DNA from: Candidatus Magasanikiibacteriota bacterium
Lineage (GTDB): Bacteria > Patescibacteriota > Patescibacteriia > Magasanikbacterales > GWA2-37-8
Assembly (NCBI GenBank): GCA_023246655.1
Contig: JAHFHX010000002.1
Location: 31,693 to 95,692 of the forward strand
Direction: 5' to 3'
DNA: 64,000 nt
This document shows, piece after piece, positions 1 through 64,000 of the stretch; the stretch's first letter is position 1; each line of letters opens with the position of its first letter. The notes beneath the pieces were generated by a model, which was given only the letters and a program-made list of their open reading frames with translations, searched no databases and had not been told where the DNA came from. The translations under genes and the position numbers were made by a program.

Positions 1-921
1 CCACTGTTCTACCGACAGCTCTTGCGCCCGGACTGTTGGTAGGAGGGCAAGTTCATCGACTATTTTGAGGAATTGCGCTTTATTTTTCTTCCCGATGACT
101 GGTTCCAAGTTTTTGCTCAGGAGCTTTCTGCGTTGCGCAAATCCGGCTTTGACAATTTTAAAAAACATCTCGTCAAATTCTTTATTTTTTAATTTTTCTT
201 TTTTAATTTTTATTTTAATCACCGCTGAGTCAACCTGCGGCACGGGCCAGAATGAAGCCCGTGGGACGACTTGGATAATTTTCGCGTCAGTATAATATTG
301 GACGGCGACGGAGAGGAGTGACATATCCCCTGCCTTGGCGCAAATACGTTCGGCCACTTCTTTCTGAACCATAAGGACCATCTCGGTCGGCGGATTTTCT
401 AATTCCAAAAACAACCGGATGACGGGCGAGGTGATTTGATAGGGAAGGTTGGCGACGACTTTGTACCTTGTCATTGCGAGGAGTCCCGATTCGCATCGGG
501 ACGACGCGGCAATCCCGTTGCTTTCAGAATCAGTGTTGTTAAAAAAGTTAGTCCTTGAAACAGGGGGATTGCCACGTCGGTCGTTCCTCCCTCCTCGCAA
601 TGACATAAGTACGTTCCCCCACACAATTTCAATATTTCTATATTTCTCTATTTCTTTTATCTCTGTCCAATACGGCTGGAGTTTTTTCTCAATCTCAAAA
701 GCAATTACTTGTTTTACCTCCGGCGCGAGCACAGCGGTGAGTACGCCGAAACCCGGGCCAACTTCAACAACCATATCATCTTTTTTGAGTTCGGCCGCCG
801 CAACAATTGTCTCAATCACCTCTGGATCAATAAGATAATTCTGCCCATATTTTTTGCTGGGGTGGAGGTTGTATTTTTGGCAAAGGTGGAGGAGGTGAGT
901 GGGGTTGAAGAGGCTTGACAT
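1..921 (-). CDS. rsmA: 16S rRNA (adenine1518/1519-N6)-dimethyltransferase RsmA/KsgA. The C-terminus runs off the window start. It contains an in-frame 135-bp palindromic insert and a Lys-rich low-complexity insert.
   Basis: Minus-strand translation from the ATG at 921 reads MSSLFNPTHLLHLCQKYNLHPSKKYGQNYLIDPEVIETIVAAAELKKDDMVVEVGPGFGVLT (SAM motif), then VVANLPYQITSP. The frame stays open through the 470-605 repeat and to position 1. Confidence 0.8.
   Translation of the reverse strand, partial: MSSLFNPTHLLHLCQKYNLHPSKKYGQNYLIDPEVIETIVAAAELKKDDMVVEVGPGFGVLTAVLAPEVKQVIAFEIEKKLQPYWTEIKEIEKYRNIEIVWGNVLMSLRGGRNDRRGNPPVSRTNFFNNTDSESNGIAASSRCESGLLAMTRYKVVANLPYQITSPVIRLFLELENPPTEMVLMVQKEVAERICAKAGDMSLLSVAVQYYTDAKIIQVVPRASFWPVPQVDSAVIKIKIKKEKLKNKEFDEMFFKIVKAGFAQRRKLLSKNLEPVIGKKNKAQFLKIVDELALLPTVRAQELSVEQW
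470..605. repeat. Family-A palindromic mini-element (GTCATTGCGAGGAG ... GCAATCCCC-loop-GGGGATTGC ... CTCCTCGCAATGAC), inserted in frame in ksgA.
   Basis: Terminal inverted repeats and an internal dyad are visible. Manual translation gives a 45-aa in-frame segment, SLRGGRNDRRGNPPVSRTNFFNNTDSESNGIAASSRCESGLLAMT. Confidence 0.75.
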
Positions 922-965
922 AACGAGCCAAAAGGATAGCACTATAAAAAAATAGAAGGATAATT

Positions 966-1334
966 TTATTTTTGTTTTAGCAACGAACCAATATACAAAT
1001 TCAATTGCATTTTTACTTCTTCATATTTTCTGATGAGGTCAGAACTTGATGCTTTTTCCATATATCCTCTACTCGCTGCGACAATAAGATGACTTTGCAA
1101 TTCTTGTAACTCACCGCGAGCAATATACAACACTCGAACTTTATCTGCATAATGAAATCGCCCATCAGCTTCTGCGAAATTAGCTAGCAAACTATTAGCC
1201 GACCGATTCATCTGGTCAACTAACCCGTATATTTCTGACTTGGGAAAAGTTTGTGACAGAATAAAAATTTTTTTCTGCAATTCATATGCTTTAAGCCACA
1301 GAGGAGCTTCATAAAATTTTTTATACCCTCGCAT
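966..1334 (-). CDS. Four-helix-bundle protein (23S rRNA intervening-sequence protein family).
   Basis: 122 aa. Pattern ...QMNRSANSLLANFAEADGRF...YIARGELQELQSHLIVA is typical of this family. Confidence 0.65.
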   Translation of the reverse strand: MRGYKKFYEAPLWLKAYELQKKIFILSQTFPKSEIYGLVDQMNRSANSLLANFAEADGRFHYADKVRVLYIARGELQELQSHLIVAASRGYMEKASSSDLIRKYEEVKMQLNLYIGSLLKQK

Positions 1335-1365
1335 ATTTTTATCATCTTATCCTTCTATCCTTTTA

Positions 1366-2508
1366 TCATTCGCTTCGCAAACCAGCATCTGTATAACGAT
1401 TAGATGCATTCCACATCAGCCACCCTGCATCAGTATACTTTTCAATCGTTTCAATTTGCGCGCGAATTTTATCACCATCATAGACTGCACCAAGGTTAAA
1501 GGCTTGGATCCAAGGACGAACCTTGGCGCGTTTATCTTTAAATTGAGGCAGGCCAAGTTCTAAGCCATGTTCAAAAATTCGTGCAGGAAAATCAGCCGGA
1601 TTTTTGAGCCCCAGGTGACCGCGAGGATAATGAGATGGGTACATCATCGGGCACACATAATCCACCGTGTTAACAGCATCAACTAGACGCTGCCCAATAT
1701 TCATATCATTAGTGCCCTTGGTTTCCATCACCAAACCGAACATATCAAATGAAGTCCAAACCGGCACCGTGGCCATACTGGAACTAACGAAGTTATAAAA
1801 ATCATGCATAATGTGATGTTTTGGTTTTTGGCCATTGCTATATACCACTGCGCTCATATCCCCATCAGAGGGAAAACGAACATAATCAAAATTAATTTCA
1901 TCGAACCCTAGAGCCGCGACTTCTTTGGCAATGGCTATATTATATTGCCACACTTCTTTACGTGTAGCATCCACCCAGGACAGGCCTTTTTTATCGCGCC
2001 ACACTCCCCCACGCTTATCTTTAATTGCCCATTCGGGCCTAGCTGCTGCCAGTGCCGGATCCTGAAAAATGGTTTGACGGGCAATTGAATAAATTTTGTG
2101 TTCATGTAATTTTTTGACCAACGTTAGAACATTGCCTAGGCGATTGTCTTTGAGATGAAATTGATTGACCAACGGAAGGTGGGAGTCGTAAAGCACAAGA
2201 CCACTATAATCTTTGATATCGATAACGGCAGCGTTGAGTTCAGTTTTGTCGATTAGTTTGATAATTTCATCAAGCTTTTTTGGATTACCAGCAGAATAGG
2301 CGGTGAGATACAGACCTTTGACGGTTTGCTTGGGTGGTTTTTCTTTTTTGGCTCGACTAACTATTATTTCTCTATGGAGCAAGGATGCGTTAGCAGCCTC
2401 AAAGCCACCTTCTACGGCTTGCCATTGTTGCCACACAAAAAATCCTGCTGCTCCAGCTACGCTTATCACAAGCAACCAATTTAAGAGTTGAATAATTTTA
2501 GTATTCAT
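1366..2508 (-). CDS. Membrane-anchored putative glycoside-hydrolase-like protein (DUF4015/GHL-type).
   Basis: 380 aa with an N-terminal TM helix and the EINFDYVRFPSDGD motif. Confidence 0.45.
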   Translation of the reverse strand: MNTKIIQLLNWLLVISVAGAAGFFVWQQWQAVEGGFEAANASLLHREIIVSRAKKEKPPKQTVKGLYLTAYSAGNPKKLDEIIKLIDKTELNAAVIDIKDYSGLVLYDSHLPLVNQFHLKDNRLGNVLTLVKKLHEHKIYSIARQTIFQDPALAAARPEWAIKDKRGGVWRDKKGLSWVDATRKEVWQYNIAIAKEVAALGFDEINFDYVRFPSDGDMSAVVYSNGQKPKHHIMHDFYNFVSSSMATVPVWTSFDMFGLVMETKGTNDMNIGQRLVDAVNTVDYVCPMMYPSHYPRGHLGLKNPADFPARIFEHGLELGLPQFKDKRAKVRPWIQAFNLGAVYDGDKIRAQIETIEKYTDAGWLMWNASNRYTDAGLRSE

Positions 2509-2534
2509 ATTACTCCCTACTTCTTACTCACTAC

Positions 2535-3227
2535 TCACTGAACTACAACTTCTCCTTGTCTTATAATTTCTAACTTACTACTGACCGCACTTACAATCGT
2601 TGTTGGCTTGTGCCGAGGCAGTTCGCCATAATTCAAAATAATATCTGGTTGTACTTCCCTATTTTCAAATTGTGCAATAATCTCAGCTGCAGTATAGATA
2701 TCCCCCGTATCGGCAATATTCCCTGACGTTGCGACAAGTGGCCGACCCAATTTTTCGGTGATGGATTTGAGGAGCGGGTGGGCGGTGACACGGATGGCGA
2801 GGGTGTTGTCCTGGGAGACGACGCCGGCGACTAACGTGTCATTGCGAGGAGCCCGATTCGCATCGGGCGACGTGGCAATCCCCCTGCTTTCAGAGCCAAT
2901 TGCCATAACGGGGAGATTGCTTCGCTTCGCTCGCAATGACAGGTATTCCCCCACCACCGTCACCGCCCCCGGCCAATACTTACTCGCAATTTTCTCCAAG
3001 AGCTCATTCCACATCACATATCGCCTCGCCATCTCCACCGTGGGAACGACAACAAGCAGCGGTTTATTGTTCCGCCGGCCTTTGATCTTGAAGATTCTAT
3101 CAACAGCTTCTTGATTCGTGGCGTCACAACCCAAGCCGTAGGAAGTTTCGGTAGGGAAAACGAGAGTTTTGCCGTTAAGGAGCTCGGAGACGATTTGGGC
3201 AAGGTTACACTCGGTGATAATCTGCAT
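2535..3227 (-). CDS. tsaC: L-threonylcarbamoyladenylate synthase TsaC/YrdC/Sua5 family, with an in-frame family-A insert.
   Basis: LVFPTETSYGLGCDATNQEAVDRIFKIKGR...LVATSGNIAD. The insert peptide is SLRAKRSNLPVMAIGSESRGIATSPDANRAPRNDTLV. Confidence 0.75.
   Translation of the reverse strand: MQIITECNLAQIVSELLNGKTLVFPTETSYGLGCDATNQEAVDRIFKIKGRRNNKPLLVVVPTVEMARRYVMWNELLEKIASKYWPGAVTVVGEYLSLRAKRSNLPVMAIGSESRGIATSPDANRAPRNDTLVAGVVSQDNTLAIRVTAHPLLKSITEKLGRPLVATSGNIADTGDIYTAAEIIAQFENREVQPDIILNYGELPRHKPTTIVSAVSSKLEIIRQGEVVVQ
2838..2941. repeat. Family-A palindromic element, in frame in tsaC.
   Basis: gtcattgcgaggagcccgattcgcatcggg...gcaatccccc...ggggagattgc...ctcgcaatgaca. Confidence 0.75.
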
Positions 3228-3228
3228 A

Positions 3229-3338
3229 AAATTTTTAATTTACAATTTTCAATTTATACTGAATTTTCAATGTCTCAATTTTCATTGAAAATTAGTAAAT
3301 TGAATCATTGATTGAAAATTAAAAATTAGAAATTGAAA
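3229..3338. repeat. AT-rich dyad element (family D; TTTTCAAT x3 ... ATTGAAAA x4) between tsaC and prfB.
   Basis: The words caattttcaatt and attgaaaattaaaaatt recur at 29733-29800 and 21285-21303. Confidence 0.45.
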
Positions 3339-3339
3339 A

Positions 3340-4416
3340 TTATTTTTTAATCCACCTCAAATACGCCTCGCACAATGGCATTAAGTCTCCTTCTAAAACT
3401 TCTTCTGGATTCGTGGCCTTGTATTCCATGCGATGATCATTAACCATGTGATACGGATGCAACACGTATGAGCGAATCTGGTTTCCCCATTCTGCAGACT
3501 TGTATTCGCCACGTAACTCTTGCCGTTCTTTCGCCATTTTTTCTTCTTCGAGACGATGTAATTTGGCTTTCAGAACTTTCATAGCGACTTCTTTGTTTTG
3601 GGTTTGCGAGCGTTCGTTTTGGCATTGGACGGTGAGGCCGGTGGGAATGTGGACGATGCGGACGGCCGAGTAAGTAGTGTTCACACTCTGCCCACCTTTA
3701 CCGCCACTCATAAAAGTATCAACTCTCAAATCTTCTGGCTTGATCTCAATTTTGATCTCATCACTAAGCTCGGGCAAAACTTCAATGAGTGCAAATGACG
3801 TGTGCCTCATCTTCTCCGCGTCAAACGGAGAAATGCGAACTAAACGATGTACGCCATGTTCAGATTTTAAATAACCAAAAGCATAGCGGCCTTTCACTTC
3901 AAACATCACAGATTTATAACCCGCTTCCTGCCCACGCGATTCGTCAATAATACGCGTTGACCAGCCTTGCTTTTCACAAAACCTCATTACCATTCGAAGC
4001 AACATCTCCGCCCAATCTTGGGCCTCGGTACCACCACTGCCAGCGTGGATAGCCACGATGGCGCTGTTTTTGTCGTATGGCCCATTAAGGAGAAGAAAAA
4101 ATTCGTAGTCGGTAAATTGCTTTTCCAATTCAGCAGTTTGTTTTTCAATTTCGGTAGTGAGCGATGCATCACCAGACTTATCTAGCTCAATTAACTCGTC
4201 TACTTGTTTGCTTAGAGCATCCCATTTTTCTACTTCACTTTTGATATCTTGATAATCCTGAGAAACTGTTTGCGCGTTTTCAGGATTACCCCAAAAATTG
4301 GGCTGGTTCATTTCATCCCCGAGCTGTTGTAATTTATTTCTTAAACTATCAATCTTGAGAAGCTGGGTTGTTTGTTGAATTTTCTCTTTTAATAAATTCA
4401 ATCGTTCAATCGTCAT
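3340..4416 (-). CDS. prfB: Peptide chain release factor 2.
   Basis: GGQ motif (SGGKGGQSVNTT) and the RF2-specific SPF motif (RISPFDAEK). The 358-aa ORF is contiguous. Confidence 0.9.
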   Translation of the reverse strand: MTIERLNLLKEKIQQTTQLLKIDSLRNKLQQLGDEMNQPNFWGNPENAQTVSQDYQDIKSEVEKWDALSKQVDELIELDKSGDASLTTEIEKQTAELEKQFTDYEFFLLLNGPYDKNSAIVAIHAGSGGTEAQDWAEMLLRMVMRFCEKQGWSTRIIDESRGQEAGYKSVMFEVKGRYAFGYLKSEHGVHRLVRISPFDAEKMRHTSFALIEVLPELSDEIKIEIKPEDLRVDTFMSGGKGGQSVNTTYSAVRIVHIPTGLTVQCQNERSQTQNKEVAMKVLKAKLHRLEEEKMAKERQELRGEYKSAEWGNQIRSYVLHPYHMVNDHRMEYKATNPEEVLEGDLMPLCEAYLRWIKK

Positions 4417-4471
4417 ATTATTATCAATTTACCAATTCCCTCTCCTCAAAGAGAGGGGGACCTTTGATAAT

Positions 4472-4957
4472 TCAAAAAATCCTCACCACCCCCACCGTCG
4501 CCAAAAGTACAATACTGTTTCCAATTACCACCCCCGCAAATAAATACGGTAGCGACTTGTGCATGGGGTAGCCGAGAATAAAGGCAATAAGAGAAGCCGA
4601 GAAAGCACCATTGACTGGTGAGGGAATACTCAAAAATAATAGGAGGCCGATGAGCCCATATTTTTCGTAGCGGGCGAATTTTTTTTGAGCATGATCAATG
4701 GACTTTATCCAACCGCGAGCGAAAAAATGGTCATGGGTGGAAATCCAATTATGAAATTTTTCGGCAAGGAGCGTAATTGCCACCACTGGAACCATATTCC
4801 CAAGCACCACCAACAAAAACGCTTCCCAGGCAGGAAGATGGAAACCAGCGATGGCAACTGGTAAAGCGAACCGTTCCACCAAGGGCAACGTAGCCATAAG
4901 AAGTGTGCCAATAACAGGCGGGAAAGTTTCCAAAAAATGAATGAGTGCTTGCAACAT
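4472..4957 (-). CDS. Small polytopic membrane protein (putative small multidrug-export-like family).
   Basis: 161 aa with 4 hydrophobic segments. Confidence 0.4.
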   Translation of the reverse strand: MLQALIHFLETFPPVIGTLLMATLPLVERFALPVAIAGFHLPAWEAFLLVVLGNMVPVVAITLLAEKFHNWISTHDHFFARGWIKSIDHAQKKFARYEKYGLIGLLLFLSIPSPVNGAFSASLIAFILGYPMHKSLPYLFAGVVIGNSIVLLATVGVVRIF

Positions 4958-4998
4958 ATTTGGTGTTTCGCACAGTATGATACTCCCTTTTTATTCCC

Positions 4999-5027
4999 TT
5001 GACAAATGGATTTTTTTATGCTAAATT
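4999..5027 (+). promoter_or_regulatory. Sigma70-like promoter TTGACA-N17-TAAATT upstream of the GC-rich SDR gene.
   Basis: cccTTGACAaatggatttttttatgcTAAATT, followed by attAGGAGGggtccATG at 5113-5131. Confidence 0.5.
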
Positions 5028-5128
5028 TTTTAGTTGGTTTGCATTAATGTGGGAAAAAAGATGGCGACTTATCGCTTTCTCTTTCCCCACATTAAGCGCC
5101 ACATAACCGGCGCGATTAGGAGGGGTCC

Positions 5129-5935
5129 ATGGACGCACAACAGCAACTCCGCCGGAAATATGCCGGCAAAACGATCGTCGTAACAGGCGCCACGTCCGGC
5201 AACGGGCAGGCACTGGCCAACCTGCTGCTCGCCCTGGGAGCAGTGGTCATCGGCCTCGGACGGAACGTCGCCCGCCTCGCGGAGTTGGAATGCCGCGGAG
5301 GCATTCCGTACCAGCTCGACCTCAGCGACTTCGCGGCCATCGACGAATTCGTCACGTGGTTTGATTTGCATTATGAGCGATGCGATGGTCTCTTCCATCT
5401 GGCCGGGACGACGCTGGTGGGAGAGGCTGGTGCGGCTGAATTCCAGGCTTTCAAGGCAGCGGACCTGGATGGCCCCGTCCGCCTGGCGGAGGGGTTCTTA
5501 AGCACTATGAACCGCGGCGCAACTGTGGCGATGGTTTCGTCAATCGCCGCAGCTGTGCCCGAAGCGCATGGCCTCCGCCAGTATGCGGAGGTGAAAGGCG
5601 CTGTCGCGAGCTGGTGCGGGCAAAATCGCGCGCGGTTCACGGCGTCAGGCGCAAACCTGATGCTTATCGCAATGGGGGCGATCGCGACCAACGTTGGCCG
5701 CAGTGCCGGGTTGGGCGGCGCCTTTAACCGCGCAGCTGAAATGCTGCTGCCGCCCCCGGAGCGGTACTCGCCGCAAATTCTCAAGGACGCCGCCGCGGGC
5801 AAGCCTGCCAGCTTCCCCGGCCGCTTCGCAAGCCTGACCACCTACCAGAACGGCACCTGCCAAGTACGGGTCGGGCGCAAAGCGCTCGTTCTGGCACTCG
5901 AAGCAGGCGTTTGGTTCGCGCACCTCGGCAAGTAG
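5129..5935 (+). CDS. Short-chain dehydrogenase/reductase (SDR) encoded in a about 65% GC islet.
   Basis: TGATSGNGQA Rossmann motif, catalytic Ser (MVSS) and YAEVK (YxxxK). GC content contrasts with the neighbouring sequence. Confidence 0.75.
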   Translation: MDAQQQLRRKYAGKTIVVTGATSGNGQALANLLLALGAVVIGLGRNVARLAELECRGGIPYQLDLSDFAAIDEFVTWFDLHYERCDGLFHLAGTTLVGEAGAAEFQAFKAADLDGPVRLAEGFLSTMNRGATVAMVSSIAAAVPEAHGLRQYAEVKGAVASWCGQNRARFTASGANLMLIAMGAIATNVGRSAGLGGAFNRAAEMLLPPPERYSPQILKDAAAGKPASFPGRFASLTTYQNGTCQVRVGRKALVLALEAGVWFAHLGK

Positions 5936-6043
5936 GCACCCACTTGCGCAAGCAACAAACCAGCCCACAATGTCCTTAACGCAAGATTAATTAAAAACTC
6001 TTGCTCTGAGGACAGGGCTGGTTTTTTGATCTAGATACCAAAA

Positions 6044-6080
6044 TCCCCTCGCAACTACGAGGGGATTTTATTATTGTTTT
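6044..6080. terminator. Bidirectional intrinsic terminator.
   Basis: aaaatCCCCTCGcaactaCGAGGGGatttt is flanked by A and T runs and lies between a convergent gene pair. Confidence 0.6.
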
Positions 6081-6202
6081 TATCAGACCACCACAACTCT
6101 TGTCACAATCTAACTTGATCATGCTGAGAGTTGTGCGTGGTGGTCTGATTCCAGATTGCTCGCCCCCCGTCACTATTAACGGGGGGCACTGGTGCGGGCC
6201 GC

Positions 6203-6364
6203 CTAGCGGTGCGGCTGCGGGTGGTGGGTGGCGAACAGCCAACCCAACGCCGCCAGCCCGCCTACCGCCAACAGCCCGCCGGCCACGTTGTGGCCGGAAA
6301 GCCCCACGATGGGGCCGGACGCGGCGACGACCGCCGCGACCGTAATGCCAACGATGCGCTTCAT
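6203..6364 (-). CDS. Small hydrophobic peptide (about 53 aa) in the GC-rich islet.
   Basis: GGAGGAGGtgcccATG precedes MKRIVGITVAAVVAASGPIVGLSGHNVAGGLLAVGGLAALGWLFATHHPQPHR. Confidence 0.4.
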   Translation of the reverse strand: MKRIVGITVAAVVAASGPIVGLSGHNVAGGLLAVGGLAALGWLFATHHPQPHR

Positions 6365-6598
6365 GGGCACCTCCTCCCCCGCTTGCAAACAGCCTTTTGG
6401 CTGTATACCGCATAAGGAGGGGGGATCCCACACGGCAAGCAGAACATCTCTTAAAGATAGGCTACTTGCCGAGAAGGAATTACATTTAAAAAGAACTTAT
6501 TTTCTTTTATAACTATACAGAATAGCATAAAATTTTATTTTTGTCAAGTATTATTTACTCATTGAGTGATTTGTGTGGATAACTAATACCTTATATTA

Positions 6599-6627
6599 TT
6601 GACATAAAATGCGCTTTTACTTATACT
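6599..6627 (+). promoter_or_regulatory. Near-consensus sigma70 promoter TTGACA-N17-TATACT for the Met-rich gene.
   Basis: TTGACAtaaaatgcgcttttactTATACT. A structured about 80-nt leader follows. Confidence 0.55.
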
Positions 6628-6713
6628 TTAGCAAAGGTCGATGTAAAGTAAACTTTACTTTTTACTACCAAACCCTGGCACACAACCGTGCTTGGGTTTA
6701 AAAAATCACCTCT

Positions 6714-6980
6714 ATGATGAACAATGCCATGGGCGCTATGCCGATGATGGATGACGCCATGATGGTGGATATGATGAAAAAAAGCGGCATGCCGGCCGAC
6801 GACAAAATGATGATGGGCATGATGAAGGACATGATGATGGGTATGAACAAGATGACGATGCACATGAAGAAGAACTGCGGGATGAAGGATGAAGAGTGTA
6901 TGAAGTGCATGAATGCTTGCATGTCCATGATGATGGACCCCAAGATGATGGATGGAATGATGATGGACAAAACCATGTAA
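6714..6980 (+). CDS. Methionine-rich small protein (88 aa, 36 Met, 4 Cys).
   Basis: MMNNAMGAMPMMDDAMMVDMMKK...CGMKDEECMKCMNACMSMMMD. It has its own promoter upstream and a terminator downstream. The antisense His-rich ORF is the codon mirror of this gene. Confidence 0.6.
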   Translation: MMNNAMGAMPMMDDAMMVDMMKKSGMPADDKMMMGMMKDMMMGMNKMTMHMKKNCGMKDEECMKCMNACMSMMMDPKMMDGMMMDKTM

Positions 6981-7017
6981 TATGGCGCGGCGTTTTGAGC
7001 CACGTTTTTTAACATCA

Positions 7018-7047
7018 AAAAATCCCGAGTGTGCTCGGGATTTTTGT
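7018..7047 (+). terminator. Intrinsic terminator after the Met-rich gene.
   Basis: aaaaATCCCGAGtgtgCTCGGGATtttt. Confidence 0.65.
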
Positions 7048-7058
7048 TTCTTTGATAA

Positions 7059-7562
7059 TTAATTGCGAGCGCGTTTTTGTGGATCACGAAATATGCCGGG
7101 TAACGCTACATCTGACGGGACTATATAATTCAAACGGTCAATAAATGCCTGCCATTGGTCTGGCGCTTGTTCGGCAAAGGCAGTGTTAAAGGCATTCTGT
7201 AACGCCGCTTGGACCTCGGGAGCAGTTCGGAATCTCTCCACCCGCTTACGAATCGATGACAAAATTTCAGATCCCTCGATATGATCGAATGGTTTCGATT
7301 TAAGTCTAGAAAATGCGCGCGCGTTATCAAACGCAGCCACTTCCCCATTAGGGGCAACGAGAAAATTTGACTCACTACGATCGCAATTTAATGTTACCGC
7401 ATCAAGTAACGCAATTTTTTGGAGATCTTCTTTCGTAGCTTGCTTTTCCCAATGGATTCGAAGTGCTCGGTCGCCCTCTTTAATCCTGCACGGAACCAAA
7501 ACCATCTGGCCCATCACGAACAATTGTGGGCGGCACAATGTCGAGCTGTAAGGCTTTATCAA
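7059..7562 (-). CDS. Protein-kinase-like fold C-terminal fragment (DxxxxN ... FD catalytic-loop pattern). Possibly the frameshifted 3' part of 7480-8406.
   Basis: LDAVTLNCDRSESNFLVAPNGEVAAFDNARAF. It overlaps the upstream ORF by 83 nt in another frame and has a TTG start. Confidence 0.35.
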   Translation of the reverse strand: MIKPYSSTLCRPQLFVMGQMVLVPCRIKEGDRALRIHWEKQATKEDLQKIALLDAVTLNCDRSESNFLVAPNGEVAAFDNARAFSRLKSKPFDHIEGSEILSSIRKRVERFRTAPEVQAALQNAFNTAFAEQAPDQWQAFIDRLNYIVPSDVALPGIFRDPQKRARN

Positions 7563-8406
7563 TCTGGTAAGTTAGCCATTCGGGAAAAACACTCGCGCCT
7601 CGCACATCTTTTTTAAAATCAAAATTTTCCCGTTCACGGCGCGCCGCCTTATATATCCCCGGAATATTTCTCCCCTCAAAAATAAGAAATTGCGGCAGAC
7701 TCGCGGTTGTTCCTAATGAACCAATTTTTCTTATTGTCCCACGAAGTTCTTGCTCTATCTTTGCCCGTAAACGTTCTCGCGGCACCCGATCTGGCCACGC
7801 GCGCTCAGTCGCTAACAATAATTCCTGCTCAATGGTACGCGTTTCGGCAACCAATTCAACCGCACCATCCTGTTCAAAGGCCTCCTCTTGGCCTCTGTGC
7901 TCTGCTAACGTTTTACCAATTGTATCGGTGGGGATATCAAATTCCCGAGCAATAAGTGTTTTTTCGGCACCAACGCTTCGCTCAAATATTTCACGGATTG
8001 CATCACTCGAAAATTGTAACCCTCTCATTACACGCACCAATATTGCTGGATTGCCTCGAGCAATGTCAAAGGCTAAGGCCTGTTTTTCTTCGTCACAAAA
8101 ATCAATTTGCGCGTGTTCCTGAAATTTAAAAAATAGCTCCAGATTTTCTCGAGCAATAGAGAGACCGACTGATAATTTTTCTACCGGGGAGAACCCCATC
8201 GCTTCCAAGGAGGCCGCAATTGCTGGCATCCGCTCGCACACTGCTTTTACAAGCAACAGTCGTTCCGCATCATATGGTTCTTTTTTGAGCGCGGCTTCGA
8301 GTGCGAGCGTAATAAGAGAAGATGGCGGCGTTTTTTGTTCCCTATCTTTTTTGTCTCTTCTAAAAAAACTATCAACCATCCAGGCTACACGTTCTCTAAT
8401 ATTCAT
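7480..8406 (-). CDS. Hypothetical protein (possible N-terminal portion of a kinase-like protein).
   Basis: 308-aa ORF with no recognisable motif. Confidence 0.4.
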   Translation of the reverse strand: MNIRERVAWMVDSFFRRDKKDREQKTPPSSLITLALEAALKKEPYDAERLLLVKAVCERMPAIAASLEAMGFSPVEKLSVGLSIARENLELFFKFQEHAQIDFCDEEKQALAFDIARGNPAILVRVMRGLQFSSDAIREIFERSVGAEKTLIAREFDIPTDTIGKTLAEHRGQEEAFEQDGAVELVAETRTIEQELLLATERAWPDRVPRERLRAKIEQELRGTIRKIGSLGTTASLPQFLIFEGRNIPGIYKAARRERENFDFKKDVRGASVFPEWLTYQIDKALQLDIVPPTIVRDGPDGFGSVQD

Positions 8407-8424
8407 ACTCGGACTATCCCGTTT

Positions 8425-8718
8425 CTAAATTAGCTTCGGAGAAGCTACGACGAAATCGTTTACAACCTCTTCTTCCTGTACCGGCGTTGCAAATAGGTAC
8501 GCATTGTGAAAATGCCGTGATATCGCCTGCAAAAATACTTCACCGTCTTTTGGCAACACAGGAAGAGCGTTATCTTGAGATATTCCTTTTTCTAAAAGAT
8601 TGACTACCAATTCCTCTCCGGAACAGCGAACGGATCCATTTTCAAAAATACACCGTGCAACCACAGTGCCGCTCCATACAATAGCATTGAAACTAATTAT
8701 GTCTACCCATTTAGTCAT
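8425..8718 (-). CDS. Hypothetical small protein.
   Basis: 97-aa ORF positioned between the kinase-like gene and msrB. Confidence 0.3.
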   Translation of the reverse strand: MTKWVDIISFNAIVWSGTVVARCIFENGSVRCSGEELVVNLLEKGISQDNALPVLPKDGEVFLQAISRHFHNAYLFATPVQEEEVVNDFVVASPKLI

Positions 8719-8823
8719 ACTTCTTCGTTAAAATTGGTTTGTCCTTTACTACTGATCTAACTGCTTAAAATGTTAACACGTTTCACCTTTGCCAACAAAT
8801 TCATTTGCATCAAAAACTCTCCG

Positions 8824-9243
8824 TCATGGAGAGCTTTTGATTACTTGTGTATCTTTTTTCTTAAAATCCAGCGACGCCGAATTGATGCAAAACCGTTGGC
8901 CGGTGGGTTTAGGGCCGTCGTCAAACACGTGGCCGAGGTGGCCGCCACACCGGTTGCACATTACTTCGGTCCTTATCATGCCGTAGGTTGTATCGGAATC
9001 CATCATCACATTCTCCTTGGCTACTGGAGCATAAAAGCTGGGCCAACCGGTGCCAGAATCAAATTTGGTATCGGAGGAGAATAGCTCATTGTCGCAAGCG
9101 GCGCAGACGTACATCCCGGCATCGTGGTTATCCCAGTACTTGCCGGTAAAGGCGGCTTCGGTGCCTTTCTCAAATAGTACGTGCTTTTGTTGTGCGGTGA
9201 GAGTAACCATTTTTTGTGAATTGATATTAGGAGATATTTTCAT
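8824..9243 (-). CDS. msrB: Peptide-methionine (R)-S-oxide reductase MsrB.
   Basis: CAACDNELF...GTGWPSF...[21 protein letters not shown] (SelR fold, both CxxC pairs). Confidence 0.9.
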
Positions 9244-9286
9244 AGGACTATACTAAAACGGCGAGGCTGTTAGGATATTTTGTAGT

Positions 9287-9640
9287 TTAGTTTGGAATTT
9301 TTTTTACATAACCTTTCTTAAAATCCTCGATAAGGAATGACTTGGTTCCTTCGCCTTCATACACAACCCTCATGAGTTCATATGGAGTTTTGCCGAACGT
9401 GTTATAATCTAGCATAATAAAATCTTCTACCTCCCCCACTTTTCTTCCGTACTCTGTTTCAATTTCGACCCGATCACCTACTTTAAAACCAAGCTCGTTA
9501 AATTTCTGCTCCGCGGCCTTATTCGCTTCTTCGAATGATTTGTAATCTGGCAGCATTTCCCCCGCAAAAACTGCTCCATCATCACCAGGTGGGGGGGCGA
9601 CTCCTTTTTTACCTTCTTTGAAGAATCCAAACATATACAT
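9287..9640 (-). CDS. Hypothetical protein.
   Basis: 117-aa ORF embedded between msr genes. Confidence 0.35.
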   Translation of the reverse strand: MYMFGFFKEGKKGVAPPPGDDGAVFAGEMLPDYKSFEEANKAAEQKFNELGFKVGDRVEIETEYGRKVGEVEDFIMLDYNTFGKTPYELMRVVYEGEGTKSFLIEDFKKGYVKKIPN

Positions 9641-9676
9641 TTTTATATAATAAATCGAAACTTACATTATGAACGG

Positions 9677-10303
9677 TTAACGTTTGCGTTTGCTAGCGTT
9701 CACCGCATCCGGAATAAAAATAAGGGCGGCGCCGTTCATGCAGTAGCGTTTGCCGGTGGGGAGCGGGCCGTCGTCAAAGACGTGACCAAGGTGACCACCA
9801 CATTTAGATATTACCTCAACTCTGGTTTCAAAGGCAAGGGAGTGATCTTCTTTTATAACCACTGCGTCTGGTTTAATCGGCGCCCAAAAACTCGGCCAGC
9901 CGGTGCCGGAATCATATTTCTGCTCGGAGCGAAATAGTGGTTCACCACAATCGGCGCTCACGTAGGTGCCCGGACGCGTTTCAAAATCCAGGGGGCTACT
10001 AAACGGGCGCTCCGTTCCCTTTTGACGAAGAATATAATACTGCTCGGGCGTAAGTTTGCGCCGCCACTCAGCGTCGGTTATGCTGATGGTGGCAATGGGA
10101 GTGGAAGAAGCACGCATCTCGAAAGTGCTTTTACGACGAGCATCTAAATTTTGTCCGACACGAAACGCCCAACCAATTTGGCCAATCGCAAGAGCAAAGC
10201 TCAGCACTACGGTGATGACGAGGATAATGAGAATGATTTTATACGAATGGGACATGATGTGATGGTTGGAAATTATGTAAAGAGGTCTGGCTTCTTTACA
10301 CAT
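9677..10303 (-). CDS. msrB: MsrB with an N-terminal transmembrane anchor (likely extracytoplasmic).
   Basis: [21 protein letters not shown] helix, then ADCGEPLF...GTGWPSF...[15 protein letters not shown]. Confidence 0.85.
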
Positions 10304-10784
10304 GACACGTTCCTAACCCGCGTTTGTGCAAATACTGCTGGTGATATTCTTCCGCGCGGTAGAATGGCTCGGCGGGAACAATTTGGGTGACAATTGGATT
10401 TTTGAATTTGCCGGACTTATCCATCATTTCTTTAGACGCGCGAGCCACTTGTTCTTGCTCGGGAGTGTAGAAAAAAATGACCGAGCGATATTGACTGCCA
10501 TAATCTGGTCCCTGGCGATTCATGGTGGTGGGGTTGTGGTTTTCCCAAAAAAGTTTTAATAATTGTTCATAGCTAACCCTGCTAGGATCATATGTAATGT
10601 GCACAACTTCAGCATGACCAGTATCATCGCTGCAGACATTTTCATAACTTGGATTTTTCTTGGTACCGCCCATAAAGCCTGCGGCGGTTTCTACCACACC
10701 GGGAATGACACGAAATAATTCCTCTACTCCCCAAAAACAGCCGGCGCCAAAGGTGGCTTCTTGTGACTTTATTGAATTTTCCAT
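10296..10784 (-). CDS. msrA: Peptide-methionine (S)-S-oxide reductase MsrA.
   Basis: [15 protein letters not shown] active-site motif. The stop overlaps the downstream msrB start. Confidence 0.9.
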
Positions 10785-10944
10785 AAAAAATGTATATACT
10801 AGACTAAAGAAGTCAGCAAGGACCGGCTTCTGTTAAAATCAGTATATTATATTTAAAACTATATGTCAAGTATACTTGACATAGATAATTAATTTAAGTT
10901 ACAATTAGTGGGCTTACACGTTTGGCATAATTGTCCTCCCCTTA

Positions 10945-11050
10945 CGAAGGGGAAGTACGGAGGGGTCAACGCTTTGTGGCGATGCAACGTAGACCACCCC
11001 ACGCCCCTTCCTTCGGCAAGCTCAGGACAGGCTCTTCTTAAGGAGGGGAC
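10945..11050. repeat. Family-C GC-rich hairpin element (CCTCCCC-loop-GGGGA...) in the intergenic region.
   Basis: tcCTCCCCttacgaaGGGGAagtacGGAGGGGtc...ccccacgcccc... Confidence 0.4.
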
Positions 11051-11089
11051 AAACACGAAGATCTTCATCAATTTAACTCTCAACAACTT

Positions 11090-11452
11090 ATGCAATTCAA
11101 CAAGCTCACCCCCGAAGAAGAAGCTATCATTATTCATAAAGGCACCGAACGCCGCGGCAAGGGCGAATATACTGATACATTTGTGGAAGGCACCTATGTA
11201 TGCCGTCAGTGCAATACGCCGCTCTACACCTCGGACAGCAAATTCCACTCCAATTGCGGCTGGCCAAGCTTTGACCAGGAAATTCCTGGCGCCGTTAAAC
11301 GCACACTGGATGCGGACGGCTCACGCACCGAGATTACGTGTAACGCCTGTGGCGGCCACTTGGGCCATGTGTTTGTAGGCGAAGAATATACTCCAAAAAA
11401 TACTCGCCACTGCGTAAACTCACTCTCATTAAAATTTATTCCGAAAAAATGA
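11090..11452 (+). CDS. msrB: MsrB (third paralog).
   Basis: [24 protein letters not shown]...[14 protein letters not shown]. Confidence 0.9.
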
Positions 11453-11465
11453 ACACGATTTTAGT

Positions 11466-11726
11466 TTAAACCCCCAGAGCCTGATCAATTTTTACTTTGT
11501 CAAATCCTATAATAATCGTACCGTTGATATCAATAACTGGTACCCCCATCTGGCCGGATTTGTGAACCATCTCCTCAGCTTTTGTCTGATCCTCAGCTAC
11601 ATTATAATCCGTAAAGGCAATATTTTTAGATTTAAGATAATCCTTAACTTTATGACACCACGGACACACCGGCGTGGAATAAATAATCACTGACGAATTT
11701 GCCATTGTATTTTGCATACAATACAT
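11466..11726 (-). CDS. Glutaredoxin-like protein (NrdH/YruB type).
   Basis: VIIYSTPVCPWCHKVKDYL...GVPVIDINGTIIIGF. Confidence 0.8.
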   Translation of the reverse strand: MYCMQNTMANSSVIIYSTPVCPWCHKVKDYLKSKNIAFTDYNVAEDQTKAEEMVHKSGQMGVPVIDINGTIIIGFDKVKIDQALGV

Positions 11727-11845
11727 AATTAATAATGAATTATAAATATAGTATATAATGCAATTTTAAAAAAGTCAAATTGACTTTACTCTTGCTTTAA
11801 AATACCTGTTGACAATATGCTCTGGTTCTACTACTATTTAGTAAT

Positions 11846-12058
11846 ATGAAAGAAACTATTCGTAATCGCGTCAACGAACTACGAACTGCTAATGCTATTA
11901 CCCAAGAGGTGCTCGCCGAGTCGGTGGGAGTAACCCGCCAGACTATTATTGCAATTGAAAAAGGTAATTATATCCCTTCAGTTTTATTAGCTTTAAAAAT
12001 TGCACGTTTTTTTAAGAAATCAACAGAAGATATGTTTTCTATTATTTATGAAAAATAA
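11846..12058 (+). CDS. XRE-family HTH transcriptional regulator.
   Basis: VLAESVGVTRQTIIAIEKGNYIPSVLLALKIARFF. A TTGACA-N17-TACTAT promoter lies at 11809-11837. Confidence 0.8.
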   Translation: MKETIRNRVNELRTANAITQEVLAESVGVTRQTIIAIEKGNYIPSVLLALKIARFFKKSTEDMFSIIYEK

Positions 12059-12419
12059 ACGACTGTGGAATGAAGCAACTTTATCGGTTCTGCTTATTGC
12101 TCTGGCTTCCCTCTGTTTAAAACCCTTAGAACAAATGTGGATGCCGAGTATGTATTCCTCACTCATACTTATTGCTTTAGCGGTTGTTTTTATTTTCTTA
12201 GCTATTTTTATTTGGAAAGAAAATGTACGAGATGAGCGCGAAAATCAACACCGCTTAATGGCCGGCCGATTTGGTTTTTTGGTGGGGGCAGGCACGCTGG
12301 TGGCCGGGATTATCATCCAAACCCTCCATGAACAACTAGACTCATGGCTTTTGGTAGCGCTCATCGCCATGATTATTGCTAAAATTGGAGGGCATGTGTA
12401 TTACCAATCTAAAAATTAA
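12047..12419 (+). CDS. Small membrane protein partner of the XRE regulator.
   Basis: The ATG overlaps the regulator stop. It has 3 hydrophobic segments. Confidence 0.45.
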
Positions 12420-12518
12420 GCGCGGTGATCTTATCCACATTGCAAGGTGTAAAGTTTACTTTACACCTTTTTTAATTGTGATATACTACCATTCAATTAG
12501 ACTTAACTTCACAACACT

Positions 12519-13103
12519 ATGCGCAAAACATCTCGTTCGCTCGCAGCGCTGGCTGTCGCGTTCATGACGCTGGGCGCTGGCTGTGCCCAGGCTCCGCAAG
12601 CCGCAGTCCAACCGGCCGCGGAACAAACCGAAAGCACGGCGATGGAACAAACAGTGCCAGGCTCTACCGAAGGCGTGATGGAAAAAAAAACCGAAGCCAC
12701 AATGCAGCGGCAGGAACCGGCGATGGCACAATTCACCGGGACGGTGCTGGCTGGAAAATCCGTCCCGCTTTTGGACTTTAACAAAAGCGATTATGACATG
12801 GCTATAAAATCGGACAAACTCGTGGTGCTTTATTTTTACGCTTCATGGTGCCCGGAGTGCCAAATCGAGTTCCCTAAAATGCAAGCCGCGTTTAACGGGC
12901 TCACCGGCGACAAGGTGGTTGGCTTCCGCGTAAACTTTAATGATTCCGATACCGATGACACTGAACAATCCCTGGCACGCGAATTTGGTGTGGCCTACCA
13001 GCATACCAAAGTGTTTGTGAAAAATGGGACGCGTGTCCTTAAGGCACCGGATTCGTGGGATACGGAGCGGTATATGACTGAAATCGCGAAAGCGATACAA
13101 TAA
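12519..13103 (+). CDS. Thioredoxin-fold lipoprotein (TlpA/ResA-like redoxin).
   Basis: Signal peptide plus lipobox LGAGCAQ, and the YASWCPECQ CxxC motif. Confidence 0.75.
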   Translation: MRKTSRSLAALAVAFMTLGAGCAQAPQAAVQPAAEQTESTAMEQTVPGSTEGVMEKKTEATMQRQEPAMAQFTGTVLAGKSVPLLDFNKSDYDMAIKSDKLVVLYFYASWCPECQIEFPKMQAAFNGLTGDKVVGFRVNFNDSDTDDTEQSLAREFGVAYQHTKVFVKNGTRVLKAPDSWDTERYMTEIAKAIQ

Positions 13104-13108
13104 TTTTG

Positions 13109-13221
13109 TGTCATTGCGAGCGAAACGGAGAGTGAAGCGAAGCAATCTCCCTGTTTAAGTAATTCTCAAATCCAGGGGATTGCCACGTCGTTCGCCGCGA
13201 GGCTCACTCCTCGCAATGACA
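13109..13221. repeat. Family-A palindromic element (intergenic).
   Basis: gtcattgcgagcgaaacggag...gcaatctccc...ggggattgcc...ctcctcgcaatgaca. Confidence 0.7.
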
Positions 13222-13257
13222 CACTACCACCTACAACCTAATTCTTAATTCCTCATT

Positions 13258-13968
13258 ATGTCCCCCACCAACCTCATTTTCTCTTTCACCGCCGGGCTCG
13301 TGTCGTTTTTGGCGCCGTGCGTCCTCCCCATTATTCCGGGCTTTTTGGCCTACCTCGCGGGGGCGTCCTTGGCGGACAGCACGGGGTCAAAGCGCAAAGA
13401 CGTGTTTATCAATAGCGTATTTTTTGTGCTGGGATTTTCGCTGGTATTTGCGGCACTCGGAGTGCTTTTGAATTCGGTACTGGAACGGGTGGCGTATGAT
13501 GTGCAAATTTGGCTGGGGCGCGTTGGGGGCCTCATTATTATTTTCTTTGGGCTGTATTTGACGGGGCTTATTAAAATTGGATTTTTAGAGAAAGAGTATA
13601 AGTTTAAAGTCACCACGAAATTCAAATCAAAATATCTTACGTCGCTTTTGTTTGGCGCGGCGTTTGCAGCCGGGTGGACGCCGTGCGTGGGGGCGGTCTT
13701 GGGCGGCATTCTGGCGCTCGCAGCCTCACAGCCCGGCTCGGCTTTTGCTCTCCTGCTTTCGTATTCACTAGGCCTGGGAGTACCCTTTCTGATTGTGGGG
13801 TTATTTGCCGCGCCAGCTTCGCGCCTCATCAATCGTTACGCCGGCGCCCTTAAGTACGTTAACTTTATCTTTGGGCTCATCCTCATCGCACTCGGAGTTT
13901 TGATTTTTACGAACAGTTTAAGTTTGGTTGCGAACTTTTCTTTGTTGAATAAGTTTTTGTTGAAATAA
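13258..13968 (+). CDS. ccdA: Cytochrome c-type biogenesis / thiol-disulfide transporter CcdA (DsbD core).
   Basis: FLAPCVLPIIPGFLAYLAG and GWTPCVGAVLGGILALA, the two conserved Cys-containing TM motifs. Confidence 0.85.
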   Translation: MSPTNLIFSFTAGLVSFLAPCVLPIIPGFLAYLAGASLADSTGSKRKDVFINSVFFVLGFSLVFAALGVLLNSVLERVAYDVQIWLGRVGGLIIIFFGLYLTGLIKIGFLEKEYKFKVTTKFKSKYLTSLLFGAAFAAGWTPCVGAVLGGILALAASQPGSAFALLLSYSLGLGVPFLIVGLFAAPASRLINRYAGALKYVNFIFGLILIALGVLIFTNSLSLVANFSLLNKFLLK

Positions 13969-13991
13969 TTAATCTTATAATCTTTCGTCTT

Positions 13992-14159
13992 ATGTTCTCT
14001 AGCCGACAAGTTACCTTCATCGTTCTCATTGGCGCTATCATCGCCGCGATTGCCTATCTGCAATTCCGTCAGCCGGTACGTCGCATTACTTCGTCGGCGC
14101 CTTCAATCGCGGTTGACCCGTACGCCAACCAACCTCCCCAACACCAACTGAAGAGGTGA
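13992..14159 (+). CDS. Small TM-helix ORF, a possible frameshifted N-terminal anchor of the next redoxin.
   Basis: MFSSRQVTFIVLIGAIIAAIAYLQF... The 14156 ORF frame is open upstream (PTSPTPTEEVTT) and joins at the ccaaccaacctcccc tract. Confidence 0.3.
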   Translation: MFSSRQVTFIVLIGAIIAAIAYLQFRQPVRRITSSAPSIAVDPYANQPPQHQLKR

Positions 14160-15244
14160 CTACGACCGCGCCAGAAAATGGCGCGATGATGAAAAAAGAA
14201 ACTCTCATCGTTAAACCAGCGATTAAACCAGCGGCTCAACCAGTGGCACCAACCCCTCAGGTATTGGTGAATAAAGCTAATAAATATCCAGCTGCCCGTG
14301 AGCTCGTGAGCCCAAGCGGATTTATTAATACGCCGCCGTTCACTCTCAAGAACCTGGTGGGCAAGAAAGTAATTCTCGTGGATTTTTGGACCTACAGTTG
14401 CATCAACTGTCAACGGACGCTCCCCTACCTTAACGCTTGGTACGATAAGTATAAAAACAAAGGATTGGAGATTGTGAGCATTCACACCCCGGAATTTGAT
14501 TTTGAGAAAAAATACGACAATGTGCAGGCGGCAGTACAAAAATACGGCATCAAATATCCAGTTGTAATGGATAACGATTATGCCACTTGGGACGCGTATC
14601 AAAATCGCTACTGGCCGCGCAAATATCTGGTGGATGTGGACGGCTACATTGTGTATGATCACATCGGCGAGGGCGGTTACGAAGAAACCGAGGCCAAAAT
14701 TCAGGAGCTCTTGGAAGAAAAAATGGCGCGCGAAGGCAAAAAAGATACGGTGGTGGACGGCTATGTAAAACCCTCCGGCGCCGTGACGATTGAAGCGGGA
14801 AGCCCGGAGACCTACTTTGGTTCCGCGCGCAATACCTACCTCGCGAACGGGGACGCGGGCAAGGCTGGCGAACAAAAGCTGACTGAACCATCCAACCTGA
14901 ATTTAAACGAGCTCAACCTCGCTGGCACCTGGAACTTTGCCCCCGAGTATGCCGAAAACACCACCGCCGGCGCTAAAATTATCTATCGCTACCAAGCAAA
15001 GGGCGTGTACTTGGTAGGCAGCGCAGTGAACGGCGTCCGGGCGCGCGTGCTACGCGACGGCAAACCGTTGACGAGTGCTGAAGCCGGCGAAGATGTCATT
15101 CTCAAAGACGGCCAAAGCTATGTGACGTTTAAGGAAGATCGCCTCTATAAAATTATCCAAGACAAAAACGGCGCCGGCGAACATACGCTTGAAATTATTA
15201 TTGAAGCGCCCGGCCTTAAAGCATTCGCGTTTACGTTTGGATGA
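14156..15244 (+). CDS. Thioredoxin-like redoxin (TlpA family) with a C-terminal extension.
   Basis: VILVDFWTYSCINCQRTLPYL...YPVVMDNDYATWDAYQNRYWPRKYLVD. Confidence 0.75.
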   Translation: MTTTAPENGAMMKKETLIVKPAIKPAAQPVAPTPQVLVNKANKYPAARELVSPSGFINTPPFTLKNLVGKKVILVDFWTYSCINCQRTLPYLNAWYDKYKNKGLEIVSIHTPEFDFEKKYDNVQAAVQKYGIKYPVVMDNDYATWDAYQNRYWPRKYLVDVDGYIVYDHIGEGGYEETEAKIQELLEEKMAREGKKDTVVDGYVKPSGAVTIEAGSPETYFGSARNTYLANGDAGKAGEQKLTEPSNLNLNELNLAGTWNFAPEYAENTTAGAKIIYRYQAKGVYLVGSAVNGVRARVLRDGKPLTSAEAGEDVILKDGQSYVTFKEDRLYKIIQDKNGAGEHTLEIIIEAPGLKAFAFTFG

Positions 15245-15308
15245 ATGAATTTAGATAGATCCGCCTGCCAGCAGGCAGTGAGTGAAGATCAAAAGTTACC
15301 AAAGACGC

Positions 15309-15340
15309 CCACTGTGGAGGGCGTCTTTTAATTTATTATT
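15309..15340. terminator. Bidirectional intrinsic terminator between convergent genes.
   Basis: aaGACGCCCactgtggaGGGCGTCtttt. Confidence 0.6.
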
Positions 15341-15349
15341 GCGATATTT

Positions 15350-17050
15350 CTACATCCCTTCCGCCGGCGTACACACCCCACCCAGTGCAACTGTTCCCTG
15401 TGGGCACACACAAGCGTTGCCATTCCATACAAAGGTGGCGGAACAGCTTTGCGGTGTTTCAGGACTCGCCGCTTTGAACCGGAGAGGTATAAACTCTGAT
15501 CTAACTAGAAATTCAGACTTGCTGGTATAACCGGAGGCGGCGCGGCCATCATTGGCTTTGGCTTCGATATACCAGGCATAATTACTGTCCCACTTGAGAT
15601 TACCGGCTGGAACCGTTGCCCAACTACAAACCCAGTGATTGGCGGCATCGGTACAATTTTTATCGACAGTTTCGCCTTTGTCCCAATCGCGTTCCCAAAC
15701 TTTTTGATTGGAGTCAGTATCGATAACGTACCAACGAAAGTAGGCTTTAATATTTTGGGGATAGGTCCAGATTAAGACTGGGTTCAAGGTATTAACCGTA
15801 ACGCTGTCGGTTGGGCTCGTAATGGTTGGTTTCGGGGCCTTGGCGGCTTCACAGCGCTGAATGGGCTCGGGTTGGTTTTGTTGGAGAATAATTACCCATT
15901 CACAGCCCATGAGATTGGCTTGACAATCAAACTTGTCGGTGAGTCGTTCACACTGCTTGTAGAAGCATTTACCCTCTCGTTTGGGATTATCAATGTCTTT
16001 TGGATCAGTCCATTTCCATTCACAGATGGGGGCAACGTTGCAAAAATCTTCCTTGACAATATCTTTACAGTTGGGAAGAGGTTTATCTTTACCCGGGTTC
16101 CAAGTGGCGGTGTTATTATTGGTGTTGTTCTCTTGGGTAATGCTTTTGATGGTCATGCCGAGGGAGAAGATGTCGTTTTTCCTGCCCGGTATGCGCCAAC
16201 TTTGGTAGGTAATTCCCCCAGCTGAGAGCGAGATATTAACAGAACTAGAAACAATCATGCTCTTCGGTGGGGTGGAAAGGTCAGAGCGAATGAGGACGTT
16301 TTCAAAACCACCTTTGGCTTCGGCTTTGCCGTTGTTATTAACACTGTAGATAACCAGAGTTTCGTTGGTCATGCGAGGGAGAAGGAAAACATCCCCAAAA
16401 GCAAGGTCGGGAGCGGGAGGGGCAATCTCAACGAAAAGAGGTTTGAGTTCTATTGGCTTAAGCATCATAACTTTGGGTTTACCTGGGACGGTGAAACACC
16501 CACCAATCAATCTCCAACTACAATCATTCCTGAGAATACAAACATTTTTATCGGAGAGTTTTTCACAGGCCGTATTCTGGGCCACTTCCAAAATAGTGCT
16601 GTTGTTATTTTCATCCCTTTCTATCACTTGGTTATTGCTGTCTACCAATATACTCACCTGCTGAACAGTGCCGACACTGTTAACCAATTTTTGAGAAAAA
16701 ACTGGAGTGTAGAAAACTTCTCTGCCAGCCTCAAAACCATCAACTTCAATTTTACTAATAAATACGGTGTTTTTATCACCCTGTAAAATGGTTTTGAGCG
16801 TAAAGGAAGTGGTAGGCAGATTGCCATCATTGCGCGCTTTAAAATTAACTACCATATCACCATTTTTATTGATGAGGAGGCTGACATTTTTGTCTACCAA
16901 TAAATCGGCTTGAAAGGCGAAAATTTTTTTGGTTTGGAACTGCATTTTTTGTACGGCTCTGGCCGTGTTGGTCATCCCCAATCCGAAAATAACTCCACAC
17001 AAAACTATCAAGCTAATTCGCCAGACATAATTGTGAATAGTGGTACGCAT
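15350..17050 (-). CDS. Secreted cysteine-rich surface protein with a CARDB-like domain.
   Basis: Signal peptide, ...IERDENNNSTILEV (CARDB C-terminal signature) and several Cys-rich modules. Confidence 0.55.
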   Translation of the reverse strand: MRTTIHNYVWRISLIVLCGVIFGLGMTNTARAVQKMQFQTKKIFAFQADLLVDKNVSLLINKNGDMVVNFKARNDGNLPTTSFTLKTILQGDKNTVFISKIEVDGFEAGREVFYTPVFSQKLVNSVGTVQQVSILVDSNNQVIERDENNNSTILEVAQNTACEKLSDKNVCILRNDCSWRLIGGCFTVPGKPKVMMLKPIELKPLFVEIAPPAPDLAFGDVFLLPRMTNETLVIYSVNNNGKAEAKGGFENVLIRSDLSTPPKSMIVSSSVNISLSAGGITYQSWRIPGRKNDIFSLGMTIKSITQENNTNNNTATWNPGKDKPLPNCKDIVKEDFCNVAPICEWKWTDPKDIDNPKREGKCFYKQCERLTDKFDCQANLMGCEWVIILQQNQPEPIQRCEAAKAPKPTITSPTDSVTVNTLNPVLIWTYPQNIKAYFRWYVIDTDSNQKVWERDWDKGETVDKNCTDAANHWVCSWATVPAGNLKWDSNYAWYIEAKANDGRAASGYTSKSEFLVRSEFIPLRFKAASPETPQSCSATFVWNGNACVCPQGTVALGGVCTPAEGM

Positions 17051-17073
17051 ACAAGAAAAAATGTAAAAAATAA

Positions 17074-19392
17074 TTACTGATTCTGAATATCAATAGTGAC
17101 TTCGGTCATATTCTGAGCTTCGCTCTTGGAAATTTTAATCTGATAGGTTTTTTCTTGTTGTGCTTTGAGACCAACTTTTTCACTAACCGCATATTGTTTG
17201 AGCTGGCCTTGAGGAGAATTGAGAGAAACCGTGGCATTAAAGCCGGCCGTTGGTAATAATAGACTATCGTTCTTTACCGAAAATACTAACCGATACTCAA
17301 AACCTTTGCCCTTACCAACAGGGACAACCTTTCTCGCGACATGAGGGGTTTGGTTAATCACCACGCCTCCATCGAGTGAGATCTCAAAAACATTATTATT
17401 CTCGTCGCTTTCGAATACCTGATCGACAGAATCAATTTTAACTCTCACTTTAGATACCGTATCACCCGCTTGCTTCAATGCTTCCAGTACATTGCTAACC
17501 GGCATATAAAAAATTTCTGGTTGGAGCTGGTTATGCCCGCGCACCTCTTTAGCACAAAATTTTGGCTTCGGATTTCCTAAGTAGTCGGTATAGTCCACCA
17601 CCTTGCCATCCTTAAGCACAAATTCTACGCTACAGTATACCCTTCCAAGGATGGGAAAAGGAAAGGTGCTCGAAAAACTCACTTCCGATACGGAGGGAGG
17701 CCCGGCATGCTTGAACAAATCAACTCCCAGTATTTTAAAGTCTCCTGGCACCGGCACCTCAACCATATTATTCTCCGGGTGCTTATCCTCGGCGTAGGTT
17801 TTTACATTAACTGAAAACCGAACGCTTTTTACTTGACCGCGGGTTTTTTGGAGGGCCAGCGGCAAATTAGGCACTTTGATGTACAATGGTTTCTTAAAGG
17901 GAAGATTTGGATAATAATTGGTGGGCACATTGCGGTAAATACATTCTTTTTGTTTATCTTTATCTAAGTAGTTTATATAATCAGCGGTTCTACCGTCATT
18001 AAACATAAGCTGCGCGTCACATTTTACCCATTCTAATGGGTACGGAAAAGAATTAGTAAAAGCAATCTCCGAAGATGGTTCGGCATCCGGTCCTTTAAAT
18101 AAATCTACTTCCACTACTTCCAAATCTCCCGTCAGGGGAATTTCAATAACATTATTATTTTCATTGGTTTCACTTACACTGTCCTCTTCAGTTCCATCCG
18201 ACTGTTTAATTTTTGGATCAATGGTAAATCGCATTTTAGCGGCAACACCGCTCATTACTTTTAACGCCTCGCCAAATCTAGGAACAATCAGCGTTAACCG
18301 ATCGGGGTTAACAATCATGCCGCTACAAGCGTTATACAAAAATTTATCAACTAGTACCTCCGCGTAATTTCTAATTTTGCCATCAGCATACACAAACTCA
18401 GCCTTACAACTGAGGCCTCGAGGAATGGGAAACGTACTCTCTACAGTAATTTTGGCTGATTTCTGAAAAGCTTTGTCAATAATACCCTCAGTCTCCACTT
18501 TTACTAATTTAAAATCACCTGTTGTGGATATTTCATACCCATTGTTGGTTTCGTCACTTTCAAATACCATGTTAGTATCATCGATAGTAAACTTAATTTT
18601 AGTAGCATGGCCGCCTATATTCCCGCCGAGGAGTAGGTTAGGGAGATAGCGAACGTAAAAATAGATTTCTTTGGGATTACTGCTGTCGACAATACACTTT
18701 GCTTCTTTTTTTAATGATAACCCCTCTACCGTGGTCATGCCGCCAAATAAGGAAGCGTAATTAACCACGGTAGTGGTTGTCATACCACCAAGTTTTTGGG
18801 AATATTTGTAGACGGACTCAATTTCTACTTTGCAGGTTACATTTTGATTGATAGGCTCCCCAAACGTGCTGGCAACCGTAATTTTTCCGGCGGGAATAGG
18901 TTTATTAGTGGTATTATCGGTATTCCACAATTCTACCCGCTTAATTGATAAATCACCGGCGTAGCTTACCGAGCGATTATCGTTTTCATCACTTTCGGTA
19001 ATGGCGTCCAGGTTGTCGGCTTTTATTTCAATACGGGCCACATCTTTATAGGCAGCGGCTACGTTCCGAGTAACAGCTCGCTGAGCGTTAACCTTAAGAC
19101 TCCCCACTTTTTCCGTGAAAACAATATTCTTGCCATTCCTTAAAACAACCGTTTCGGCAACCTGAAAAGCGGTAGCATCAAAGTCGGTGCTCGAAAGAAT
19201 ATAACTATAGGTAAATGATGGGTCATTAAGATTTACAACCGCGCTTTTTACTCCTTGAGAGAAGACAATATTAGGAAATTTTTGTTGTTTTTCAGCCACT
19301 TCGCCTTTTTTAGGCGCGGCCATGGCTGGTACAACACTTAAAAAAAGAGCCACAATAATAGCCGCGGGAAATGATTTTTTTATAGTGCGCAT
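17074..19392 (-). CDS. Secreted multi-CARDB-domain protein (about 6 tandem about 110-aa repeats).
   Basis: Signal peptide. Repeats each end in an E(S)DExNN motif (ESDENDNRSV, ESDETNNGYE, ETNENNNVIE, EDKHPENNMVE, ESDENNNVFE). Confidence 0.6.
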   Translation of the reverse strand: MRTIKKSFPAAIIVALFLSVVPAMAAPKKGEVAEKQQKFPNIVFSQGVKSAVVNLNDPSFTYSYILSSTDFDATAFQVAETVVLRNGKNIVFTEKVGSLKVNAQRAVTRNVAAAYKDVARIEIKADNLDAITESDENDNRSVSYAGDLSIKRVELWNTDNTTNKPIPAGKITVASTFGEPINQNVTCKVEIESVYKYSQKLGGMTTTTVVNYASLFGGMTTVEGLSLKKEAKCIVDSSNPKEIYFYVRYLPNLLLGGNIGGHATKIKFTIDDTNMVFESDETNNGYEISTTGDFKLVKVETEGIIDKAFQKSAKITVESTFPIPRGLSCKAEFVYADGKIRNYAEVLVDKFLYNACSGMIVNPDRLTLIVPRFGEALKVMSGVAAKMRFTIDPKIKQSDGTEEDSVSETNENNNVIEIPLTGDLEVVEVDLFKGPDAEPSSEIAFTNSFPYPLEWVKCDAQLMFNDGRTADYINYLDKDKQKECIYRNVPTNYYPNLPFKKPLYIKVPNLPLALQKTRGQVKSVRFSVNVKTYAEDKHPENNMVEVPVPGDFKILGVDLFKHAGPPSVSEVSFSSTFPFPILGRVYCSVEFVLKDGKVVDYTDYLGNPKPKFCAKEVRGHNQLQPEIFYMPVSNVLEALKQAGDTVSKVRVKIDSVDQVFESDENNNVFEISLDGGVVINQTPHVARKVVPVGKGKGFEYRLVFSVKNDSLLLPTAGFNATVSLNSPQGQLKQYAVSEKVGLKAQQEKTYQIKISKSEAQNMTEVTIDIQNQ

Positions 19393-19622
19393 AAATTTAG
19401 TCTAACAACAGAAATATAAACCCTTATTTATAATACCATACACCTGCTAAAATAATGAAGTCACTTGGGGACTTTTTCCAATTTCTTAGCCAAATTGTAC
19501 GATATAGTATCAGACGTATAAAGAGGCTTTTTCTTACTTCAAAGGGAAATAAAAAAACGCCCCAACTGACTCGGGACGTCTTTTTTTGCTTAGTACTTAG
19601 AACTTATTTGCTTAGTACTGGT

Positions 19623-21296
<1,674 letters not shown>

Positions 21297-21303
21297 TTAG
21301 AAA

Positions 21304-21408
21304 TTGTCATTCCGAGGAGCGAGGAACAAGTGACGTGGCGATCTCCCCGACATGAGACATCGACGGGGAGATTGCTTCGTCGTCGTGCGAGCTCCTTCTC
21401 GCAATGAC
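21304..21408. repeat. Family-A palindromic element inserted between groES and groEL.
   Basis: gtcattccgaggagcgagg...gatctcccc...ggggagattgc...ttctcgcaatgaca. Confidence 0.7.
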
Positions 21409-21410
21409 AG

Positions 21411-21689
21411 TTATTTGACGACAGCAAGAATATCCCCTTGCGACACAATCTTATATTCCTCTTTCTCGAGTTCGACCTTATCCCCCCCCCAGCTCTTGAG
21501 CAAAACTACATCGCCTGCCTTTACATCCATTGCTTGGCGCTTGCCATCATCCATCATTTTGCCAGGGCCGACTGCTACGACTTCGGCTTCGGGCAACTCT
21601 TTTTCATTGGTGAGAATGATGCCGGATTTAGTTTTTTCCTCTTTTTTTTGTTTGACGAGAACGTTATCTCCGAGTGGTTGTATATTCAT
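21411..21689 (-). CDS. groS: Co-chaperonin GroES.
   Basis: MNIQPLGDNVLVKQ...AVGPGKMMDDGKRQAMDVKAGDVVL. Confidence 0.95.
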   Translation of the reverse strand: MNIQPLGDNVLVKQKKEEKTKSGIILTNEKELPEAEVVAVGPGKMMDDGKRQAMDVKAGDVVLLKSWGGDKVELEKEEYKIVSQGDILAVVK

Positions 21690-21801
21690 AAATTTAAAAA
21701 ATATTTAATTGTTAAAAATGTGCGAACGTACGAATGGTACGAAATTTACGAAAGCTTCGTCTCTTTCGTATTTTTCGTAATTTCGCACATAATTTCGACC
21801 T

Positions 21802-21828
21802 TTATCACTCTTATTATTTGAGTGCTAA
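21802..21828. promoter_or_regulatory. CIRCE heat-shock operator (HrcA binding site) upstream of groES.
   Basis: TTATCACTC-N9-GAGTGCTAA versus the consensus TTAGCACTC-N9-GAGTGCTAA. Confidence 0.75.
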
Positions 21829-21873
21829 TGCGTATGCATTTTACTCTAAAATCAAAAACTGTCAAGAGAGCTC

Positions 21874-22467
21874 TTGAGTAAATTTATCCACAAGAAAATT
21901 TCGCTCAAAATATTGTTTTATGAGCCCAAAGCTGCTATGCTGATAATACTTATTTCCTCCATATTTATGGACCGACACCCTGCACTACAACTTGAAAAAA
22001 CTGAGGCTGAGCACCATTTAGAATATGAAAGATGCTGGCAAAAATTAGTAACTGCTGCCCAAGAAGAGCGTCAGCATAGTGAATCGCATCGTAGCTTTAA
22101 GGTTGGTTGTGCAATGCTCGCCTGGAATGGAAAACGATATGAAATTTTTGCTGGGTCCAACTTTAAACCTCATAAAAACGACAAAACTGTCTGCGCAGAA
22201 AAAGAAGCGCTGAGGAAAATTCGTGAAAATGGTTTTGAACGGGTGATAGCGATTGTAGTTGTTTCCCAACACTCTCATACTGAGCCAACCCAAGAAGACT
22301 CAACCAAAACTCTGTCTCCGTGTGCGGAATGTCAACAGATGTTTCGAGACGCTCAGGAAATTAAACCGACCACAATACTTACTACCATCAACGATTCGAA
22401 CATGGACACTGCAAATCAGAGTGGTGGTATTATTCAAGAACGGACCGTGGCTGATGTAATAAAGTAG
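21874..22467 (+). CDS. Cytidine/deoxycytidylate-deaminase-family zinc protein.
   Basis: CAEKEAL (C/H-A-E) and SPCAECQQM (PCxxC) zinc motifs. Confidence 0.5.
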   Translation: MSKFIHKKISLKILFYEPKAAMLIILISSIFMDRHPALQLEKTEAEHHLEYERCWQKLVTAAQEERQHSESHRSFKVGCAMLAWNGKRYEIFAGSNFKPHKNDKTVCAEKEALRKIRENGFERVIAIVVVSQHSHTEPTQEDSTKTLSPCAECQQMFRDAQEIKPTTILTTINDSNMDTANQSGGIIQERTVADVIK

Positions 22468-23881
22468 AGCTCAAAGTCATCGCGAGCACAACCGTCCCCA
22501 TTATATGCCCCACATACATACTCCAGAGCCAGTGGTCAAAAAGACCGAGGATGAAGATTGAAATTAAAATTGGAAGAAAGAAACGGTTATGTTTCCAAAG
22601 CGCAGTAGCGCAGTAAGATAGTAGCGCGGTAGCAACGATTAAACCAATGATGCCGAGCTCGGCGAGAATTAGTAGATATATATTATGAATCGGCTGATAC
22701 TGCCATACGGGCAGTTTTTTGTTTTCTGAATAAAGAGCGTATGTATAGGCACCGGGGCCGACGCCAAGGAGCGGATGCGTTGTAATTATTTTTTTAAAAT
22801 TATGATATTGCTGGATGCGAGATGCTAGTGACATGTGTTCGAGACGGCCAAGGCTTTCCGTGCGGACGAGAAAGAGGGGTTTGAGAGCAAGAAATAAAAC
22901 GACGACTACGGCGGCGGAAAATAAGAGTGGACGAACCAACCCCCCCCCTTCATCCCTCCCCTTGTTGGGGAGGGCAACGTTCTCGTGCGGTTCTCCTACC
23001 CCTATCCCGCCGCAGCGGGACCCCGCCTCGATGGCGGTGGTAAGGGGGAGGGCGCAGGAGGGGGTTTTGTTGCGCCTCATTACAACTAACAACGTAATGA
23101 TCCCTACTACTACAGTTATCCACGCCGCCCGAGAGAATGATAACAGCAAGCCTGCTGTGACGAATAACTGGCTGACTATGAGGCCAACGCGTTTCCAGCT
23201 AGGCGGAGTTTTAAGATACACGATCAACCCAACGAGAAAAATAATCGCTAAAAATCCTCCCAAAATATTTGGTGATCCAAAACTACCGTAAGCCCGGAGC
23301 CAACGTTGATCACCAACCTCAATGACAAACGTGCCGAGTTCTTGCGCGGTGTGCGGGGCGATTCCCGAAAATGGGAGGTGAGAAATTGATTGAGTAAAAA
23401 ATTGCCAACATGCGAGGAGACCTTGCACGACACCGCCGAGCCAGAATGCGAAGAGAAGCGACGAAACGTTTCCCCTCTCCCCCGGGGAGAGGGACGGAGG
23501 GTGAGGGTTCGCCGTTCGCATCAACATAACACACAAACACGCCGCCCCAATTAATCGAAAAACAAAATTAAATGAAACACTTGGACTCAAACTATGAAAA
23601 ATTTCCAATATCAAATATCCAATAACTAATATCCCAATTGCTACATTTCGCTTATTCCCCTGCCCTGCTTTGACGCGTTGCCAAAATTCTTTTTGTCGGA
23701 ATAAATCGATCGCCGACAAGATGATAATTATCCAGAGCAGAATTTCTGTCGCGTACCAACTTCCACTTCCATATTCCCAAAATCCACTGTTTAAAAAACG
23801 TGGCTCATAGACGAAGCGGGTTTGCCATGGCAAGAGAAACAGAAACAGTATCAATAAATATTGGATTATTTTTTTGAGCAT
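22430..23881 (-). CDS. O-antigen-ligase/polymerase-like polytopic membrane protein with two in-frame GC-rich inserts.
   Basis: 483 aa with about 10 TM segments. Inserts at about 22925-23075 and 23455-23515 are CCCTCCCCttgttGGGGAGGG-type hairpins. Confidence 0.45.
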   Translation of the reverse strand: MLKKIIQYLLILFLFLLPWQTRFVYEPRFLNSGFWEYGSGSWYATEILLWIIIILSAIDLFRQKEFWQRVKAGQGNKRNVAIGILVIGYLILEIFHSLSPSVSFNFVFRLIGAACLCVMLMRTANPHPPSLSPGERGNVSSLLFAFWLGGVVQGLLACWQFFTQSISHLPFSGIAPHTAQELGTFVIEVGDQRWLRAYGSFGSPNILGGFLAIIFLVGLIVYLKTPPSWKRVGLIVSQLFVTAGLLLSFSRAAWITVVVGIITLLVVMRRNKTPSCALPLTTAIEAGSRCGGIGVGEPHENVALPNKGRDEGGGLVRPLLFSAAVVVVLFLALKPLFLVRTESLGRLEHMSLASRIQQYHNFKKIITTHPLLGVGPGAYTYALYSENKKLPVWQYQPIHNIYLLILAELGIIGLIVATALLSYCATALWKHNRFFLPILISIFILGLFDHWLWSMYVGHIMGTVVLAMTLSSTLLHQPRSVLE

Positions 23882-23965
23882 AGATTTGGGCGGGCGCTCC
23901 CAACTGTCATTTCGACTGAAAGGAGAAATCTTTCGAAGTGCTGATCTTGAAATTTATAAATAATA

Positions 23966-25072
23966 CTAAAATTGCCTCTCCGAAAGATCTCTCACGTTCG
24001 TTCGAGATGACAATTGTTGTATTTTCTCTAACCACTTATTTCTAATCGCAAGCCTTGTGTCATTCTCATGAAATTTTAATACCCCGTCCGCGATGACGAC
24101 TCCGTGGTCGTTTCGCTTGGCTTTTTCTTTAAGCGAAAATTTCATTTTCGTCAGTTGTAATTTTTTGGCTTCATTTTCAACTACATTACCATAACTCCCC
24201 TGCCACATTGCTTCCCAGGCACGTTTCCAGAGGCGACCGAGCCGAGTGTCAGCAACATTATTCTTGTCATTTCGAACACGTTCACTGCGTTCAGTGTAAA
24301 CTCCGTGAGAAATCTCTGGCTCACTCGACGACGGACAGAGATTTCTCCCGCCAGAGGCGGGTAGGCGTCGCGCTGTGTCCGCCTTTGGCGGAAGGCTCGC
24401 TCGGAATGACAAATTGGGTAAATATCGTTCTACCCATCGATTGGCCTGTAGAAATTTTTCATAATAATTTTCCGGATCATACACCGGCGTCATCATATTA
24501 AGCCAATAGGCAAAGTGGATGTCATCATCAGCGATTCTCCATGGAGCCAAATTGAGATGATCGATATCCACATAGAATGAGAGACAAATTCGATCAGCTT
24601 GATGTGCACCGTATGTCCTAAGACCAAACAGGCGTAAAATGAGATTAGTAAAAAACCGCACAATCCAAATTCGATTTTTATCACTCACTATAAAAAAATC
24701 AATATCACTCTCAGCTCGGGCCATAGCCGCACCAACGGAATTACAAACAAAAATTGCTTTGAGAAATGGTACAGAACGAATGAATTTAACAGCGCGGCGG
24801 GCAATAATTAATTTTTGGTCGGTAATTTCTGCGGCGCGTTGACGCTCAGCAATTAAATTCTCACGGCCGGGGAGAAAATAGTAACCACAGCCGAGTTTGT
24901 AGTTCATAGCTTTTAGTTCATAATTTGTCTCACCACAAGTGCTCATAAATTCTGCATGACCTATTCTGGGCGGCGTCCATAAATAGCAAAACAGCTCCTC
25001 GTGCATCAAAGGGAAATTAATAAGATCAAAATAAGTTAACGTTTTTACTATTGATTGATCTAATGGTTTCAT
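23966..25072 (-). CDS. Nucleotidyltransferase-domain protein with an in-frame family-B insert.
   Basis: GAAMARAESDIDFFIV (GS...SDxD minimal NTase motif). The insert reads PPKADTARRLPASGGRNLCPSS. Confidence 0.45.
   Translation of the reverse strand: MKPLDQSIVKTLTYFDLINFPLMHEELFCYLWTPPRIGHAEFMSTCGETNYELKAMNYKLGCGYYFLPGRENLIAERQRAAEITDQKLIIARRAVKFIRSVPFLKAIFVCNSVGAAMARAESDIDFFIVSDKNRIWIVRFFTNLILRLFGLRTYGAHQADRICLSFYVDIDHLNLAPWRIADDDIHFAYWLNMMTPVYDPENYYEKFLQANRWVERYLPNLSFRASLPPKADTARRLPASGGRNLCPSSSEPEISHGVYTERSERVRNDKNNVADTRLGRLWKRAWEAMWQGSYGNVVENEAKKLQLTKMKFSLKEKAKRNDHGVVIADGVLKFHENDTRLAIRNKWLEKIQQLSSRTNVRDLSERQF
24264..24412. repeat. Family-B palindromic element (GTCATYYCGA ... GAAATCTCTG ... 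CAGAGATT ... GCTCGCTCGGAATGAC).
   Basis: It shares the core gagaaatctctggctcac.gacgacggacagagat with elements at 36287, 37812, 41199 and 49720. Confidence 0.7.
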
Positions 25073-25106
25073 AGTTCCTTATCAGTATACTGTACTGAGA
25101 AAATTA

Positions 25107-25133
25107 AAAAAAGCCCTGCAAGGGCTTCTTTAG
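25107..25133 (-). terminator. Intrinsic terminator (GCCCTTGCAGGGC + T-run on the minus strand).
   Basis: aaaaaaaGCCCTGCAAGGGCttcttt. Confidence 0.55.
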
Positions 25134-25930
25134 TTTGAGAGCGATTCAGCACTCTTAACCGCCACATTTGATTCCTTTCCCGTAGTGTCCTTCTTCGGTA
25201 TGTGTTCGGCAGGTTGAACATTATACAGAAAAGCCATTCTCACCCCACCTAATTCAGTTTGGAATCCTTCGCAAGTTGATAAAGCGATAACGCGATGCTG
25301 ATTTTCTTTAAATAATTTCTCTATTTCTCCGCCTTTATGGGGCGTGACTACAAAACAATACTCGGTTCCAATATTGGTTGGATCAGTATGAATAGGACTA
25401 CGATTGAGTTGCTCACCTTTGAGTTCAGTTTGATGACGATTGATAATGTATTTTCCGGCTTGCTGCGGTTCCAATACAAATATTTCCGGCGTTTTGCTTA
25501 GAATGCCCGAATAAATGGCATCGTACAGCTTATTTAAGAATTCCAATTCACCCCGAACCGAGAATGACGTCTCAAGCACCGCCTGCCGCGCGGGCTCACC
25601 AATATTCTGCACTATCTGCTGTTCACTCGCTCCGCCCTTTGGTAAATTTTCAGCCACTTTGGATTCACGGTGTTCAACAACGAGCTTAACCGCTCCGGCA
25701 ATCCAAGAAATATCTTTACTTGTTATCGGTCGCACTCCTACCTCGTCAATGACATTCATTGTTCCGCCTTCTTTGCCAATAAAGGCTTTCCAATTTCCAA
25801 AGATATCAAGAAAAGCAGCTTCCTGTTCTTCTAATGAAGAACGATGCTCGGCGGTTTCTTTTTCTCCTATTATGTCTTTTTGCCTTTCTAAAGATCGGCT
25901 GGCCGAATCAATGCTATGTGCGAGTGACAT
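25130..25930 (-). CDS. Hypothetical protein downstream of yidC (Jag/KhpB-like position by synteny only).
   Basis: 266-aa ORF with no clear motif. Confidence 0.35.
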   Translation of the reverse strand: MSLAHSIDSASRSLERQKDIIGEKETAEHRSSLEEQEAAFLDIFGNWKAFIGKEGGTMNVIDEVGVRPITSKDISWIAGAVKLVVEHRESKVAENLPKGGASEQQIVQNIGEPARQAVLETSFSVRGELEFLNKLYDAIYSGILSKTPEIFVLEPQQAGKYIINRHQTELKGEQLNRSPIHTDPTNIGTEYCFVVTPHKGGEIEKLFKENQHRVIALSTCEGFQTELGGVRMAFLYNVQPAEHIPKKDTTGKESNVAVKSAESLSN

Positions 25931-25971
25931 ACGAACAATATACCATAAAGGAATTTACTCCTAGCTGCTCC

Positions 25972-26769
25972 TTATTTAACTATTTCTCCTTCAATTACTG
26001 TGCCACTTGATGGCGGAGTGTGAGTAGATTTTTTAGTAATGATAAGTTGTTGCAGCACCATGAGTGCCGTACTCAAAAACCAATAGAGCGTCAGCCCTGC
26101 CGGAAATCTAATACCAATAATAGCGGTCATAACTGGCATCATATACAGCATTTGCTTGTTCATCATGGCCGCCATGCCTTCGTCTTTTCCGCCTTCACCC
26201 GCTTCCTTCGGTGGCTGTTTTCGACTTAAGGTCTTAGCTTGGAAGAATTGGGCCACACCAGCGAGTAGTGCCAACACAATGCTGGGTTTAGCTAAATTAA
26301 TAAATCCGAGTGACATGGCATTAATAGTACCAGGGTTATGCACAAATGAGTATAGGTTCTCGCCTAACTTATTGGAGGCAAGCCCATCTCGGAGAACCCA
26401 AAAAAGAGCCAGGAGAATAGGAAGTTGAATAAGCATGGGCAGACAGGAACTCAGTGGGTTAATTTTATGCTTTTTATACAATTCCATTGTGGCTTGGGCC
26501 TGCTTTTGTTTATCATTGACGTATTCTTTTTGAATGTGCTGGAGCTTTGGCTGAAGCTCAGCCATGGATTTTTGGGCTCTGATGGAAGAGTTAGTTAGTG
26601 GATATAAGACAAGCCGTATCAACACCGTCACCACAAAAATTACTATACCCACATCGTGACCAGGAAGAATGTTGTACAACTCAACAAAAAGATTGAAGAT
26701 GGGCTTATAGAGAACGAGATGGAAGAGAGAAGAGATCATAACGAAAAAATGACAAATAACAAATTTCAA
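25972..26769 (-). CDS. yidC: Membrane protein insertase YidC (short form).
   Basis: ...KINPLSSCLPMLIQLPILLALFWVL...YMMPVMTAIIGIRFPAGLTLYWFLS. Confidence 0.85.
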   Translation of the reverse strand: MKFVICHFFVMISSLFHLVLYKPIFNLFVELYNILPGHDVGIVIFVVTVLIRLVLYPLTNSSIRAQKSMAELQPKLQHIQKEYVNDKQKQAQATMELYKKHKINPLSSCLPMLIQLPILLALFWVLRDGLASNKLGENLYSFVHNPGTINAMSLGFINLAKPSIVLALLAGVAQFFQAKTLSRKQPPKEAGEGGKDEGMAAMMNKQMLYMMPVMTAIIGIRFPAGLTLYWFLSTALMVLQQLIITKKSTHTPPSSGTVIEGEIVK

Positions 26770-26857
26770 ATGTCAAATAAAATTCAAAATCCAAAAATCA
26801 AATTTTGACATTTGAGTTTTGGGCTTGATTTGATATTTGTCATTTGGATTTTTGGAA

Positions 26858-28072
26858 TTAAACTTCAGTTTTAGGTGTTTCCTCGGCTGGCACTGCAACT
26901 TCTTCAATAGCTGCCGCTTCTGCCTCCTGGGCAGGCGCTCCCTCTTGCGCCACGTTGAGTTTCCATCCGGTAAGTTCGGAAGCGAGGCGGACATTTTGAC
27001 CACCCCGGCCAATGGCGAGGGAGTATTGCTCAGGAGCAACCAAGACGCGCGCAGTTTTTTCCGTTTCATTGAGCTCAACCTTCAGTACTTTTGCCGGCGA
27101 CAGAGCTTTGCTAATATACCCAGCGGCGTCGTCAGTATATTGGATTACATCAATTTTCTCGCCTCCCAGCTCGGTGATGATTGTGGTGATGCGACTACCG
27201 CGCTGCCCGATGCATGAGCCAATGGGGTCGATGGATTCATCACTGGTTGCCACCGCCACTTTGGAACGGAAGCCAGCGTCGCGTGCAATACCTTTAATTT
27301 CAATACGACCGTCGGCGACCTCGGGAATTTCTTCGGCAAAAATAGCTTTAACCATACCAGGGTGAGCACGGGACAAAATAATTTCTGGACCACGACTGCT
27401 CATTTCCACCGACACCACATACATTTTCATTCGTGCGCCCGGGCGATATCGTTCGGTATGAATTTGATGATCAGAGGGCATGATGCCAGTAATTTTACCC
27501 AGGTCAACTAAAACTTTCCGTCCTTCTACTCGTTGGATGGTCCCCATGATAACTTGGCCTTCTTGTGCTTTGAAATCACCAAACACCATGTTCCGTTCAG
27601 CCTCGCGAATTTTTTGGATAATAACTTGTTTGGCAGTCTGAGCGGCCATACGACCAAACTCGTGGGTAATTTCGAGCGGCATTTCTAAAACATCCCCGAG
27701 TTTGGCTTTTTTATTAAACGCAATAGCTCCTGCCAGCATCAACTCCAATTTTGGATTAAATCGTGGCAAATCCGCCGTTTCCTCATCAGTTAGTTCGCGC
27801 TCCTCCTCACGCGCTTTTTCTCGACGGACAGCTAATTCTTCCTGGGCTTTCTCCAGTACCTCCGGATCGATATCTGCCACCACGGTCTTAACATCCCAAG
27901 CTTGCATATCTCCTGTTTCCGGATCGAATTTAACTTTAATATTCTGCTGCTTGTTGCCAAAATCTTTACGGTATGCAGCCGCGAGCGCTGCTTCGATGGT
28001 TTCCATTACAGCCTCATACGATAAATTTTTTTCATCGCAGAGTGCTTGGATAGCTTTGGTGATCTCGGACAT
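26858..28072 (-). CDS. nusA: Transcription termination/antitermination factor NusA.
   Basis: S1 and KH regions (GIARDAGFRSKVAV, GRGGQNVRLASELTGWKLNV). Confidence 0.9.
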   Translation of the reverse strand: MSEITKAIQALCDEKNLSYEAVMETIEAALAAAYRKDFGNKQQNIKVKFDPETGDMQAWDVKTVVADIDPEVLEKAQEELAVRREKAREEERELTDEETADLPRFNPKLELMLAGAIAFNKKAKLGDVLEMPLEITHEFGRMAAQTAKQVIIQKIREAERNMVFGDFKAQEGQVIMGTIQRVEGRKVLVDLGKITGIMPSDHQIHTERYRPGARMKMYVVSVEMSSRGPEIILSRAHPGMVKAIFAEEIPEVADGRIEIKGIARDAGFRSKVAVATSDESIDPIGSCIGQRGSRITTIITELGGEKIDVIQYTDDAAGYISKALSPAKVLKVELNETEKTARVLVAPEQYSLAIGRGGQNVRLASELTGWKLNVAQEGAPAQEAEAAAIEEVAVPAEETPKTEV

Positions 28073-28344
28073 AACGTTAAGTGAAAAAATTAAAAATCAA
28101 AAAGAAAAATTATGGAGCCTGCCCACTGGCAGACAAATCGCTATGCAACAGTATTATAATCGATTTGCCAAGCAAACACAATTATTTTACATTTTGAATT
28201 TTTCTTTTTGATTCTTTATTAAGAAAGAGCACTCTTTTCAAAGTGCTCATGTTGCTTATCAATGATATCATGCATTCATTGTTCTTGTCAAGAACGTTTA
28301 ACAAGGATGACATACGGGTTATTTTTGAAATTGACGTAGCGGGA

Positions 28345-28983
28345 TTAAGTGGTTTGGGATGTTTCCAAATTCTTTCTATTTATCTGTGTTTGTTCAGGTT
28401 CTCTCATAATACCAAGATCGGCTAGATCAATGTGCCGTCGTCCCAGACGTTCTGCTAATTTGTTGCGGCCATGAAATAATCTAGACATAACTGTACCAAG
28501 TGGTATATCAAGCTTTTCAGCAATCTCCTTATATGAATTGCCGGCGGCTAATAAGCTTACCACCTCACGGAGAGCAGGTTTTAATGCACTGATTGCTGTA
28601 ATTATTTCTTGCCGCAATAATAAATCAGAGCGATCCGTAGTTTTTTTATCCAACGTCCCAGCTAATACAAATTCAGGATCGTCAACATTAGAGCGATGCT
28701 TTTGCCTACGTAAATAATCTATGATTGCATTCTCAGCTATCCTATATAACCAAGTTTTCACCCCACTTCCTTGTCTAAATGATTCTCGGGCTTCAAGCGC
28801 TTTGATGGTGGTTTCCTGCGCGATATCCTTGGAAAACTGGCCGCTGCGATCCTCAATTCTGTATTTATGCACCATTGCCTTGATCCTGCGCAAAAGTTCG
28901 GGAAATTCCTGGGCAATGGCCTCTGCGGACAATTGCTCCGGAGCTGAGACAGCAATATCGCTAATGGCTGGTCTTTCTAACAT
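28345..28983 (-). CDS. ECF-type RNA polymerase sigma factor.
   Basis: Region 2 KTWLYRIAENAIIDYLRRQ, and region 4 SYKEIAEKLDIPLGTVMSRLFHGRNKL. Confidence 0.85.
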   Translation of the reverse strand: MLERPAISDIAVSAPEQLSAEAIAQEFPELLRRIKAMVHKYRIEDRSGQFSKDIAQETTIKALEARESFRQGSGVKTWLYRIAENAIIDYLRRQKHRSNVDDPEFVLAGTLDKKTTDRSDLLLRQEIITAISALKPALREVVSLLAAGNSYKEIAEKLDIPLGTVMSRLFHGRNKLAERLGRRHIDLADLGIMREPEQTQINRKNLETSQTT

Positions 28984-29104
28984 ATAATTATTCCTCTTTA
29001 AATAGGTAACTAGACTTTCGACCCGGTCAATTATGTAATTATCATCAATACCTCCTAACTTGTCAAGATTACCAACTATAATATAACGCGATACTTTTAA
29101 ACTT

Positions 29105-29731
29105 TTAAATTTTACTCAATATCTTTAAAGGCGTTTTTCCAAAAATTTTTACCTTGTCTCCCACATCTAAAAATTTATACAATTTTTCGGCATTTTTGTA
29201 GGCAATGTTGACGCAACCATGGCTCATGGGACGCTTACCAAATTGGTTATGCCAATAGGCACCATGAAGATAGAACCCGGGCTTAAACTGAAGATTCCAT
29301 TTGGTATTGGGTAAATCATACCCTGGGCCAACATAATGAACGATCGGACGTTTCCTTTGAATGGAAAATTCGCCAATCGGAGTTGGGAGCTTGGAGATGC
29401 CACTTGAGATTGGAATCGTTCCAATTTTTACATTATTTAAAAAATAACTCATTTGTTGAGTCGCTAAATCAACTGCCACATAACGCGGGAGGCTGCGGTC
29501 ACGGTTGGCTTTTAGCGGATTGAAACCATTTTTAACTTCAATGCCGTCCGGATAGCCATCGGTGTCAGTATCGGAATTATGGGGGTCAGTGCCAAGCTGG
29601 GTTTCAATGGTATCGGAGAGACCGTCGTGATCGGAATCAAGTTCTTGAGCATGAGCAAAGAGAGGGCTTATCATCCAAATGGAAACAAATATATAAATAA
29701 TGACCTTTTTAAGCTGCATAATAATTTTCAA
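29105..29731 (-). CDS. Secreted L,D-transpeptidase (YkuD) with Asp-rich calcium-binding-type repeats.
   Basis: Signal peptide, DSDHDGLSDT.../DTDTDGYPDGIE repeats, and the catalytic HGCVNIAYKNAEKL. Confidence 0.8.
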   Translation of the reverse strand: MKIIMQLKKVIIYIFVSIWMISPLFAHAQELDSDHDGLSDTIETQLGTDPHNSDTDTDGYPDGIEVKNGFNPLKANRDRSLPRYVAVDLATQQMSYFLNNVKIGTIPISSGISKLPTPIGEFSIQRKRPIVHYVGPGYDLPNTKWNLQFKPGFYLHGAYWHNQFGKRPMSHGCVNIAYKNAEKLYKFLDVGDKVKIFGKTPLKILSKI

Positions 29732-29732
29732 T

Positions 29733-29800
29733 TTTTAATTTACAATCAAGCACCAATGTTCCAATGATCAATTGAAAATTAAAAATTGTAAATTGAGAAT
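29733..29800. repeat. AT-rich near-perfect inverted repeat (family D).
   Basis: aattttcaatttttaatttacaat ... attgtaaattaaaaattgaaaa orientation pair. The words are shared with 3229-3338. Confidence 0.5.
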
Positions 29801-29801
29801 T

Positions 29802-30788
29802 TCACTGCACTACTATATCACCAATCTGGTCCGTTCGCAAAATATCCGCCCCCGTGCGTTCGAGTCGCTTGAACACGCGGTGTGATGGATGGCCATATTT
29901 ATTTTTACCAACTGAGACGATGGCAGTTTTTGCCCGCACAATACTTAAAAATTCTTCACTGCTCCCCGAATCACTGCCATGGTGACCGACTTTGAGAGTG
30001 TCGGCGTGGAGGGCGGGGCAGGTGCCGACGCGCTCCCGCGCTCCCATTTGCGAGTCCTCCCCCTGCCCCCTCCCCTGCGGTGGAGGGGTGACGTTAGCTC
30101 CCCTCCCCACCGCAGGCCGTAGGTCCTCCGAGGAGGGTGGGAGGGTTAGGGAGAGGTCTGGCGTTGTCGTTCCACAATACTTCTCCATCAACACATCCTC
30201 CAACGGCACCTCCATATCGCCCGTGAATAAAAATCTTTCATTTCCGTGCGTCAGTTTAAAAACAATGGAGTAGTTATTACTATCGGCCGCGGCAACGTCC
30301 AAGTGGAGCGCCGGGTCGGGTGAAATAAATTGGAGTGTATCGCTGGCAATCGTCCAAGTCGTGGGCGACGCCATCGTAATAATCTTAGCCCCCGCTTCCT
30401 CATGCATCATTTTATTCCATTCTTGCCAATACGGATCATATTTTTTCTCGTGCCCATTCACAATAATATTTTTTACATTGTAGCGTTGCAGCACATCAAC
30501 ACACCCACCGTAGTGGTCCAGGTCCGGATGGGTGGCAACCACATAATCAATAGTGCGATTGTAAAATGGCAAATGGCGACCGAGTGCACTGAGCACGATT
30601 TTATTCGGTCCACAGTCTACCAGCATCTTTTGTCCATTTTCAAACTTGATGAGCGCACTATCCCCTTGGCCGATGTTGAGGAAGTCGACTTCGAAGTGGT
30701 GGGGGCGGTGGGAATCAAAATAAACATACAGGAGCATCCCTCCCGCTAATATCAAGCTTAGAATAATAACTACAATAATTTTTTTCAT
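29802..30788 (-). CDS. ComEC-type metallo-beta-lactamase domain protein (detached C-terminal ComEC module) with an in-frame GC-rich insert.
   Basis: FLNIGQGDSALIKF...VATHPDLDHYGG...LKVGHHGSDSGS...VSVGKNKYGHPS. Confidence 0.75.
   Translation of the reverse strand: MKKIIVVIILSLILAGGMLLYVYFDSHRPHHFEVDFLNIGQGDSALIKFENGQKMLVDCGPNKIVLSALGRHLPFYNRTIDYVVATHPDLDHYGGCVDVLQRYNVKNIIVNGHEKKYDPYWQEWNKMMHEEAGAKIITMASPTTWTIASDTLQFISPDPALHLDVAAADSNNYSIVFKLTHGNERFLFTGDMEVPLEDVLMEKYCGTTTPDLSLTLPPSSEDLRPAVGRGANVTPPPQGRGQGEDSQMGARERVGTCPALHADTLKVGHHGSDSGSSEEFLSIVRAKTAIVSVGKNKYGHPSHRVFKRLERTGADILRTDQIGDIVVQ
30040..30160. repeat. Family-C GC-rich hairpin insert.
   Basis: cCTCCCCtgcggtggaGGGGtg ... cCCTCCCCaccgcaggccgtaggtcctccgaggaGGGTGGGAGGG. 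Confidence 0.45.
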
Positions 30789-30863
30789 TGTTATTTTTTT
30801 GTAAAAAAATTATTGACAAACAAAAATCTTTATAGTACTGTCTACGACAGAGGAGGACCCCCC

Positions 30864-31298
30864 ATGAAAAAGCAGGCTCTTTTTTTCGTGGCCCATGATG
30901 ACCACTTAACTCGCTCTCTCATCAACGAGGGTCTCAAGCGCGCCTTCCCCGGGTGCGTTGTTCGCGAATTCAAAAGCGAGCGAGAGCTGCGCGAGCGGCT
31001 CTTTGAGCCGGGCATCACAGGCGTCATAATGGGCGCCTGCCTGCGCTGGTGCTTCCCCAGCGCGAACATGGCGATCCCGCCTGATCTGGCAGAGACGGGC
31101 TACGCCAAGGGAGCTGCTTGGCGCTGCTGGCAGATGCTCCGCGCGAACCCCGCCACGGCGCAAACGCCGTTGCTTGTGTGGGAGTTTTCGACCCTCATGT
31201 TCCGGGCAACCCCACCCGAAGACCGCGCGACGACGTACCTCGACTACAGAGTTGAGTGTCTGCTTGAGGCCATCTCGATCTCGTCCGCCCCGCTCTAA
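30864..31298 (+). CDS. Hypothetical protein in a about 60% GC islet (possible receiver-like fold).
   Basis: GAGGAGGaccccccATG, with a TTGACA at 30814. MKKQALFFVAHDDHLTRSLINEGLK... Confidence 0.35.
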   Translation: MKKQALFFVAHDDHLTRSLINEGLKRAFPGCVVREFKSERELRERLFEPGITGVIMGACLRWCFPSANMAIPPDLAETGYAKGAAWRCWQMLRANPATAQTPLLVWEFSTLMFRATPPEDRATTYLDYRVECLLEAISISSAPL

Positions 31299-31471
31299 AA
31301 ATTCTCTCCGAATACGTGCTCGTGCGAGGCGTATTCGACAGATAGACACGCAAGCAAGCAACCCCACTCGCACCAATGCAAAAACAGCTTTTTATAAGGC
31401 TGTTTTTGTTTTAAACAATTAAAAAAATGAAAAGATAAAAATTACAATTCAAAATTTTATATTTTGCTCTT

Positions 31472-32083
31472 TTATTTTTTAACTACAAGTATCTGATTCA
31501 CCTGCACCTCATTCTCTTTTACAAAAATCTCTTCTTCAATTCCAAACGCCAACGACTCTAAAACTTCCCGAATACGCTCTGGCCGATGATAAAATGATTC
31601 AATAATAATTTCTCCATCTTTTGTTTTGACGAGCGGCGGGGTTTTTTGATTAATATTGGTGACGACGAATAATCCCCCATCTTTGAGCACACGGTAGACT
31701 TCATCAAAAAATTTTGTTGTATCTTTCAAGTGGACGACGAGAAACGCGGCGGCTACGATATCGAACGTTTCTTTTTCAAACGGCAAGTTTTCGGCGTCGC
31801 CAATAACTGTTTCGATCCTAATCTCAGTCTTAATCTTAATTTTCTTCAACATCTCTTCAGATATATCCAACGCCGTAACTTTCGCCCCACGTTTCGCCAA
31901 CGCCAAACTCAACCGTCCCGTCCCGGCACCAATATCCAATATCTTAATATCTCTAATATCTCCGAGTAACGGCAATAATCTCCCCTGCTCAAAACTATTT
32001 AAATATTTTTCTTTTTCGTCGTAAAACTCCGCGGCGAGGTTGTAGCCGGCTTCGGAGTTTAGGATTTTTATTTTCTTTTTCAT
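31472..32083 (-). CDS. Class I SAM-dependent methyltransferase.
   Basis: ILDIGAGTGRLSLALAKRGAKVTALDISEEML. The annotated upstream MLRRFTPRNDN comes from the adjacent repeat half, so the start is taken at MKKKIKIL. Confidence 0.8.
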   Translation of the reverse strand: MKKKIKILNSEAGYNLAAEFYDEKEKYLNSFEQGRLLPLLGDIRDIKILDIGAGTGRLSLALAKRGAKVTALDISEEMLKKIKIKTEIRIETVIGDAENLPFEKETFDIVAAAFLVVHLKDTTKFFDEVYRVLKDGGLFVVTNINQKTPPLVKTKDGEIIIESFYHRPERIREVLESLAFGIEEEIFVKENEVQVNQILVVKK

Positions 32084-32086
32084 ATT

Positions 32087-32514
32087 GTCATTGCGAGGAG
32101 TGAAACGACGAAGCAATCTCCCCTCTCTGGTTCAGCTAACTAAATTGCGATTTCGTTATACAAATCTTTCCATTCGGGATTTGATTGATTAACAAGTTCT
32201 AATTTTTGCTTTCTCGAGCCGCCTTTCAATTGTTTTTCTCGCACGATGGCGTCTCTGATATCAGAATATTCCTCAAGATACACTAGTTTATTAATTTTAT
32301 ACTTCTTTGTAAAACTTGTTTGTGTACCGGCTCCATCTTTATGTTCTCTTACACGCCGAGCCAAATTGTTAGTGACACCAATATAAAGGGCATTGTTATA
32401 TTGATTGCTAAGAATATAAACGTGGTATTTGTATTCCTTGCTCATACGCGATCGTTTGTTTTTCCGCAGAGGGGGGATTGCTTCGTCGTCGCTTTGCTCC
32501 TCCTCGCAATGACA
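32087..32514. mobile_element. Composite element: family-A left arm (32087-32130) + GIY-YIG gene + family-A right arm (32472-32514).
   Basis: The two arms are reverse-complementary (tgaaacgacgaagcaatctcccc versus gggggattgcttcgtcgtcgcttt). The gene occupies the position of the short loop seen in about 100-bp copies. Confidence 0.4.
32143..32445 (-). CDS. GIY-YIG (URI-domain, YhbQ-like) nuclease.
   Basis: MSKEYKYHVYILSNQYNNALYIGVTNNLARRVREHKDG... (101 aa). Confidence 0.75.
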
Positions 32515-34358
32515 ATGATGAACCCCACATACATCCCCGCCATCCCCCACCACGGCACTTGGAATTGCACCGCTGACCACGGTTGGTTTCCAAACCATTC
32601 TACCACCATTATAACATATCGCAATCCAAAATAAGCGATCCAGGCGACGAGCTGGCCGAGCGGAAAAAAAATGAATCCAAAAATGATGGCGGTGAACCCG
32701 ATGAGCATGAGCCACGGTACCGTCCATAATATGAGAACGTTGACGAGTGGGGCGACGATGGAGAGGCGGCCGAATTGGTAGAGGATGATGGGGAGGGTGG
32801 CGAGGATGGCAGAGAGGGTTTGGAGGAGTGGTTCGCGGATGAAGTTCCATGCCGAATGAAACGCTTGTCCCACGTTGTCATTGCGAGGAGCGAACGAAGT
32901 GAGCGACGCGGCAATCTCCCCTTGGTGGTCATGATGGGGGGATTGCTTCGTCGTTTCACTCCTCGCAATGACAGATTCGAGCACCGGCGAAATATAAACG
33001 AGCCCCAGTGTCGCCAAAAATGATAATTGGAACCCCGCGTCCCACACCAGCACATACGGATTCGCGATGGTCATTACTGCGGCAGTAAAAACCAGCACGT
33101 TGCCAATGCGCGAGAGCCTGCCAAGCTGCTGCGCTGTGAGAACAAGAAAACCCATAATTCCCGCACGCACCACTGAACCAGTAGCGCCCGTAAAAATAAT
33201 GAATAAGATAATAAACCCAACCACCGCCCAATACGCGTGCTGACGCCAGAGGCCCAGACGGATGAGCATGAACATGAGCGCTGTTACGATGATGGTGATG
33301 TTAAAACCGGAGACAGCGATGATGTGCGAGACGCCGGTTTTATTAAAGTCGTCGATAATTTCTTTGGGTAAACCACTTTTGCTTCCATATAATAATCCTT
33401 GCATTAAACTACTTTCCGGTTCACTCCAGAGATTTTCGATTTTAGATTGTATGTGAGATTTGAGGAGGAAGATTTTTTTTATAACCCACACCTTAGGCGC
33501 CAAACTGTCATTGCGAGGAGGGAGCCTCGCGGCGACCGACGTGGCAATCTCCCCGTTTTGCTCTTGTCGGAGGGATTGCCGCGCTCGTTCCTCGCTCGCA
33601 ATGACAATTGACTTAGGAAAACTACACACCGCCCAAATCCCCTCTTTCGCCAAATATTTATCATACCTAAAACTACTCCCATCCAAATTCTCCGGCGCAC
33701 GCAGTTGGCAGTCAAATTTGATCTGGTCGCCGTAATTAAATGTAGGATATAACCGCGAGATGACGAGAACTTTCCCACTCACATCTTTAGCCAACTGCCC
33801 TTCTTTGATATTGGAAATTGAAACAACATATTTTGCATTCGTCATACTGGTGTCTGGTTCGGCCGTTATGACACCGGCCGCTTGGACATGTTTACCAACA
33901 TAATATTCAATTCGGTCTGGTGTGATGTTGGGAATGGTGATGACAAATCGCCAGACGCCGAGGAGAAGGGATAAGGAACAAAGAACAAGAAAACGGATCT
34001 TTGGTTTGTGCCAAAATAAAATAGCTGATGATATAAGGATAAAAAATGATATGTAGAGATAAAGAGATATTGATACAGCGAACGAAACCCCTCTCTCTGT
34101 CTCTCCCCTTATAGGGGAGAGTAGCGCTGTTGATTGGCTCCCTCCCCCTATAAGGGGGAGGACGGAGGAGGGGGTTTTCGCCACCCAATCACCCAGCGAC
34201 GCCACACCCGCCCCCGCCATAAAACAAAAACAAAACGCGAGGAACGTTTTGCTTTTTGAGTTTACCACGCGAGACATAAGGTCTTTTACGTGGGTGATAA
34301 TTTTTTGCAGACCCTCCCCTAGCATAATTTTACACTTCGATACTTTTTCCCTCCTCAA
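32442..34358 (-). CDS. comEC: Competence protein ComEC/Rec2 membrane channel (no MBL domain) with several in-frame repeat inserts.
   Basis: DUF4131-like N-terminus. Competence domain GVSHIIAVSGFNITIIVTALMF... Inserts are ASEERARQSLRQEQNGEIATSVAARLPPRNDS, ARSETTKQSPHHDHQGEIAASLTSFAPRNDN and a GC-rich one. The C-terminal tail is repeat-derived. Confidence 0.8.
   Translation of the reverse strand: MRREKVSKCKIMLGEGLQKIITHVKDLMSRVVNSKSKTFLAFCFCFMAGAGVASLGDWVAKTPSSVLPLIGGGSQSTALLSPIRGETERGVSFAVSISLYLYISFFILISSAILFWHKPKIRFLVLCSLSLLLGVWRFVITIPNITPDRIEYYVGKHVQAAGVITAEPDTSMTNAKYVVSISNIKEGQLAKDVSGKVLVISRLYPTFNYGDQIKFDCQLRAPENLDGSSFRYDKYLAKEGIWAVCSFPKSIVIASEERARQSLRQEQNGEIATSVAARLPPRNDSLAPKVWVIKKIFLLKSHIQSKIENLWSEPESSLMQGLLYGSKSGLPKEIIDDFNKTGVSHIIAVSGFNITIIVTALMFMLIRLGLWRQHAYWAVVGFIILFIIFTGATGSVVRAGIMGFLVLTAQQLGRLSRIGNVLVFTAAVMTIANPYVLVWDAGFQLSFLATLGLVYISPVLESVIARSETTKQSPHHDHQGEIAASLTSFAPRNDNVGQAFHSAWNFIREPLLQTLSAILATLPIILYQFGRLSIVAPLVNVLILWTVPWLMLIGFTAIIFGFIFFPLGQLVAWIAYFGLRYVIMVVEWFGNQPWSAVQFQVPWWGMAGMYVGFIIVIARRSKATTKQSPLCGKTNDRV
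32876..32974. repeat. Family-A element, in frame in comEC.
   Basis: gtcattgcgaggagcgaacgaagtgagcgacgcggcaatctcccc ttggtggtcatgatg gggggattgcttcgtcgtttcactcctcgcaatgaca. Confidence 0.75.
33506..33606. repeat. Family-A element, in frame in comEC.
   Basis: gtcattgcgaggagggagcctcgcgg...ggcaatctcccc...ggagggattgcc...ctcgctcgcaatgaca. Confidence 0.75.
34070..34200. repeat. Family-C GC-rich double-hairpin insert in comEC.
   Basis: CTCTCCCCttataGGGGAGAG ... CTCCCCCtataaGGGGGAG. Confidence 0.45.
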
Positions 34359-34968
34359 TAACCAGCCACTTAATTTCCGGATTCAAAAGTTTTTCTGGCA
34401 TTAAATAAAATGGACCAGTAATTTTGAGGAAAGCATCGTGCACGGGGAAACAAATTTTTGGCTTAATAGCGTTAGCATAATCAATTGTCTGCGCTACACG
34501 CATCCAAGGTGCGACTGCGGGGTAGGCCAGCACTTCACACTCCACAACGTTGTCGAGCGAGTCCCCACCGTAGAAAAACTTTTTGGCAATGCGATAGCCA
34601 GTGTTGTGAACGCGCGGGAAGGTAGGATAAATTTCAGCGTGCATTTGGCCAAAGCCTTCGATGAGGACGCCGTTGACCGTGATGCTTTGGCTGTCACCGA
34701 GCACGTCGAATACTACATTTGCTTCCACGAGTTTTTGCCCAACGCCAGGGTTGGTAAAAATGTGAGTTTTGGGATTTTTAGCAAGAATAGCTTGGAGAGA
34801 ATCAAGATCACAATGATCCTGATGTTCGTGCGTGATCAGGATTGCATCGAGATTTTCGACGTTATTCTGCAGAGTCGAATATTTGCCCGGATCGAGAAGG
34901 ATGCGAGCACTTCCCTCTTCGATGAGTAAACACGAGTGCCCAAACTTAGTGATACGCATATTATTCAA
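34330..34968 (-). CDS. MBL-fold metallo-hydrolase.
   Basis: ILITHEHQDHCD and downstream His/Asp ligands. Confidence 0.8.
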   Translation of the reverse strand: MNNMRITKFGHSCLLIEEGSARILLDPGKYSTLQNNVENLDAILITHEHQDHCDLDSLQAILAKNPKTHIFTNPGVGQKLVEANVVFDVLGDSQSITVNGVLIEGFGQMHAEIYPTFPRVHNTGYRIAKKFFYGGDSLDNVVECEVLAYPAVAPWMRVAQTIDYANAIKPKICFPVHDAFLKITGPFYLMPEKLLNPEIKWLVIEEGKSIEV

Positions 34969-35383
34969 TTTTTATATTTGGATTCCGACTGAATAAATCT
35001 GTCAACGCACCTTCTTTATTTTCTATTTTCTGTAACTCATCGAGCGTAACCCATCTAGAATCATCTGCTTCGTCTGGATCTAAAACTACGTCATCCTGCG
35101 TCTTCACATGAAAAAACATAAGCAAGCGAGAGGTCTGATAATTTTCTTTAAAGTGGAATTGTTGATCCTGACCCCAGCCAATAAACTTAGGATTATCAAA
35201 CTGTACCCCGGTTTCTTCCTTCATCTCTCGCAATAATGTATCTTCAATTTTTTCTCCATGTTCAGCGCGCCCACCAGGAACACGCCACACTTTAAAACGT
35301 GGGCACAGAACAATTAAAAACTTTCCTTCTTTTTCTATAAAGGCACTGCACACTACTTGATGGCCTCGAATTGGATGATCCAT
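34961..35383 (-). CDS. NUDIX hydrolase.
   Basis: Nudix box GRAEHGEKIEDTLLREMKEETGV. Confidence 0.85.
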   Translation of the reverse strand: MDHPIRGHQVVCSAFIEKEGKFLIVLCPRFKVWRVPGGRAEHGEKIEDTLLREMKEETGVQFDNPKFIGWGQDQQFHFKENYQTSRLLMFFHVKTQDDVVLDPDEADDSRWVTLDELQKIENKEGALTDLFSRNPNIKIE

Positions 35384-35384
35384 A

Positions 35385-38300
35385 CTACACTACTATACTT
35401 ATTAATTTCCCCCTCACATAAATCACCTTCTTCGGCTCTTTACCATCCAGCCACTTCTGAATTTTTTCGCTCGCGAGCGCTTGGTTTTTAATTTCGTCTT
35501 CGGATATATCAGCTGGCACCTCAAGCTGCTCACGCACTTTGCCATTTACTTGAACAACAATGGTGATCATGGACTCTTTGGCGAGCTCGGGATCAAACTT
35601 TGGCCAAGGGGAATACGCTAATATCTCTTTATCTCCATATAACTCCCATAATTCCTCCGCAATATGTGGGGCAAAAGGTGAGAGAAGTTGAATTAATATT
35701 TGATATTGGATATTAGATATTTTTTCTTCTTTCATCATTTCATTCGTGAGTTCCATCAGCTTCGCAATGGCAGTATTAAAATGCATTGCTTCGATATCAT
35801 CGGAGACTTTTTTGATGGTTTGATGAAGAAGGGTCGTTATCTTGTCATTGCGAGGAGCCGAAGGCGACGCGGCAATCTCCCCTTTTGACTCTTGTCGGGG
35901 GGATTGCTTCGCTCGTTCCTCGCTCGCAATGACACGTTCTTGAAGTGACCATACCCGATCCAAAAATCTCCGCACGCCAACCAACCCATTCGTATCCCAC
36001 TTCACCGCCTGATCAAACGGCCCCATGAAACCAATATACGCGCGAAAAGCATCCGTACCAAATTGTTCAATCATTTCATCGGGGTTGATAACATTCCCGC
36101 GGCTCTTACTCATTTTCTCACCATCCGGACCCAAAATCATGCCATGACTGGTACGTTTTTTATATGGCTCGCGCGTAGGCACTACGCCAATGTCGTATAA
36201 AAATTGATTCCAGAAACGGGAATACAATAAGTGAAGCACCGTGTGTTCCATGCCGCCGTTATACCAATCAACACCACCCCCGCGTTTGTCATCCCGAGCG
36301 AGGCTCGCGCCGACGAGGGATCTCTGTCCGTCGGTTGGTGAGTGAGCCAGAGATTCCTCCTTCGTCGTCGGAGTGACAGGATTACCATCCATCCAGTACC
36401 GCAGCTTCTCCATTGATGCAAATTCTTTATCGTTATTCGGATCCGCGTATCTTAAGAAATACCAAGAAGAACCGGCCCAATTCGGCATAGTATCAGTTTC
36501 CCGTTTCGCTGGTCCGCCACAACGTGGGCAGGTGGTGTTCACCCAATCACTCATCGCCGAGAGCGGACTTTCGCCCGTGTCGGTTGGTTCGTATTTTTCT
36601 ACTTTGGGGAGTTTGAGTGGGAGTTCGGACTCGGGAAGCGGGATCCAGCCGGTTTGTTCTAATGCTTTGAGAATTTCTGGTTCCTGGCCATCATTGGTAA
36701 AATGTTGGGCAACTGGTTCCACGAATTGAGCTGAAGCGTGCATTGCTTTCATCATTTCTCGTGCCTGATTTTCTGGAATTACTGGAAAATTTTTATCAAC
36801 TACAAGCACAATTTCTTTCGCGTTTTTTTTAATTTTCTCAAAATTAAATTGCCAATTGAAACTTTGCTCAACTTCCGGTCGTGCGCGATCAGCAAATTCG
36901 GGACGAATAAAACAATCAACCAAAACAAGTTTCGCGATTGTTTTTTTTAAATGTTCTACCAAATTCATGGCTACAGCTCCACCAAGGCTCGTGGCAACAA
37001 TAACAGTGTTTTCGTTTATTTCTGTTTTTTCCAATACCGATTTTACTTGTTCCTCAATATTTGGCTGCATCGGGTTTGGGAGGTCTGGTGCAAATACCGT
37101 ATGACCTTGTTTTTCTAGTTCTTCTTTAAGCCGCGGGAAAAATATTCCTTGAGAGCTGCCTTTGAATCCATGAAGTAAAATATAGTTATATTTTTTCTTT
37201 CTGCAATTCTCACATTTTACGAGGGGAATCGGTTCGCCCCAGTAGCGCTGACGAGAGAAAACCCAATCGCGGAGTTTGAAATTAATCTGCCGACGAGCCA
37301 TTCCTTTTTGCTCTAACCAAGGTAAAATCTTTTCGCGCGCTTCCGCAGAAGTTAAACCATCAAACTGACCGGAGTTAACCAGAGTGCCTTCACTGGGGAA
37401 GCACTCTTCTAACTTTTGCACGCGCTCCCACAGCGCATCGTCGGCTGGTCGGATAGAAACTTTGAGCGGCAGGCTATATTTTTTAGCCATAGCAAAATCG
37501 CGCTCGTCGTGGGCATCGGCAAATACCGCGCCAGTGCCGTACTGAGCTAACACAAAATCGGCAATCCAAATAGGCATTTTGTCGCCGGTTGCTGGGTTCA
37601 GTGCATACGATCCGGTGAAGACCCCCGACTTGTCCTTTTCTTCAGCAGTACGTTCGATGTCAGTTTTTTGCGCAGTCTCCTGAACATATTTTTCAACCGC
37701 TTTTTTCTGTTCGGGAGTAGCTAATTGTTTTACGAGCGGGTGTTCAGGTGCAATGACTAAGAATGTACCCGAAAAAATGGTGTCGAGTCGGGTGGTGAAG
37801 ACTTCGATTGGTTGAGACAGGGATTCCTCGTCGGCGCGAGCCTCGCTCGGAATGACAGTAAAACGGACGACAGCCCCTTCCGAGCGCCCAATCCAATTTT
37901 CCTGTTGCACGCGCGCGGGAGTAATATAGTTAACTTCTTTGAGACCGTCGAGGAGTTTATCGGCATATTTGGTAATGGCAAGCATCCACTGCTCTTTATC
38001 TCGTTTTTCCACGGGCGTGCCACAACGTTCACAACAGCCGTCCACCACCTCTTCATTAGCGAGGCCAGTCTTATCTTTCGGACACCAATTAACAGGCTGA
38101 TTTTTTTTGTAAGCTAACCCGTGTTTATATAATTGTAAAAAAATCCACTGCGTCCATTTGTAATATGTGGGATCGGTGGTATCAACAGCGCGCGACCAAT
38201 CAAAACTATAGCCCAACGCTTTAAGCTGGCGGGTGAAATTGGCAATATTCTCGGCCGTAACTTCCGCGGGTGGGCGACCGGTTTTAATCGCAAAATTTTC

Positions 38301-38558
38301 GGTGGGGAGTCCGAAGGCATCAAAACCAATTGGATACAAAACATTAAAACCTTCCATTCTTTTTTTGCGTGAAATTACATCCATGGCAGTGAAAGGACGC
38401 GGGTGGCCGACGTGCAAGCCGACGCCAGAGGGATATGGGAATTCGATGAGGGAATAAAATTTTTGCTTCTTGGTGTCTTCTTTGACCTCAAAGGTTTTAT
38501 TTTTCTCCCAATATTTTTGCCATTTTTTTTCAATTGATTTGGGGTCGTATTTTTTCAT
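35385..38558 (-). CDS. leuS: Leucyl-tRNA synthetase with intact CP1 editing motifs, an inserted alpha/beta-hydrolase domain and three repeat inserts.
   Basis: HVGHPRP (HIGH), KMSKS, TTRLDT and AHDERD (CP1). The ORF spans 1057 aa versus about 800-880 aa typical. Confidence 0.9.
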   Translation of the reverse strand: MKKYDPKSIEKKWQKYWEKNKTFEVKEDTKKQKFYSLIEFPYPSGVGLHVGHPRPFTAMDVISRKKRMEGFNVLYPIGFDAFGLPTENFAIKTGRPPAEVTAENIANFTRQLKALGYSFDWSRAVDTTDPTYYKWTQWIFLQLYKHGLAYKKNQPVNWCPKDKTGLANEEVVDGCCERCGTPVEKRDKEQWMLAITKYADKLLDGLKEVNYITPARVQQENWIGRSEGAVVRFTVIPSEARADEESLSQPIEVFTTRLDTIFSGTFLVIAPEHPLVKQLATPEQKKAVEKYVQETAQKTDIERTAEEKDKSGVFTGSYALNPATGDKMPIWIADFVLAQYGTGAVFADAHDERDFAMAKKYSLPLKVSIRPADDALWERVQKLEECFPSEGTLVNSGQFDGLTSAEAREKILPWLEQKGMARRQINFKLRDWVFSRQRYWGEPIPLVKCENCRKKKYNYILLHGFKGSSQGIFFPRLKEELEKQGHTVFAPDLPNPMQPNIEEQVKSVLEKTEINENTVIVATSLGGAVAMNLVEHLKKTIAKLVLVDCFIRPEFADRARPEVEQSFNWQFNFEKIKKNAKEIVLVVDKNFPVIPENQAREMMKAMHASAQFVEPVAQHFTNDGQEPEILKALEQTGWIPLPESELPLKLPKVEKYEPTDTGESPLSAMSDWVNTTCPRCGGPAKRETDTMPNWAGSSWYFLRYADPNNDKEFASMEKLRYWMDGNPVTPTTKEESLAHSPTDGQRSLVGASLARDDKRGGGVDWYNGGMEHTVLHLLYSRFWNQFLYDIGVVPTREPYKKRTSHGMILGPDGEKMSKSRGNVINPDEMIEQFGTDAFRAYIGFMGPFDQAVKWDTNGLVGVRRFLDRVWSLQERVIASEERAKQSPRQESKGEIAASPSAPRNDKITTLLHQTIKKVSDDIEAMHFNTAIAKLMELTNEMMKEEKISNIQYQILIQLLSPFAPHIAEELWELYGDKEILAYSPWPKFDPELAKESMITIVVQVNGKVREQLEVPADISEDEIKNQALASEKIQKWLDGKEPKKVIYVRGKLISIVV
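35843..35934. repeat. Family-A element, in frame in leuS (residues about 875-905).
   Basis: The peptide is ASEERAKQSPRQESKGEIAASPSAPRNDK. Confidence 0.75.
36287..36378. repeat. Family-B element, in frame in leuS (residues about 727-757).
   Basis: gtcatcccgagcgaggctcgcgccgacgagggatctctgtccgtcg...gagccagagattcctc. Confidence 0.7.
36675..37196 (-). other. YdeN/RBBP9-like serine-hydrolase (alpha/beta-hydrolase) domain inserted inside LeuRS, about residues 455-628.
   Basis: YILLHGFKGSS...LPNPMQP...ENTVIVATSLGGAVAM...FNFEKIKKNAKEIVLVVDKNFPVIP...HF, flanked by CENC (res 449-452) and CPRC (677-680). Confidence 0.6.
37812..37857. repeat. Partial family-B element, in frame in leuS (residues about 234-249).
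   Basis: gagacagggattcctcgtcggcgcgagcctcgctcggaatgacag. Confidence 0.6.
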
Positions 38559-38585
38559 AACACAGATTACGCTGATTAAATTGGA

Positions 38586-38969
38586 TTACGCAGATTTGTG
38601 ATAGTAAACTACGCGTTGGAATTCTAGACTTGGATTTCCGAAGTTGAGAATTAAACCAATTTCTAATTCCGATGCCTTTAAATAAGAGACGAGTTGAGCT
38701 TGAAATATTTTTGGCATTTTTCCTGAAATAGCTTTAATTTCTATGACTACTTTTTTATCAACAATGAGATCGACTCTAAAATCGCCAATTTTAATCTTTT
38801 TCCAGTATACTTTAAAAGGTTGTTCTGTTTCAACTTTATTACCAGCTTCTTCAAGGATTGCAATCATTCCCTTGTGATAAATAATTTCCTTAAAACCTGG
38901 ACCCAATTCCGTGTGCAGCTTCATTGCCAGACCAATAATTTGTCGAGTTAACGTCTCCTCCTTAAACAT
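38586..38969 (-). CDS. GxxExxY protein (PD-(D/E)XK-like).
   Basis: ELGPGFKEIIYHKGM matches GxxExxY. Confidence 0.7.
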   Translation of the reverse strand: MFKEETLTRQIIGLAMKLHTELGPGFKEIIYHKGMIAILEEAGNKVETEQPFKVYWKKIKIGDFRVDLIVDKKVVIEIKAISGKMPKIFQAQLVSYLKASELEIGLILNFGNPSLEFQRVVYYHKSA

Positions 38970-39060
38970 ACTACACTGATTACGCAGATTATTAAAGATT
39001 ACGCTGATTTTTTAGTCGTTGGAATCTGCGAAATCCACAAAAATCTGCATAATCTGTGTT

Positions 39061-39876
39061 TTATTTCAACAAATCTAAAAGTTTAGAATGTAATTCCGGA
39101 TTAGTAATAACGATATCGCGCCGACCACGTTTCCACGGGGCGCCATCACAGTTGGTTACCAAGGCTCCGGCTTCGGGTGCAATCGTGGCGATGGCAGCGT
39201 AATCATGATCAAAGCCGCAATTGCCAACATAAAAATCGGCTCCGCCACTCGCCACATAACAAGAACTTAACATGGTTCCAAAATTGTGCATCCAAACCGT
39301 GGTCTCATTGGTTAGATGATCCAAAAAGCGACGGTAACGACTCTCGTGCACGGTGTTAACACCGCGAACGCAAATGCCGAAGCCATGGTCGAGCGACGCT
39401 ACCTGATTAACGTGGATGGGCAGGCCGTTCAAAGTCGCGCCTTCACCTACTTTGGCAAAAAATAATTCATTCGCCAACGGATTGTAAATGGCGGCGGCGT
39501 AGGGTTCGGCGCGCTCATAGAGTGCCACCATGGTGCACCACATTCCGATACCAAAAGCAAAATTACGCGTGCCATCAATGGGGTCAATAATCCACTCGTA
39601 CTCCGCACCTTCCGTGCCTTCAGGTGGAGCCTCTTCACTGACAATGCGATGAAGCGGGAAACGTTCCTTTATTTTGTTAATCAAAAATGTATTAACGGCC
39701 ACGTCAGCCTCGGTAACTAAATCACCAAGATGGGCTTTACTTTTAAAGCTTACCCCTTTTAGAAAAAAATCTTTAGCGATGTTGCCGCCCTCAACAATAA
39801 TTTGTTGTAAAAATTCATGCATAGAGCCCTCTGCATTATAAGCGCCCTGTTGCCCTAAGAAAATCGTCCACAGCAA
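39061..39876 (-). CDS. Inositol-monophosphatase family protein.
   Basis: EWIIDPIDGTRNF motif. Confidence 0.85.
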   Translation of the reverse strand: MLWTIFLGQQGAYNAEGSMHEFLQQIIVEGGNIAKDFFLKGVSFKSKAHLGDLVTEADVAVNTFLINKIKERFPLHRIVSEEAPPEGTEGAEYEWIIDPIDGTRNFAFGIGMWCTMVALYERAEPYAAAIYNPLANELFFAKVGEGATLNGLPIHVNQVASLDHGFGICVRGVNTVHESRYRRFLDHLTNETTVWMHNFGTMLSSCYVASGGADFYVGNCGFDHDYAAIATIAPEAGALVTNCDGAPWKRGRRDIVITNPELHSKLLDLLK

Positions 39877-40081
39877 CTTGCGCTTGATCTAAAATTCCGC
39901 GAACCGTACCAGGCGCCAACTCACTATGGTCGGGGACAATTGTGGTCGCTATTCTCCCTGGGCTACTACAACGAATTTTAATATGACTGCCTTTTTGCGA
40001 AACAAAAAAGAAACCAAAATGTTTCTGGAGGATACGAATAATATCTTGGCCAGAAAAATTTGCCAAGCGTGTCATAGACAA
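39836..40081 (-). CDS. hicA: HicA-family toxin (mRNA interferase).
   Basis: SGQDIIRILQKHFGFFFVSQKGSHIKIR...TTIVPDHSELAPGTVRGIL. Confidence 0.65.
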   Translation of the reverse strand: MSMTRLANFSGQDIIRILQKHFGFFFVSQKGSHIKIRCSSPGRIATTIVPDHSELAPGTVRGILDQAQVAVDDFLRATGRL

Positions 40082-40300
40082 TTAGGCTGATTCCAAATCG
40101 AGGGTTTTGATGAGCGGATGCTCGGCAAACCGAGTTCGCTCTTCGGCTGGCACGTCTTCCAAATACAACTCCATTGCCTCGCGTAAATTACGTTCGGCAG
40201 CTTCCAGCGTTTCACCTTGTGAAGTTACGCCTAACTCGGCACAATGCGCCACAAACCATTTGCCGTCGCGTTGGAATGTGGTAGTAAATTTCATGGTCAT
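40082..40300 (-). CDS. hicB: HicB-family antitoxin.
   Basis: 72 aa. TTFQRDGKWFVAHCAELGVTSQGETLEAAERNLREAMELYLE (UPF0150 fold). Confidence 0.65.
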   Translation of the reverse strand: MTMKFTTTFQRDGKWFVAHCAELGVTSQGETLEAAERNLREAMELYLEDVPAEERTRFAEHPLIKTLDLESA

Positions 40301-40359
40301 ATGTTGGTAGTATAGCTATTTTATTGAAAAAAATCAAGCCTTTATAAAGAACGTTGAAA

Positions 40360-40460
40360 CCCCACCCTGCGTCCCTCCCCTTGTTGGGGAGGGGAATCGT
40401 CAGCCAACGGCCATTGACTCTCTCCCCTATGAGGGGAGAAACGTAGAGAGGGGTTTGGTC
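40360..40460. repeat. Family-C GC-rich double hairpin (intergenic).
   Basis: cCCTCCCCttgttGGGGAGGGg ... TCTCCCCtatgaGGGGAGA. Confidence 0.45.
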
Positions 40461-40470
40461 GTTCGCGCTA

Positions 40471-41499
40471 TCATCGCTGACATTTTGGACAATAATGCGT
40501 CCCCCGCCCTGCCGCCTTAATTTTCTTAATCACTATCCCACATTGCTTGCACGGCTGCCCGTCACGATCGTAAACTTTAAGGAAATCTGTGTAATTACCT
40601 TTTTTACCAGAGCTGTCAAGAAAATTTCGGAAGGTTGTGCCGCGATGTTTGAGGGCTTCCTGAAGAATTACAGGAATAGCGTGGAATAATTTTTTTTGCT
40701 CTTCTTTTGTCACGGAACCAACACGACGATTGGGACGAACGCCAGCCCGAAAGCAGGCTTCATCAACATAGATGTTGCCTAAGCCCGCGATGAGTTCTTG
40801 ATTGAGGAGCAATGCTTTGAGATTAGTATTTTTTCTTTTTTTGAAGAGGGAGGAGAAATAGTCAAAACTAAATTCCTGGGAACGAGCCCTCACCCTGCGT
40901 CCCTCTCCCGCAGGGCGAGGAAGCGAAATGGGTTCAGGGCCATATTTTTTAAGCACTCTTTCAACTTCAGTTTGAGAAGCTAATTTCATATACCCAAACA
41001 GGCGGAGGTCATTAAAAAATAACTCTCCCCCATCGGCAAACACAAAAACAATTCTGGTCCACTGATTTGGCAAACATTCAATATCTTTTTCCGAAAGTTT
41101 ATGGCCGCCCGCGACTATCTCGATTTCATTTTTTATTTTCTTCTCATAAATAAGCTGGCCGGTCATTTTGAGGTGGACGAGCAAAGCGCCGACTTTTTTG
41201 TCATTTCGAATCCCCCGTCGCAGGGGGTGAGAAATCTCTGGCTCACCGACGACGGACAGAGATTCCTCGTCGCCGCGAGTCTCGCTCGGAATGATAATTG
41301 AACGCTTGAGATACCAAATCATCAGTTTGCCACGGCGCTCAATTTTAGTAATAGCGTTACCGGTGAGTGCGTGAACAAATTTTGTACTCATGCCGCCGAC
41401 ACTCTTTTTATTACGTACCTCAACGTGAACAATTTTCTTGTTCAAGATCTTTTTTTCTAAATCGCGGCGGATGGTTTCAACTTCGGGGAGCTCGGGCAT
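40471..41499 (-). CDS. mutM: Formamidopyrimidine-DNA glycosylase MutM/Fpg with in-frame family-B and family-C inserts.
   Basis: True N-terminus is MPELPEVETIRRDL. C-terminal zinc finger CKQCG...CPKCQ. Confidence 0.85.
   Translation of the reverse strand: MPELPEVETIRRDLEKKILNKKIVHVEVRNKKSVGGMSTKFVHALTGNAITKIERRGKLMIWYLKRSIIIPSETRGDEESLSVVGEPEISHPLRRGIRNDKKVGALLVHLKMTGQLIYEKKIKNEIEIVAGGHKLSEKDIECLPNQWTRIVFVFADGGELFFNDLRLFGYMKLASQTEVERVLKKYGPEPISLPRPAGEGRRVRARSQEFSFDYFSSLFKKRKNTNLKALLLNQELIAGLGNIYVDEACFRAGVRPNRRVGSVTKEEQKKLFHAIPVILQEALKHRGTTFRNFLDSSGKKGNYTDFLKVYDRDGQPCKQCGIVIKKIKAAGRGTHYCPKCQR
41199..41297. repeat. Family-B element, in frame in fpg.
   Basis: gtcatttcgaatcccccgtcgcagggggtgagaaatctctggctcaccgacgacggacagagattcctc...ctcgctcggaatga. 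Confidence 0.7.
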
Positions 41500-41661
41500 A
41501 GAAGTACAGTTAGTGGTGAGATTAATTCCATTGCAATGTACGAAATTACGAACTTTACGAAAATACGAAAACAATTTTATTTTATCTCAACTTACTGCTT
41601 TAAACAAGATAAGACGCCCTTTGAGGGCGTCTGCTGTTTACTCTTATCTATTTTCTGTTTA

Positions 41662-41982
41662 TTAAATATTCTTCTCCATCATCGCCTTTAATTTCTCTTT
41701 CTGTGTGCCGCCAATAAATTGATCGACCATTTGTCCGCCTTTAAAGATAAGGAAGGTTGGAATACTCATCACATTAAATTGTCCGGCGGTATTTGGGTTC
41801 TCATCTACATTGAGTTTGCCAATTTTAATATTTTTGCCAGCCATTTCTTTAGCCAGTTCCTCTACAATTGGCCCCATCATGCGGCACGGGCCGCACCAGG
41901 GTGCCCAGAAATCGACGAATACAGGTTTGTCAGACTTTAATACTTCTTGGTCAAAATTTTGGTCGGTTAAAATTAGCTCCAT
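41662..41982 (-). CDS. trxA: Thioredoxin.
   Basis: [14 protein letters not shown]...[12 protein letters not shown]. Confidence 0.9.
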
Positions 41983-42081
41983 ATGTTTAATTTTAGGATT
42001 ACACGAATGGGCCTTGAGGCCCCACGAATAACACGGATACAATTGTATTCGCACGATTCGTGGCGCCGCAGCGCATTCGTG

Positions 42082-44103
42082 TTATCCCAATATCAACTTC
42101 TTCTCTTTTGTTTCTTCCTTATACGCCTCGAGTACATCACCAACTTCTAATTTTAACTTGCCCTCAAATTGTAATCCACATTCGCTGCCGCCTGGCACTT
42201 CATTCATAGTTTGTTTGCCAATTTGGAGCTGGCTGATTTTACCGCGACCAATGAGCTCATTCCCGCGTTTTACCCGCACCAAAATATTTTTGTAGAGTTT
42301 ACCAGATTCCACGCGGCCACCCACTACCATAAGATTTTTTTCGGTTCGGAAAATAGCAACCAATTTAAAGTTACCAAGTTCAGTTGTTATTACCTCGGGC
42401 ACTAAGAGCTTTTCCATCTCGGCCTTTACCATATCCAGGAGGTTGTAAATGATGTGATATTGTTCAAAATGGGTATGAGCGGTTTGGATCATCTCCTGAG
42501 ATACCGGAGTAGTAGACACATTAAAACCTACCAAAATAGCATTCGCCGTTTGCGCTAGGGAGACATCGTCTGCCGATATATTGCCAAGACCTTTGCCAAC
42601 AACTTTGACACCAACTTCTTCATGCTTAAGATTGGCCAACGAACCCAAAATTGCCTCCAGCGAACCAAGCGCATCGGCTTTAATGAGGAGATTCAACCAT
42701 TTCTTCTTTTCTTCGCCCTCAGTGGTTTCGGCTGGTACGGACACTGTGGATTTTTCGGCACCGGTCTGCTCGGAACGTTTACTGCGGACATCAACTTTTC
42801 CGGCCGATTCGGCTTTACCAACATCAAGCACATCACCAACCCGGGGGGCAATTTTAAAACCAAGAATACGAGCCGGGCAGCTTGGTGGTGCTTCGGCAAT
42901 TGATTCACCGCGATGGTTTTTAAGCGCCTTCACTTTGCCATAAATTTCCCCGTTGATGACCAACGGATCGTTCGTATGAAGAGTCCCTGTTTGCACTAAA
43001 ATAGTGGCAACTGGTCCGGCTGCTTTATCCACATGTGCTTCAATTACGGTGCCCGCGGCTGCTCGATTGGGGTTGGCTTTAATGCTTTCCCCCCGCACTT
43101 CGGCCACCACCAGCAAGGTGTCGAGTAGCTTATCAATATTTTTATTTTCTTTCGCGGAAATTTCTACCACCGGCACATCCCCGCCCCAATCTTCGGAAAT
43201 AATATCGTGCTGTCCCAAGTCGCTCCTCACACGCTGCACATCAGCGCCGGGTTTATCAATTTTGTTAATAGCAACAACAAACGGAAGCTTAGCAGCTTTA
43301 ATAATATTTATCGCTTCCACTGTCTGGGGCTTCACACTGTCATCAGCTGCAACAACCAGAATGGCAATATCCGCCACTTTGGCACCGCGACTACGCATAA
43401 CGGTAAAGGCTTCGTGGCCTGGTGTATCAATAAATGTTAATGGACTATTGGCTTTTGTTTTTGGATTTTTCCAAATTACTTGATAGGCACCAATGTGCTG
43501 AGTAATGCCACCGGCTTCACCTTCCATAACGTTGGTGTGGCGAATGGCGTCGAGCAATCGCGTTTTGCCATGATCAACATGGCCCATTACTACAATCACA
43601 GGCGGCCGTGCCGATCCACCTTCGGCCGCAAGCGCGGTGGCCAAATCCTGCACGTGTGATGTTGTTTCCACACTCTCCCCACTTGCTTTTTCTTCCTCCA
43701 CTCCAAAACCTAATTCCTCAGCAATAAGCATGGCGGTGTCATGATCAATATTTTCATTCTGCGCTGCCAAAATACCATTTTTCATTAGTTCCACAATCAG
43801 TTTGTTGATCGGAATTTGCAATCGATCGGCCAGCTCGCGTACCGTCAATACCGCGGGAATCATTACTTTGGCACCACTGGCCTTACGCGCTTCTTTTTCT
43901 AGTTCTCGCTGTTTAACTTTTTCGGTTTGCTCGCGCTGCTCGAGCACAAATTTAATGCGGCGCCAATCTTTTTGGATTTGTTGCCCTACCCGATCATCAA
44001 TTTTTACTGCCTTTGCGCCAATATCAAAACCAAACTCAGGCAAAATTTGCAAAAGCTTTACAGGATGGATGCGGAGTTGGCGAGCGAGTTCGGAGACATT
44101 CAT
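42082..44103 (-). CDS. infB: Translation initiation factor IF-2.
   Basis: True start is MNVSELARQL. G-domain VVMGHVDHGKTRLLD, DTPGHEAF, NKID. Confidence 0.9.
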   Translation of the reverse strand: MNVSELARQLRIHPVKLLQILPEFGFDIGAKAVKIDDRVGQQIQKDWRRIKFVLEQREQTEKVKQRELEKEARKASGAKVMIPAVLTVRELADRLQIPINKLIVELMKNGILAAQNENIDHDTAMLIAEELGFGVEEEKASGESVETTSHVQDLATALAAEGGSARPPVIVVMGHVDHGKTRLLDAIRHTNVMEGEAGGITQHIGAYQVIWKNPKTKANSPLTFIDTPGHEAFTVMRSRGAKVADIAILVVAADDSVKPQTVEAINIIKAAKLPFVVAINKIDKPGADVQRVRSDLGQHDIISEDWGGDVPVVEISAKENKNIDKLLDTLLVVAEVRGESIKANPNRAAAGTVIEAHVDKAAGPVATILVQTGTLHTNDPLVINGEIYGKVKALKNHRGESIAEAPPSCPARILGFKIAPRVGDVLDVGKAESAGKVDVRSKRSEQTGAEKSTVSVPAETTEGEEKKKWLNLLIKADALGSLEAILGSLANLKHEEVGVKVVGKGLGNISADDVSLAQTANAILVGFNVSTTPVSQEMIQTAHTHFEQYHIIYNLLDMVKAEMEKLLVPEVITTELGNFKLVAIFRTEKNLMVVGGRVESGKLYKNILVRVKRGNELIGRGKISQLQIGKQTMNEVPGGSECGLQFEGKLKLEVGDVLEAYKEETKEKKLILG

Positions 44104-44235
44104 AAATATAAACAAAATCCAGATATACGGATGCATCCGGATTGCGGATATACGGATATAGTGTTTATCCGGATCGTGATTGGTATCCGTAGATCTGGAT
44201 AGATCTGTAGATCCGGATTTGATTTCATTAGTATA
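44104..44235 (-). promoter_or_regulatory. Highly palindromic infB leader built from TACGGAT / ATCCGGA / AGATCT words.
   Basis: cggatgcatccg, atccggat and agatct palindromes lie within about 130 nt. Confidence 0.4.
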
Positions 44236-44272
44236 CAAGAAAAAATTAAATTGGTCAATTATTGATTTTTTG

Positions 44273-44301
44273 ATTGACAAAACCTGTTGTATCTGCTAAA
44301 C
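44273..44301 (+). promoter_or_regulatory. Sigma70-like promoter TTGACA-N17-TAAACT at the start of a GC-rich islet.
   Basis: TTGACAaaacctgttgtatctgcTAAACT, then AAGGAGAcccaaATG. Confidence 0.5.
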
Positions 44302-44346
44302 TCCGGCTATCTTCCTGGTGGAAGAAAAGAGACAAGGAGACCCAAA

Positions 44347-44717
44347 TGAGCCGTTTCGCCAAGTTTCTCAGCCTTCTCTTCCGCGCCTTTCTCGCCCTCT
44401 TCTTGAAGGCAAAAGAAAGGCCGGTCCTCATCATCGGGTCGCGGTGCTGGCGCATGCACCCCCGGTGTTTCGGGATGCGCTTCCTCGCGCCGCTGTGCCG
44501 CAGCACCGCGGCTGGGCTCGCCGGCTACAGCGTGCAGGAGCAAGATCTGCCGGCGGGGGCAACGCAGCAACCCATCTTCAGCCTGGCTGGGTTCGCCTGG
44601 CAGGGAGACATCAGCGCTGTGCGGACTGTACTCCCGCACCTGCCGGAACAAATCCAGCACGACCTCGCCAAGCTCATGATGCAGCGGCTCGCCGTCGAGG
44701 CCTCGCCGATGCAGTAG
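44347..44717 (+). CDS. Hypothetical protein in a about 65% GC islet.
   Basis: SD plus ATG. 123 aa, MSRFAKFLSLLFRAFLALFLKAKERPVLIIG... Confidence 0.35.
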
Positions 44718-45013
44718 GCCCCGATTCGTGGGGCAACGCAGACAACCGCACCTACGCGGCTCGTCTCGGACTATGTCCTTGATGGCGAGCCGCTTCCCAA
44801 ATTCCGTACAACGGATTTTTTTGTTTTTAAGACCCACCTAATCTAAGAGGGTTTATCCACACTGGACAAAATCACAGAAATGATGTAGGGTGATGGGTGG
44901 TTCTTTTTTGTTTGTTAAAACAAACCCGAGCGACTATTGTGCTGAGAAACCTATTTATCAGCAGACTGGTCGCCCGGTTTTTGTGGGGCGATACTTGAAC
45001 GGAGGTCTAAGCG

Positions 45014-45208
45014 ATGCGAAACCCCCAGGCGGGCCCCAAAGGGCCCAACAACAGCAACCTCCAGCAACAGGGCGGCAAACGGCGGTTCGAACCGCCGCCC
45101 CGGGACATCTCGGCGCCCGCTCAGCGCCGCTTCGGCAACGGCGACGCCGGCCACCAGGCCTGGCGGACGACCGTTCGGCGGGCCGGCAGCCCGCAGAAGG
45201 GGGGCTAG
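45014..45208 (+). CDS. Hypothetical small Arg/Gly-rich protein (GC-rich islet).
   Basis: GGAGGtctaagcgATG. 64 aa. Confidence 0.3.
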   Translation: MRNPQAGPKGPNNSNLQQQGGKRRFEPPPRDISAPAQRRFGNGDAGHQAWRTTVRRAGSPQKGG

Positions 45209-45211
45209 GAC

Positions 45212-45346
45212 CATGGACGCAGAAGAACGACCGAAGAGCTGCTGCCCGACGGACGAGGAGCTCATGGCGCTGATGCCTGCGCTCCTGCTCCAGCGAAAGC
45301 TGGACCTCACCCTCAAGAGCGTTCGGCTCCCGCCGCCCGCCCGCTG
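45212..45346 (+). CDS. Hypothetical 44-aa ORF (GC-rich islet).
   Basis: AAGGGGGGctaggaccATGG. MDAEERPKSCCPTDEELMALMPALLLQRKLDLTLKSVRLPPPAR. Confidence 0.25.
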
Positions 45347-45642
45347 AACGCGGCCCGGCCAACCTGCTGCAACTCCCCGCCCCCCCCCCGCGATCGCGCC
45401 CACTACAACGATCTCGCCTGGCCGAAGTGACCGCTGCACGCGTGTCCACGGCCAGGCCACCCAATTCAGGCTTAGGTCTGTTTTTTTATTTCAATCCCAG
45501 CATTCAATTGTTATATTATCTCCGTATTGATACAGTATATTTCATAGCGATCTCACACAACAACAAATGTTGTACTAATCATAAGTGAGACAGAGATTCC
45601 TTGCTATGGCTAGGAATGATAATTAAATGCAGCCAATAATAT

Positions 45643-46317
45643 ATGTTCTTGTTCATAAATAAACCTACCGGTTGGACTAGTTTTGATGTAGTGGCGTATA
45701 TACGAAAGAGGGAAGTGGCGAAAATGCGACAACAAGGTGTGGAACGAGCAAAAATTCGCGTTGGCCATGCTGGAACCTTGGACCCGTTTGCTACCGGGCT
45801 CCTCATTATTGGGGTGGGGCGTGATACTACAAAACGACTGGACGAATTTAAAAAACTGCCAAAGACGTACGTGGCGACCATTCACCTGGGTGCGGTGAGT
45901 GATACGTATGACAAGACTGGAACCATACATGATATATACACATTGTATCGTGATAAACCACCATCGGAGCAACTGGTTTTAGAAATACTTCAAACATTTA
46001 AAGGTAAGCAAAGGCAAATCCCTCCAATGTATTCTGCTAAAAAAATAAATGGGCAACGGCTGTATACGCTGGCCCGGCAAGGGATAGAAATTGAACGTAA
46101 TCCGGTAGCTATTGAAATATATACTATAAAACTGGTAGAATATACATGGCCTTTTTTAAAAATTGAAGTGCAATGCTCAACAGGAACCTACATCCGGAGC
46201 CTCGCGCATGATATTGGACAAAAGTTAGGGGTGGGAGCATATTGCGAGGAATTAACACGTACAAAAATTGGCGAGTACGTTTTAAAGGATGCCGCAATAC
46301 TTAAAAAATTAATTTAA
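45643..46317 (+). CDS. truB: tRNA pseudouridine(55) synthase TruB.
   Basis: INKPTGWTSFDVV...VGHAGTLDPFATGLLIIGVG. Confidence 0.9.
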   Translation: MFLFINKPTGWTSFDVVAYIRKREVAKMRQQGVERAKIRVGHAGTLDPFATGLLIIGVGRDTTKRLDEFKKLPKTYVATIHLGAVSDTYDKTGTIHDIYTLYRDKPPSEQLVLEILQTFKGKQRQIPPMYSAKKINGQRLYTLARQGIEIERNPVAIEIYTIKLVEYTWPFLKIEVQCSTGTYIRSLAHDIGQKLGVGAYCEELTRTKIGEYVLKDAAILKKLI

Positions 46318-46327
46318 ATAAATCTCT

Positions 46328-46792
46328 ATGCCAAGAATATCACCGTCTGAAAGACAGGCTGTTGATCCACAATGGATAATAAATCAAATTCAAGAAAAAG
46401 AAAAAAGGGAAAGAGAAGAAGCTGAACGCGATAATGAGCGACCACGTAAGTATATCTATGATGATGAACCACCTGCACCCCCTACTCCAGGGCCTGGGGA
46501 GACTTATGATGAACCGGCAGAATCTGATGATTCCACTGATCCTACTCTTCCTTCCGGAAAACGACGTCGGCCTGATCGGAAAAAGCCCGAAGAACCTGGA
46601 GGAAGTGGGGTTACTATTATTGAACGCCCTGACAGCCCTTCTGATGAAGATGCATTGCCCCCAACCGAGCCAGAACAACCGTTTGTTATTAAAATAGGAC
46701 CCCAGGTAGAAGATGGTGTGGTATCTGAAGATACGGGATTTGACAACGGCATAATATCTGATGGTAATGTAAAAATAATAGATGATAAATAA
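46328..46792 (+). CDS. Acidic, Pro/Glu-rich low-complexity protein.
   Basis: 154 aa and probably disordered. Confidence 0.4.
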   Translation: MPRISPSERQAVDPQWIINQIQEKEKREREEAERDNERPRKYIYDDEPPAPPTPGPGETYDEPAESDDSTDPTLPSGKRRRPDRKKPEEPGGSGVTIIERPDSPSDEDALPPTEPEQPFVIKIGPQVEDGVVSEDTGFDNGIISDGNVKIIDDK

Positions 46793-47122
46793 TGAATTGG
46801 CTTGAATTGAAATCCATATAACATATTTTGTTGACACAAGTCGGTTTTAATGCTACAGTAATCTCAGTGTTAACTATTAATCGATCTTTGAGGCTATTAC
46901 TCGCAGGAAAGATGCTAAAGTGAGCTTAACTGTTCGTTGTTTTTCACTTTATCTATGTTACCTAAGCACTTCGTGGAAACTTATCTTCAGGCTTCTTTAA
47001 GCCTTATTTTAAATTGTTCCCATACCTAAAGTGGCTTAGTTTTTCTTTCTTTTGCAGTGTCACTAGTTTATTGCTATTCTTAAAAATGAGAGTTGCAATG
47101 CTGCCCTGGCACATAACAAGTA

Positions 47123-48706
47123 ATGTCCTCAGATCCATGGGGATTTTTTAATTATATGCTTGGAAATCTTAGTTTCATTGCTAAACTATTTATTGTCCTG
47201 GCCGCCGTGTTTGGTACCGGTGGCGCCGGAGTAGCCATTGGTTACTTTCTCCGTAAAAAAGTTGCCCAGGCTCAAGTTAATTCGTTGGAGGCAAAAGCGG
47301 AGCAAATTTTAATTGAGGCCAAAAATAAACAACAGGGCTTAATTCTTGATGCCCAAGGAAAGGCGGTACGACTTATTGAAAATGCTAAACAAGAAGAAGT
47401 GCGCCTGCGCCAAGATGTGCAAAGTGAAAAACAGCGTTTAGAACGACGCGAAAATGTTTTTGATCAAAAATTATTGGAGTTTCAAGATAAACAACAAAAA
47501 TTCCAAGAAAAGGTGGAGCGAGTCCAACAAGTGAAGCAGGAAATTGAACAGATCCGCGACCAACAAATTACCAAACTCCAAGAGGTTGCCTCCCTTACCC
47601 GAGAAGAAGCTAAAGAGCTGCTGTTGAAGCGCGTGGAGGAAAATAATAAAACTGACCTCATGGGCCGTATTATTAAATTGGATAAAGAAGCTACCGAGGT
47701 ATATGAAGAAAAAGCTCGCGAATTAGTGGTAGGAGCCTTGCACCGCTGCGCTTCTTCACATGCCGCCGAGAATACTTCGACCATGATTACTATCCCCAAC
47801 GAAGAAATGAAGGGGCGTATTATTGGTAAGGAAGGGCGGAACATTAAGACGATTGAAAAATTAACTGGCTGTGAAATTGTTATTGATGACAGCCCGGATT
47901 CCATTGTTATTTCTGGATTCTCCATGATTCGTCGCCAAATTGCCAAGCTGGCACTTGAAAAACTTATTGCCGATGGCCGTATTCAACCGGCGCGGATTGA
48001 AGAATTTGTGGACAAAGCTAAACAAGATCTGGCCCTTGATATTAAAAAAGCTGGAGAAGAAGCCTTATATAAAATGGGCATTACGGGCATTGATCCAAAA
48101 CTCGTCAACATTGTTGGCCGGTTAAAATTCCGCACCAGCTACGGACAGAATGTTATTAACCATTCGATGGAAGTAGGGTACCTGTCTGCCCTCTTGGCCG
48201 AAGAACTTGGTCTTAACGCCACGCTCGCCAAAAAATGTGGATTCTTTCATGACATCGGCAAGGCGGTGGACCACGAAACCCAAGGTTCACACCCAGAGAT
48301 TGGCCATATGATTCTTAAAAAATTCAACATGGATGAGGATATTTGCCAAGCAGCCCTCACCCACCACCATGATAAACCATATAATGTCTACTCCTCGGTG
48401 GCCAAGGCAGCCGATGCGATTTCGGCTTCGCGGGTTGGTGCTCGACGCGATACCTATGAACAATATGTGGCTCGCCTGGAAGATTTAGAGCAAACCGCCA
48501 GTGGTTTTCCTGGAATTGAAAAAGTCTATGCTATTCAAGCTGGCCGAGAGGTTCGCGTGTTTGTGCGACCAAACGACGTTGACGATTACTCCGCCTTCCA
48601 ACTTGCTAAAGACATTGCCCATAAAATAGAACAGGAACTAAAATATCCCGGTGAAATTCGTGTTACCTTGATTCGAGAGACCAGAGTGGTGGAGTACGCC
48701 AAGTAA
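47123..48706 (+). CDS. rny: Ribonuclease Y.
   Basis: N-terminal TM, coiled coil, KH domain (KGRIIGKEGRNIKTIEKLTG) and HD domain. Confidence 0.9.
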   Translation: MSSDPWGFFNYMLGNLSFIAKLFIVLAAVFGTGGAGVAIGYFLRKKVAQAQVNSLEAKAEQILIEAKNKQQGLILDAQGKAVRLIENAKQEEVRLRQDVQSEKQRLERRENVFDQKLLEFQDKQQKFQEKVERVQQVKQEIEQIRDQQITKLQEVASLTREEAKELLLKRVEENNKTDLMGRIIKLDKEATEVYEEKARELVVGALHRCASSHAAENTSTMITIPNEEMKGRIIGKEGRNIKTIEKLTGCEIVIDDSPDSIVISGFSMIRRQIAKLALEKLIADGRIQPARIEEFVDKAKQDLALDIKKAGEEALYKMGITGIDPKLVNIVGRLKFRTSYGQNVINHSMEVGYLSALLAEELGLNATLAKKCGFFHDIGKAVDHETQGSHPEIGHMILKKFNMDEDICQAALTHHHDKPYNVYSSVAKAADAISASRVGARRDTYEQYVARLEDLEQTASGFPGIEKVYAIQAGREVRVFVRPNDVDDYSAFQLAKDIAHKIEQELKYPGEIRVTLIRETRVVEYAK

Positions 48707-48913
48707 AAGTCTGAAAGTTAAAAGTCCTTAAAGTCTATTAAAGTAATTAATTGGCGACTTTACGACTTTTGACTTTCAACTTTATGGACTTCATAAGGGT
48801 GTGGATAAGTGGTTTGTGCTAACTGTAGCTAAAAAATATAGAAGTGCTATAATTACTAACGTAAATTAGCCAAAAAAATTACTTTAGACTTTAATTAATT
48901 AAGTACGTTCACT

Positions 48914-49192
48914 ATGAACAAAGCTGAATTGGCGCAAGCCTTAGCAGAAAAGTTAAACGTCTCCAAACGAGAGGCAGAAGACATGCTTAACATGTTTGTA
49001 GACATGGTTACCGCTGAACTCAAAAAGGGTGGCGAGGTAGTTCTTACTGGTTTTGGCGCTTTCAGCGTCAAGGCTCGGGCCGCTCGCATGGGTGTTAATC
49101 CGCAGAATCCTTCCCAGAAAATACAAATTCCAGCTGTTAAGGTTCCAAAATTTAAAGCCGGCAAGGCGCTTAAGGATGCCTTGAAGGCATAG
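48914..49192 (+). CDS. hup: HU-family DNA-binding protein.
   Basis: MNKAELAQALAEKLNVSKREAEDMLN...GFGAFSVKARAARMGVNPQN. Confidence 0.9.
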   Translation: MNKAELAQALAEKLNVSKREAEDMLNMFVDMVTAELKKGGEVVLTGFGAFSVKARAARMGVNPQNPSQKIQIPAVKVPKFKAGKALKDALKA

Positions 49193-49224
49193 GCGAAGTT
49201 CTTAGTTCACAAAAAATTAAAAAC

Positions 49225-49252
49225 GATCCCGACTCAGTCGGGATCGTTTTCT
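49225..49252. terminator. Bidirectional terminator hairpin nested inside a 13-bp outer inverted repeat, between convergent hup genes.
   Basis: AACGATCCCGACTcaGTCGGGATCGTT, flanked by agttcttagttca ... tgaactaagaact. Confidence 0.65.
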
Positions 49253-49273
49253 GTCTACTATGAACTAAGAACT

Positions 49274-49555
49274 TTACAGTACTGCCTCTTTCGCGGCCTT
49301 AGCGACACGGAATTTTACCACTGTCTTAGCGGGAATCTGAATTGAGGCGCCAGTTGCCGGGTTACGCCCCATGCGAGCCGCGCGGTGTACTTTTACCAAT
49401 TTGCCAAGACCTGGCAATACAAACACACCACTCTTTTTTACTTCCTTGTACGCCATTTCGACAACGGCGTCCATGAATCCCCCTACGTCTTTTTTGCTCA
49501 TGCCAGTTTTTTCTGCGAGCGCAGAAACAACGGCTGATTTAGTCATACCTGCCAT
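49274..49555 (-). CDS. hup: HU-family DNA-binding protein (second paralog).
   Basis: MAGMTKSAVVSALAEKTGMSKKDVGGFMDAVVEM...VHRAARMGRNPATG. Confidence 0.9.
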   Translation of the reverse strand: MAGMTKSAVVSALAEKTGMSKKDVGGFMDAVVEMAYKEVKKSGVFVLPGLGKLVKVHRAARMGRNPATGASIQIPAKTVVKFRVAKAAKEAVL

Positions 49556-49719
49556 ACGTTTTGTAGGCTTAAGAATAAAATGTTAATTAACGACCTGTGG
49601 ATAGTATACACCTTCTACCAAAAACATGCAATAATGGGCTGTTTTTGTTTGTGGAATTTGATATACTGCTATCACGTTTATCCTTATCCTCAAAGCTATA
49701 AATTACAGAATACCCGTTT

Positions 49720-49860
49720 TGTCATCCCGAGGAGCCTTCCGCCAAAGGCGGACACAGCGCGAGGCCTGCCCGCCTCTGGCGGGAGGGATCTCTCTGTCCG
49801 TCGTTGGTTGATTGAGACAGAGATTCCTCACCCCCTGTGACGGGGGATTCGGAATGACAA
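49720..49860. repeat. Family-B palindromic element (intergenic, extended).
   Basis: gtcatcccgaggagccttccgccaaaggcggacacagcgcgaggcctgcccgcctctggcgggagggatctctctgtccgtcg...gacagagattcctc...ggaatgacaa. Confidence 0.7.
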
Positions 49861-49908
49861 TTGATTTTTTTGATTCAAAGCTCTAAGGAGAGAGTATTGC
49901 TATAGCAT

Positions 49909-50853
49909 ATGTCTGAAAAACTTTCTCAACCACAAATCAACATTTTCCGCCGTACTATCTACTCCTACTACAAAAAATATGGTCGTATTTTGCCGTGGCG
50001 CCAGACGCATGACCCCTACAAAATTATAGTCTCGGAAATTATGCTCCAACAAACGCAGGTGGACAGGGTGATTCCAAAATATGAACGCTGGATAAAAATC
50101 TTTCCTGATTTTCTTACCCTCGCCAAGGCACCGCTTAAAAAAATACTAAAAGAATGGCGGGGTTTGGGGTATAATCGGCGGGCGATTAATTTAAAAAGGT
50201 TGGCGGAAATTATTGTGAGGGCGTATATCAATACGCCCCTACCGAATGACCCAAAAATCCTCGAAACGCTTCCTGGCATTGGACCACACACCGCCGGCTC
50301 AATTGCGGCATTTGCGTTTAACCAACCAGTGACGTTTATTGAGACGAATATTCGGACAGTCTTTATCCACTATTTTTTTCAAAGCGGACGAGCAAATTCC
50401 CCCCTCGAGGGGGGTAGTGGGGGTGTAAGACTGTTGCGTGGCCGTTTGTCCAACGGTTCGCAACGCAAAGGACTTACACCCCCCGGTGAGCCCCCCTCGA
50501 GGGGGGATTTGGTGAGTGACGCTGACATTATGCCCCTCGTGGAGCAAACCCTGGACCGTAAAGATCCCCGCCGTTGGTATAATGCGCTGATGGACTATGG
50601 GGTATATCTAAAAAAACTTCATAAAAATCCCAGCCGCCGTAGTGCGCATTATATAAAACAAAGCAAATTTGAAGGGTCGAATCGGCAATTACGGGGGATG
50701 ATTTTAAAATGTTTAGTTACTCACAGAAAAATGACTATTCGAGAAATAACATCTGAGATATCTGGAGATAAGGAGATGGTGGAAAAAAATCTGCAGCAAC
50801 TAACTGCAGAAGGATTTTTAAAAATTACTGGAAAAAAATACCAACTAAGCTAG
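49909..50853 (+). CDS. HhH-GPD DNA glycosylase (MutY/Nth-like) lacking the 4Fe-4S Cys cluster, with an in-frame family-C insert.
   Basis: YKIIVSEIMLQQTQVDRVIPKYERWI...WRGLGYNRRA...LPGIGPHTAGSIAAFAF. No Cx6Cx2Cx5C cluster is present. Confidence 0.65.
   Translation: MSEKLSQPQINIFRRTIYSYYKKYGRILPWRQTHDPYKIIVSEIMLQQTQVDRVIPKYERWIKIFPDFLTLAKAPLKKILKEWRGLGYNRRAINLKRLAEIIVRAYINTPLPNDPKILETLPGIGPHTAGSIAAFAFNQPVTFIETNIRTVFIHYFFQSGRANSPLEGGSGGVRLLRGRLSNGSQRKGLTPPGEPPSRGDLVSDADIMPLVEQTLDRKDPRRWYNALMDYGVYLKKLHKNPSRRSAHYIKQSKFEGSNRQLRGMILKCLVTHRKMTIREITSEISGDKEMVEKNLQQLTAEGFLKITGKKYQLS
50395..50520. repeat. Family-C GC-rich palindromic insert (cccctcgagggg x2).
   Basis: ccCCCCTCGAGGGGggtagtggggg...ggtgagCCCCCCTCGAGGGGGGatt. 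Confidence 0.45.
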
Positions 50854-51857
50854 GCGATATGAGTGGTGGCTACATCTAAACCCAAGCGCTCTTCCAAATC
50901 ATACCGGCCATCGCCACCACCGAACATTTTGCCCTGAACAGCATCAAGGAAAAGTAAATAACGACGGGTCTCATCTTCAATTGAGAGCACTGTTGGACCA
51001 GCTAGCCGAAAATAGGGATTATGCAATTCTTTATCAGTTGCCGATAGGCGCCGGGAGTCTTCGTCAAATGCTTTCCAATGAGCCCGCAAGTGTGACGTAT
51101 CGGGTAGCTGGGAAGGTTCCCACCAAAAAGGAACGAGCAGATTGATATCGGCTTCGGCTTGAACGGCGTCGAGTGCTTCAAGCGTGCCGCGTTCAGCGGC
51201 ACGTTCTGTCACTTGCTCAGGGAGATCAAGTAATTCATATGCTCGATCAGGCGGTAATGATGGCAAATGTGGCAGAGCTCTCCGGATAGCCGCAACGGCA
51301 GGGGCAAGTTCCTCGTAAGGTTTGCCGCGAGCGTCCTCGGCGGACCAGTCATAATAGGTGGAAATAAGCGGGCGCCAGTTAAGCTCGCGGAACTGCTGTC
51401 CATGTCGCAGTTCATGCAAAAGATATGCTATCTCGAGCGGAGATTTTAATGGCGGAATAACAATTTCATCCCGGGGAGATTCACCCCATCCGGTTTGCTC
51501 TACAAGCGCATCGATAATTATTGAAATGTTATTGTGGTTAAACCTTTGCAAAAGATCATAAGTTTTAAAAGTCTGTGAATGAACCAACACCACAGCATCA
51601 AGTTGATGACCTTCATAGTGCCCAAGCGCTGGATCGTTTGATTCTACTGGAGTCGGCTCCTCCCGAATATCAACCATGGCCTGACAAATTGGTTCTCCGG
51701 TGTCGCGACGATATTCTCGTAGCTCTCGCCAACAGCGATACTCTTTACCTCGCTCGCCTTTGATTATAAGCTCTTTTTGAATCGGTTCTAAAGAAAAATC
51801 TCGTCGACTCGACTCATGGTGAAATAGGGCGGCCTGTTCGGCCATGCGGGAAGACAT
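50850..51857 (-). CDS. Hypothetical protein with an HExxHxxQ zincin-like motif.
   Basis: EIAYLLHELRHGQQF. About 55% GC. Confidence 0.4.
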   Translation of the reverse strand: MSSRMAEQAALFHHESSRRDFSLEPIQKELIIKGERGKEYRCWRELREYRRDTGEPICQAMVDIREEPTPVESNDPALGHYEGHQLDAVVLVHSQTFKTYDLLQRFNHNNISIIIDALVEQTGWGESPRDEIVIPPLKSPLEIAYLLHELRHGQQFRELNWRPLISTYYDWSAEDARGKPYEELAPAVAAIRRALPHLPSLPPDRAYELLDLPEQVTERAAERGTLEALDAVQAEADINLLVPFWWEPSQLPDTSHLRAHWKAFDEDSRRLSATDKELHNPYFRLAGPTVLSIEDETRRYLLFLDAVQGKMFGGGDGRYDLEERLGLDVATTHIA

Positions 51858-52051
51858 ATGAATAAATAATTTATGCAGCAGCTAAAAGACTTGAACTATT
51901 AAATCATAGAAATTATTTTCTGTAAATAAATCAAATCTTTCTTGACGATTGACTTTATTCTTAGATACGGTATACTATGGGCTATCAAATAATTTAAATT
52001 TTGGATATTATATTAGACATTAAAAATTAGTATCTTGAATTCTTTAACTAT

Positions 52052-52123
52052 GGCCCCATCGTCTAGTGGCTAGGACACCACGCTTTCAATGTGGTAACAC
52101 GAGTTCGATTCTCGTTGGGGCTA
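52052..52123 (+). tRNA. tRNA-Glu (anticodon TTC).
   Basis: GGCCCCATCGTCTAGTGG...anticodon loop CTTTCAA...GGTTCGATTCTCGTTGGGGCTA. The cloverleaf can be folded by eye. Confidence 0.85.
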
Positions 52124-52130
52124 CGAGTAT

Positions 52131-52160
52131 TAAAAAATAGCTAAAGATTAGCTATTTTTT
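52131..52160 (+). terminator. Intrinsic terminator after tRNA-Glu.
   Basis: aaaaaATAGCTAaagatTAGCTATttttt. Confidence 0.55.
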
Positions 52161-52190
52161 AGATTTTGCGAATTTATTTTAATCAATTAG

Positions 52191-53180
52191 CTAACTGCGT
52201 TTTTTTAATTTATCAAAAAATGGGAAATAATGTTTTTCCAAAATCGTAAATACCCATTCATAAAATTCTTCAATTATATTTTTACCACTTGGCCCATTAA
52301 TTGCTAAGGCAGGGCAGCCGGTGGTAACGTCATGCTGAAAAGCCGATGCTTTCAAGGCGGCGAGAACATCTTTATTAATATGAAGTGCAAATGTTGGATG
52401 ACCCTGCCGATCGGTGGTGGTTAAATGAAACTGCCTAAAATCATACTCTTGTCTTTGCTGTTTATCTCGCACCAACATTGTTTCTAACTTTATAAACGTA
52501 TTAATAAACATTGACGCCATTATAATGATCATCCGTCGGCTTTCCAACATTATCGCCCTGGCTTCAGCTGCACTAATGGTTTGTGGATGAAATGCTTCCC
52601 GATATACAGCGGGTATAACCTTGGCAATACCAAGCACTACATTGGTTGCAGTACCAATGCCATTAAATATATGCTCGGCAGGCGAATCAGTTGTACTACC
52701 AGCCAAGTTCCGTTCTCTAATAAAATCCATTAAAGCACCGAATTGTTTGTTTCTTAGAACCTCGTTGCCAGGTACATCAGGTTGAACTGATTGAGATAAT
52801 GATTGCTCACGCTTATGTTGCCAGTTTTGTATTTTCTCTAGCAAAAAATTGTTAATGTCGCCCTCTATTTCTGCTAGAATGTCTTCGGGATACTTTTTAT
52901 CTTCAAAGTCTGCATCTGTCGCTGCGGTGAATATCAGCCCTTGTCCTTCGACAATTCTGCGTACTGGTAATGCCCCGTTATGTTCTCTTATCCACGGTGC
53001 AACTTCTTGCTGCCAGGCTTCGGCTATAAAAATAGCGGTCAAAGCCATAAAGTCGCTTTTATTATCAGCTACCTCAGCACCAGCTGCAAGTTCGTGTACC
53101 CGTGTCCGCAAATTTACTTGGGAACCAATTTCTTTTGTATGAAGAAGACTTCTAATTGTGTCCATACTGTTTGAATTCAT
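52191..53180 (-). CDS. Hypothetical protein (tRNA-bracketed island).
   Basis: 329-aa ORF with no motif recognised. Confidence 0.4.
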   Translation of the reverse strand: MNSNSMDTIRSLLHTKEIGSQVNLRTRVHELAAGAEVADNKSDFMALTAIFIAEAWQQEVAPWIREHNGALPVRRIVEGQGLIFTAATDADFEDKKYPEDILAEIEGDINNFLLEKIQNWQHKREQSLSQSVQPDVPGNEVLRNKQFGALMDFIRERNLAGSTTDSPAEHIFNGIGTATNVVLGIAKVIPAVYREAFHPQTISAAEARAIMLESRRMIIIMASMFINTFIKLETMLVRDKQQRQEYDFRQFHLTTTDRQGHPTFALHINKDVLAALKASAFQHDVTTGCPALAINGPSGKNIIEEFYEWVFTILEKHYFPFFDKLKKRS

Positions 53181-53318
53181 TGCTCATAGTCTAAAGACAA
53201 TAGGAATAATTGTCAACTATCTTAAATTTAAAAAAATCAAACCTATGCTTGCTTTAAATCTTGTTTTATTTTACAATACTCTCAATACAAAATTTTTTTA
53301 AATTAACCACCCACCACT

Positions 53319-54455
53319 ATGGCTGAAGGACGACCGAGAGTTTTTTCGGACATTCCGCGTTGGGCAACCGATGATGTCGAGGAACAAGAAAAATTTTTTC
53401 CCGATGAACCAGCACTTGAAGGCCCGCCAAAAAGTGCCGAGGAATCTTTATTTTTATCGATCCCGGAATTAAGCTATGCTGCTGATATTGTGGTAGCCCT
53501 GAATGCCGCCGAGGGAGCCGCAGAAAAAGCAGCTGTTATCCACCGAACCGTTCAGGATTTTCTAGAAGATCCGCGCCGATTAAGCGATTTTTTTGATGCG
53601 GTTAAGACCTTGCAGGATAGTAAGAAATATCATGGTGCAAAACGAGCGGCAGGCGATATAAAGAAAGCCCTACCTGATGCTTTGTTCGAAACCTTTCCGC
53701 CTTCAACTGCTGCGCTGGAACGCTGGATTACGCTGTATGCCGAGAGTGATGTATACCAAGGGACAGCTGAAAAAATTCTCCATAAGGCAATGGATGCCTG
53801 TGGCAATGTGGAGGCAATGGCGACACTGTGTTATGAATTAGCTTTAGCTGGCCTTAGAAGCAGTAATGACAAGGTGGTTAAAAAGACTTTACAAATTTTA
53901 GGACAATTAACACCAGCGCTTCCCGCTGCCTCAAAAGCAGCAGTTTTATTTGAGTTGGCTAAATTGTCTCCTCATGAAAGCACGTTCTTAAAATTACGAG
54001 AAATTGACGCAGCAGTAGCTGATGTCAGTGCACGCAAAGACCCTAGCATGCGAGGGCGGATAGATGCAGCGGTGGGCAGAACGCAGCGACACCCTGATTA
54101 TAGAACAGAAGTGCAAAAGTTAACAACAACTAACCCTACGTGGGTAGCGGGTATACGTGCTTTTCAGAAAATGCTCGTACGGGGTCCGGCAGAAATGGCA
54201 ACAAAAATTCAAGCAATGCACGACACCTTGAGTGCCGGAGAGGCCTCTGCAGAAGTTGCTGCCGCGATGGATTCACCAGCTGCGCCAGTGCTTGAAGCCT
54301 TGGCTCGGCGTTCTGGACCTCTTAAACGATGGCATGATGATTTATTAGCTGAGTCGCTCCAGACAGAGGGAGTACAGGTGGTTAGCCTCCACTTACCAAA
54401 TTTACACGGTATAATTCCGGCAGAACGTAGAACTTGTTGCTGCTACTATTATTGA
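53319..54455 (+). CDS. Hypothetical Ala-rich helical protein ending in CCCYYY.
   Basis: 378-aa ORF with a C-terminal RTCCCYYY. Confidence 0.4.
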   Translation: MAEGRPRVFSDIPRWATDDVEEQEKFFPDEPALEGPPKSAEESLFLSIPELSYAADIVVALNAAEGAAEKAAVIHRTVQDFLEDPRRLSDFFDAVKTLQDSKKYHGAKRAAGDIKKALPDALFETFPPSTAALERWITLYAESDVYQGTAEKILHKAMDACGNVEAMATLCYELALAGLRSSNDKVVKKTLQILGQLTPALPAASKAAVLFELAKLSPHESTFLKLREIDAAVADVSARKDPSMRGRIDAAVGRTQRHPDYRTEVQKLTTTNPTWVAGIRAFQKMLVRGPAEMATKIQAMHDTLSAGEASAEVAAAMDSPAAPVLEALARRSGPLKRWHDDLLAESLQTEGVQVVSLHLPNLHGIIPAERRTCCCYYY

Positions 54456-54492
54456 TTCCTTAGAGAGCACACCAGAAGAAGGTGCTGCCCCT

Positions 54493-55212
54493 TTGCGTGA
54501 AGCGGGTTACTGGCGAACACTTGGGCACCTTGTGCCTGAAGCAATGGTAGACCCAGACAAAGCCCGCGAAATACGTGACCAACTCCGTTTGGATAATGAG
54601 CGACTCATCCAAGAAATGCGTGATGACTCAATTCATTTTCTGAGTCCGCGTGGTGACCAGATTGATTTTTCTGACCCCATCCTTGCGGACCTGGGATTTA
54701 AAGGCATAACTTTTGAAATGGACCCACGGAACCGTCGTGACACCATTGTTAGTTTAAATGTTGGGAATTTTACTTACCAAGCAGTGCTGGATGAATATTT
54801 TGCTTTGCGTGAAACTGGCCCCGAAGGACGTAGTGTTGTTTTACCAGATGATGGTGAACTATTGCGAAATATTCTCTTAAGCCATCTACATGCCATCCGT
54901 TGCACCGACACAGTTAAAGATACGGAAGCAGCTTTGCCTGGCGAATCAGGGGAACGATCTTTTCGTGGTCGTCGCGCTCATCGACGTATTTTGGCAGAAG
55001 GCTATTCCCCTACCCGTGCCCAAATACTTCTCATTTTAAGAGACTACGATATTGATTTAAACCGTTGGAATGAAGAACGTGCTCGACAAGGAAAAGAGAG
55101 AAGGGTTACCTATGTTAAAGAATCTGAGGCAGATACTAACCAGGGTGCTCCGGTACGCTCGGTAGCTCCGCAAGCCACTAATAAGCTGCGCGCAATTTTA
55201 ACAGCAACTTGA
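54493..55212 (+). CDS. Hypothetical protein.
   Basis: 239-aa ORF. Confidence 0.4.
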   Translation: MREAGYWRTLGHLVPEAMVDPDKAREIRDQLRLDNERLIQEMRDDSIHFLSPRGDQIDFSDPILADLGFKGITFEMDPRNRRDTIVSLNVGNFTYQAVLDEYFALRETGPEGRSVVLPDDGELLRNILLSHLHAIRCTDTVKDTEAALPGESGERSFRGRRAHRRILAEGYSPTRAQILLILRDYDIDLNRWNEERARQGKERRVTYVKESEADTNQGAPVRSVAPQATNKLRAILTAT

Positions 55213-55254
55213 ATGGGTTCGGAATAATGAAGGCTGCTACCAACAAACACAGAA

Positions 55255-55322
55255 AAAACAAAACCACCCGTGTCTCCTACATGAGTATCCAAATACTTAG
55301 ATACTCATGTAGGGTGTGGGTG
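55255..55322. terminator. Long hairpin between convergent genes.
   Basis: aaccacccgtgtcTCCTACATGAGTATCcaaatacttaGATACTCATGTAGGgtgtgggtggtt. It shares the tgtagggtg.gggtggtt motif with 44895-44925. Confidence 0.55.
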
Positions 55323-55395
55323 GTTTTGTTAAACCAGCGCTGCTGACAACGCGGGTGTAGGCAGTTGCTTGCTAAGCTCTCTGGTCCTTTGGACC

Positions 55396-55773
55396 TCAAT
55401 TGCCTCCGCCTCCTTCCTGGCGCCACACCTCGTAGCGCTCCCAGCGGGCGGCCGACATCACCTCGGGCTCGTGCTCCGAGGTTTCCGGGAACTCGCCGGC
55501 CGTGAGCATCTCGAGGGTGGGCTCGAGCTCCTGCTCGAACCGATAGCGGGTGGCCAGCTCCCGCAGCTGACTGAGCGAAAAGAGGATGCACGCTCCCAGC
55601 GGGGCCCGGGTATGGGCCGCACCGACGATGAGCGGCTCTCCGCCTTCCCCGGTTGCCACCACCTGTCCGCTCCACAGGCCGCGGAAGATGGCAACAACTA
55701 CCTCGGAGCCGTTGATGACTACCCAATCAACGGCGCAGACCGTTTCCCAATGCGACGGGATTTTGCCCTGCAT
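55396..55773 (-). CDS. Hypothetical protein in a about 62% GC islet.
   Basis: AGGAGAccacgATG. 125 aa, MQGKIPSHWETVCAVDWVVINGSEVVV... Confidence 0.35.
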   Translation of the reverse strand: MQGKIPSHWETVCAVDWVVINGSEVVVAIFRGLWSGQVVATGEGGEPLIVGAAHTRAPLGACILFSLSQLRELATRYRFEQELEPTLEMLTAGEFPETSEHEPEVMSAARWERYEVWRQEGGGGN

Positions 55774-55944
55774 CGTGGTCTCCTTTCTCCCGAACAATGC
55801 GGGTATAAGGTAGTAGACCATGTTTTAACTCTCTGGTCAAACTGCTATGACCCAATTTAGGAATCACAATTATCTTGCTTTTTATCGGTAAATTTTGTAG
55901 AATGGGATCTTGGAGAAGTTCGTAATACATTATTTGTTTTCACT

Positions 55945-56769
55945 ATGGATTCAGAAGATAAGCGGCGTGCTGCCGAGGCGGCGGCGGAGCAGGAAAATGC
56001 CAAACGTTCGGTTGAGTTAAATCGCGCCGCGCTGGTAGCTTTATTTGCCGAACGACCGAGTATATTTATACGAGCAGTTGATACGGCAAATAGTACTCGT
56101 GGGCAAGTGCAGTTACTCTCTAACAATTCCTTGGTCTTTATTGCTGAAAATGGCGGCACAACCGACATCGCCAACGCTCCACCTGATCGGTTTATTTTAA
56201 CCTCTGATTCTTACAAGTTGATCGATCCTAGATTCAGGCAACAAGAAGCAAACCTGGTAGAAGACAAATTTCCAAACCCTCTCCTGCAAAAACGACCAGG
56301 ACCCGAACTTGTAGAATTATGGGAGGCCGGAGAAGATTTTTCAGTAGCTGGAATTCTTACTGGACCTCCAGCAGCTGAAGGCCGGGAACGAAAACGGCCG
56401 CGGGATATCTTTCAGCAGGAGCTTACGGCAGCCTTTAGAGCGGGAATTGGGAGGTGGTCGTCATCGAAAAAATCCTATTCACTTTCTTGCTCCGATCCCC
56501 ACCATCTTGCCCGATTGGCGGAAAAAGCTAACCTCACTGTTGTTAGAATTCCAATCTCACAATTTGGTGAAATAGAATTCCTTACTGATGGCAATTACTT
56601 TATTGGAAATGCTCTTGATAGATCCGGACGCAATGATATTCGGCACATACTTAGCCAACATGATTCTACAAGAATCCGTGGCGGAATTGGTGGTTTAGTT
56701 TTTGATTTTCACAACGATCGTCTTATTGTGGTAAATGGTGAAAAAGCTTTAGAATTACAACAGAAGTAG
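55945..56769 (+). CDS. Hypothetical protein.
   Basis: 274-aa ORF. Confidence 0.4.
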   Translation: MDSEDKRRAAEAAAEQENAKRSVELNRAALVALFAERPSIFIRAVDTANSTRGQVQLLSNNSLVFIAENGGTTDIANAPPDRFILTSDSYKLIDPRFRQQEANLVEDKFPNPLLQKRPGPELVELWEAGEDFSVAGILTGPPAAEGRERKRPRDIFQQELTAAFRAGIGRWSSSKKSYSLSCSDPHHLARLAEKANLTVVRIPISQFGEIEFLTDGNYFIGNALDRSGRNDIRHILSQHDSTRIRGGIGGLVFDFHNDRLIVVNGEKALELQQK

Positions 56770-56837
56770 ACAATTAAATTGCAGATTGACTTTACTTTTC
56801 TTTTTAGATATCATTCTGGCTAACCGAAATACTATAC

Positions 56838-56911
56838 GTCAGGGTAGCTCAGACGGTTAGAGCGTAGCATTCATAACGCTAAGGTCGAGGGTTCAACTCC
56901 CTCCCCTGACA
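56838..56911 (+). tRNA. tRNA-Met (anticodon CAT, elongator-type; possibly Ile2-lysidine).
   Basis: GTCAGGGTAGCTCAGACGGTTAGAGCG...loop TTCATAA...GGTTCAACTCCCTCCCCTGACA. G1-C72 are paired, and there is no GGG/CCC run in the anticodon stem. Confidence 0.8.
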
Positions 56912-57304
56912 CACGGACGACGCCCAACTTTCGGCGTTGTGGACAACCAATTTGACCGGAATTTATACATAATATAAAATTAATTTAGTTCTTTCACAGT
57001 TTACTATCATGAGCGGTGCGAGGGAATCGGCCCTAAGACCACCCAGCAACCCCAGCTAAGTTTGGGGTGCTAATTCCGACCCTAAAAATAGGATAGGGAA
57101 AGATACGTCCCAATGCAGCTGTTGGAAATTGGCTTACATAAAGGCTCGTAACTCTTCCATCATTTTGGGGTTAGGAGCCTTTTTTGTTTTTAGCGAAAGA
57201 TATAGCACAGTAAATTGGCCGGACGATTGAATGACTTACTATAAGTTATACAACCGTCCGGGCAAAGCTGTTCAACCAAGCCCCGGATAGGATGGAGACC
57301 AGCG

Positions 57305-57496
57305 ATGGTCAGGCGTACCCCCGAGGAGATCGATAAGATCTCCGCCCCCAGCCTCAATTACAACCGCTTCACCACGGAGGAGGATGCCCGGCGCAATCGC
57401 GCCCGGCTCCCGCCGGACCATCCGCTCTATGAGCCCCTCCCGCCTGATGAGGCGTTGCGGGCTCTCTCCCCCACCCGCCCCCGCGCTTGCGCCTAG
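57305..57496 (+). CDS. Hypothetical 63-aa ORF in a about 65% GC islet.
   Basis: GGATGGAGaccagcgATG. Followed by a long hairpin. Confidence 0.3.
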   Translation: MVRRTPEEIDKISAPSLNYNRFTTEEDARRNRARLPPDHPLYEPLPPDEALRALSPTRPRACA

Positions 57497-57542
57497 CACC
57501 CCCAACCCTACTCTTGCGTTCCAAACTCGTAGGAGAGGCCGA

Positions 57543-57606
57543 GACGAGACCGCATCCCAGCTTATGTATTTAAATTTTTAAATACATAAGCTGCGGTCTC
57601 GTTAAT
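57543..57606 (+). terminator. Long imperfect hairpin terminator.
   Basis: gaccgcatcccagcttatgtatttaaa/tttaaatacataagctgcggtc. Confidence 0.5.
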
Positions 57607-57644
57607 TGGGCGCTCTACATCTGCCTACATAAGGCATTTTTTGT

Positions 57645-58937
57645 TTGCAAAAAAAAGATAAATCATGTAACGTGGAACACATGGCGTGTAAACTTACCGA
57701 CAGGTTCCACGTTTCACCTTATACGCTACATAATATGCTCGTTCTCGGTATCGAATCCTCTTGTGATGACACTTCCGTTGCCCTCGTCGACTGCTCCGAT
57801 CGAGGTCATGTTATTATTGCGGAAAAAATGGCGTCACAAATTGATATCCACACAAAATATGGCGGCGTAGTGCCAGAAATTGCCGGCCGGATGCATGCGG
57901 AAAAAATTGTGCCGCTCATTGAGGAGGTGATGAACGAGGGAAATAAGGAAATAAAGAAACAAGGAAATAGTGAGACAGTGGATAAACTAATTCATCCCGA
58001 CGTCATCGCTGTCACCGCCGGGCCGGGGCTCATCACGGGGCTCATTGTTGGGGTGGAGGCAGCGCGGACATTGTCGTATGCTTGGAATATCCCTCTGATT
58101 GCAGTGAACCATATTGAAGGACACATCCACAGCGTGGAAATTTCAAATAACAAATTCCAAATATCTTCCTTTCAATCAGGAAATGCAAATAAAATCCAAA
58201 ATCCAAAATCCAAAAACGATTCGTCTGCTCCCTACTCCCTACTCCCTACTCCCTTAATTGACTTCCCTGCCCTTTGCCTCGTAGTGAGTGGTGGTCACAC
58301 GGAATTAATTTCGATGAAAGATCATGGCGACTACAAAATTCTGGGGAGCACTAAAGATGATGCAGCAGGAGAATGTTTTGATAAGGTGGCTAAGTTACTA
58401 GGTCTCCCCTACCCTGGTGGACCGCAAATTTCACGGCTGGCAATGAGCGGGCGCACTGATGCGATTAATTTTCCGCGACCGATGCTTAAAGAAAAAAATT
58501 TTGATTTTAGTTTCGCTGGACTCAAAACTGCTGCCCTTTATTGGCTACGTGATAATGCGCAAACAGATTCTTCCACCTACCACCTACCACCTACCGGCCT
58601 AGCAGATTTCTGTGCTAGTTTTGAACAAGCTATTGTCGATGTATTAGTTGGTAAAGCCCTGCGCGCAGCTGAGGAAATTAAACCCAAAACGATTATCCTT
58701 GCCGGCGGCGTCGCCGCGAATAAAAAACTTCGCGAAACTCTCGGAGCACATATTCAATATCGTAATTCGGACGAACAGCCGTTTGCCCCTATAATCTACC
58801 TCTTACCAACTACCTCCTACGCCATGGACAACGGCGCAATGATTGCGGTGGCTGGATACTATCATGCCATCAAAAAAGAATTTACTGATTGGGATAAAAT
58901 TACGGTTGATCCAAATTGGAAAATAGAAAAATTATAA
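57645..58937 (+). CDS. tsaD: tRNA N6-adenosine threonylcarbamoyltransferase TsaD with low-complexity inserts.
   Basis: LVLGIESSCDDTSVALV...AVNHIEGHIHS...GGVAANKKLRE. Confidence 0.9.
   Translation: MQKKDKSCNVEHMACKLTDRFHVSPYTLHNMLVLGIESSCDDTSVALVDCSDRGHVIIAEKMASQIDIHTKYGGVVPEIAGRMHAEKIVPLIEEVMNEGNKEIKKQGNSETVDKLIHPDVIAVTAGPGLITGLIVGVEAARTLSYAWNIPLIAVNHIEGHIHSVEISNNKFQISSFQSGNANKIQNPKSKNDSSAPYSLLPTPLIDFPALCLVVSGGHTELISMKDHGDYKILGSTKDDAAGECFDKVAKLLGLPYPGGPQISRLAMSGRTDAINFPRPMLKEKNFDFSFAGLKTAALYWLRDNAQTDSSTYHLPPTGLADFCASFEQAIVDVLVGKALRAAEEIKPKTIILAGGVAANKKLRETLGAHIQYRNSDEQPFAPIIYLLPTTSYAMDNGAMIAVAGYYHAIKKEFTDWDKITVDPNWKIEKL
58191..58253 (+). repeat. Two adjacent 7-bp x3 tandem repeats (aaaatcc x3, then ctcccta x3) inside tsaD.
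   Basis: aaaatccaaaatccaaaatcc...ctccctactccctactccctactccc. The third array ccaccta x3 is at 58574-58596. Confidence 0.7.
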
Positions 58938-58954
58938 TTTATAAACTATAACGT

Positions 58955-59899
58955 ATGGATCTCAAAATTTTTTCCGCCTCAAGCCATCCAGAATTTGCCG
59001 AGGCAATTTGTCGCCATCTTAACTTATCGCTCGGCCACGCGCATAGCCAGGTATTTAGCAATGATAACCGTTTTGTAACGATTAATGAACCGGTTCGGGG
59101 GGCAGATGTATTTATCGTTCAAACAAGCTCGGCTCCGGTTGATAGTAATTTAGTTGAACTTTTAATGTATATTCGAACCCTTCGTGATGCTTCGGCCGGG
59201 CGAATTACCGCGGTGCTCCCCTACTTTCCTTATGTCCGTTCCGACAAAAAAGATCAGCCGCGCGTTTGCATTGCAGCGCGCTTAACGGCGGATTTACTAC
59301 AGACTGCGGGTGCAGATCGGGTGCTTACTATGGACCTCCACTCACCTCAAATTCAAGGTTTCTTTTCTATTCCTTGTGATCATCTGCTCGCGAGTCCCAC
59401 GATTATTAAATACCTCAAAGCGCATTGGAACTTAGAAAACTATGTACTGGTTGCCGGAGATGCCGGGGCAGCAAAAATGCTTAAAATTTATGCCGATGCT
59501 TTAGAACTCCCCGTAGCCATTATGGATAAACGCCGCGAAGGCAATAATGAAAAACCAACTATCAAAGGAGTAATTGGTGACGTGCATGGTAAAAAAGTAC
59601 TTCTCATTGATGATGAAGCCTCAAGTGGGCGTACGCTTATGCGTGACGTAGAATTTTTACTTGAAAAGGCCGAAGCGGTAAGCGCTGACGCCTGCATTGT
59701 GCATGCGGTACTCGGGGATGAAGCCGTGACAGCACTAAATACCTCTGCAATCAACCGTTTTGTTATTACCAACACTTTGCCGACCAATACAAAACCGCTG
59801 AAAAATAAAGAAGTAGTGGATGTAAGTCAGCTTTTTGCCGAGTGTATCCGTCGAATCCATGCCAATGAATCAATTAAGAGTTTAAATGATGTGGCGTAA
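58955..59899 (+). CDS. prs: Ribose-phosphate pyrophosphokinase.
   Basis: DLHSPQIQGFF...VLVAGDAGAAKM...VLLIDDEASSGRTL. Confidence 0.9.
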   Translation: MDLKIFSASSHPEFAEAICRHLNLSLGHAHSQVFSNDNRFVTINEPVRGADVFIVQTSSAPVDSNLVELLMYIRTLRDASAGRITAVLPYFPYVRSDKKDQPRVCIAARLTADLLQTAGADRVLTMDLHSPQIQGFFSIPCDHLLASPTIIKYLKAHWNLENYVLVAGDAGAAKMLKIYADALELPVAIMDKRREGNNEKPTIKGVIGDVHGKKVLLIDDEASSGRTLMRDVEFLLEKAEAVSADACIVHAVLGDEAVTALNTSAINRFVITNTLPTNTKPLKNKEVVDVSQLFAECIRRIHANESIKSLNDVA

Positions 59900-59953
59900 T
59901 AATACTTCATGCTTTTATTACAGTTTCTGCACATAATGAGAGGGGCGTGGCCG

Positions 59954-60385
59954 TTATTTGGAATTGGTAAACAATTTAAATCCGCGCACCCAATCATGGT
60001 GGTCTAAAAAAGCAAGGAGCACGCGCTGTTGCACACTTTCTAATATATCTTCATCATTGATTCGTATTTGCGCATCAGACATACCAGCGTGTCGCCTTGT
60101 TTCCGAATACAGCAACTTTCTTACGCATTCAAGAGTGTTAGCCTCCAACCGACTCCCCCAAATATTTGCTACATACCGTTCAAAATCCAGGTAACTGTTC
60201 AAAAACGCGGCCTGGTCGAGTTCTTGCTCGGTAATGTCTGGTTTAATCATTTCAAAAATTTTTTCGGCCAATTGCCTCCGTTCTTCCTGGCGCTTTTCCT
60301 CTTCCTGGCGTTTTTGCTTCCCGGCCTGGCTTACTGCGCTTTTTTCTTCAAACATATCCAGTGGGGTACCACGGTATCGTTTCAT
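59954..60385 (-). CDS. Hypothetical protein.
   Basis: 143-aa ORF whose stop overlaps the dnaE 3' end. Confidence 0.4.
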   Translation of the reverse strand: MKRYRGTPLDMFEEKSAVSQAGKQKRQEEEKRQEERRQLAEKIFEMIKPDITEQELDQAAFLNSYLDFERYVANIWGSRLEANTLECVRKLLYSETRRHAGMSDAQIRINDEDILESVQQRVLLAFLDHHDWVRGFKLFTNSK

Positions 60386-63300
60386 AATAATGAATTTAAA
60401 GCTGCCCTGACTTTGTCGGGGTCATTTATTTTATAGGTGGTTTTAATTCTCTTTTCTCCAACCTTAAGATATACTGTTTTGTCTCCTGGAGAGTTTCTTA
60501 AAATTTCTTTAATTGCTTCAGCTTTGGTTTTCATCTGTTCTGGCGACAAATTGATTTCAAAATTATTAGTATTTAATTTTTCTGCCACCTCTGGAGCAAC
60601 AAAATTGCGCAATGAACTCCCCCCATTATTAATAGCCAGCTGCTGCACCAAAAGCGGTAAGGTGTCTTTGCTTACAGTGTACGCTTTCTCCACAAATAAT
60701 TTATCATCGCCCTCATCTTCGGAGGTTTTACCTATTACGCAAACTGGTTTGCCTTCCACCCAAACCTCTTTGGTGGCTTCATAGGTGCGGGGAAATACCA
60801 AGAGTTCTAAGCTCGCGGTGGTATCCTGGATGGTGACAAACATCATAGGCTGACTGCTGCGAGTAATTTTCTTTTTGGTACTTTCAATGACACCGCCCAC
60901 TACTACCCACTGACCGCGCCCCTGGGCCCCGAGTTCGGTGATGGGAGTGAGGACAGAATGCAATAACTTTTGATATTCGGCAAACGGGTGGGCCGTGACA
61001 TAGAGACCAAGCAATTCCTTTTCCCACGCCATTTTCTCTTCAGAAGATGCTGGTGGGGCAGCGGTGAGTCGCACGGCATTGCTAAAGCCAACAGCAGTCC
61101 CTGCAAAAAGCGATGCTTGTTTGGTAGTAATTTCCTCGTGGTGACCTTTAATAAACGAAAGCAAATTATCTATATTAAAAAGTAATATTCCCCGATCATA
61201 CCCCAAGCTATCCATGGCGCCACATTTAATTAAACTCTCCAGTGATTTTTTATTAAGATCTTTATCCTGAACACGACTGAGAAAATTCTCTAAATTTGTA
61301 TACCGGCCATGTTCTTTGCGCTCACGATACATAACTTCAGCAATATGTTCCCCAAGATTTTTAATGCCATTGAGACCGAAGCGGATGTGGGCGCCGTTGG
61401 ACGAAATCTCCCTCTGATCTCTTCCTTCACTCCGCTCAGGATGGGCTCTTTGCGAAGGAGAGGCGGCGATGTTCTCCCTCGCCTCCGCAGACCGTAGGCC
61501 CTCCGAGGAGGGTGAGAGGGTGGGGGGAGAGGTCTCGCTCGCCACCATCGCAAAATTTTTAAAACTCTCATTGACATCTGGTGGCAGCACTTTAATTCCC
61601 ATCCGTTCACACTCATGAATAATCGGTGGTACCTTATCCACATCGCCACTTTCGGCAATTAAGACTGCCGTCATGTACTGAATGGGGAAATTAGCTTTCA
61701 AATACGCGGTTTGATACGCCACCACGCCATAGCTCGCCGCGTGGGCTTTGTTAAAACCATACGCCGCAAATGGTTCAATGAGCTCCCACAACCGATGGAT
61801 CTTTAATTCCGAAATTTTACCGTGTTCTTTGCAGCCTTTAAAAAATTTCTCTTTTTGTTTTGCCATCTCAGCCGGAATTTTTTTACCCATGGCTTTGCGA
61901 AATTTATCAGCCTCTTCCCAATTATAACCCGCGAGCTGAATGGCAGTAAGGAGCACATCATCTTGGTATACAATAAGTCCAAGCGACTGATCAAGATAGT
62001 CTTTCATACGGGGATCCAGATACTCAATGAGCTCAGGATGATTTTTACGGCGAATATATTCGGGGATTTGCTCCATAGGCCCCGGACGAAACAGAGCTAC
62101 CATGGCCATAATATCAAAAATAGTGGTAGGCTTAAGTTCTTTAAGATAGCGCGTCATGCCTGAGCCAGCTAATTGGAATACCCCTACGGTTTCCCCGCGT
62201 GCCAGCATGTCGTATGTTTTTTTGTCATCCCAGGGCTGTAAATTATGAATATCAACTTTCTGCCCCGTAGTTTTTTCCACAATCTCCACCGCATGCCCCA
62301 AAATTGAAAGGTTTCTGATGCCTAAAAAATCCATTTTTAATAGCCCGGCTGCTTCCACCGCATGCATTTCATATTGTGTCACAATTTTTTCTCCCCCACT
62401 TTCAAACTGTACGGGTGTAAAATCCGTAAAGGCGGTTGGAGCAATCACCACTCCGGCGGCGTGGATGGAGGTATGACGAGCGCACCCTTCTATCTTTTGA
62501 GCCAAATCAATGAGGCGCTTCACCTGAGGATTTTTTGTATATAATGCTTTTAGATCAGGTTCCAGATCCAGCGCCTTAGCAATGGTCATTTGAAACCCCT
62601 GCGCACCAAACGGAATCATTTTGGAAACCTGGTCACAAAATGAATAACTATACCCCAAGGCCCGGCCCACATCACGGATACTACCCCGGGCAGCCATGGT
62701 ACCAAAGGTTATAATTTGCGCTACTTTATCGGCACCATATTTTTGTGTCACATACGCAATCATTTCATCACGGCGGTCGTCGGCAAAATCAGCATCAATA
62801 TCTGGGGGGCTTGGTCGAAATGGATTAAGAAAACGTTCAAAAGGCAACTTAAAGTGAAGCGGATTAACACTCGTGATTCCCATGGCATAGGAGACAATGG
62901 AACCAGCCCCAGAACCACGCGTGGTTTCAATAATACTGTGGGTGCGAGCGTAATTTACATAATCCGCCACGACCAAAAAGTACGATGAATAACCTTTTTT
63001 GACAATGGTATCAAGTTCGTATTCCACGCGTTTAATTACTTCCTCGGTCATCTCGGTTAAAAGGGGCAGACGGTGGTAAACCTCGTGCCGAAGATACTCA
63101 TCGGCGGTTTGACCAGCGGGAATTTCAATCGCCGGAAAATGCCATTTATTTAATTTAAGTTTTAAATCAATACGCTCCGCAATTTTTACTGTATTTTCCA
63201 GCGCCTCGGGTAGATGTTTAAACCGGGCAGCGATTTCCGCGCCACTCGCCAAAGAATAATCAACTTCTGCCATGGTCGGACGGTTTGGTTCATCTACCGT

Positions 63301-63984
63301 TCGCCCAGCACTAATACACGTTAAAATATCTTGCGCCTCAGCGTCATCAGGATACAGGTAATGAGCGTCGCGAGTGACCACAAGGGGGATCTTGGTATCT
63401 TTGGAAAGTTTAACCAGCTGTGTATTGATCTCAATCTGACCGGAGAGATTTGGTAAATCATTTAATTCCAGATAAAAATTATTTTCCCCAAAGATATTTT
63501 TGTATTCAAGGGCAACCTGTGTCGCTTTGCTATAATTGTTCTCTTTTTTAATGAGCGAGGGAATCTCTCCTTCTAAACATCCGGACAAACCGATAAGACC
63601 TTCATGGTGGTCCTGGATACTTTGTTTGGTAAGAACCGGCTTATCTTTAAGCCCCTTAAGATGCGCGACCGATACTAACTGCAACAAATTTTTATAACCA
63701 GTATAATTCTCTGCCAATACAACCAAGTGGTAATACTTGTGCTCGGTAATATTTTTATCATCCAAATTATAGGGTGTTACATAAATCTCTACACCAATAA
63801 TCGGTTTAATTCCCGCGTCCTCGCATGCTTCATAAAATTCAATTGCCCCATACATATTAGCGTGGTCAGTTAAGGCGAGCGCTGTCATACCTTGGCGCTT
63901 AGCAGCCTTAACCAGCTCATCAATTTTGGGGATGGCATCAAGAAGCGAATAATGCGAGTGAACGTGGAGGTGAACGAAATCCAT
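60382..63984 (-). CDS. dnaE: DNA polymerase III alpha subunit DnaE with an in-frame GC-rich insert.
   Basis: PHP N-terminus MDFVHLHVHSHYSLLDA. 1200 aa. Insert reads SPPTLSPSSEGLRSAEARENIAASPSQRAHPERSEGRDQREISS. Confidence 0.95.
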   Translation of the reverse strand: MDFVHLHVHSHYSLLDAIPKIDELVKAAKRQGMTALALTDHANMYGAIEFYEACEDAGIKPIIGVEIYVTPYNLDDKNITEHKYYHLVVLAENYTGYKNLLQLVSVAHLKGLKDKPVLTKQSIQDHHEGLIGLSGCLEGEIPSLIKKENNYSKATQVALEYKNIFGENNFYLELNDLPNLSGQIEINTQLVKLSKDTKIPLVVTRDAHYLYPDDAEAQDILTCISAGRTVDEPNRPTMAEVDYSLASGAEIAARFKHLPEALENTVKIAERIDLKLKLNKWHFPAIEIPAGQTADEYLRHEVYHRLPLLTEMTEEVIKRVEYELDTIVKKGYSSYFLVVADYVNYARTHSIIETTRGSGAGSIVSYAMGITSVNPLHFKLPFERFLNPFRPSPPDIDADFADDRRDEMIAYVTQKYGADKVAQIITFGTMAARGSIRDVGRALGYSYSFCDQVSKMIPFGAQGFQMTIAKALDLEPDLKALYTKNPQVKRLIDLAQKIEGCARHTSIHAAGVVIAPTAFTDFTPVQFESGGEKIVTQYEMHAVEAAGLLKMDFLGIRNLSILGHAVEIVEKTTGQKVDIHNLQPWDDKKTYDMLARGETVGVFQLAGSGMTRYLKELKPTTIFDIMAMVALFRPGPMEQIPEYIRRKNHPELIEYLDPRMKDYLDQSLGLIVYQDDVLLTAIQLAGYNWEEADKFRKAMGKKIPAEMAKQKEKFFKGCKEHGKISELKIHRLWELIEPFAAYGFNKAHAASYGVVAYQTAYLKANFPIQYMTAVLIAESGDVDKVPPIIHECERMGIKVLPPDVNESFKNFAMVASETSPPTLSPSSEGLRSAEARENIAASPSQRAHPERSEGRDQREISSNGAHIRFGLNGIKNLGEHIAEVMYRERKEHGRYTNLENFLSRVQDKDLNKKSLESLIKCGAMDSLGYDRGILLFNIDNLLSFIKGHHEEITTKQASLFAGTAVGFSNAVRLTAAPPASSEEKMAWEKELLGLYVTAHPFAEYQKLLHSVLTPITELGAQGRGQWVVVGGVIESTKKKITRSSQPMMFVTIQDTTASLELLVFPRTYEATKEVWVEGKPVCVIGKTSEDEGDDKLFVEKAYTVSKDTLPLLVQQLAINNGGSSLRNFVAPEVAEKLNTNNFEINLSPEQMKTKAEAIKEILRNSPGDKTVYLKVGEKRIKTTYKINDPDKVRAALNSLL
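61430..61550. repeat. Family-C GC-rich insert in dnaE.
   Basis: cCCTCCgaggagggtgagaGGGTGGGGGGAGAGG... Confidence 0.45.
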
Positions 63985-64000
63985 ATTGAAAATGTCTAAT

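What the first reader, a model, noticed from the sequence alone, without database searches (positions are those of the whole stretch)
50850..57610. Block of hypothetical genes of atypical composition bracketed by tRNA-Glu and tRNA-Met
From 50850 to 57610, genes 50850-51857, 52191-53180, 53319-54455, 54493-55212, 55396-55773, 55945-56769 and 57305-57496 are all of unknown function and about 50-65% GC versus about 42% nearby. They are interrupted or flanked by tRNA-Glu (52052-52123) and tRNA-Met (56838-56911), with long hairpins at 55255 and 57543. tRNA-flanked blocks of orphan genes are classic integration hot-spots or genomic islands. No integrase is visible. One product carries an HExxHxxQ zincin-like motif (LLHELRHGQQF), a signature of DUF4157-type effector or toxin-associated metallopeptidases. 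One ends in CCCYYY.
Basis: partly seen in the sequence, partly recalled or inferred. Interest (0 to 1): 0.6.

Follow-up and report, generated by a model that had tools for sequence, protein, structure and literature searches.

The report
Variable tRNA-flanked orphan-gene region, CPR bacterium
This is a fast-changing stretch around two tRNA genes in an uncultured Magasanikbacteria (CPR) genome, holding species-specific orphan genes, a likely new zinc protease and an overlooked SAM riboswitch; it is a plasticity zone, not a discrete mobile island.

Summary
The seven ORFs, both tRNAs, both long hairpins, the HELRHGQQ motif and the CCCYYY tail are all present. The composition claim is mostly wrong. 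The window is 45% GC, and five ORFs (40-49% GC) have median codon usage. Only 55396-55773 (66%) and 57305-57496 (68%) are atypical.

The genome is a Candidatus Magasanikbacteria. In 80 relatives, tRNA-Glu and tRNA-Met sit just upstream of tsaD. The gap between them ranges from 95 bp to 8.1 kb, with unrelated cargo. That cargo includes a serine recombinase and an IS3 transposase. So the hot-spot idea is supported. A discrete island is not: the window has no integrase and no att repeats.

ORF 50850-51857 is inherited in synteny with its neighbour. It belongs to an unmodelled HExxHxxQ...ERDA family, weakly related to DUF6782 and not to DUF4157.

ORFs C and E have no homolog among 5.8 billion protein clusters. 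B, D and F had only limited searches, which found nothing.

It sits upstream of the 63-aa GC-rich gene. In two relatives the same riboswitch precedes a SAM-hydrolase-like gene, and in one of them the leader is also conserved.

Overall this is ordinary in kind, with modest novelty in the details.

The parts
50850..51857 (-). ORF A, 335 aa: putative zinc metallopeptidase of an unmodelled HExxHxxQ...ERDA family. It is lineage-restricted but inherited in synteny with its neighbour.
   Evidence: Weak DUF6782 match (19.7 bits, cutoff 27). Three homologs in the word-indexed search and 71 in the profile search. H148, E149, H152, E218 and A221 are invariant in 46 sequences. AF2 model has pLDDT 86.4. 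The convergent 4-bp overlap with HhH-GPD is conserved in L085.
51949..51976 (+). Promoter-like site upstream of tRNA-Glu (TTGACT-16-TATACT). It resembles the site before tRNA-Met.
   Evidence: direct repeat D2, 51942-51962 / 56779-56799.
52052..52124 (+). tRNA-Glu (UUC), a conserved anchor of the backbone.
52131..52161 (+). Perfect 14-bp hairpin followed by a T run: terminator of tRNA-Glu.
52191..53180 (-). ORF B, 329 aa: orphan gene of native composition with no SD; probably a leaderless mRNA.
   Evidence: No family hit. No relative found in the loci, JGI metagenomes, phages, plasmids or PDB.
53319..54455 (+). ORF C, 378 aa: orphan gene ending in RRTCCCYYY.
   Evidence: It finds only itself among 5.8 billion clusters. 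No family or PDB hit.
54493..55212 (+). ORF D, 239 aa from TTG (or 222 aa from ATG 54544): orphan gene, co-directional with C.
55257..55330 (.). About 29-bp hairpin flanked by A and T runs: bidirectional intrinsic terminator between convergent D and E.
   Evidence: z -9.7 and -9.2 on the two strands.
55396..55773 (-). ORF E, 125 aa: GC-rich (66%, GC3 0.80) orphan gene with a strong SD (AGGAGACC). It looks foreign in type.
   Evidence: The same D-E-F junctions appear in three independent assemblies. The AF2 single-sequence model is unusable (pLDDT 47.7).
55945..56769 (+). ORF F, 274 aa: orphan gene of native composition, divergent from E.
56838..56912 (+). tRNA-Met (CAU) with its promoter-like site at 56786-56814. 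In relatives this tRNA lies directly upstream of tsaD.
57002..57109 (+). SAM-I riboswitch aptamer. Its promoter-like site is at 56952-56980.
   Evidence: RF00162, 57.9 bits against a gathering score of 44.4. Homologous aptamers in L005, L028, L009 and L053.
57140..57192 (+). Riboswitch expression platform: an intrinsic terminator, with a competing anti-terminator that pairs 57096-57107 with 57144-57155.
57229..57304 (+). Leader conserved with L005 and L003. It holds the stem-loop CCGGG...CCCGG (57258-57290) and the SD GGAG.
57305..57496 (+). ORF G, 63 aa: GC-rich (68%, GC3 0.83) small Pro/Arg-rich protein with core motif ARxNRAxLPPDHPLYEP.
   Evidence: Positional homologs in L002 and L003. In the conserved core, 4 of 5 DNA differences are synonymous.
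57539..57645 (+). Long hairpin (57539-57603) plus a short hairpin and T run (57622-57645): terminators that separate G from tsaD.
57735..58937 (+). tsaD from its real start: the conserved downstream anchor of the region.

Best explanation
The region is a composite plasticity zone. It lies on a conserved Magasanikbacteria backbone: RNase Y, HU, tRNA-Glu, tRNA-Met, tsaD, prs. It has four layers.

(1) Gene A is an older, lineage-restricted gene inherited together with its HhH-GPD neighbour. It most likely encodes a zinc metallopeptidase of an undescribed family, with HExxHxxQ on one helix and an invariant Glu in an ERDA motif on a later helix.

(2) B, C, D and F are species-specific orphan genes. 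They have native codon usage and native-style SD-less starts, and they fill the tRNA-Glu to tRNA-Met gap.

(3) E and G are self-contained foreign-type units: high GC, GC3 of about 0.8, a strong Shine-Dalgarno sequence, and their own strong terminator.

(4) G is transcribed behind a SAM-I OFF riboswitch, so its expression should fall when SAM is abundant.

Shown: the anatomy, the conservation patterns and the variability among relatives.

Inferred: that cargo is gained and lost by recombination at the tRNA-proximal spot; that mobility genes have since been lost here; that A is catalytically active; and that the riboswitch controls G.
For: Backbone and variability:
- Eighty tsaD loci from relatives show the tRNA-Glu/tRNA-Met/tsaD anchor.
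- The Glu-Met gap ranges from 95 bp to 8097 bp, and tRNA-Met usually lies 0-100 bp from tsaD.
- Cargo in that gap differs between relatives: serine recombinase, DsbA-like, NHL-repeat protein, TrmB, radical SAM, MetK, ECF sigma, IS3 transposase.
- tblastn at E <= 1e-3 found none of A-G in those 80 loci. A relaxed search then found G homologs in L002 and L003.

Gene A:
- The homolog on L085 (52% identity) keeps the 4-bp convergent overlap with an HhH-GPD homolog (55% identity). The homolog P0002 lies next to an HU gene.
- The motifs are conserved across 46 family members.
- PDZ domains occur in 17 of the 46 members.
- The AF2 model is confident, with pLDDT 86.

B, C, D, F:
- GC and codon usage are native.
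- They lack an SD, like native genes.
- C has no homolog anywhere in the large protein collection.

E and G:
- Their composition is atypical.
- Each carries an SD, as do all five high-GC3 ORFs in the window.
- Across 81 sequences a 5-mer SD precedes GC-rich ORFs far more often than other ORFs (odds ratio 9, p = 1e-6).
- E has the same junctions in three independent assemblies.
- G shows synonymous-site divergence against its L002 homolog.

Riboswitch:
- It scores above the Rfam gathering score.
- It has a terminator and a competing anti-terminator.
- The aptamer-terminator-leader-SD unit is homologous in L005, where it precedes a SAM_HAT-like gene.
- L053 shows the same riboswitch-HAT pairing.
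Against: - The nearest available genomes share only 60-65% TsaD identity. The time and direction of gains versus losses therefore cannot be resolved.
- For B, D and F only limited homology searches were possible, so distant relatives elsewhere are not excluded.
- Gene A's fold has no significant Foldseek match in the PDB or in BFVD.
- A's two closest homologs carry HELxGH, a one-residue insertion in the metal-binding motif.
- A weak promoter-like sequence lies between the riboswitch terminator and G, and L003 has a G homolog without a riboswitch. G may therefore be only partly riboswitch-dependent.
- The G and SAM_HAT-like families stay GC-rich in genomes that diverged long ago. Simple recent transfer does not explain this.
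Confidence: 0.6

Rival explanations
1. One reading: the block is one discrete genomic island or integrative element that inserted into a tRNA gene, bringing foreign cargo that may include a toxin-type metallopeptidase.
For: The genes flank or lie between two tRNA genes. B-F are absent from all 80 relatives' loci. The closest relative has a large serine recombinase abutting its tRNA-Glu. Two ORFs are strongly GC-rich.
Against: The window has no integrase or other mobility gene. There is no repeat of either tRNA 3' end and no other flanking direct repeat. Five of the seven genes are compositionally native. Gene A is conserved in synteny with its housekeeping neighbour. There are no hits to phage, plasmid or viral collections. 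The genes form at least five separate transcription units in both orientations.
Confidence: 0.1
2. Nothing was inserted. B-F are old native genes of this lineage that evolve too fast to be recognised and were lost in the sampled relatives. Their orphan status would reflect sparse sampling of this clade.
For: B, C, D and F have native GC, codon usage and SD-less starts. Gene A shows that lineage-restricted genes here can be vertically inherited. The nearest reference genomes are distant, at 60-65% TsaD identity.
Against: Many relatives have the two tRNAs only 95-250 bp apart, and others carry completely different cargo. C and E find nothing but themselves among 5.8 billion clusters. E and G are clearly not native in composition.
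Confidence: 0.2
3. The genes form one functional module around the metallopeptidase, such as an anti-phage defence system or a toxin/effector set with immunity proteins.
For: A metallopeptidase-like gene lies next to several small unknown genes, and variable tRNA-proximal regions often hold defence genes (established general knowledge). There is no direct tool support.
Against: PADLOC gave no hit for any ORF. A is separated from the others by a tRNA gene and is conserved without them in relatives. There are no paralogs and no shared domains among A-G. No signal peptide or transmembrane segment is apparent.
Confidence: 0.05
4. The GC-rich segments (E and G) are assembly chimeras or contaminating DNA from a high-GC organism.
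For: There are sharp jumps from about 45% to 66-68% GC over a few hundred bases.
Against: The D-E-F junctions are identical in three independent assemblies: two ENA assemblies and one Logan assembly. G has positional homologs that are also GC-rich in two other MAGs from other studies. The GC-rich ORFs are embedded between AT-rich promoters and terminators.
Confidence: 0.02

Closest known systems
tRNA-proximal genomic islands and regions of genomic plasticity, including the genomic islands reported in groundwater Patescibacteria (PMC12455944)
   Same: The location is next to tRNA genes. Presence and content vary among relatives. The cargo is rich in genes of unknown function. Recombinase or transposase genes occupy the same spot in some relatives.
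   Different: This copy has no integrase and no att repeats. Most of it is compositionally native. It is a mosaic of independent transcription units of different ages, not one element.
DUF6782 (PF20573) putative metallopeptidases, and zincin HExxH peptidases in general
   Same: An HExxH motif lies on a predicted helix, and a conserved Glu lies on a later helix, as in gluzincins. PDZ domains are present in many relatives. Fifteen of 46 family members match DUF6782 weakly.
   Different: Scores are below the Pfam gathering cutoff (19.7 against 27 bits). The N-terminal long-stranded beta sheet and the overall model have no significant match in the PDB. The ERDA motif lies about 66 residues after HExxH. 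No activity is known.
   Same: The short motif HExxHxxQ. The resemblance rests on my memory of the family's motif.
   Different: Neither A at E <= 0.1 nor any of 46 family members at E <= 0.01 matches the model. There is no toxin, eCIS or secretion context.
SAM-I (S-box) riboswitch, RF00162
   Same: A full-length aptamer scores above the gathering score. It has an intrinsic terminator and a competing anti-terminator, which is the classical transcriptional OFF design.
   Different: The gene behind it is not a Met/Cys/SAM biosynthesis or transport gene. It is a 63-aa orphan protein. In relatives the riboswitch precedes a SAM hydroxide adenosyltransferase-like gene or other small GC-rich ORFs.

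Membership tests
tRNA-integrated genomic island / integrative element | Integrase or recombinase gene at one end | tested here: not met
   No recombinase, transposase or phage family hit for any ORF between 49.9 and 57.7 kb. One is present in relative L002.
tRNA-integrated genomic island / integrative element | Direct repeat of the tRNA 3' end (attL/attR) bounding the element | tested here: not met
   The 21-nt 3' ends of both tRNAs occur once each, allowing up to 3 mismatches. The only direct repeat of note is the pair of tRNA promoter regions.
tRNA-integrated genomic island / integrative element | Composition unlike the host genome | tested here: not met
   A, B, C, D and F are 40-49% GC against a window mean of 45%, and their codon-usage distance is at the window median. 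Only E and G deviate.
tRNA-integrated genomic island / integrative element | Absent from the same site in related genomes | tested here: met
   B-F are absent from 80 tsaD loci, and the Glu-Met gap is as short as 95 bp. The relatives are distant, A is conserved in two metagenomic relatives, and G has positional homologs in L002 and L003.
DUF4157 (PF13699) | Match to the Pfam model | tested here: not met
   Not listed for A at E <= 0.1, nor for any of 46 family members at E <= 0.01.
DUF6782 (PF20573) | Match at or above the gathering score (27 bits) | tested here: not met
   A scores 19.7 bits, E = 5.4e-4. A's closest homologs P0002 and P0003 do not match at all. Fifteen of 46 relatives match weakly, best E = 2.5e-4.
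Zincin (HExxH) metallopeptidases | Conserved HExxH on a helix | tested here: met
   H148, E149 and H152 are invariant in 46 sequences and Q155 is present in 45. The motif lies in predicted helix 140-157. Two members have HExxxH.
Zincin (HExxH) metallopeptidases | Third metal ligand on a downstream helix (the Glu of gluzincins) | tested here: inconclusive
   E218 in the ERDA motif is invariant and lies in predicted helix 203-236.
Zincin (HExxH) metallopeptidases | Zincin fold similarity to solved structures | tested here: inconclusive
SAM-I riboswitch (RF00162) | Covariance-model score above the gathering score, full length | tested here: met
   57.9 bits against 44.4, model positions 1-108 of 108.
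SAM-I riboswitch (RF00162) | Expression platform (terminator and anti-terminator) | tested here: met
   Terminator at 57140-57192 with a U run. The alternative pairing of 57096-57107 with 57144-57155 gives -13 kcal/mol as a duplex and -17.3 as a hairpin.
SAM-I riboswitch (RF00162) | Controls a gene of sulfur or SAM metabolism | tested here: not met
   In the window the next gene is the 63-aa orphan G. In L005 and L053 it is a SAM_HAT-like gene that matches PF20257 below the cutoff.

The most novel reading that the evidence does not exclude
Magasanikbacteria carry a distinct class of GC-rich (GC3 0.7-0.87), strong-SD, terminator-bounded mini-genes, in genomes that are otherwise about 45% GC and largely lack SD sequences. 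These genes would come from, or be maintained by, an unrecognised high-GC gene pool or a gene-specific process.

One family of this class is G, a 54-63-aa Pro/Arg-rich protein with motif RxNRAxLPPDHP. It occupies the slot of a SAM-riboswitch-controlled SAM-cleaving enzyme. It could be a new SAM-responsive small protein involved in SAM or adenosine salvage in these auxotrophic symbionts.
Probability: 0.15. Interest if true: 0.55.

Novelty: new member of a known kind. Interest (0 to 1): 0.33.

Why it matters
The region gives a concrete, anchored example of how streamlined CPR genomes turn over genes: at a fixed tRNA-Glu/tRNA-Met/tsaD spot.

It defines a roughly 70-member HExxHxxQ...ERDA family of putative metallopeptidases that no Pfam model captures.

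It flags SAM-I riboswitches in Magasanikbacteria that precede unconventional targets. In this window the target is a 63-aa orphan protein, and in relatives it is a SAM-hydrolase-like enzyme.

None of this overturns current understanding. The riboswitch targets and the class of GC-rich, SD-bearing genes are cheap to follow up.

Tried and rejected
- **Profile libraries.** Pfam, NCBIfam, PHROGs and PADLOC scans of all seven ORFs gave only the sub-threshold DUF6782 hit for A.
- **PDB sequence searches.** The A-family profile found only coiled-coil noise. B, C, D and F found nothing.
- **Structure of E.** AlphaFold on the single sequence gave pLDDT 47.7, which is unusable.
- **att sites.** Neither tRNA 3' end is duplicated. 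The recombinase-bearing relative L002 also has no clear att repeats.
- **Collection scans.** JGI metagenome scans for B and for the G family found nothing. IMG/VR scans for D and F found nothing. tblastn of concatenated B-G against phage and plasmid collections found nothing.
- **G as a remnant.** I tested whether G is a decayed piece of the SAM_HAT-like gene seen in L005. Beyond the shared leader there is no similarity. G also shows synonymous-site divergence against its L002 homolog. Rejected.
- **Hairpins as attC sites.** I considered whether the long hairpins are integron attC-like sites. They lack the R'/R'' cores, are flanked by A and T runs, and lie between convergent genes, so I read them as terminators (direct reading).
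- **Shared origin of the block genes.** There are no paralogs among A-G or elsewhere in the window.
- **Literature.** Searches for Magasanikbacteria plus riboswitch, DUF6782, and SAM_HAT or DUF62 plus riboswitch returned nothing.

Full report
**1. What is in the sequence**

All seven ORFs exist as listed. I call them:
- A: 50850-51857, minus strand
- B: 52191-53180, minus strand
- C: 53319-54455, plus strand
- D: 54493-55212, plus strand
- E: 55396-55773, minus strand
- F: 55945-56769, plus strand
- G: 57305-57496, plus strand

tRNA-Glu(UUC) at 52052-52124 and tRNA-Met(CAU) at 56838-56912 are confirmed by ARAGORN and Rfam. The two long hairpins are real and highly stable. The one at 55257-55330 folds at -43 to -46 kcal/mol (z about -9.5). 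The one at 57539-57603 has z -8.7. The first sits between convergent D and E and is flanked by A and T runs. The second follows G and is itself followed by a short hairpin with a T run. I read both as intrinsic terminators.

The composition statement does not hold. The window is 45.2% GC. A, B, C, D and F are 49, 40, 48, 47 and 46% GC. Their synonymous-codon distance from the rest of the window is 0.16-0.21, against a window median of 0.18. Only E (66% GC, GC1-3 0.69/0.48/0.80) and G (68% GC, 0.67/0.55/0.83) are outliers. GC-rich patches of this kind are scattered over the whole window.

**2. Organism and backbone**

A scan with the TsaD protein returned 80 loci. All that carry a meaningful name are Candidatus Magasanikbacteria or Patescibacteria MAGs. 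The best have only 60-65% TsaD identity.

Mapping the window's proteins and tRNAs on these loci shows a conserved backbone: RNase Y, HU, tRNA-Glu, tRNA-Met, tsaD, sometimes prs, then a 1200-aa protein.
- tRNA-Met normally ends 0-100 bp before tsaD.
- Where both tRNAs lie on the fetched DNA, the gap between them takes these values (bp): 95, 103, 106, 107, 161, 244, 426, 478, 649, 722, 949, 1089, 1297, 3632, 3979, 4280, 5757, 5927, 7005, 8097.
- The window's gap is 4.7 kb.

Cargo in the long gaps differs from genome to genome:
- a large serine recombinase (Resolvase + Recombinase + Zn ribbon) abutting tRNA-Glu, plus a DsbA-like protein, in the closest relative L002
- an IS3-type transposase (HTH_Tnp_1 + rve) in L040
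- an NHL-repeat protein in L024
- TrmB and a radical-SAM protein in L038
- MetK in L062
- ECF sigma factors in L062 and L067

tblastn at E <= 1e-3 found none of A-G in any of the 80 loci. So the tRNA neighbourhood is a variable spot.

**3. Gene A**

A overlaps the convergent HhH-GPD glycosylase gene by 4 bp. The word-indexed search found three homologs.
- P0003, on contig L085, is 52% identical. It shows the same 4-bp convergent overlap with an HhH-GPD homolog that is 55% identical.
- P0002, 56% identical, lies next to an HU gene.

A has therefore diverged in step with its housekeeping neighbour and is not a recent insertion. L005, however, has HhH-GPD followed directly by tRNA-Glu with no A, so its distribution is patchy.

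A profile search of 1.84 billion representatives found 71 relatives of 300-600 aa. In an alignment of 46 of them:
- H148, E149, H152, E218 and A221 are invariant.
- Q155, R219 and D220 are nearly invariant.
- This gives the signature LLHELxHxxQ ... LPTxxxERDAxRxAL.
- Seventeen members carry PDZ domains, and 15 weakly match DUF6782.
- None matches DUF4157.

With this alignment AlphaFold gives a confident model (pLDDT 86.4, pTM 0.86). It has a long-stranded N-terminal beta sheet. HExxH lies on helix 140-157 and E218 on helix 203-236. Foldseek finds no significant match in the PDB or BFVD.

I conclude that A is most likely a zinc metallopeptidase of an unmodelled family distantly related to DUF6782. 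The caveat is that its two closest homologs have HELxGH instead of HExxH.

**4. Genes B, C, D and F**

These are long ORFs with normal coding periodicity, native codon usage and SD-less starts like those of native genes. B appears leaderless: a TTGACA-17-TAGACT promoter ends 7 nt before its ATG.

No library gives any assignment. C finds only itself among 5.8 billion clusters. At 90% identity each protein forms a one-member cluster. B is not found in JGI metagenomes. D and F are not found in IMG/VR. None of B-G is found in phage or plasmid records or in the PDB. They share no similarity with each other or with anything else in the window. They have no obvious signal peptide or membrane segment.

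Their function cannot be derived. The CCCYYY tail of C cannot be tested for conservation.

**5. Genes E and G**

Both have the GC3 > GC1 > GC2 periodicity of genuine coding sequence shaped under high-GC bias. Both have a strong SD: aAGGAGACCacgATG for E and tGGAGACCagcgATG for G.

In this window all five ORFs with GC3 >= 0.74 carry such an SD: the SDR gene 5129-5935, 30864-31298, 44346-44717, E and G. Only about six of the other 54 ORFs have even a 4-mer SD. Across the 81 Magasanikbacteria sequences, a 5-mer SD precedes 15 of 22 GC-rich ORFs against 228 of 1194 others (odds ratio 9, p = 1e-6).

E is a strict orphan. It is not an assembly artefact, because the same D-E-F junctions occur in three independent assemblies.

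G has positional homologs between tRNA-Met and tsaD in L002 (core 72% identical over 25 aa) and L003. In the conserved core, 4 of 5 nucleotide differences are synonymous third positions. G is therefore a real small-protein gene. Its homologs are also GC-rich, with GC3 of 0.87 and 0.76 in genomes of 47-49% GC.

**6. The riboswitch**

A full-length SAM-I aptamer lies at 57002-57109. It sits behind a promoter-like site at 56952-56980. An intrinsic terminator follows at 57140-57192. An alternative pairing of 57096-57107 with the 5' strand of the terminator can form. This is the standard OFF design.

Homologous aptamers occur in L005, L028 and L009, in each case between tRNA-Met and tsaD or just upstream of tsaD, and also in L053.
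- In L005 and L053 the riboswitch precedes a GC-rich SAM hydroxide adenosyltransferase-like gene. Its match to PF20257 is below the cutoff.
- The L005 leader after the terminator is conserved with the window: a CCGGACG...CGTCCGG stem, a CCGGG...CCCGG stem-loop and the SD. G's ATG aligns with the likely start of the L005 gene.
- L028 and L009 have other small GC-rich ORFs in that position.
- L003 has a G homolog with the same 5' stem-loop but a plain promoter instead of the riboswitch.

tsaD has its own promoter-like sequence, conserved among relatives, and is separated from G by two hairpins. I infer that the riboswitch controls G and not tsaD. This is inference only.

**7. Test of the island hypothesis**

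The region fails on three hallmarks. It has no integrase. It has no att repeats. Most of it has no compositional deviation. It passes on variability among relatives. It consists of at least five separate transcription units in both orientations, and these are of different ages. A is old, B-F are species-specific, and the G family is shared within a subclade.

The best description is a plasticity zone on a conserved backbone, not a single mobile element. Genomic islands and frequent gene exchange have been reported for groundwater Patescibacteria (PMC12455944). L002 appears to come from the same New Zealand groundwater collection, judging by its isolate name. The kind of feature is therefore known.

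**8. Verdict**

The feature is a new example of a known kind. It has three details of modest novelty:
- an undescribed HExxHxxQ...ERDA family
- SAM-I riboswitches in front of unconventional targets
- a class of GC-rich, SD-bearing genes in an otherwise SD-poor genome

Noticed in passing
window 5129-5935, 30864-31298, 44346-44717, 55396-55773, 57305-57496: All five ORFs with GC3 >= 0.74 carry a strong Shine-Dalgarno sequence (AGGAG / GGAGACC). Most native genes in this 45%-GC genome have none and look leaderless. The same bias holds across 81 Magasanikbacteria sequences (15 of 22 against 228 of 1194, p = 1e-6).
   Followed up: partly
window 50398-50511, inside the HhH-GPD gene 49909-50853: A 38-aa in-frame insertion that is GC-rich and palindromic. 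It is absent from the homolog on L085. It resembles the in-frame palindromic-element insertions known from Rickettsia.
   Followed up: partly
window, more than 10 copies, e.g. 563-605, 2837-2890, 13167-13221, 32086-32123, 33506-33606, 35865-35934, 49732-49860: A family of GC-rich palindromic REP/MITE-like repeats (TGTCATTGCGAGG...GGCAATCTCCCC). Some copies lie inside ORFs, and two lie just upstream of the HhH-GPD gene.
   Followed up: no
window 58125-58216 (inside tsaD) and 26734-26797: An AT-rich repeat (AAATTCCAAATA...AATCCAAAATCCAAAAA) is inserted in frame in tsaD and recurs in another gene. In addition, the tsaD ORF as listed starts at 57645, but the real start is ATG 57735.
   Followed up: partly
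L005 2453-3623; L053 19053-20104: A SAM-I OFF riboswitch directly precedes a GC-rich SAM hydroxide adenosyltransferase-like gene in two Magasanikbacteria. Repressing a SAM-cleaving enzyme when SAM is high is counter-intuitive. It hints that the enzyme may run in the SAM-forming or salvage direction.
   Followed up: partly
L002 355-1848 (minus strand), next to tRNA-Glu at 321-393: In the closest relative, a large serine recombinase gene abuts or overlaps the tRNA-Glu gene and is followed by GC-rich orphan ORFs. No att repeats were found.
   Followed up: partly
L035, L052, L061, L074 (prs paralogs); L037, L043: GC-rich copies of PRPP synthetase, and a second GC-rich family shared by L037 and L043, recur in different Magasanikbacteria. 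From a partial sequence I guess the second family is purine-nucleoside-phosphorylase-like; no family search was run on it. This suggests that nucleotide-salvage genes are part of the GC-rich gene class.
   Followed up: no
window 49196-49274: A palindrome with 39-nt arms lies between the two convergent HU genes. It is probably a bidirectional terminator.
   Followed up: no
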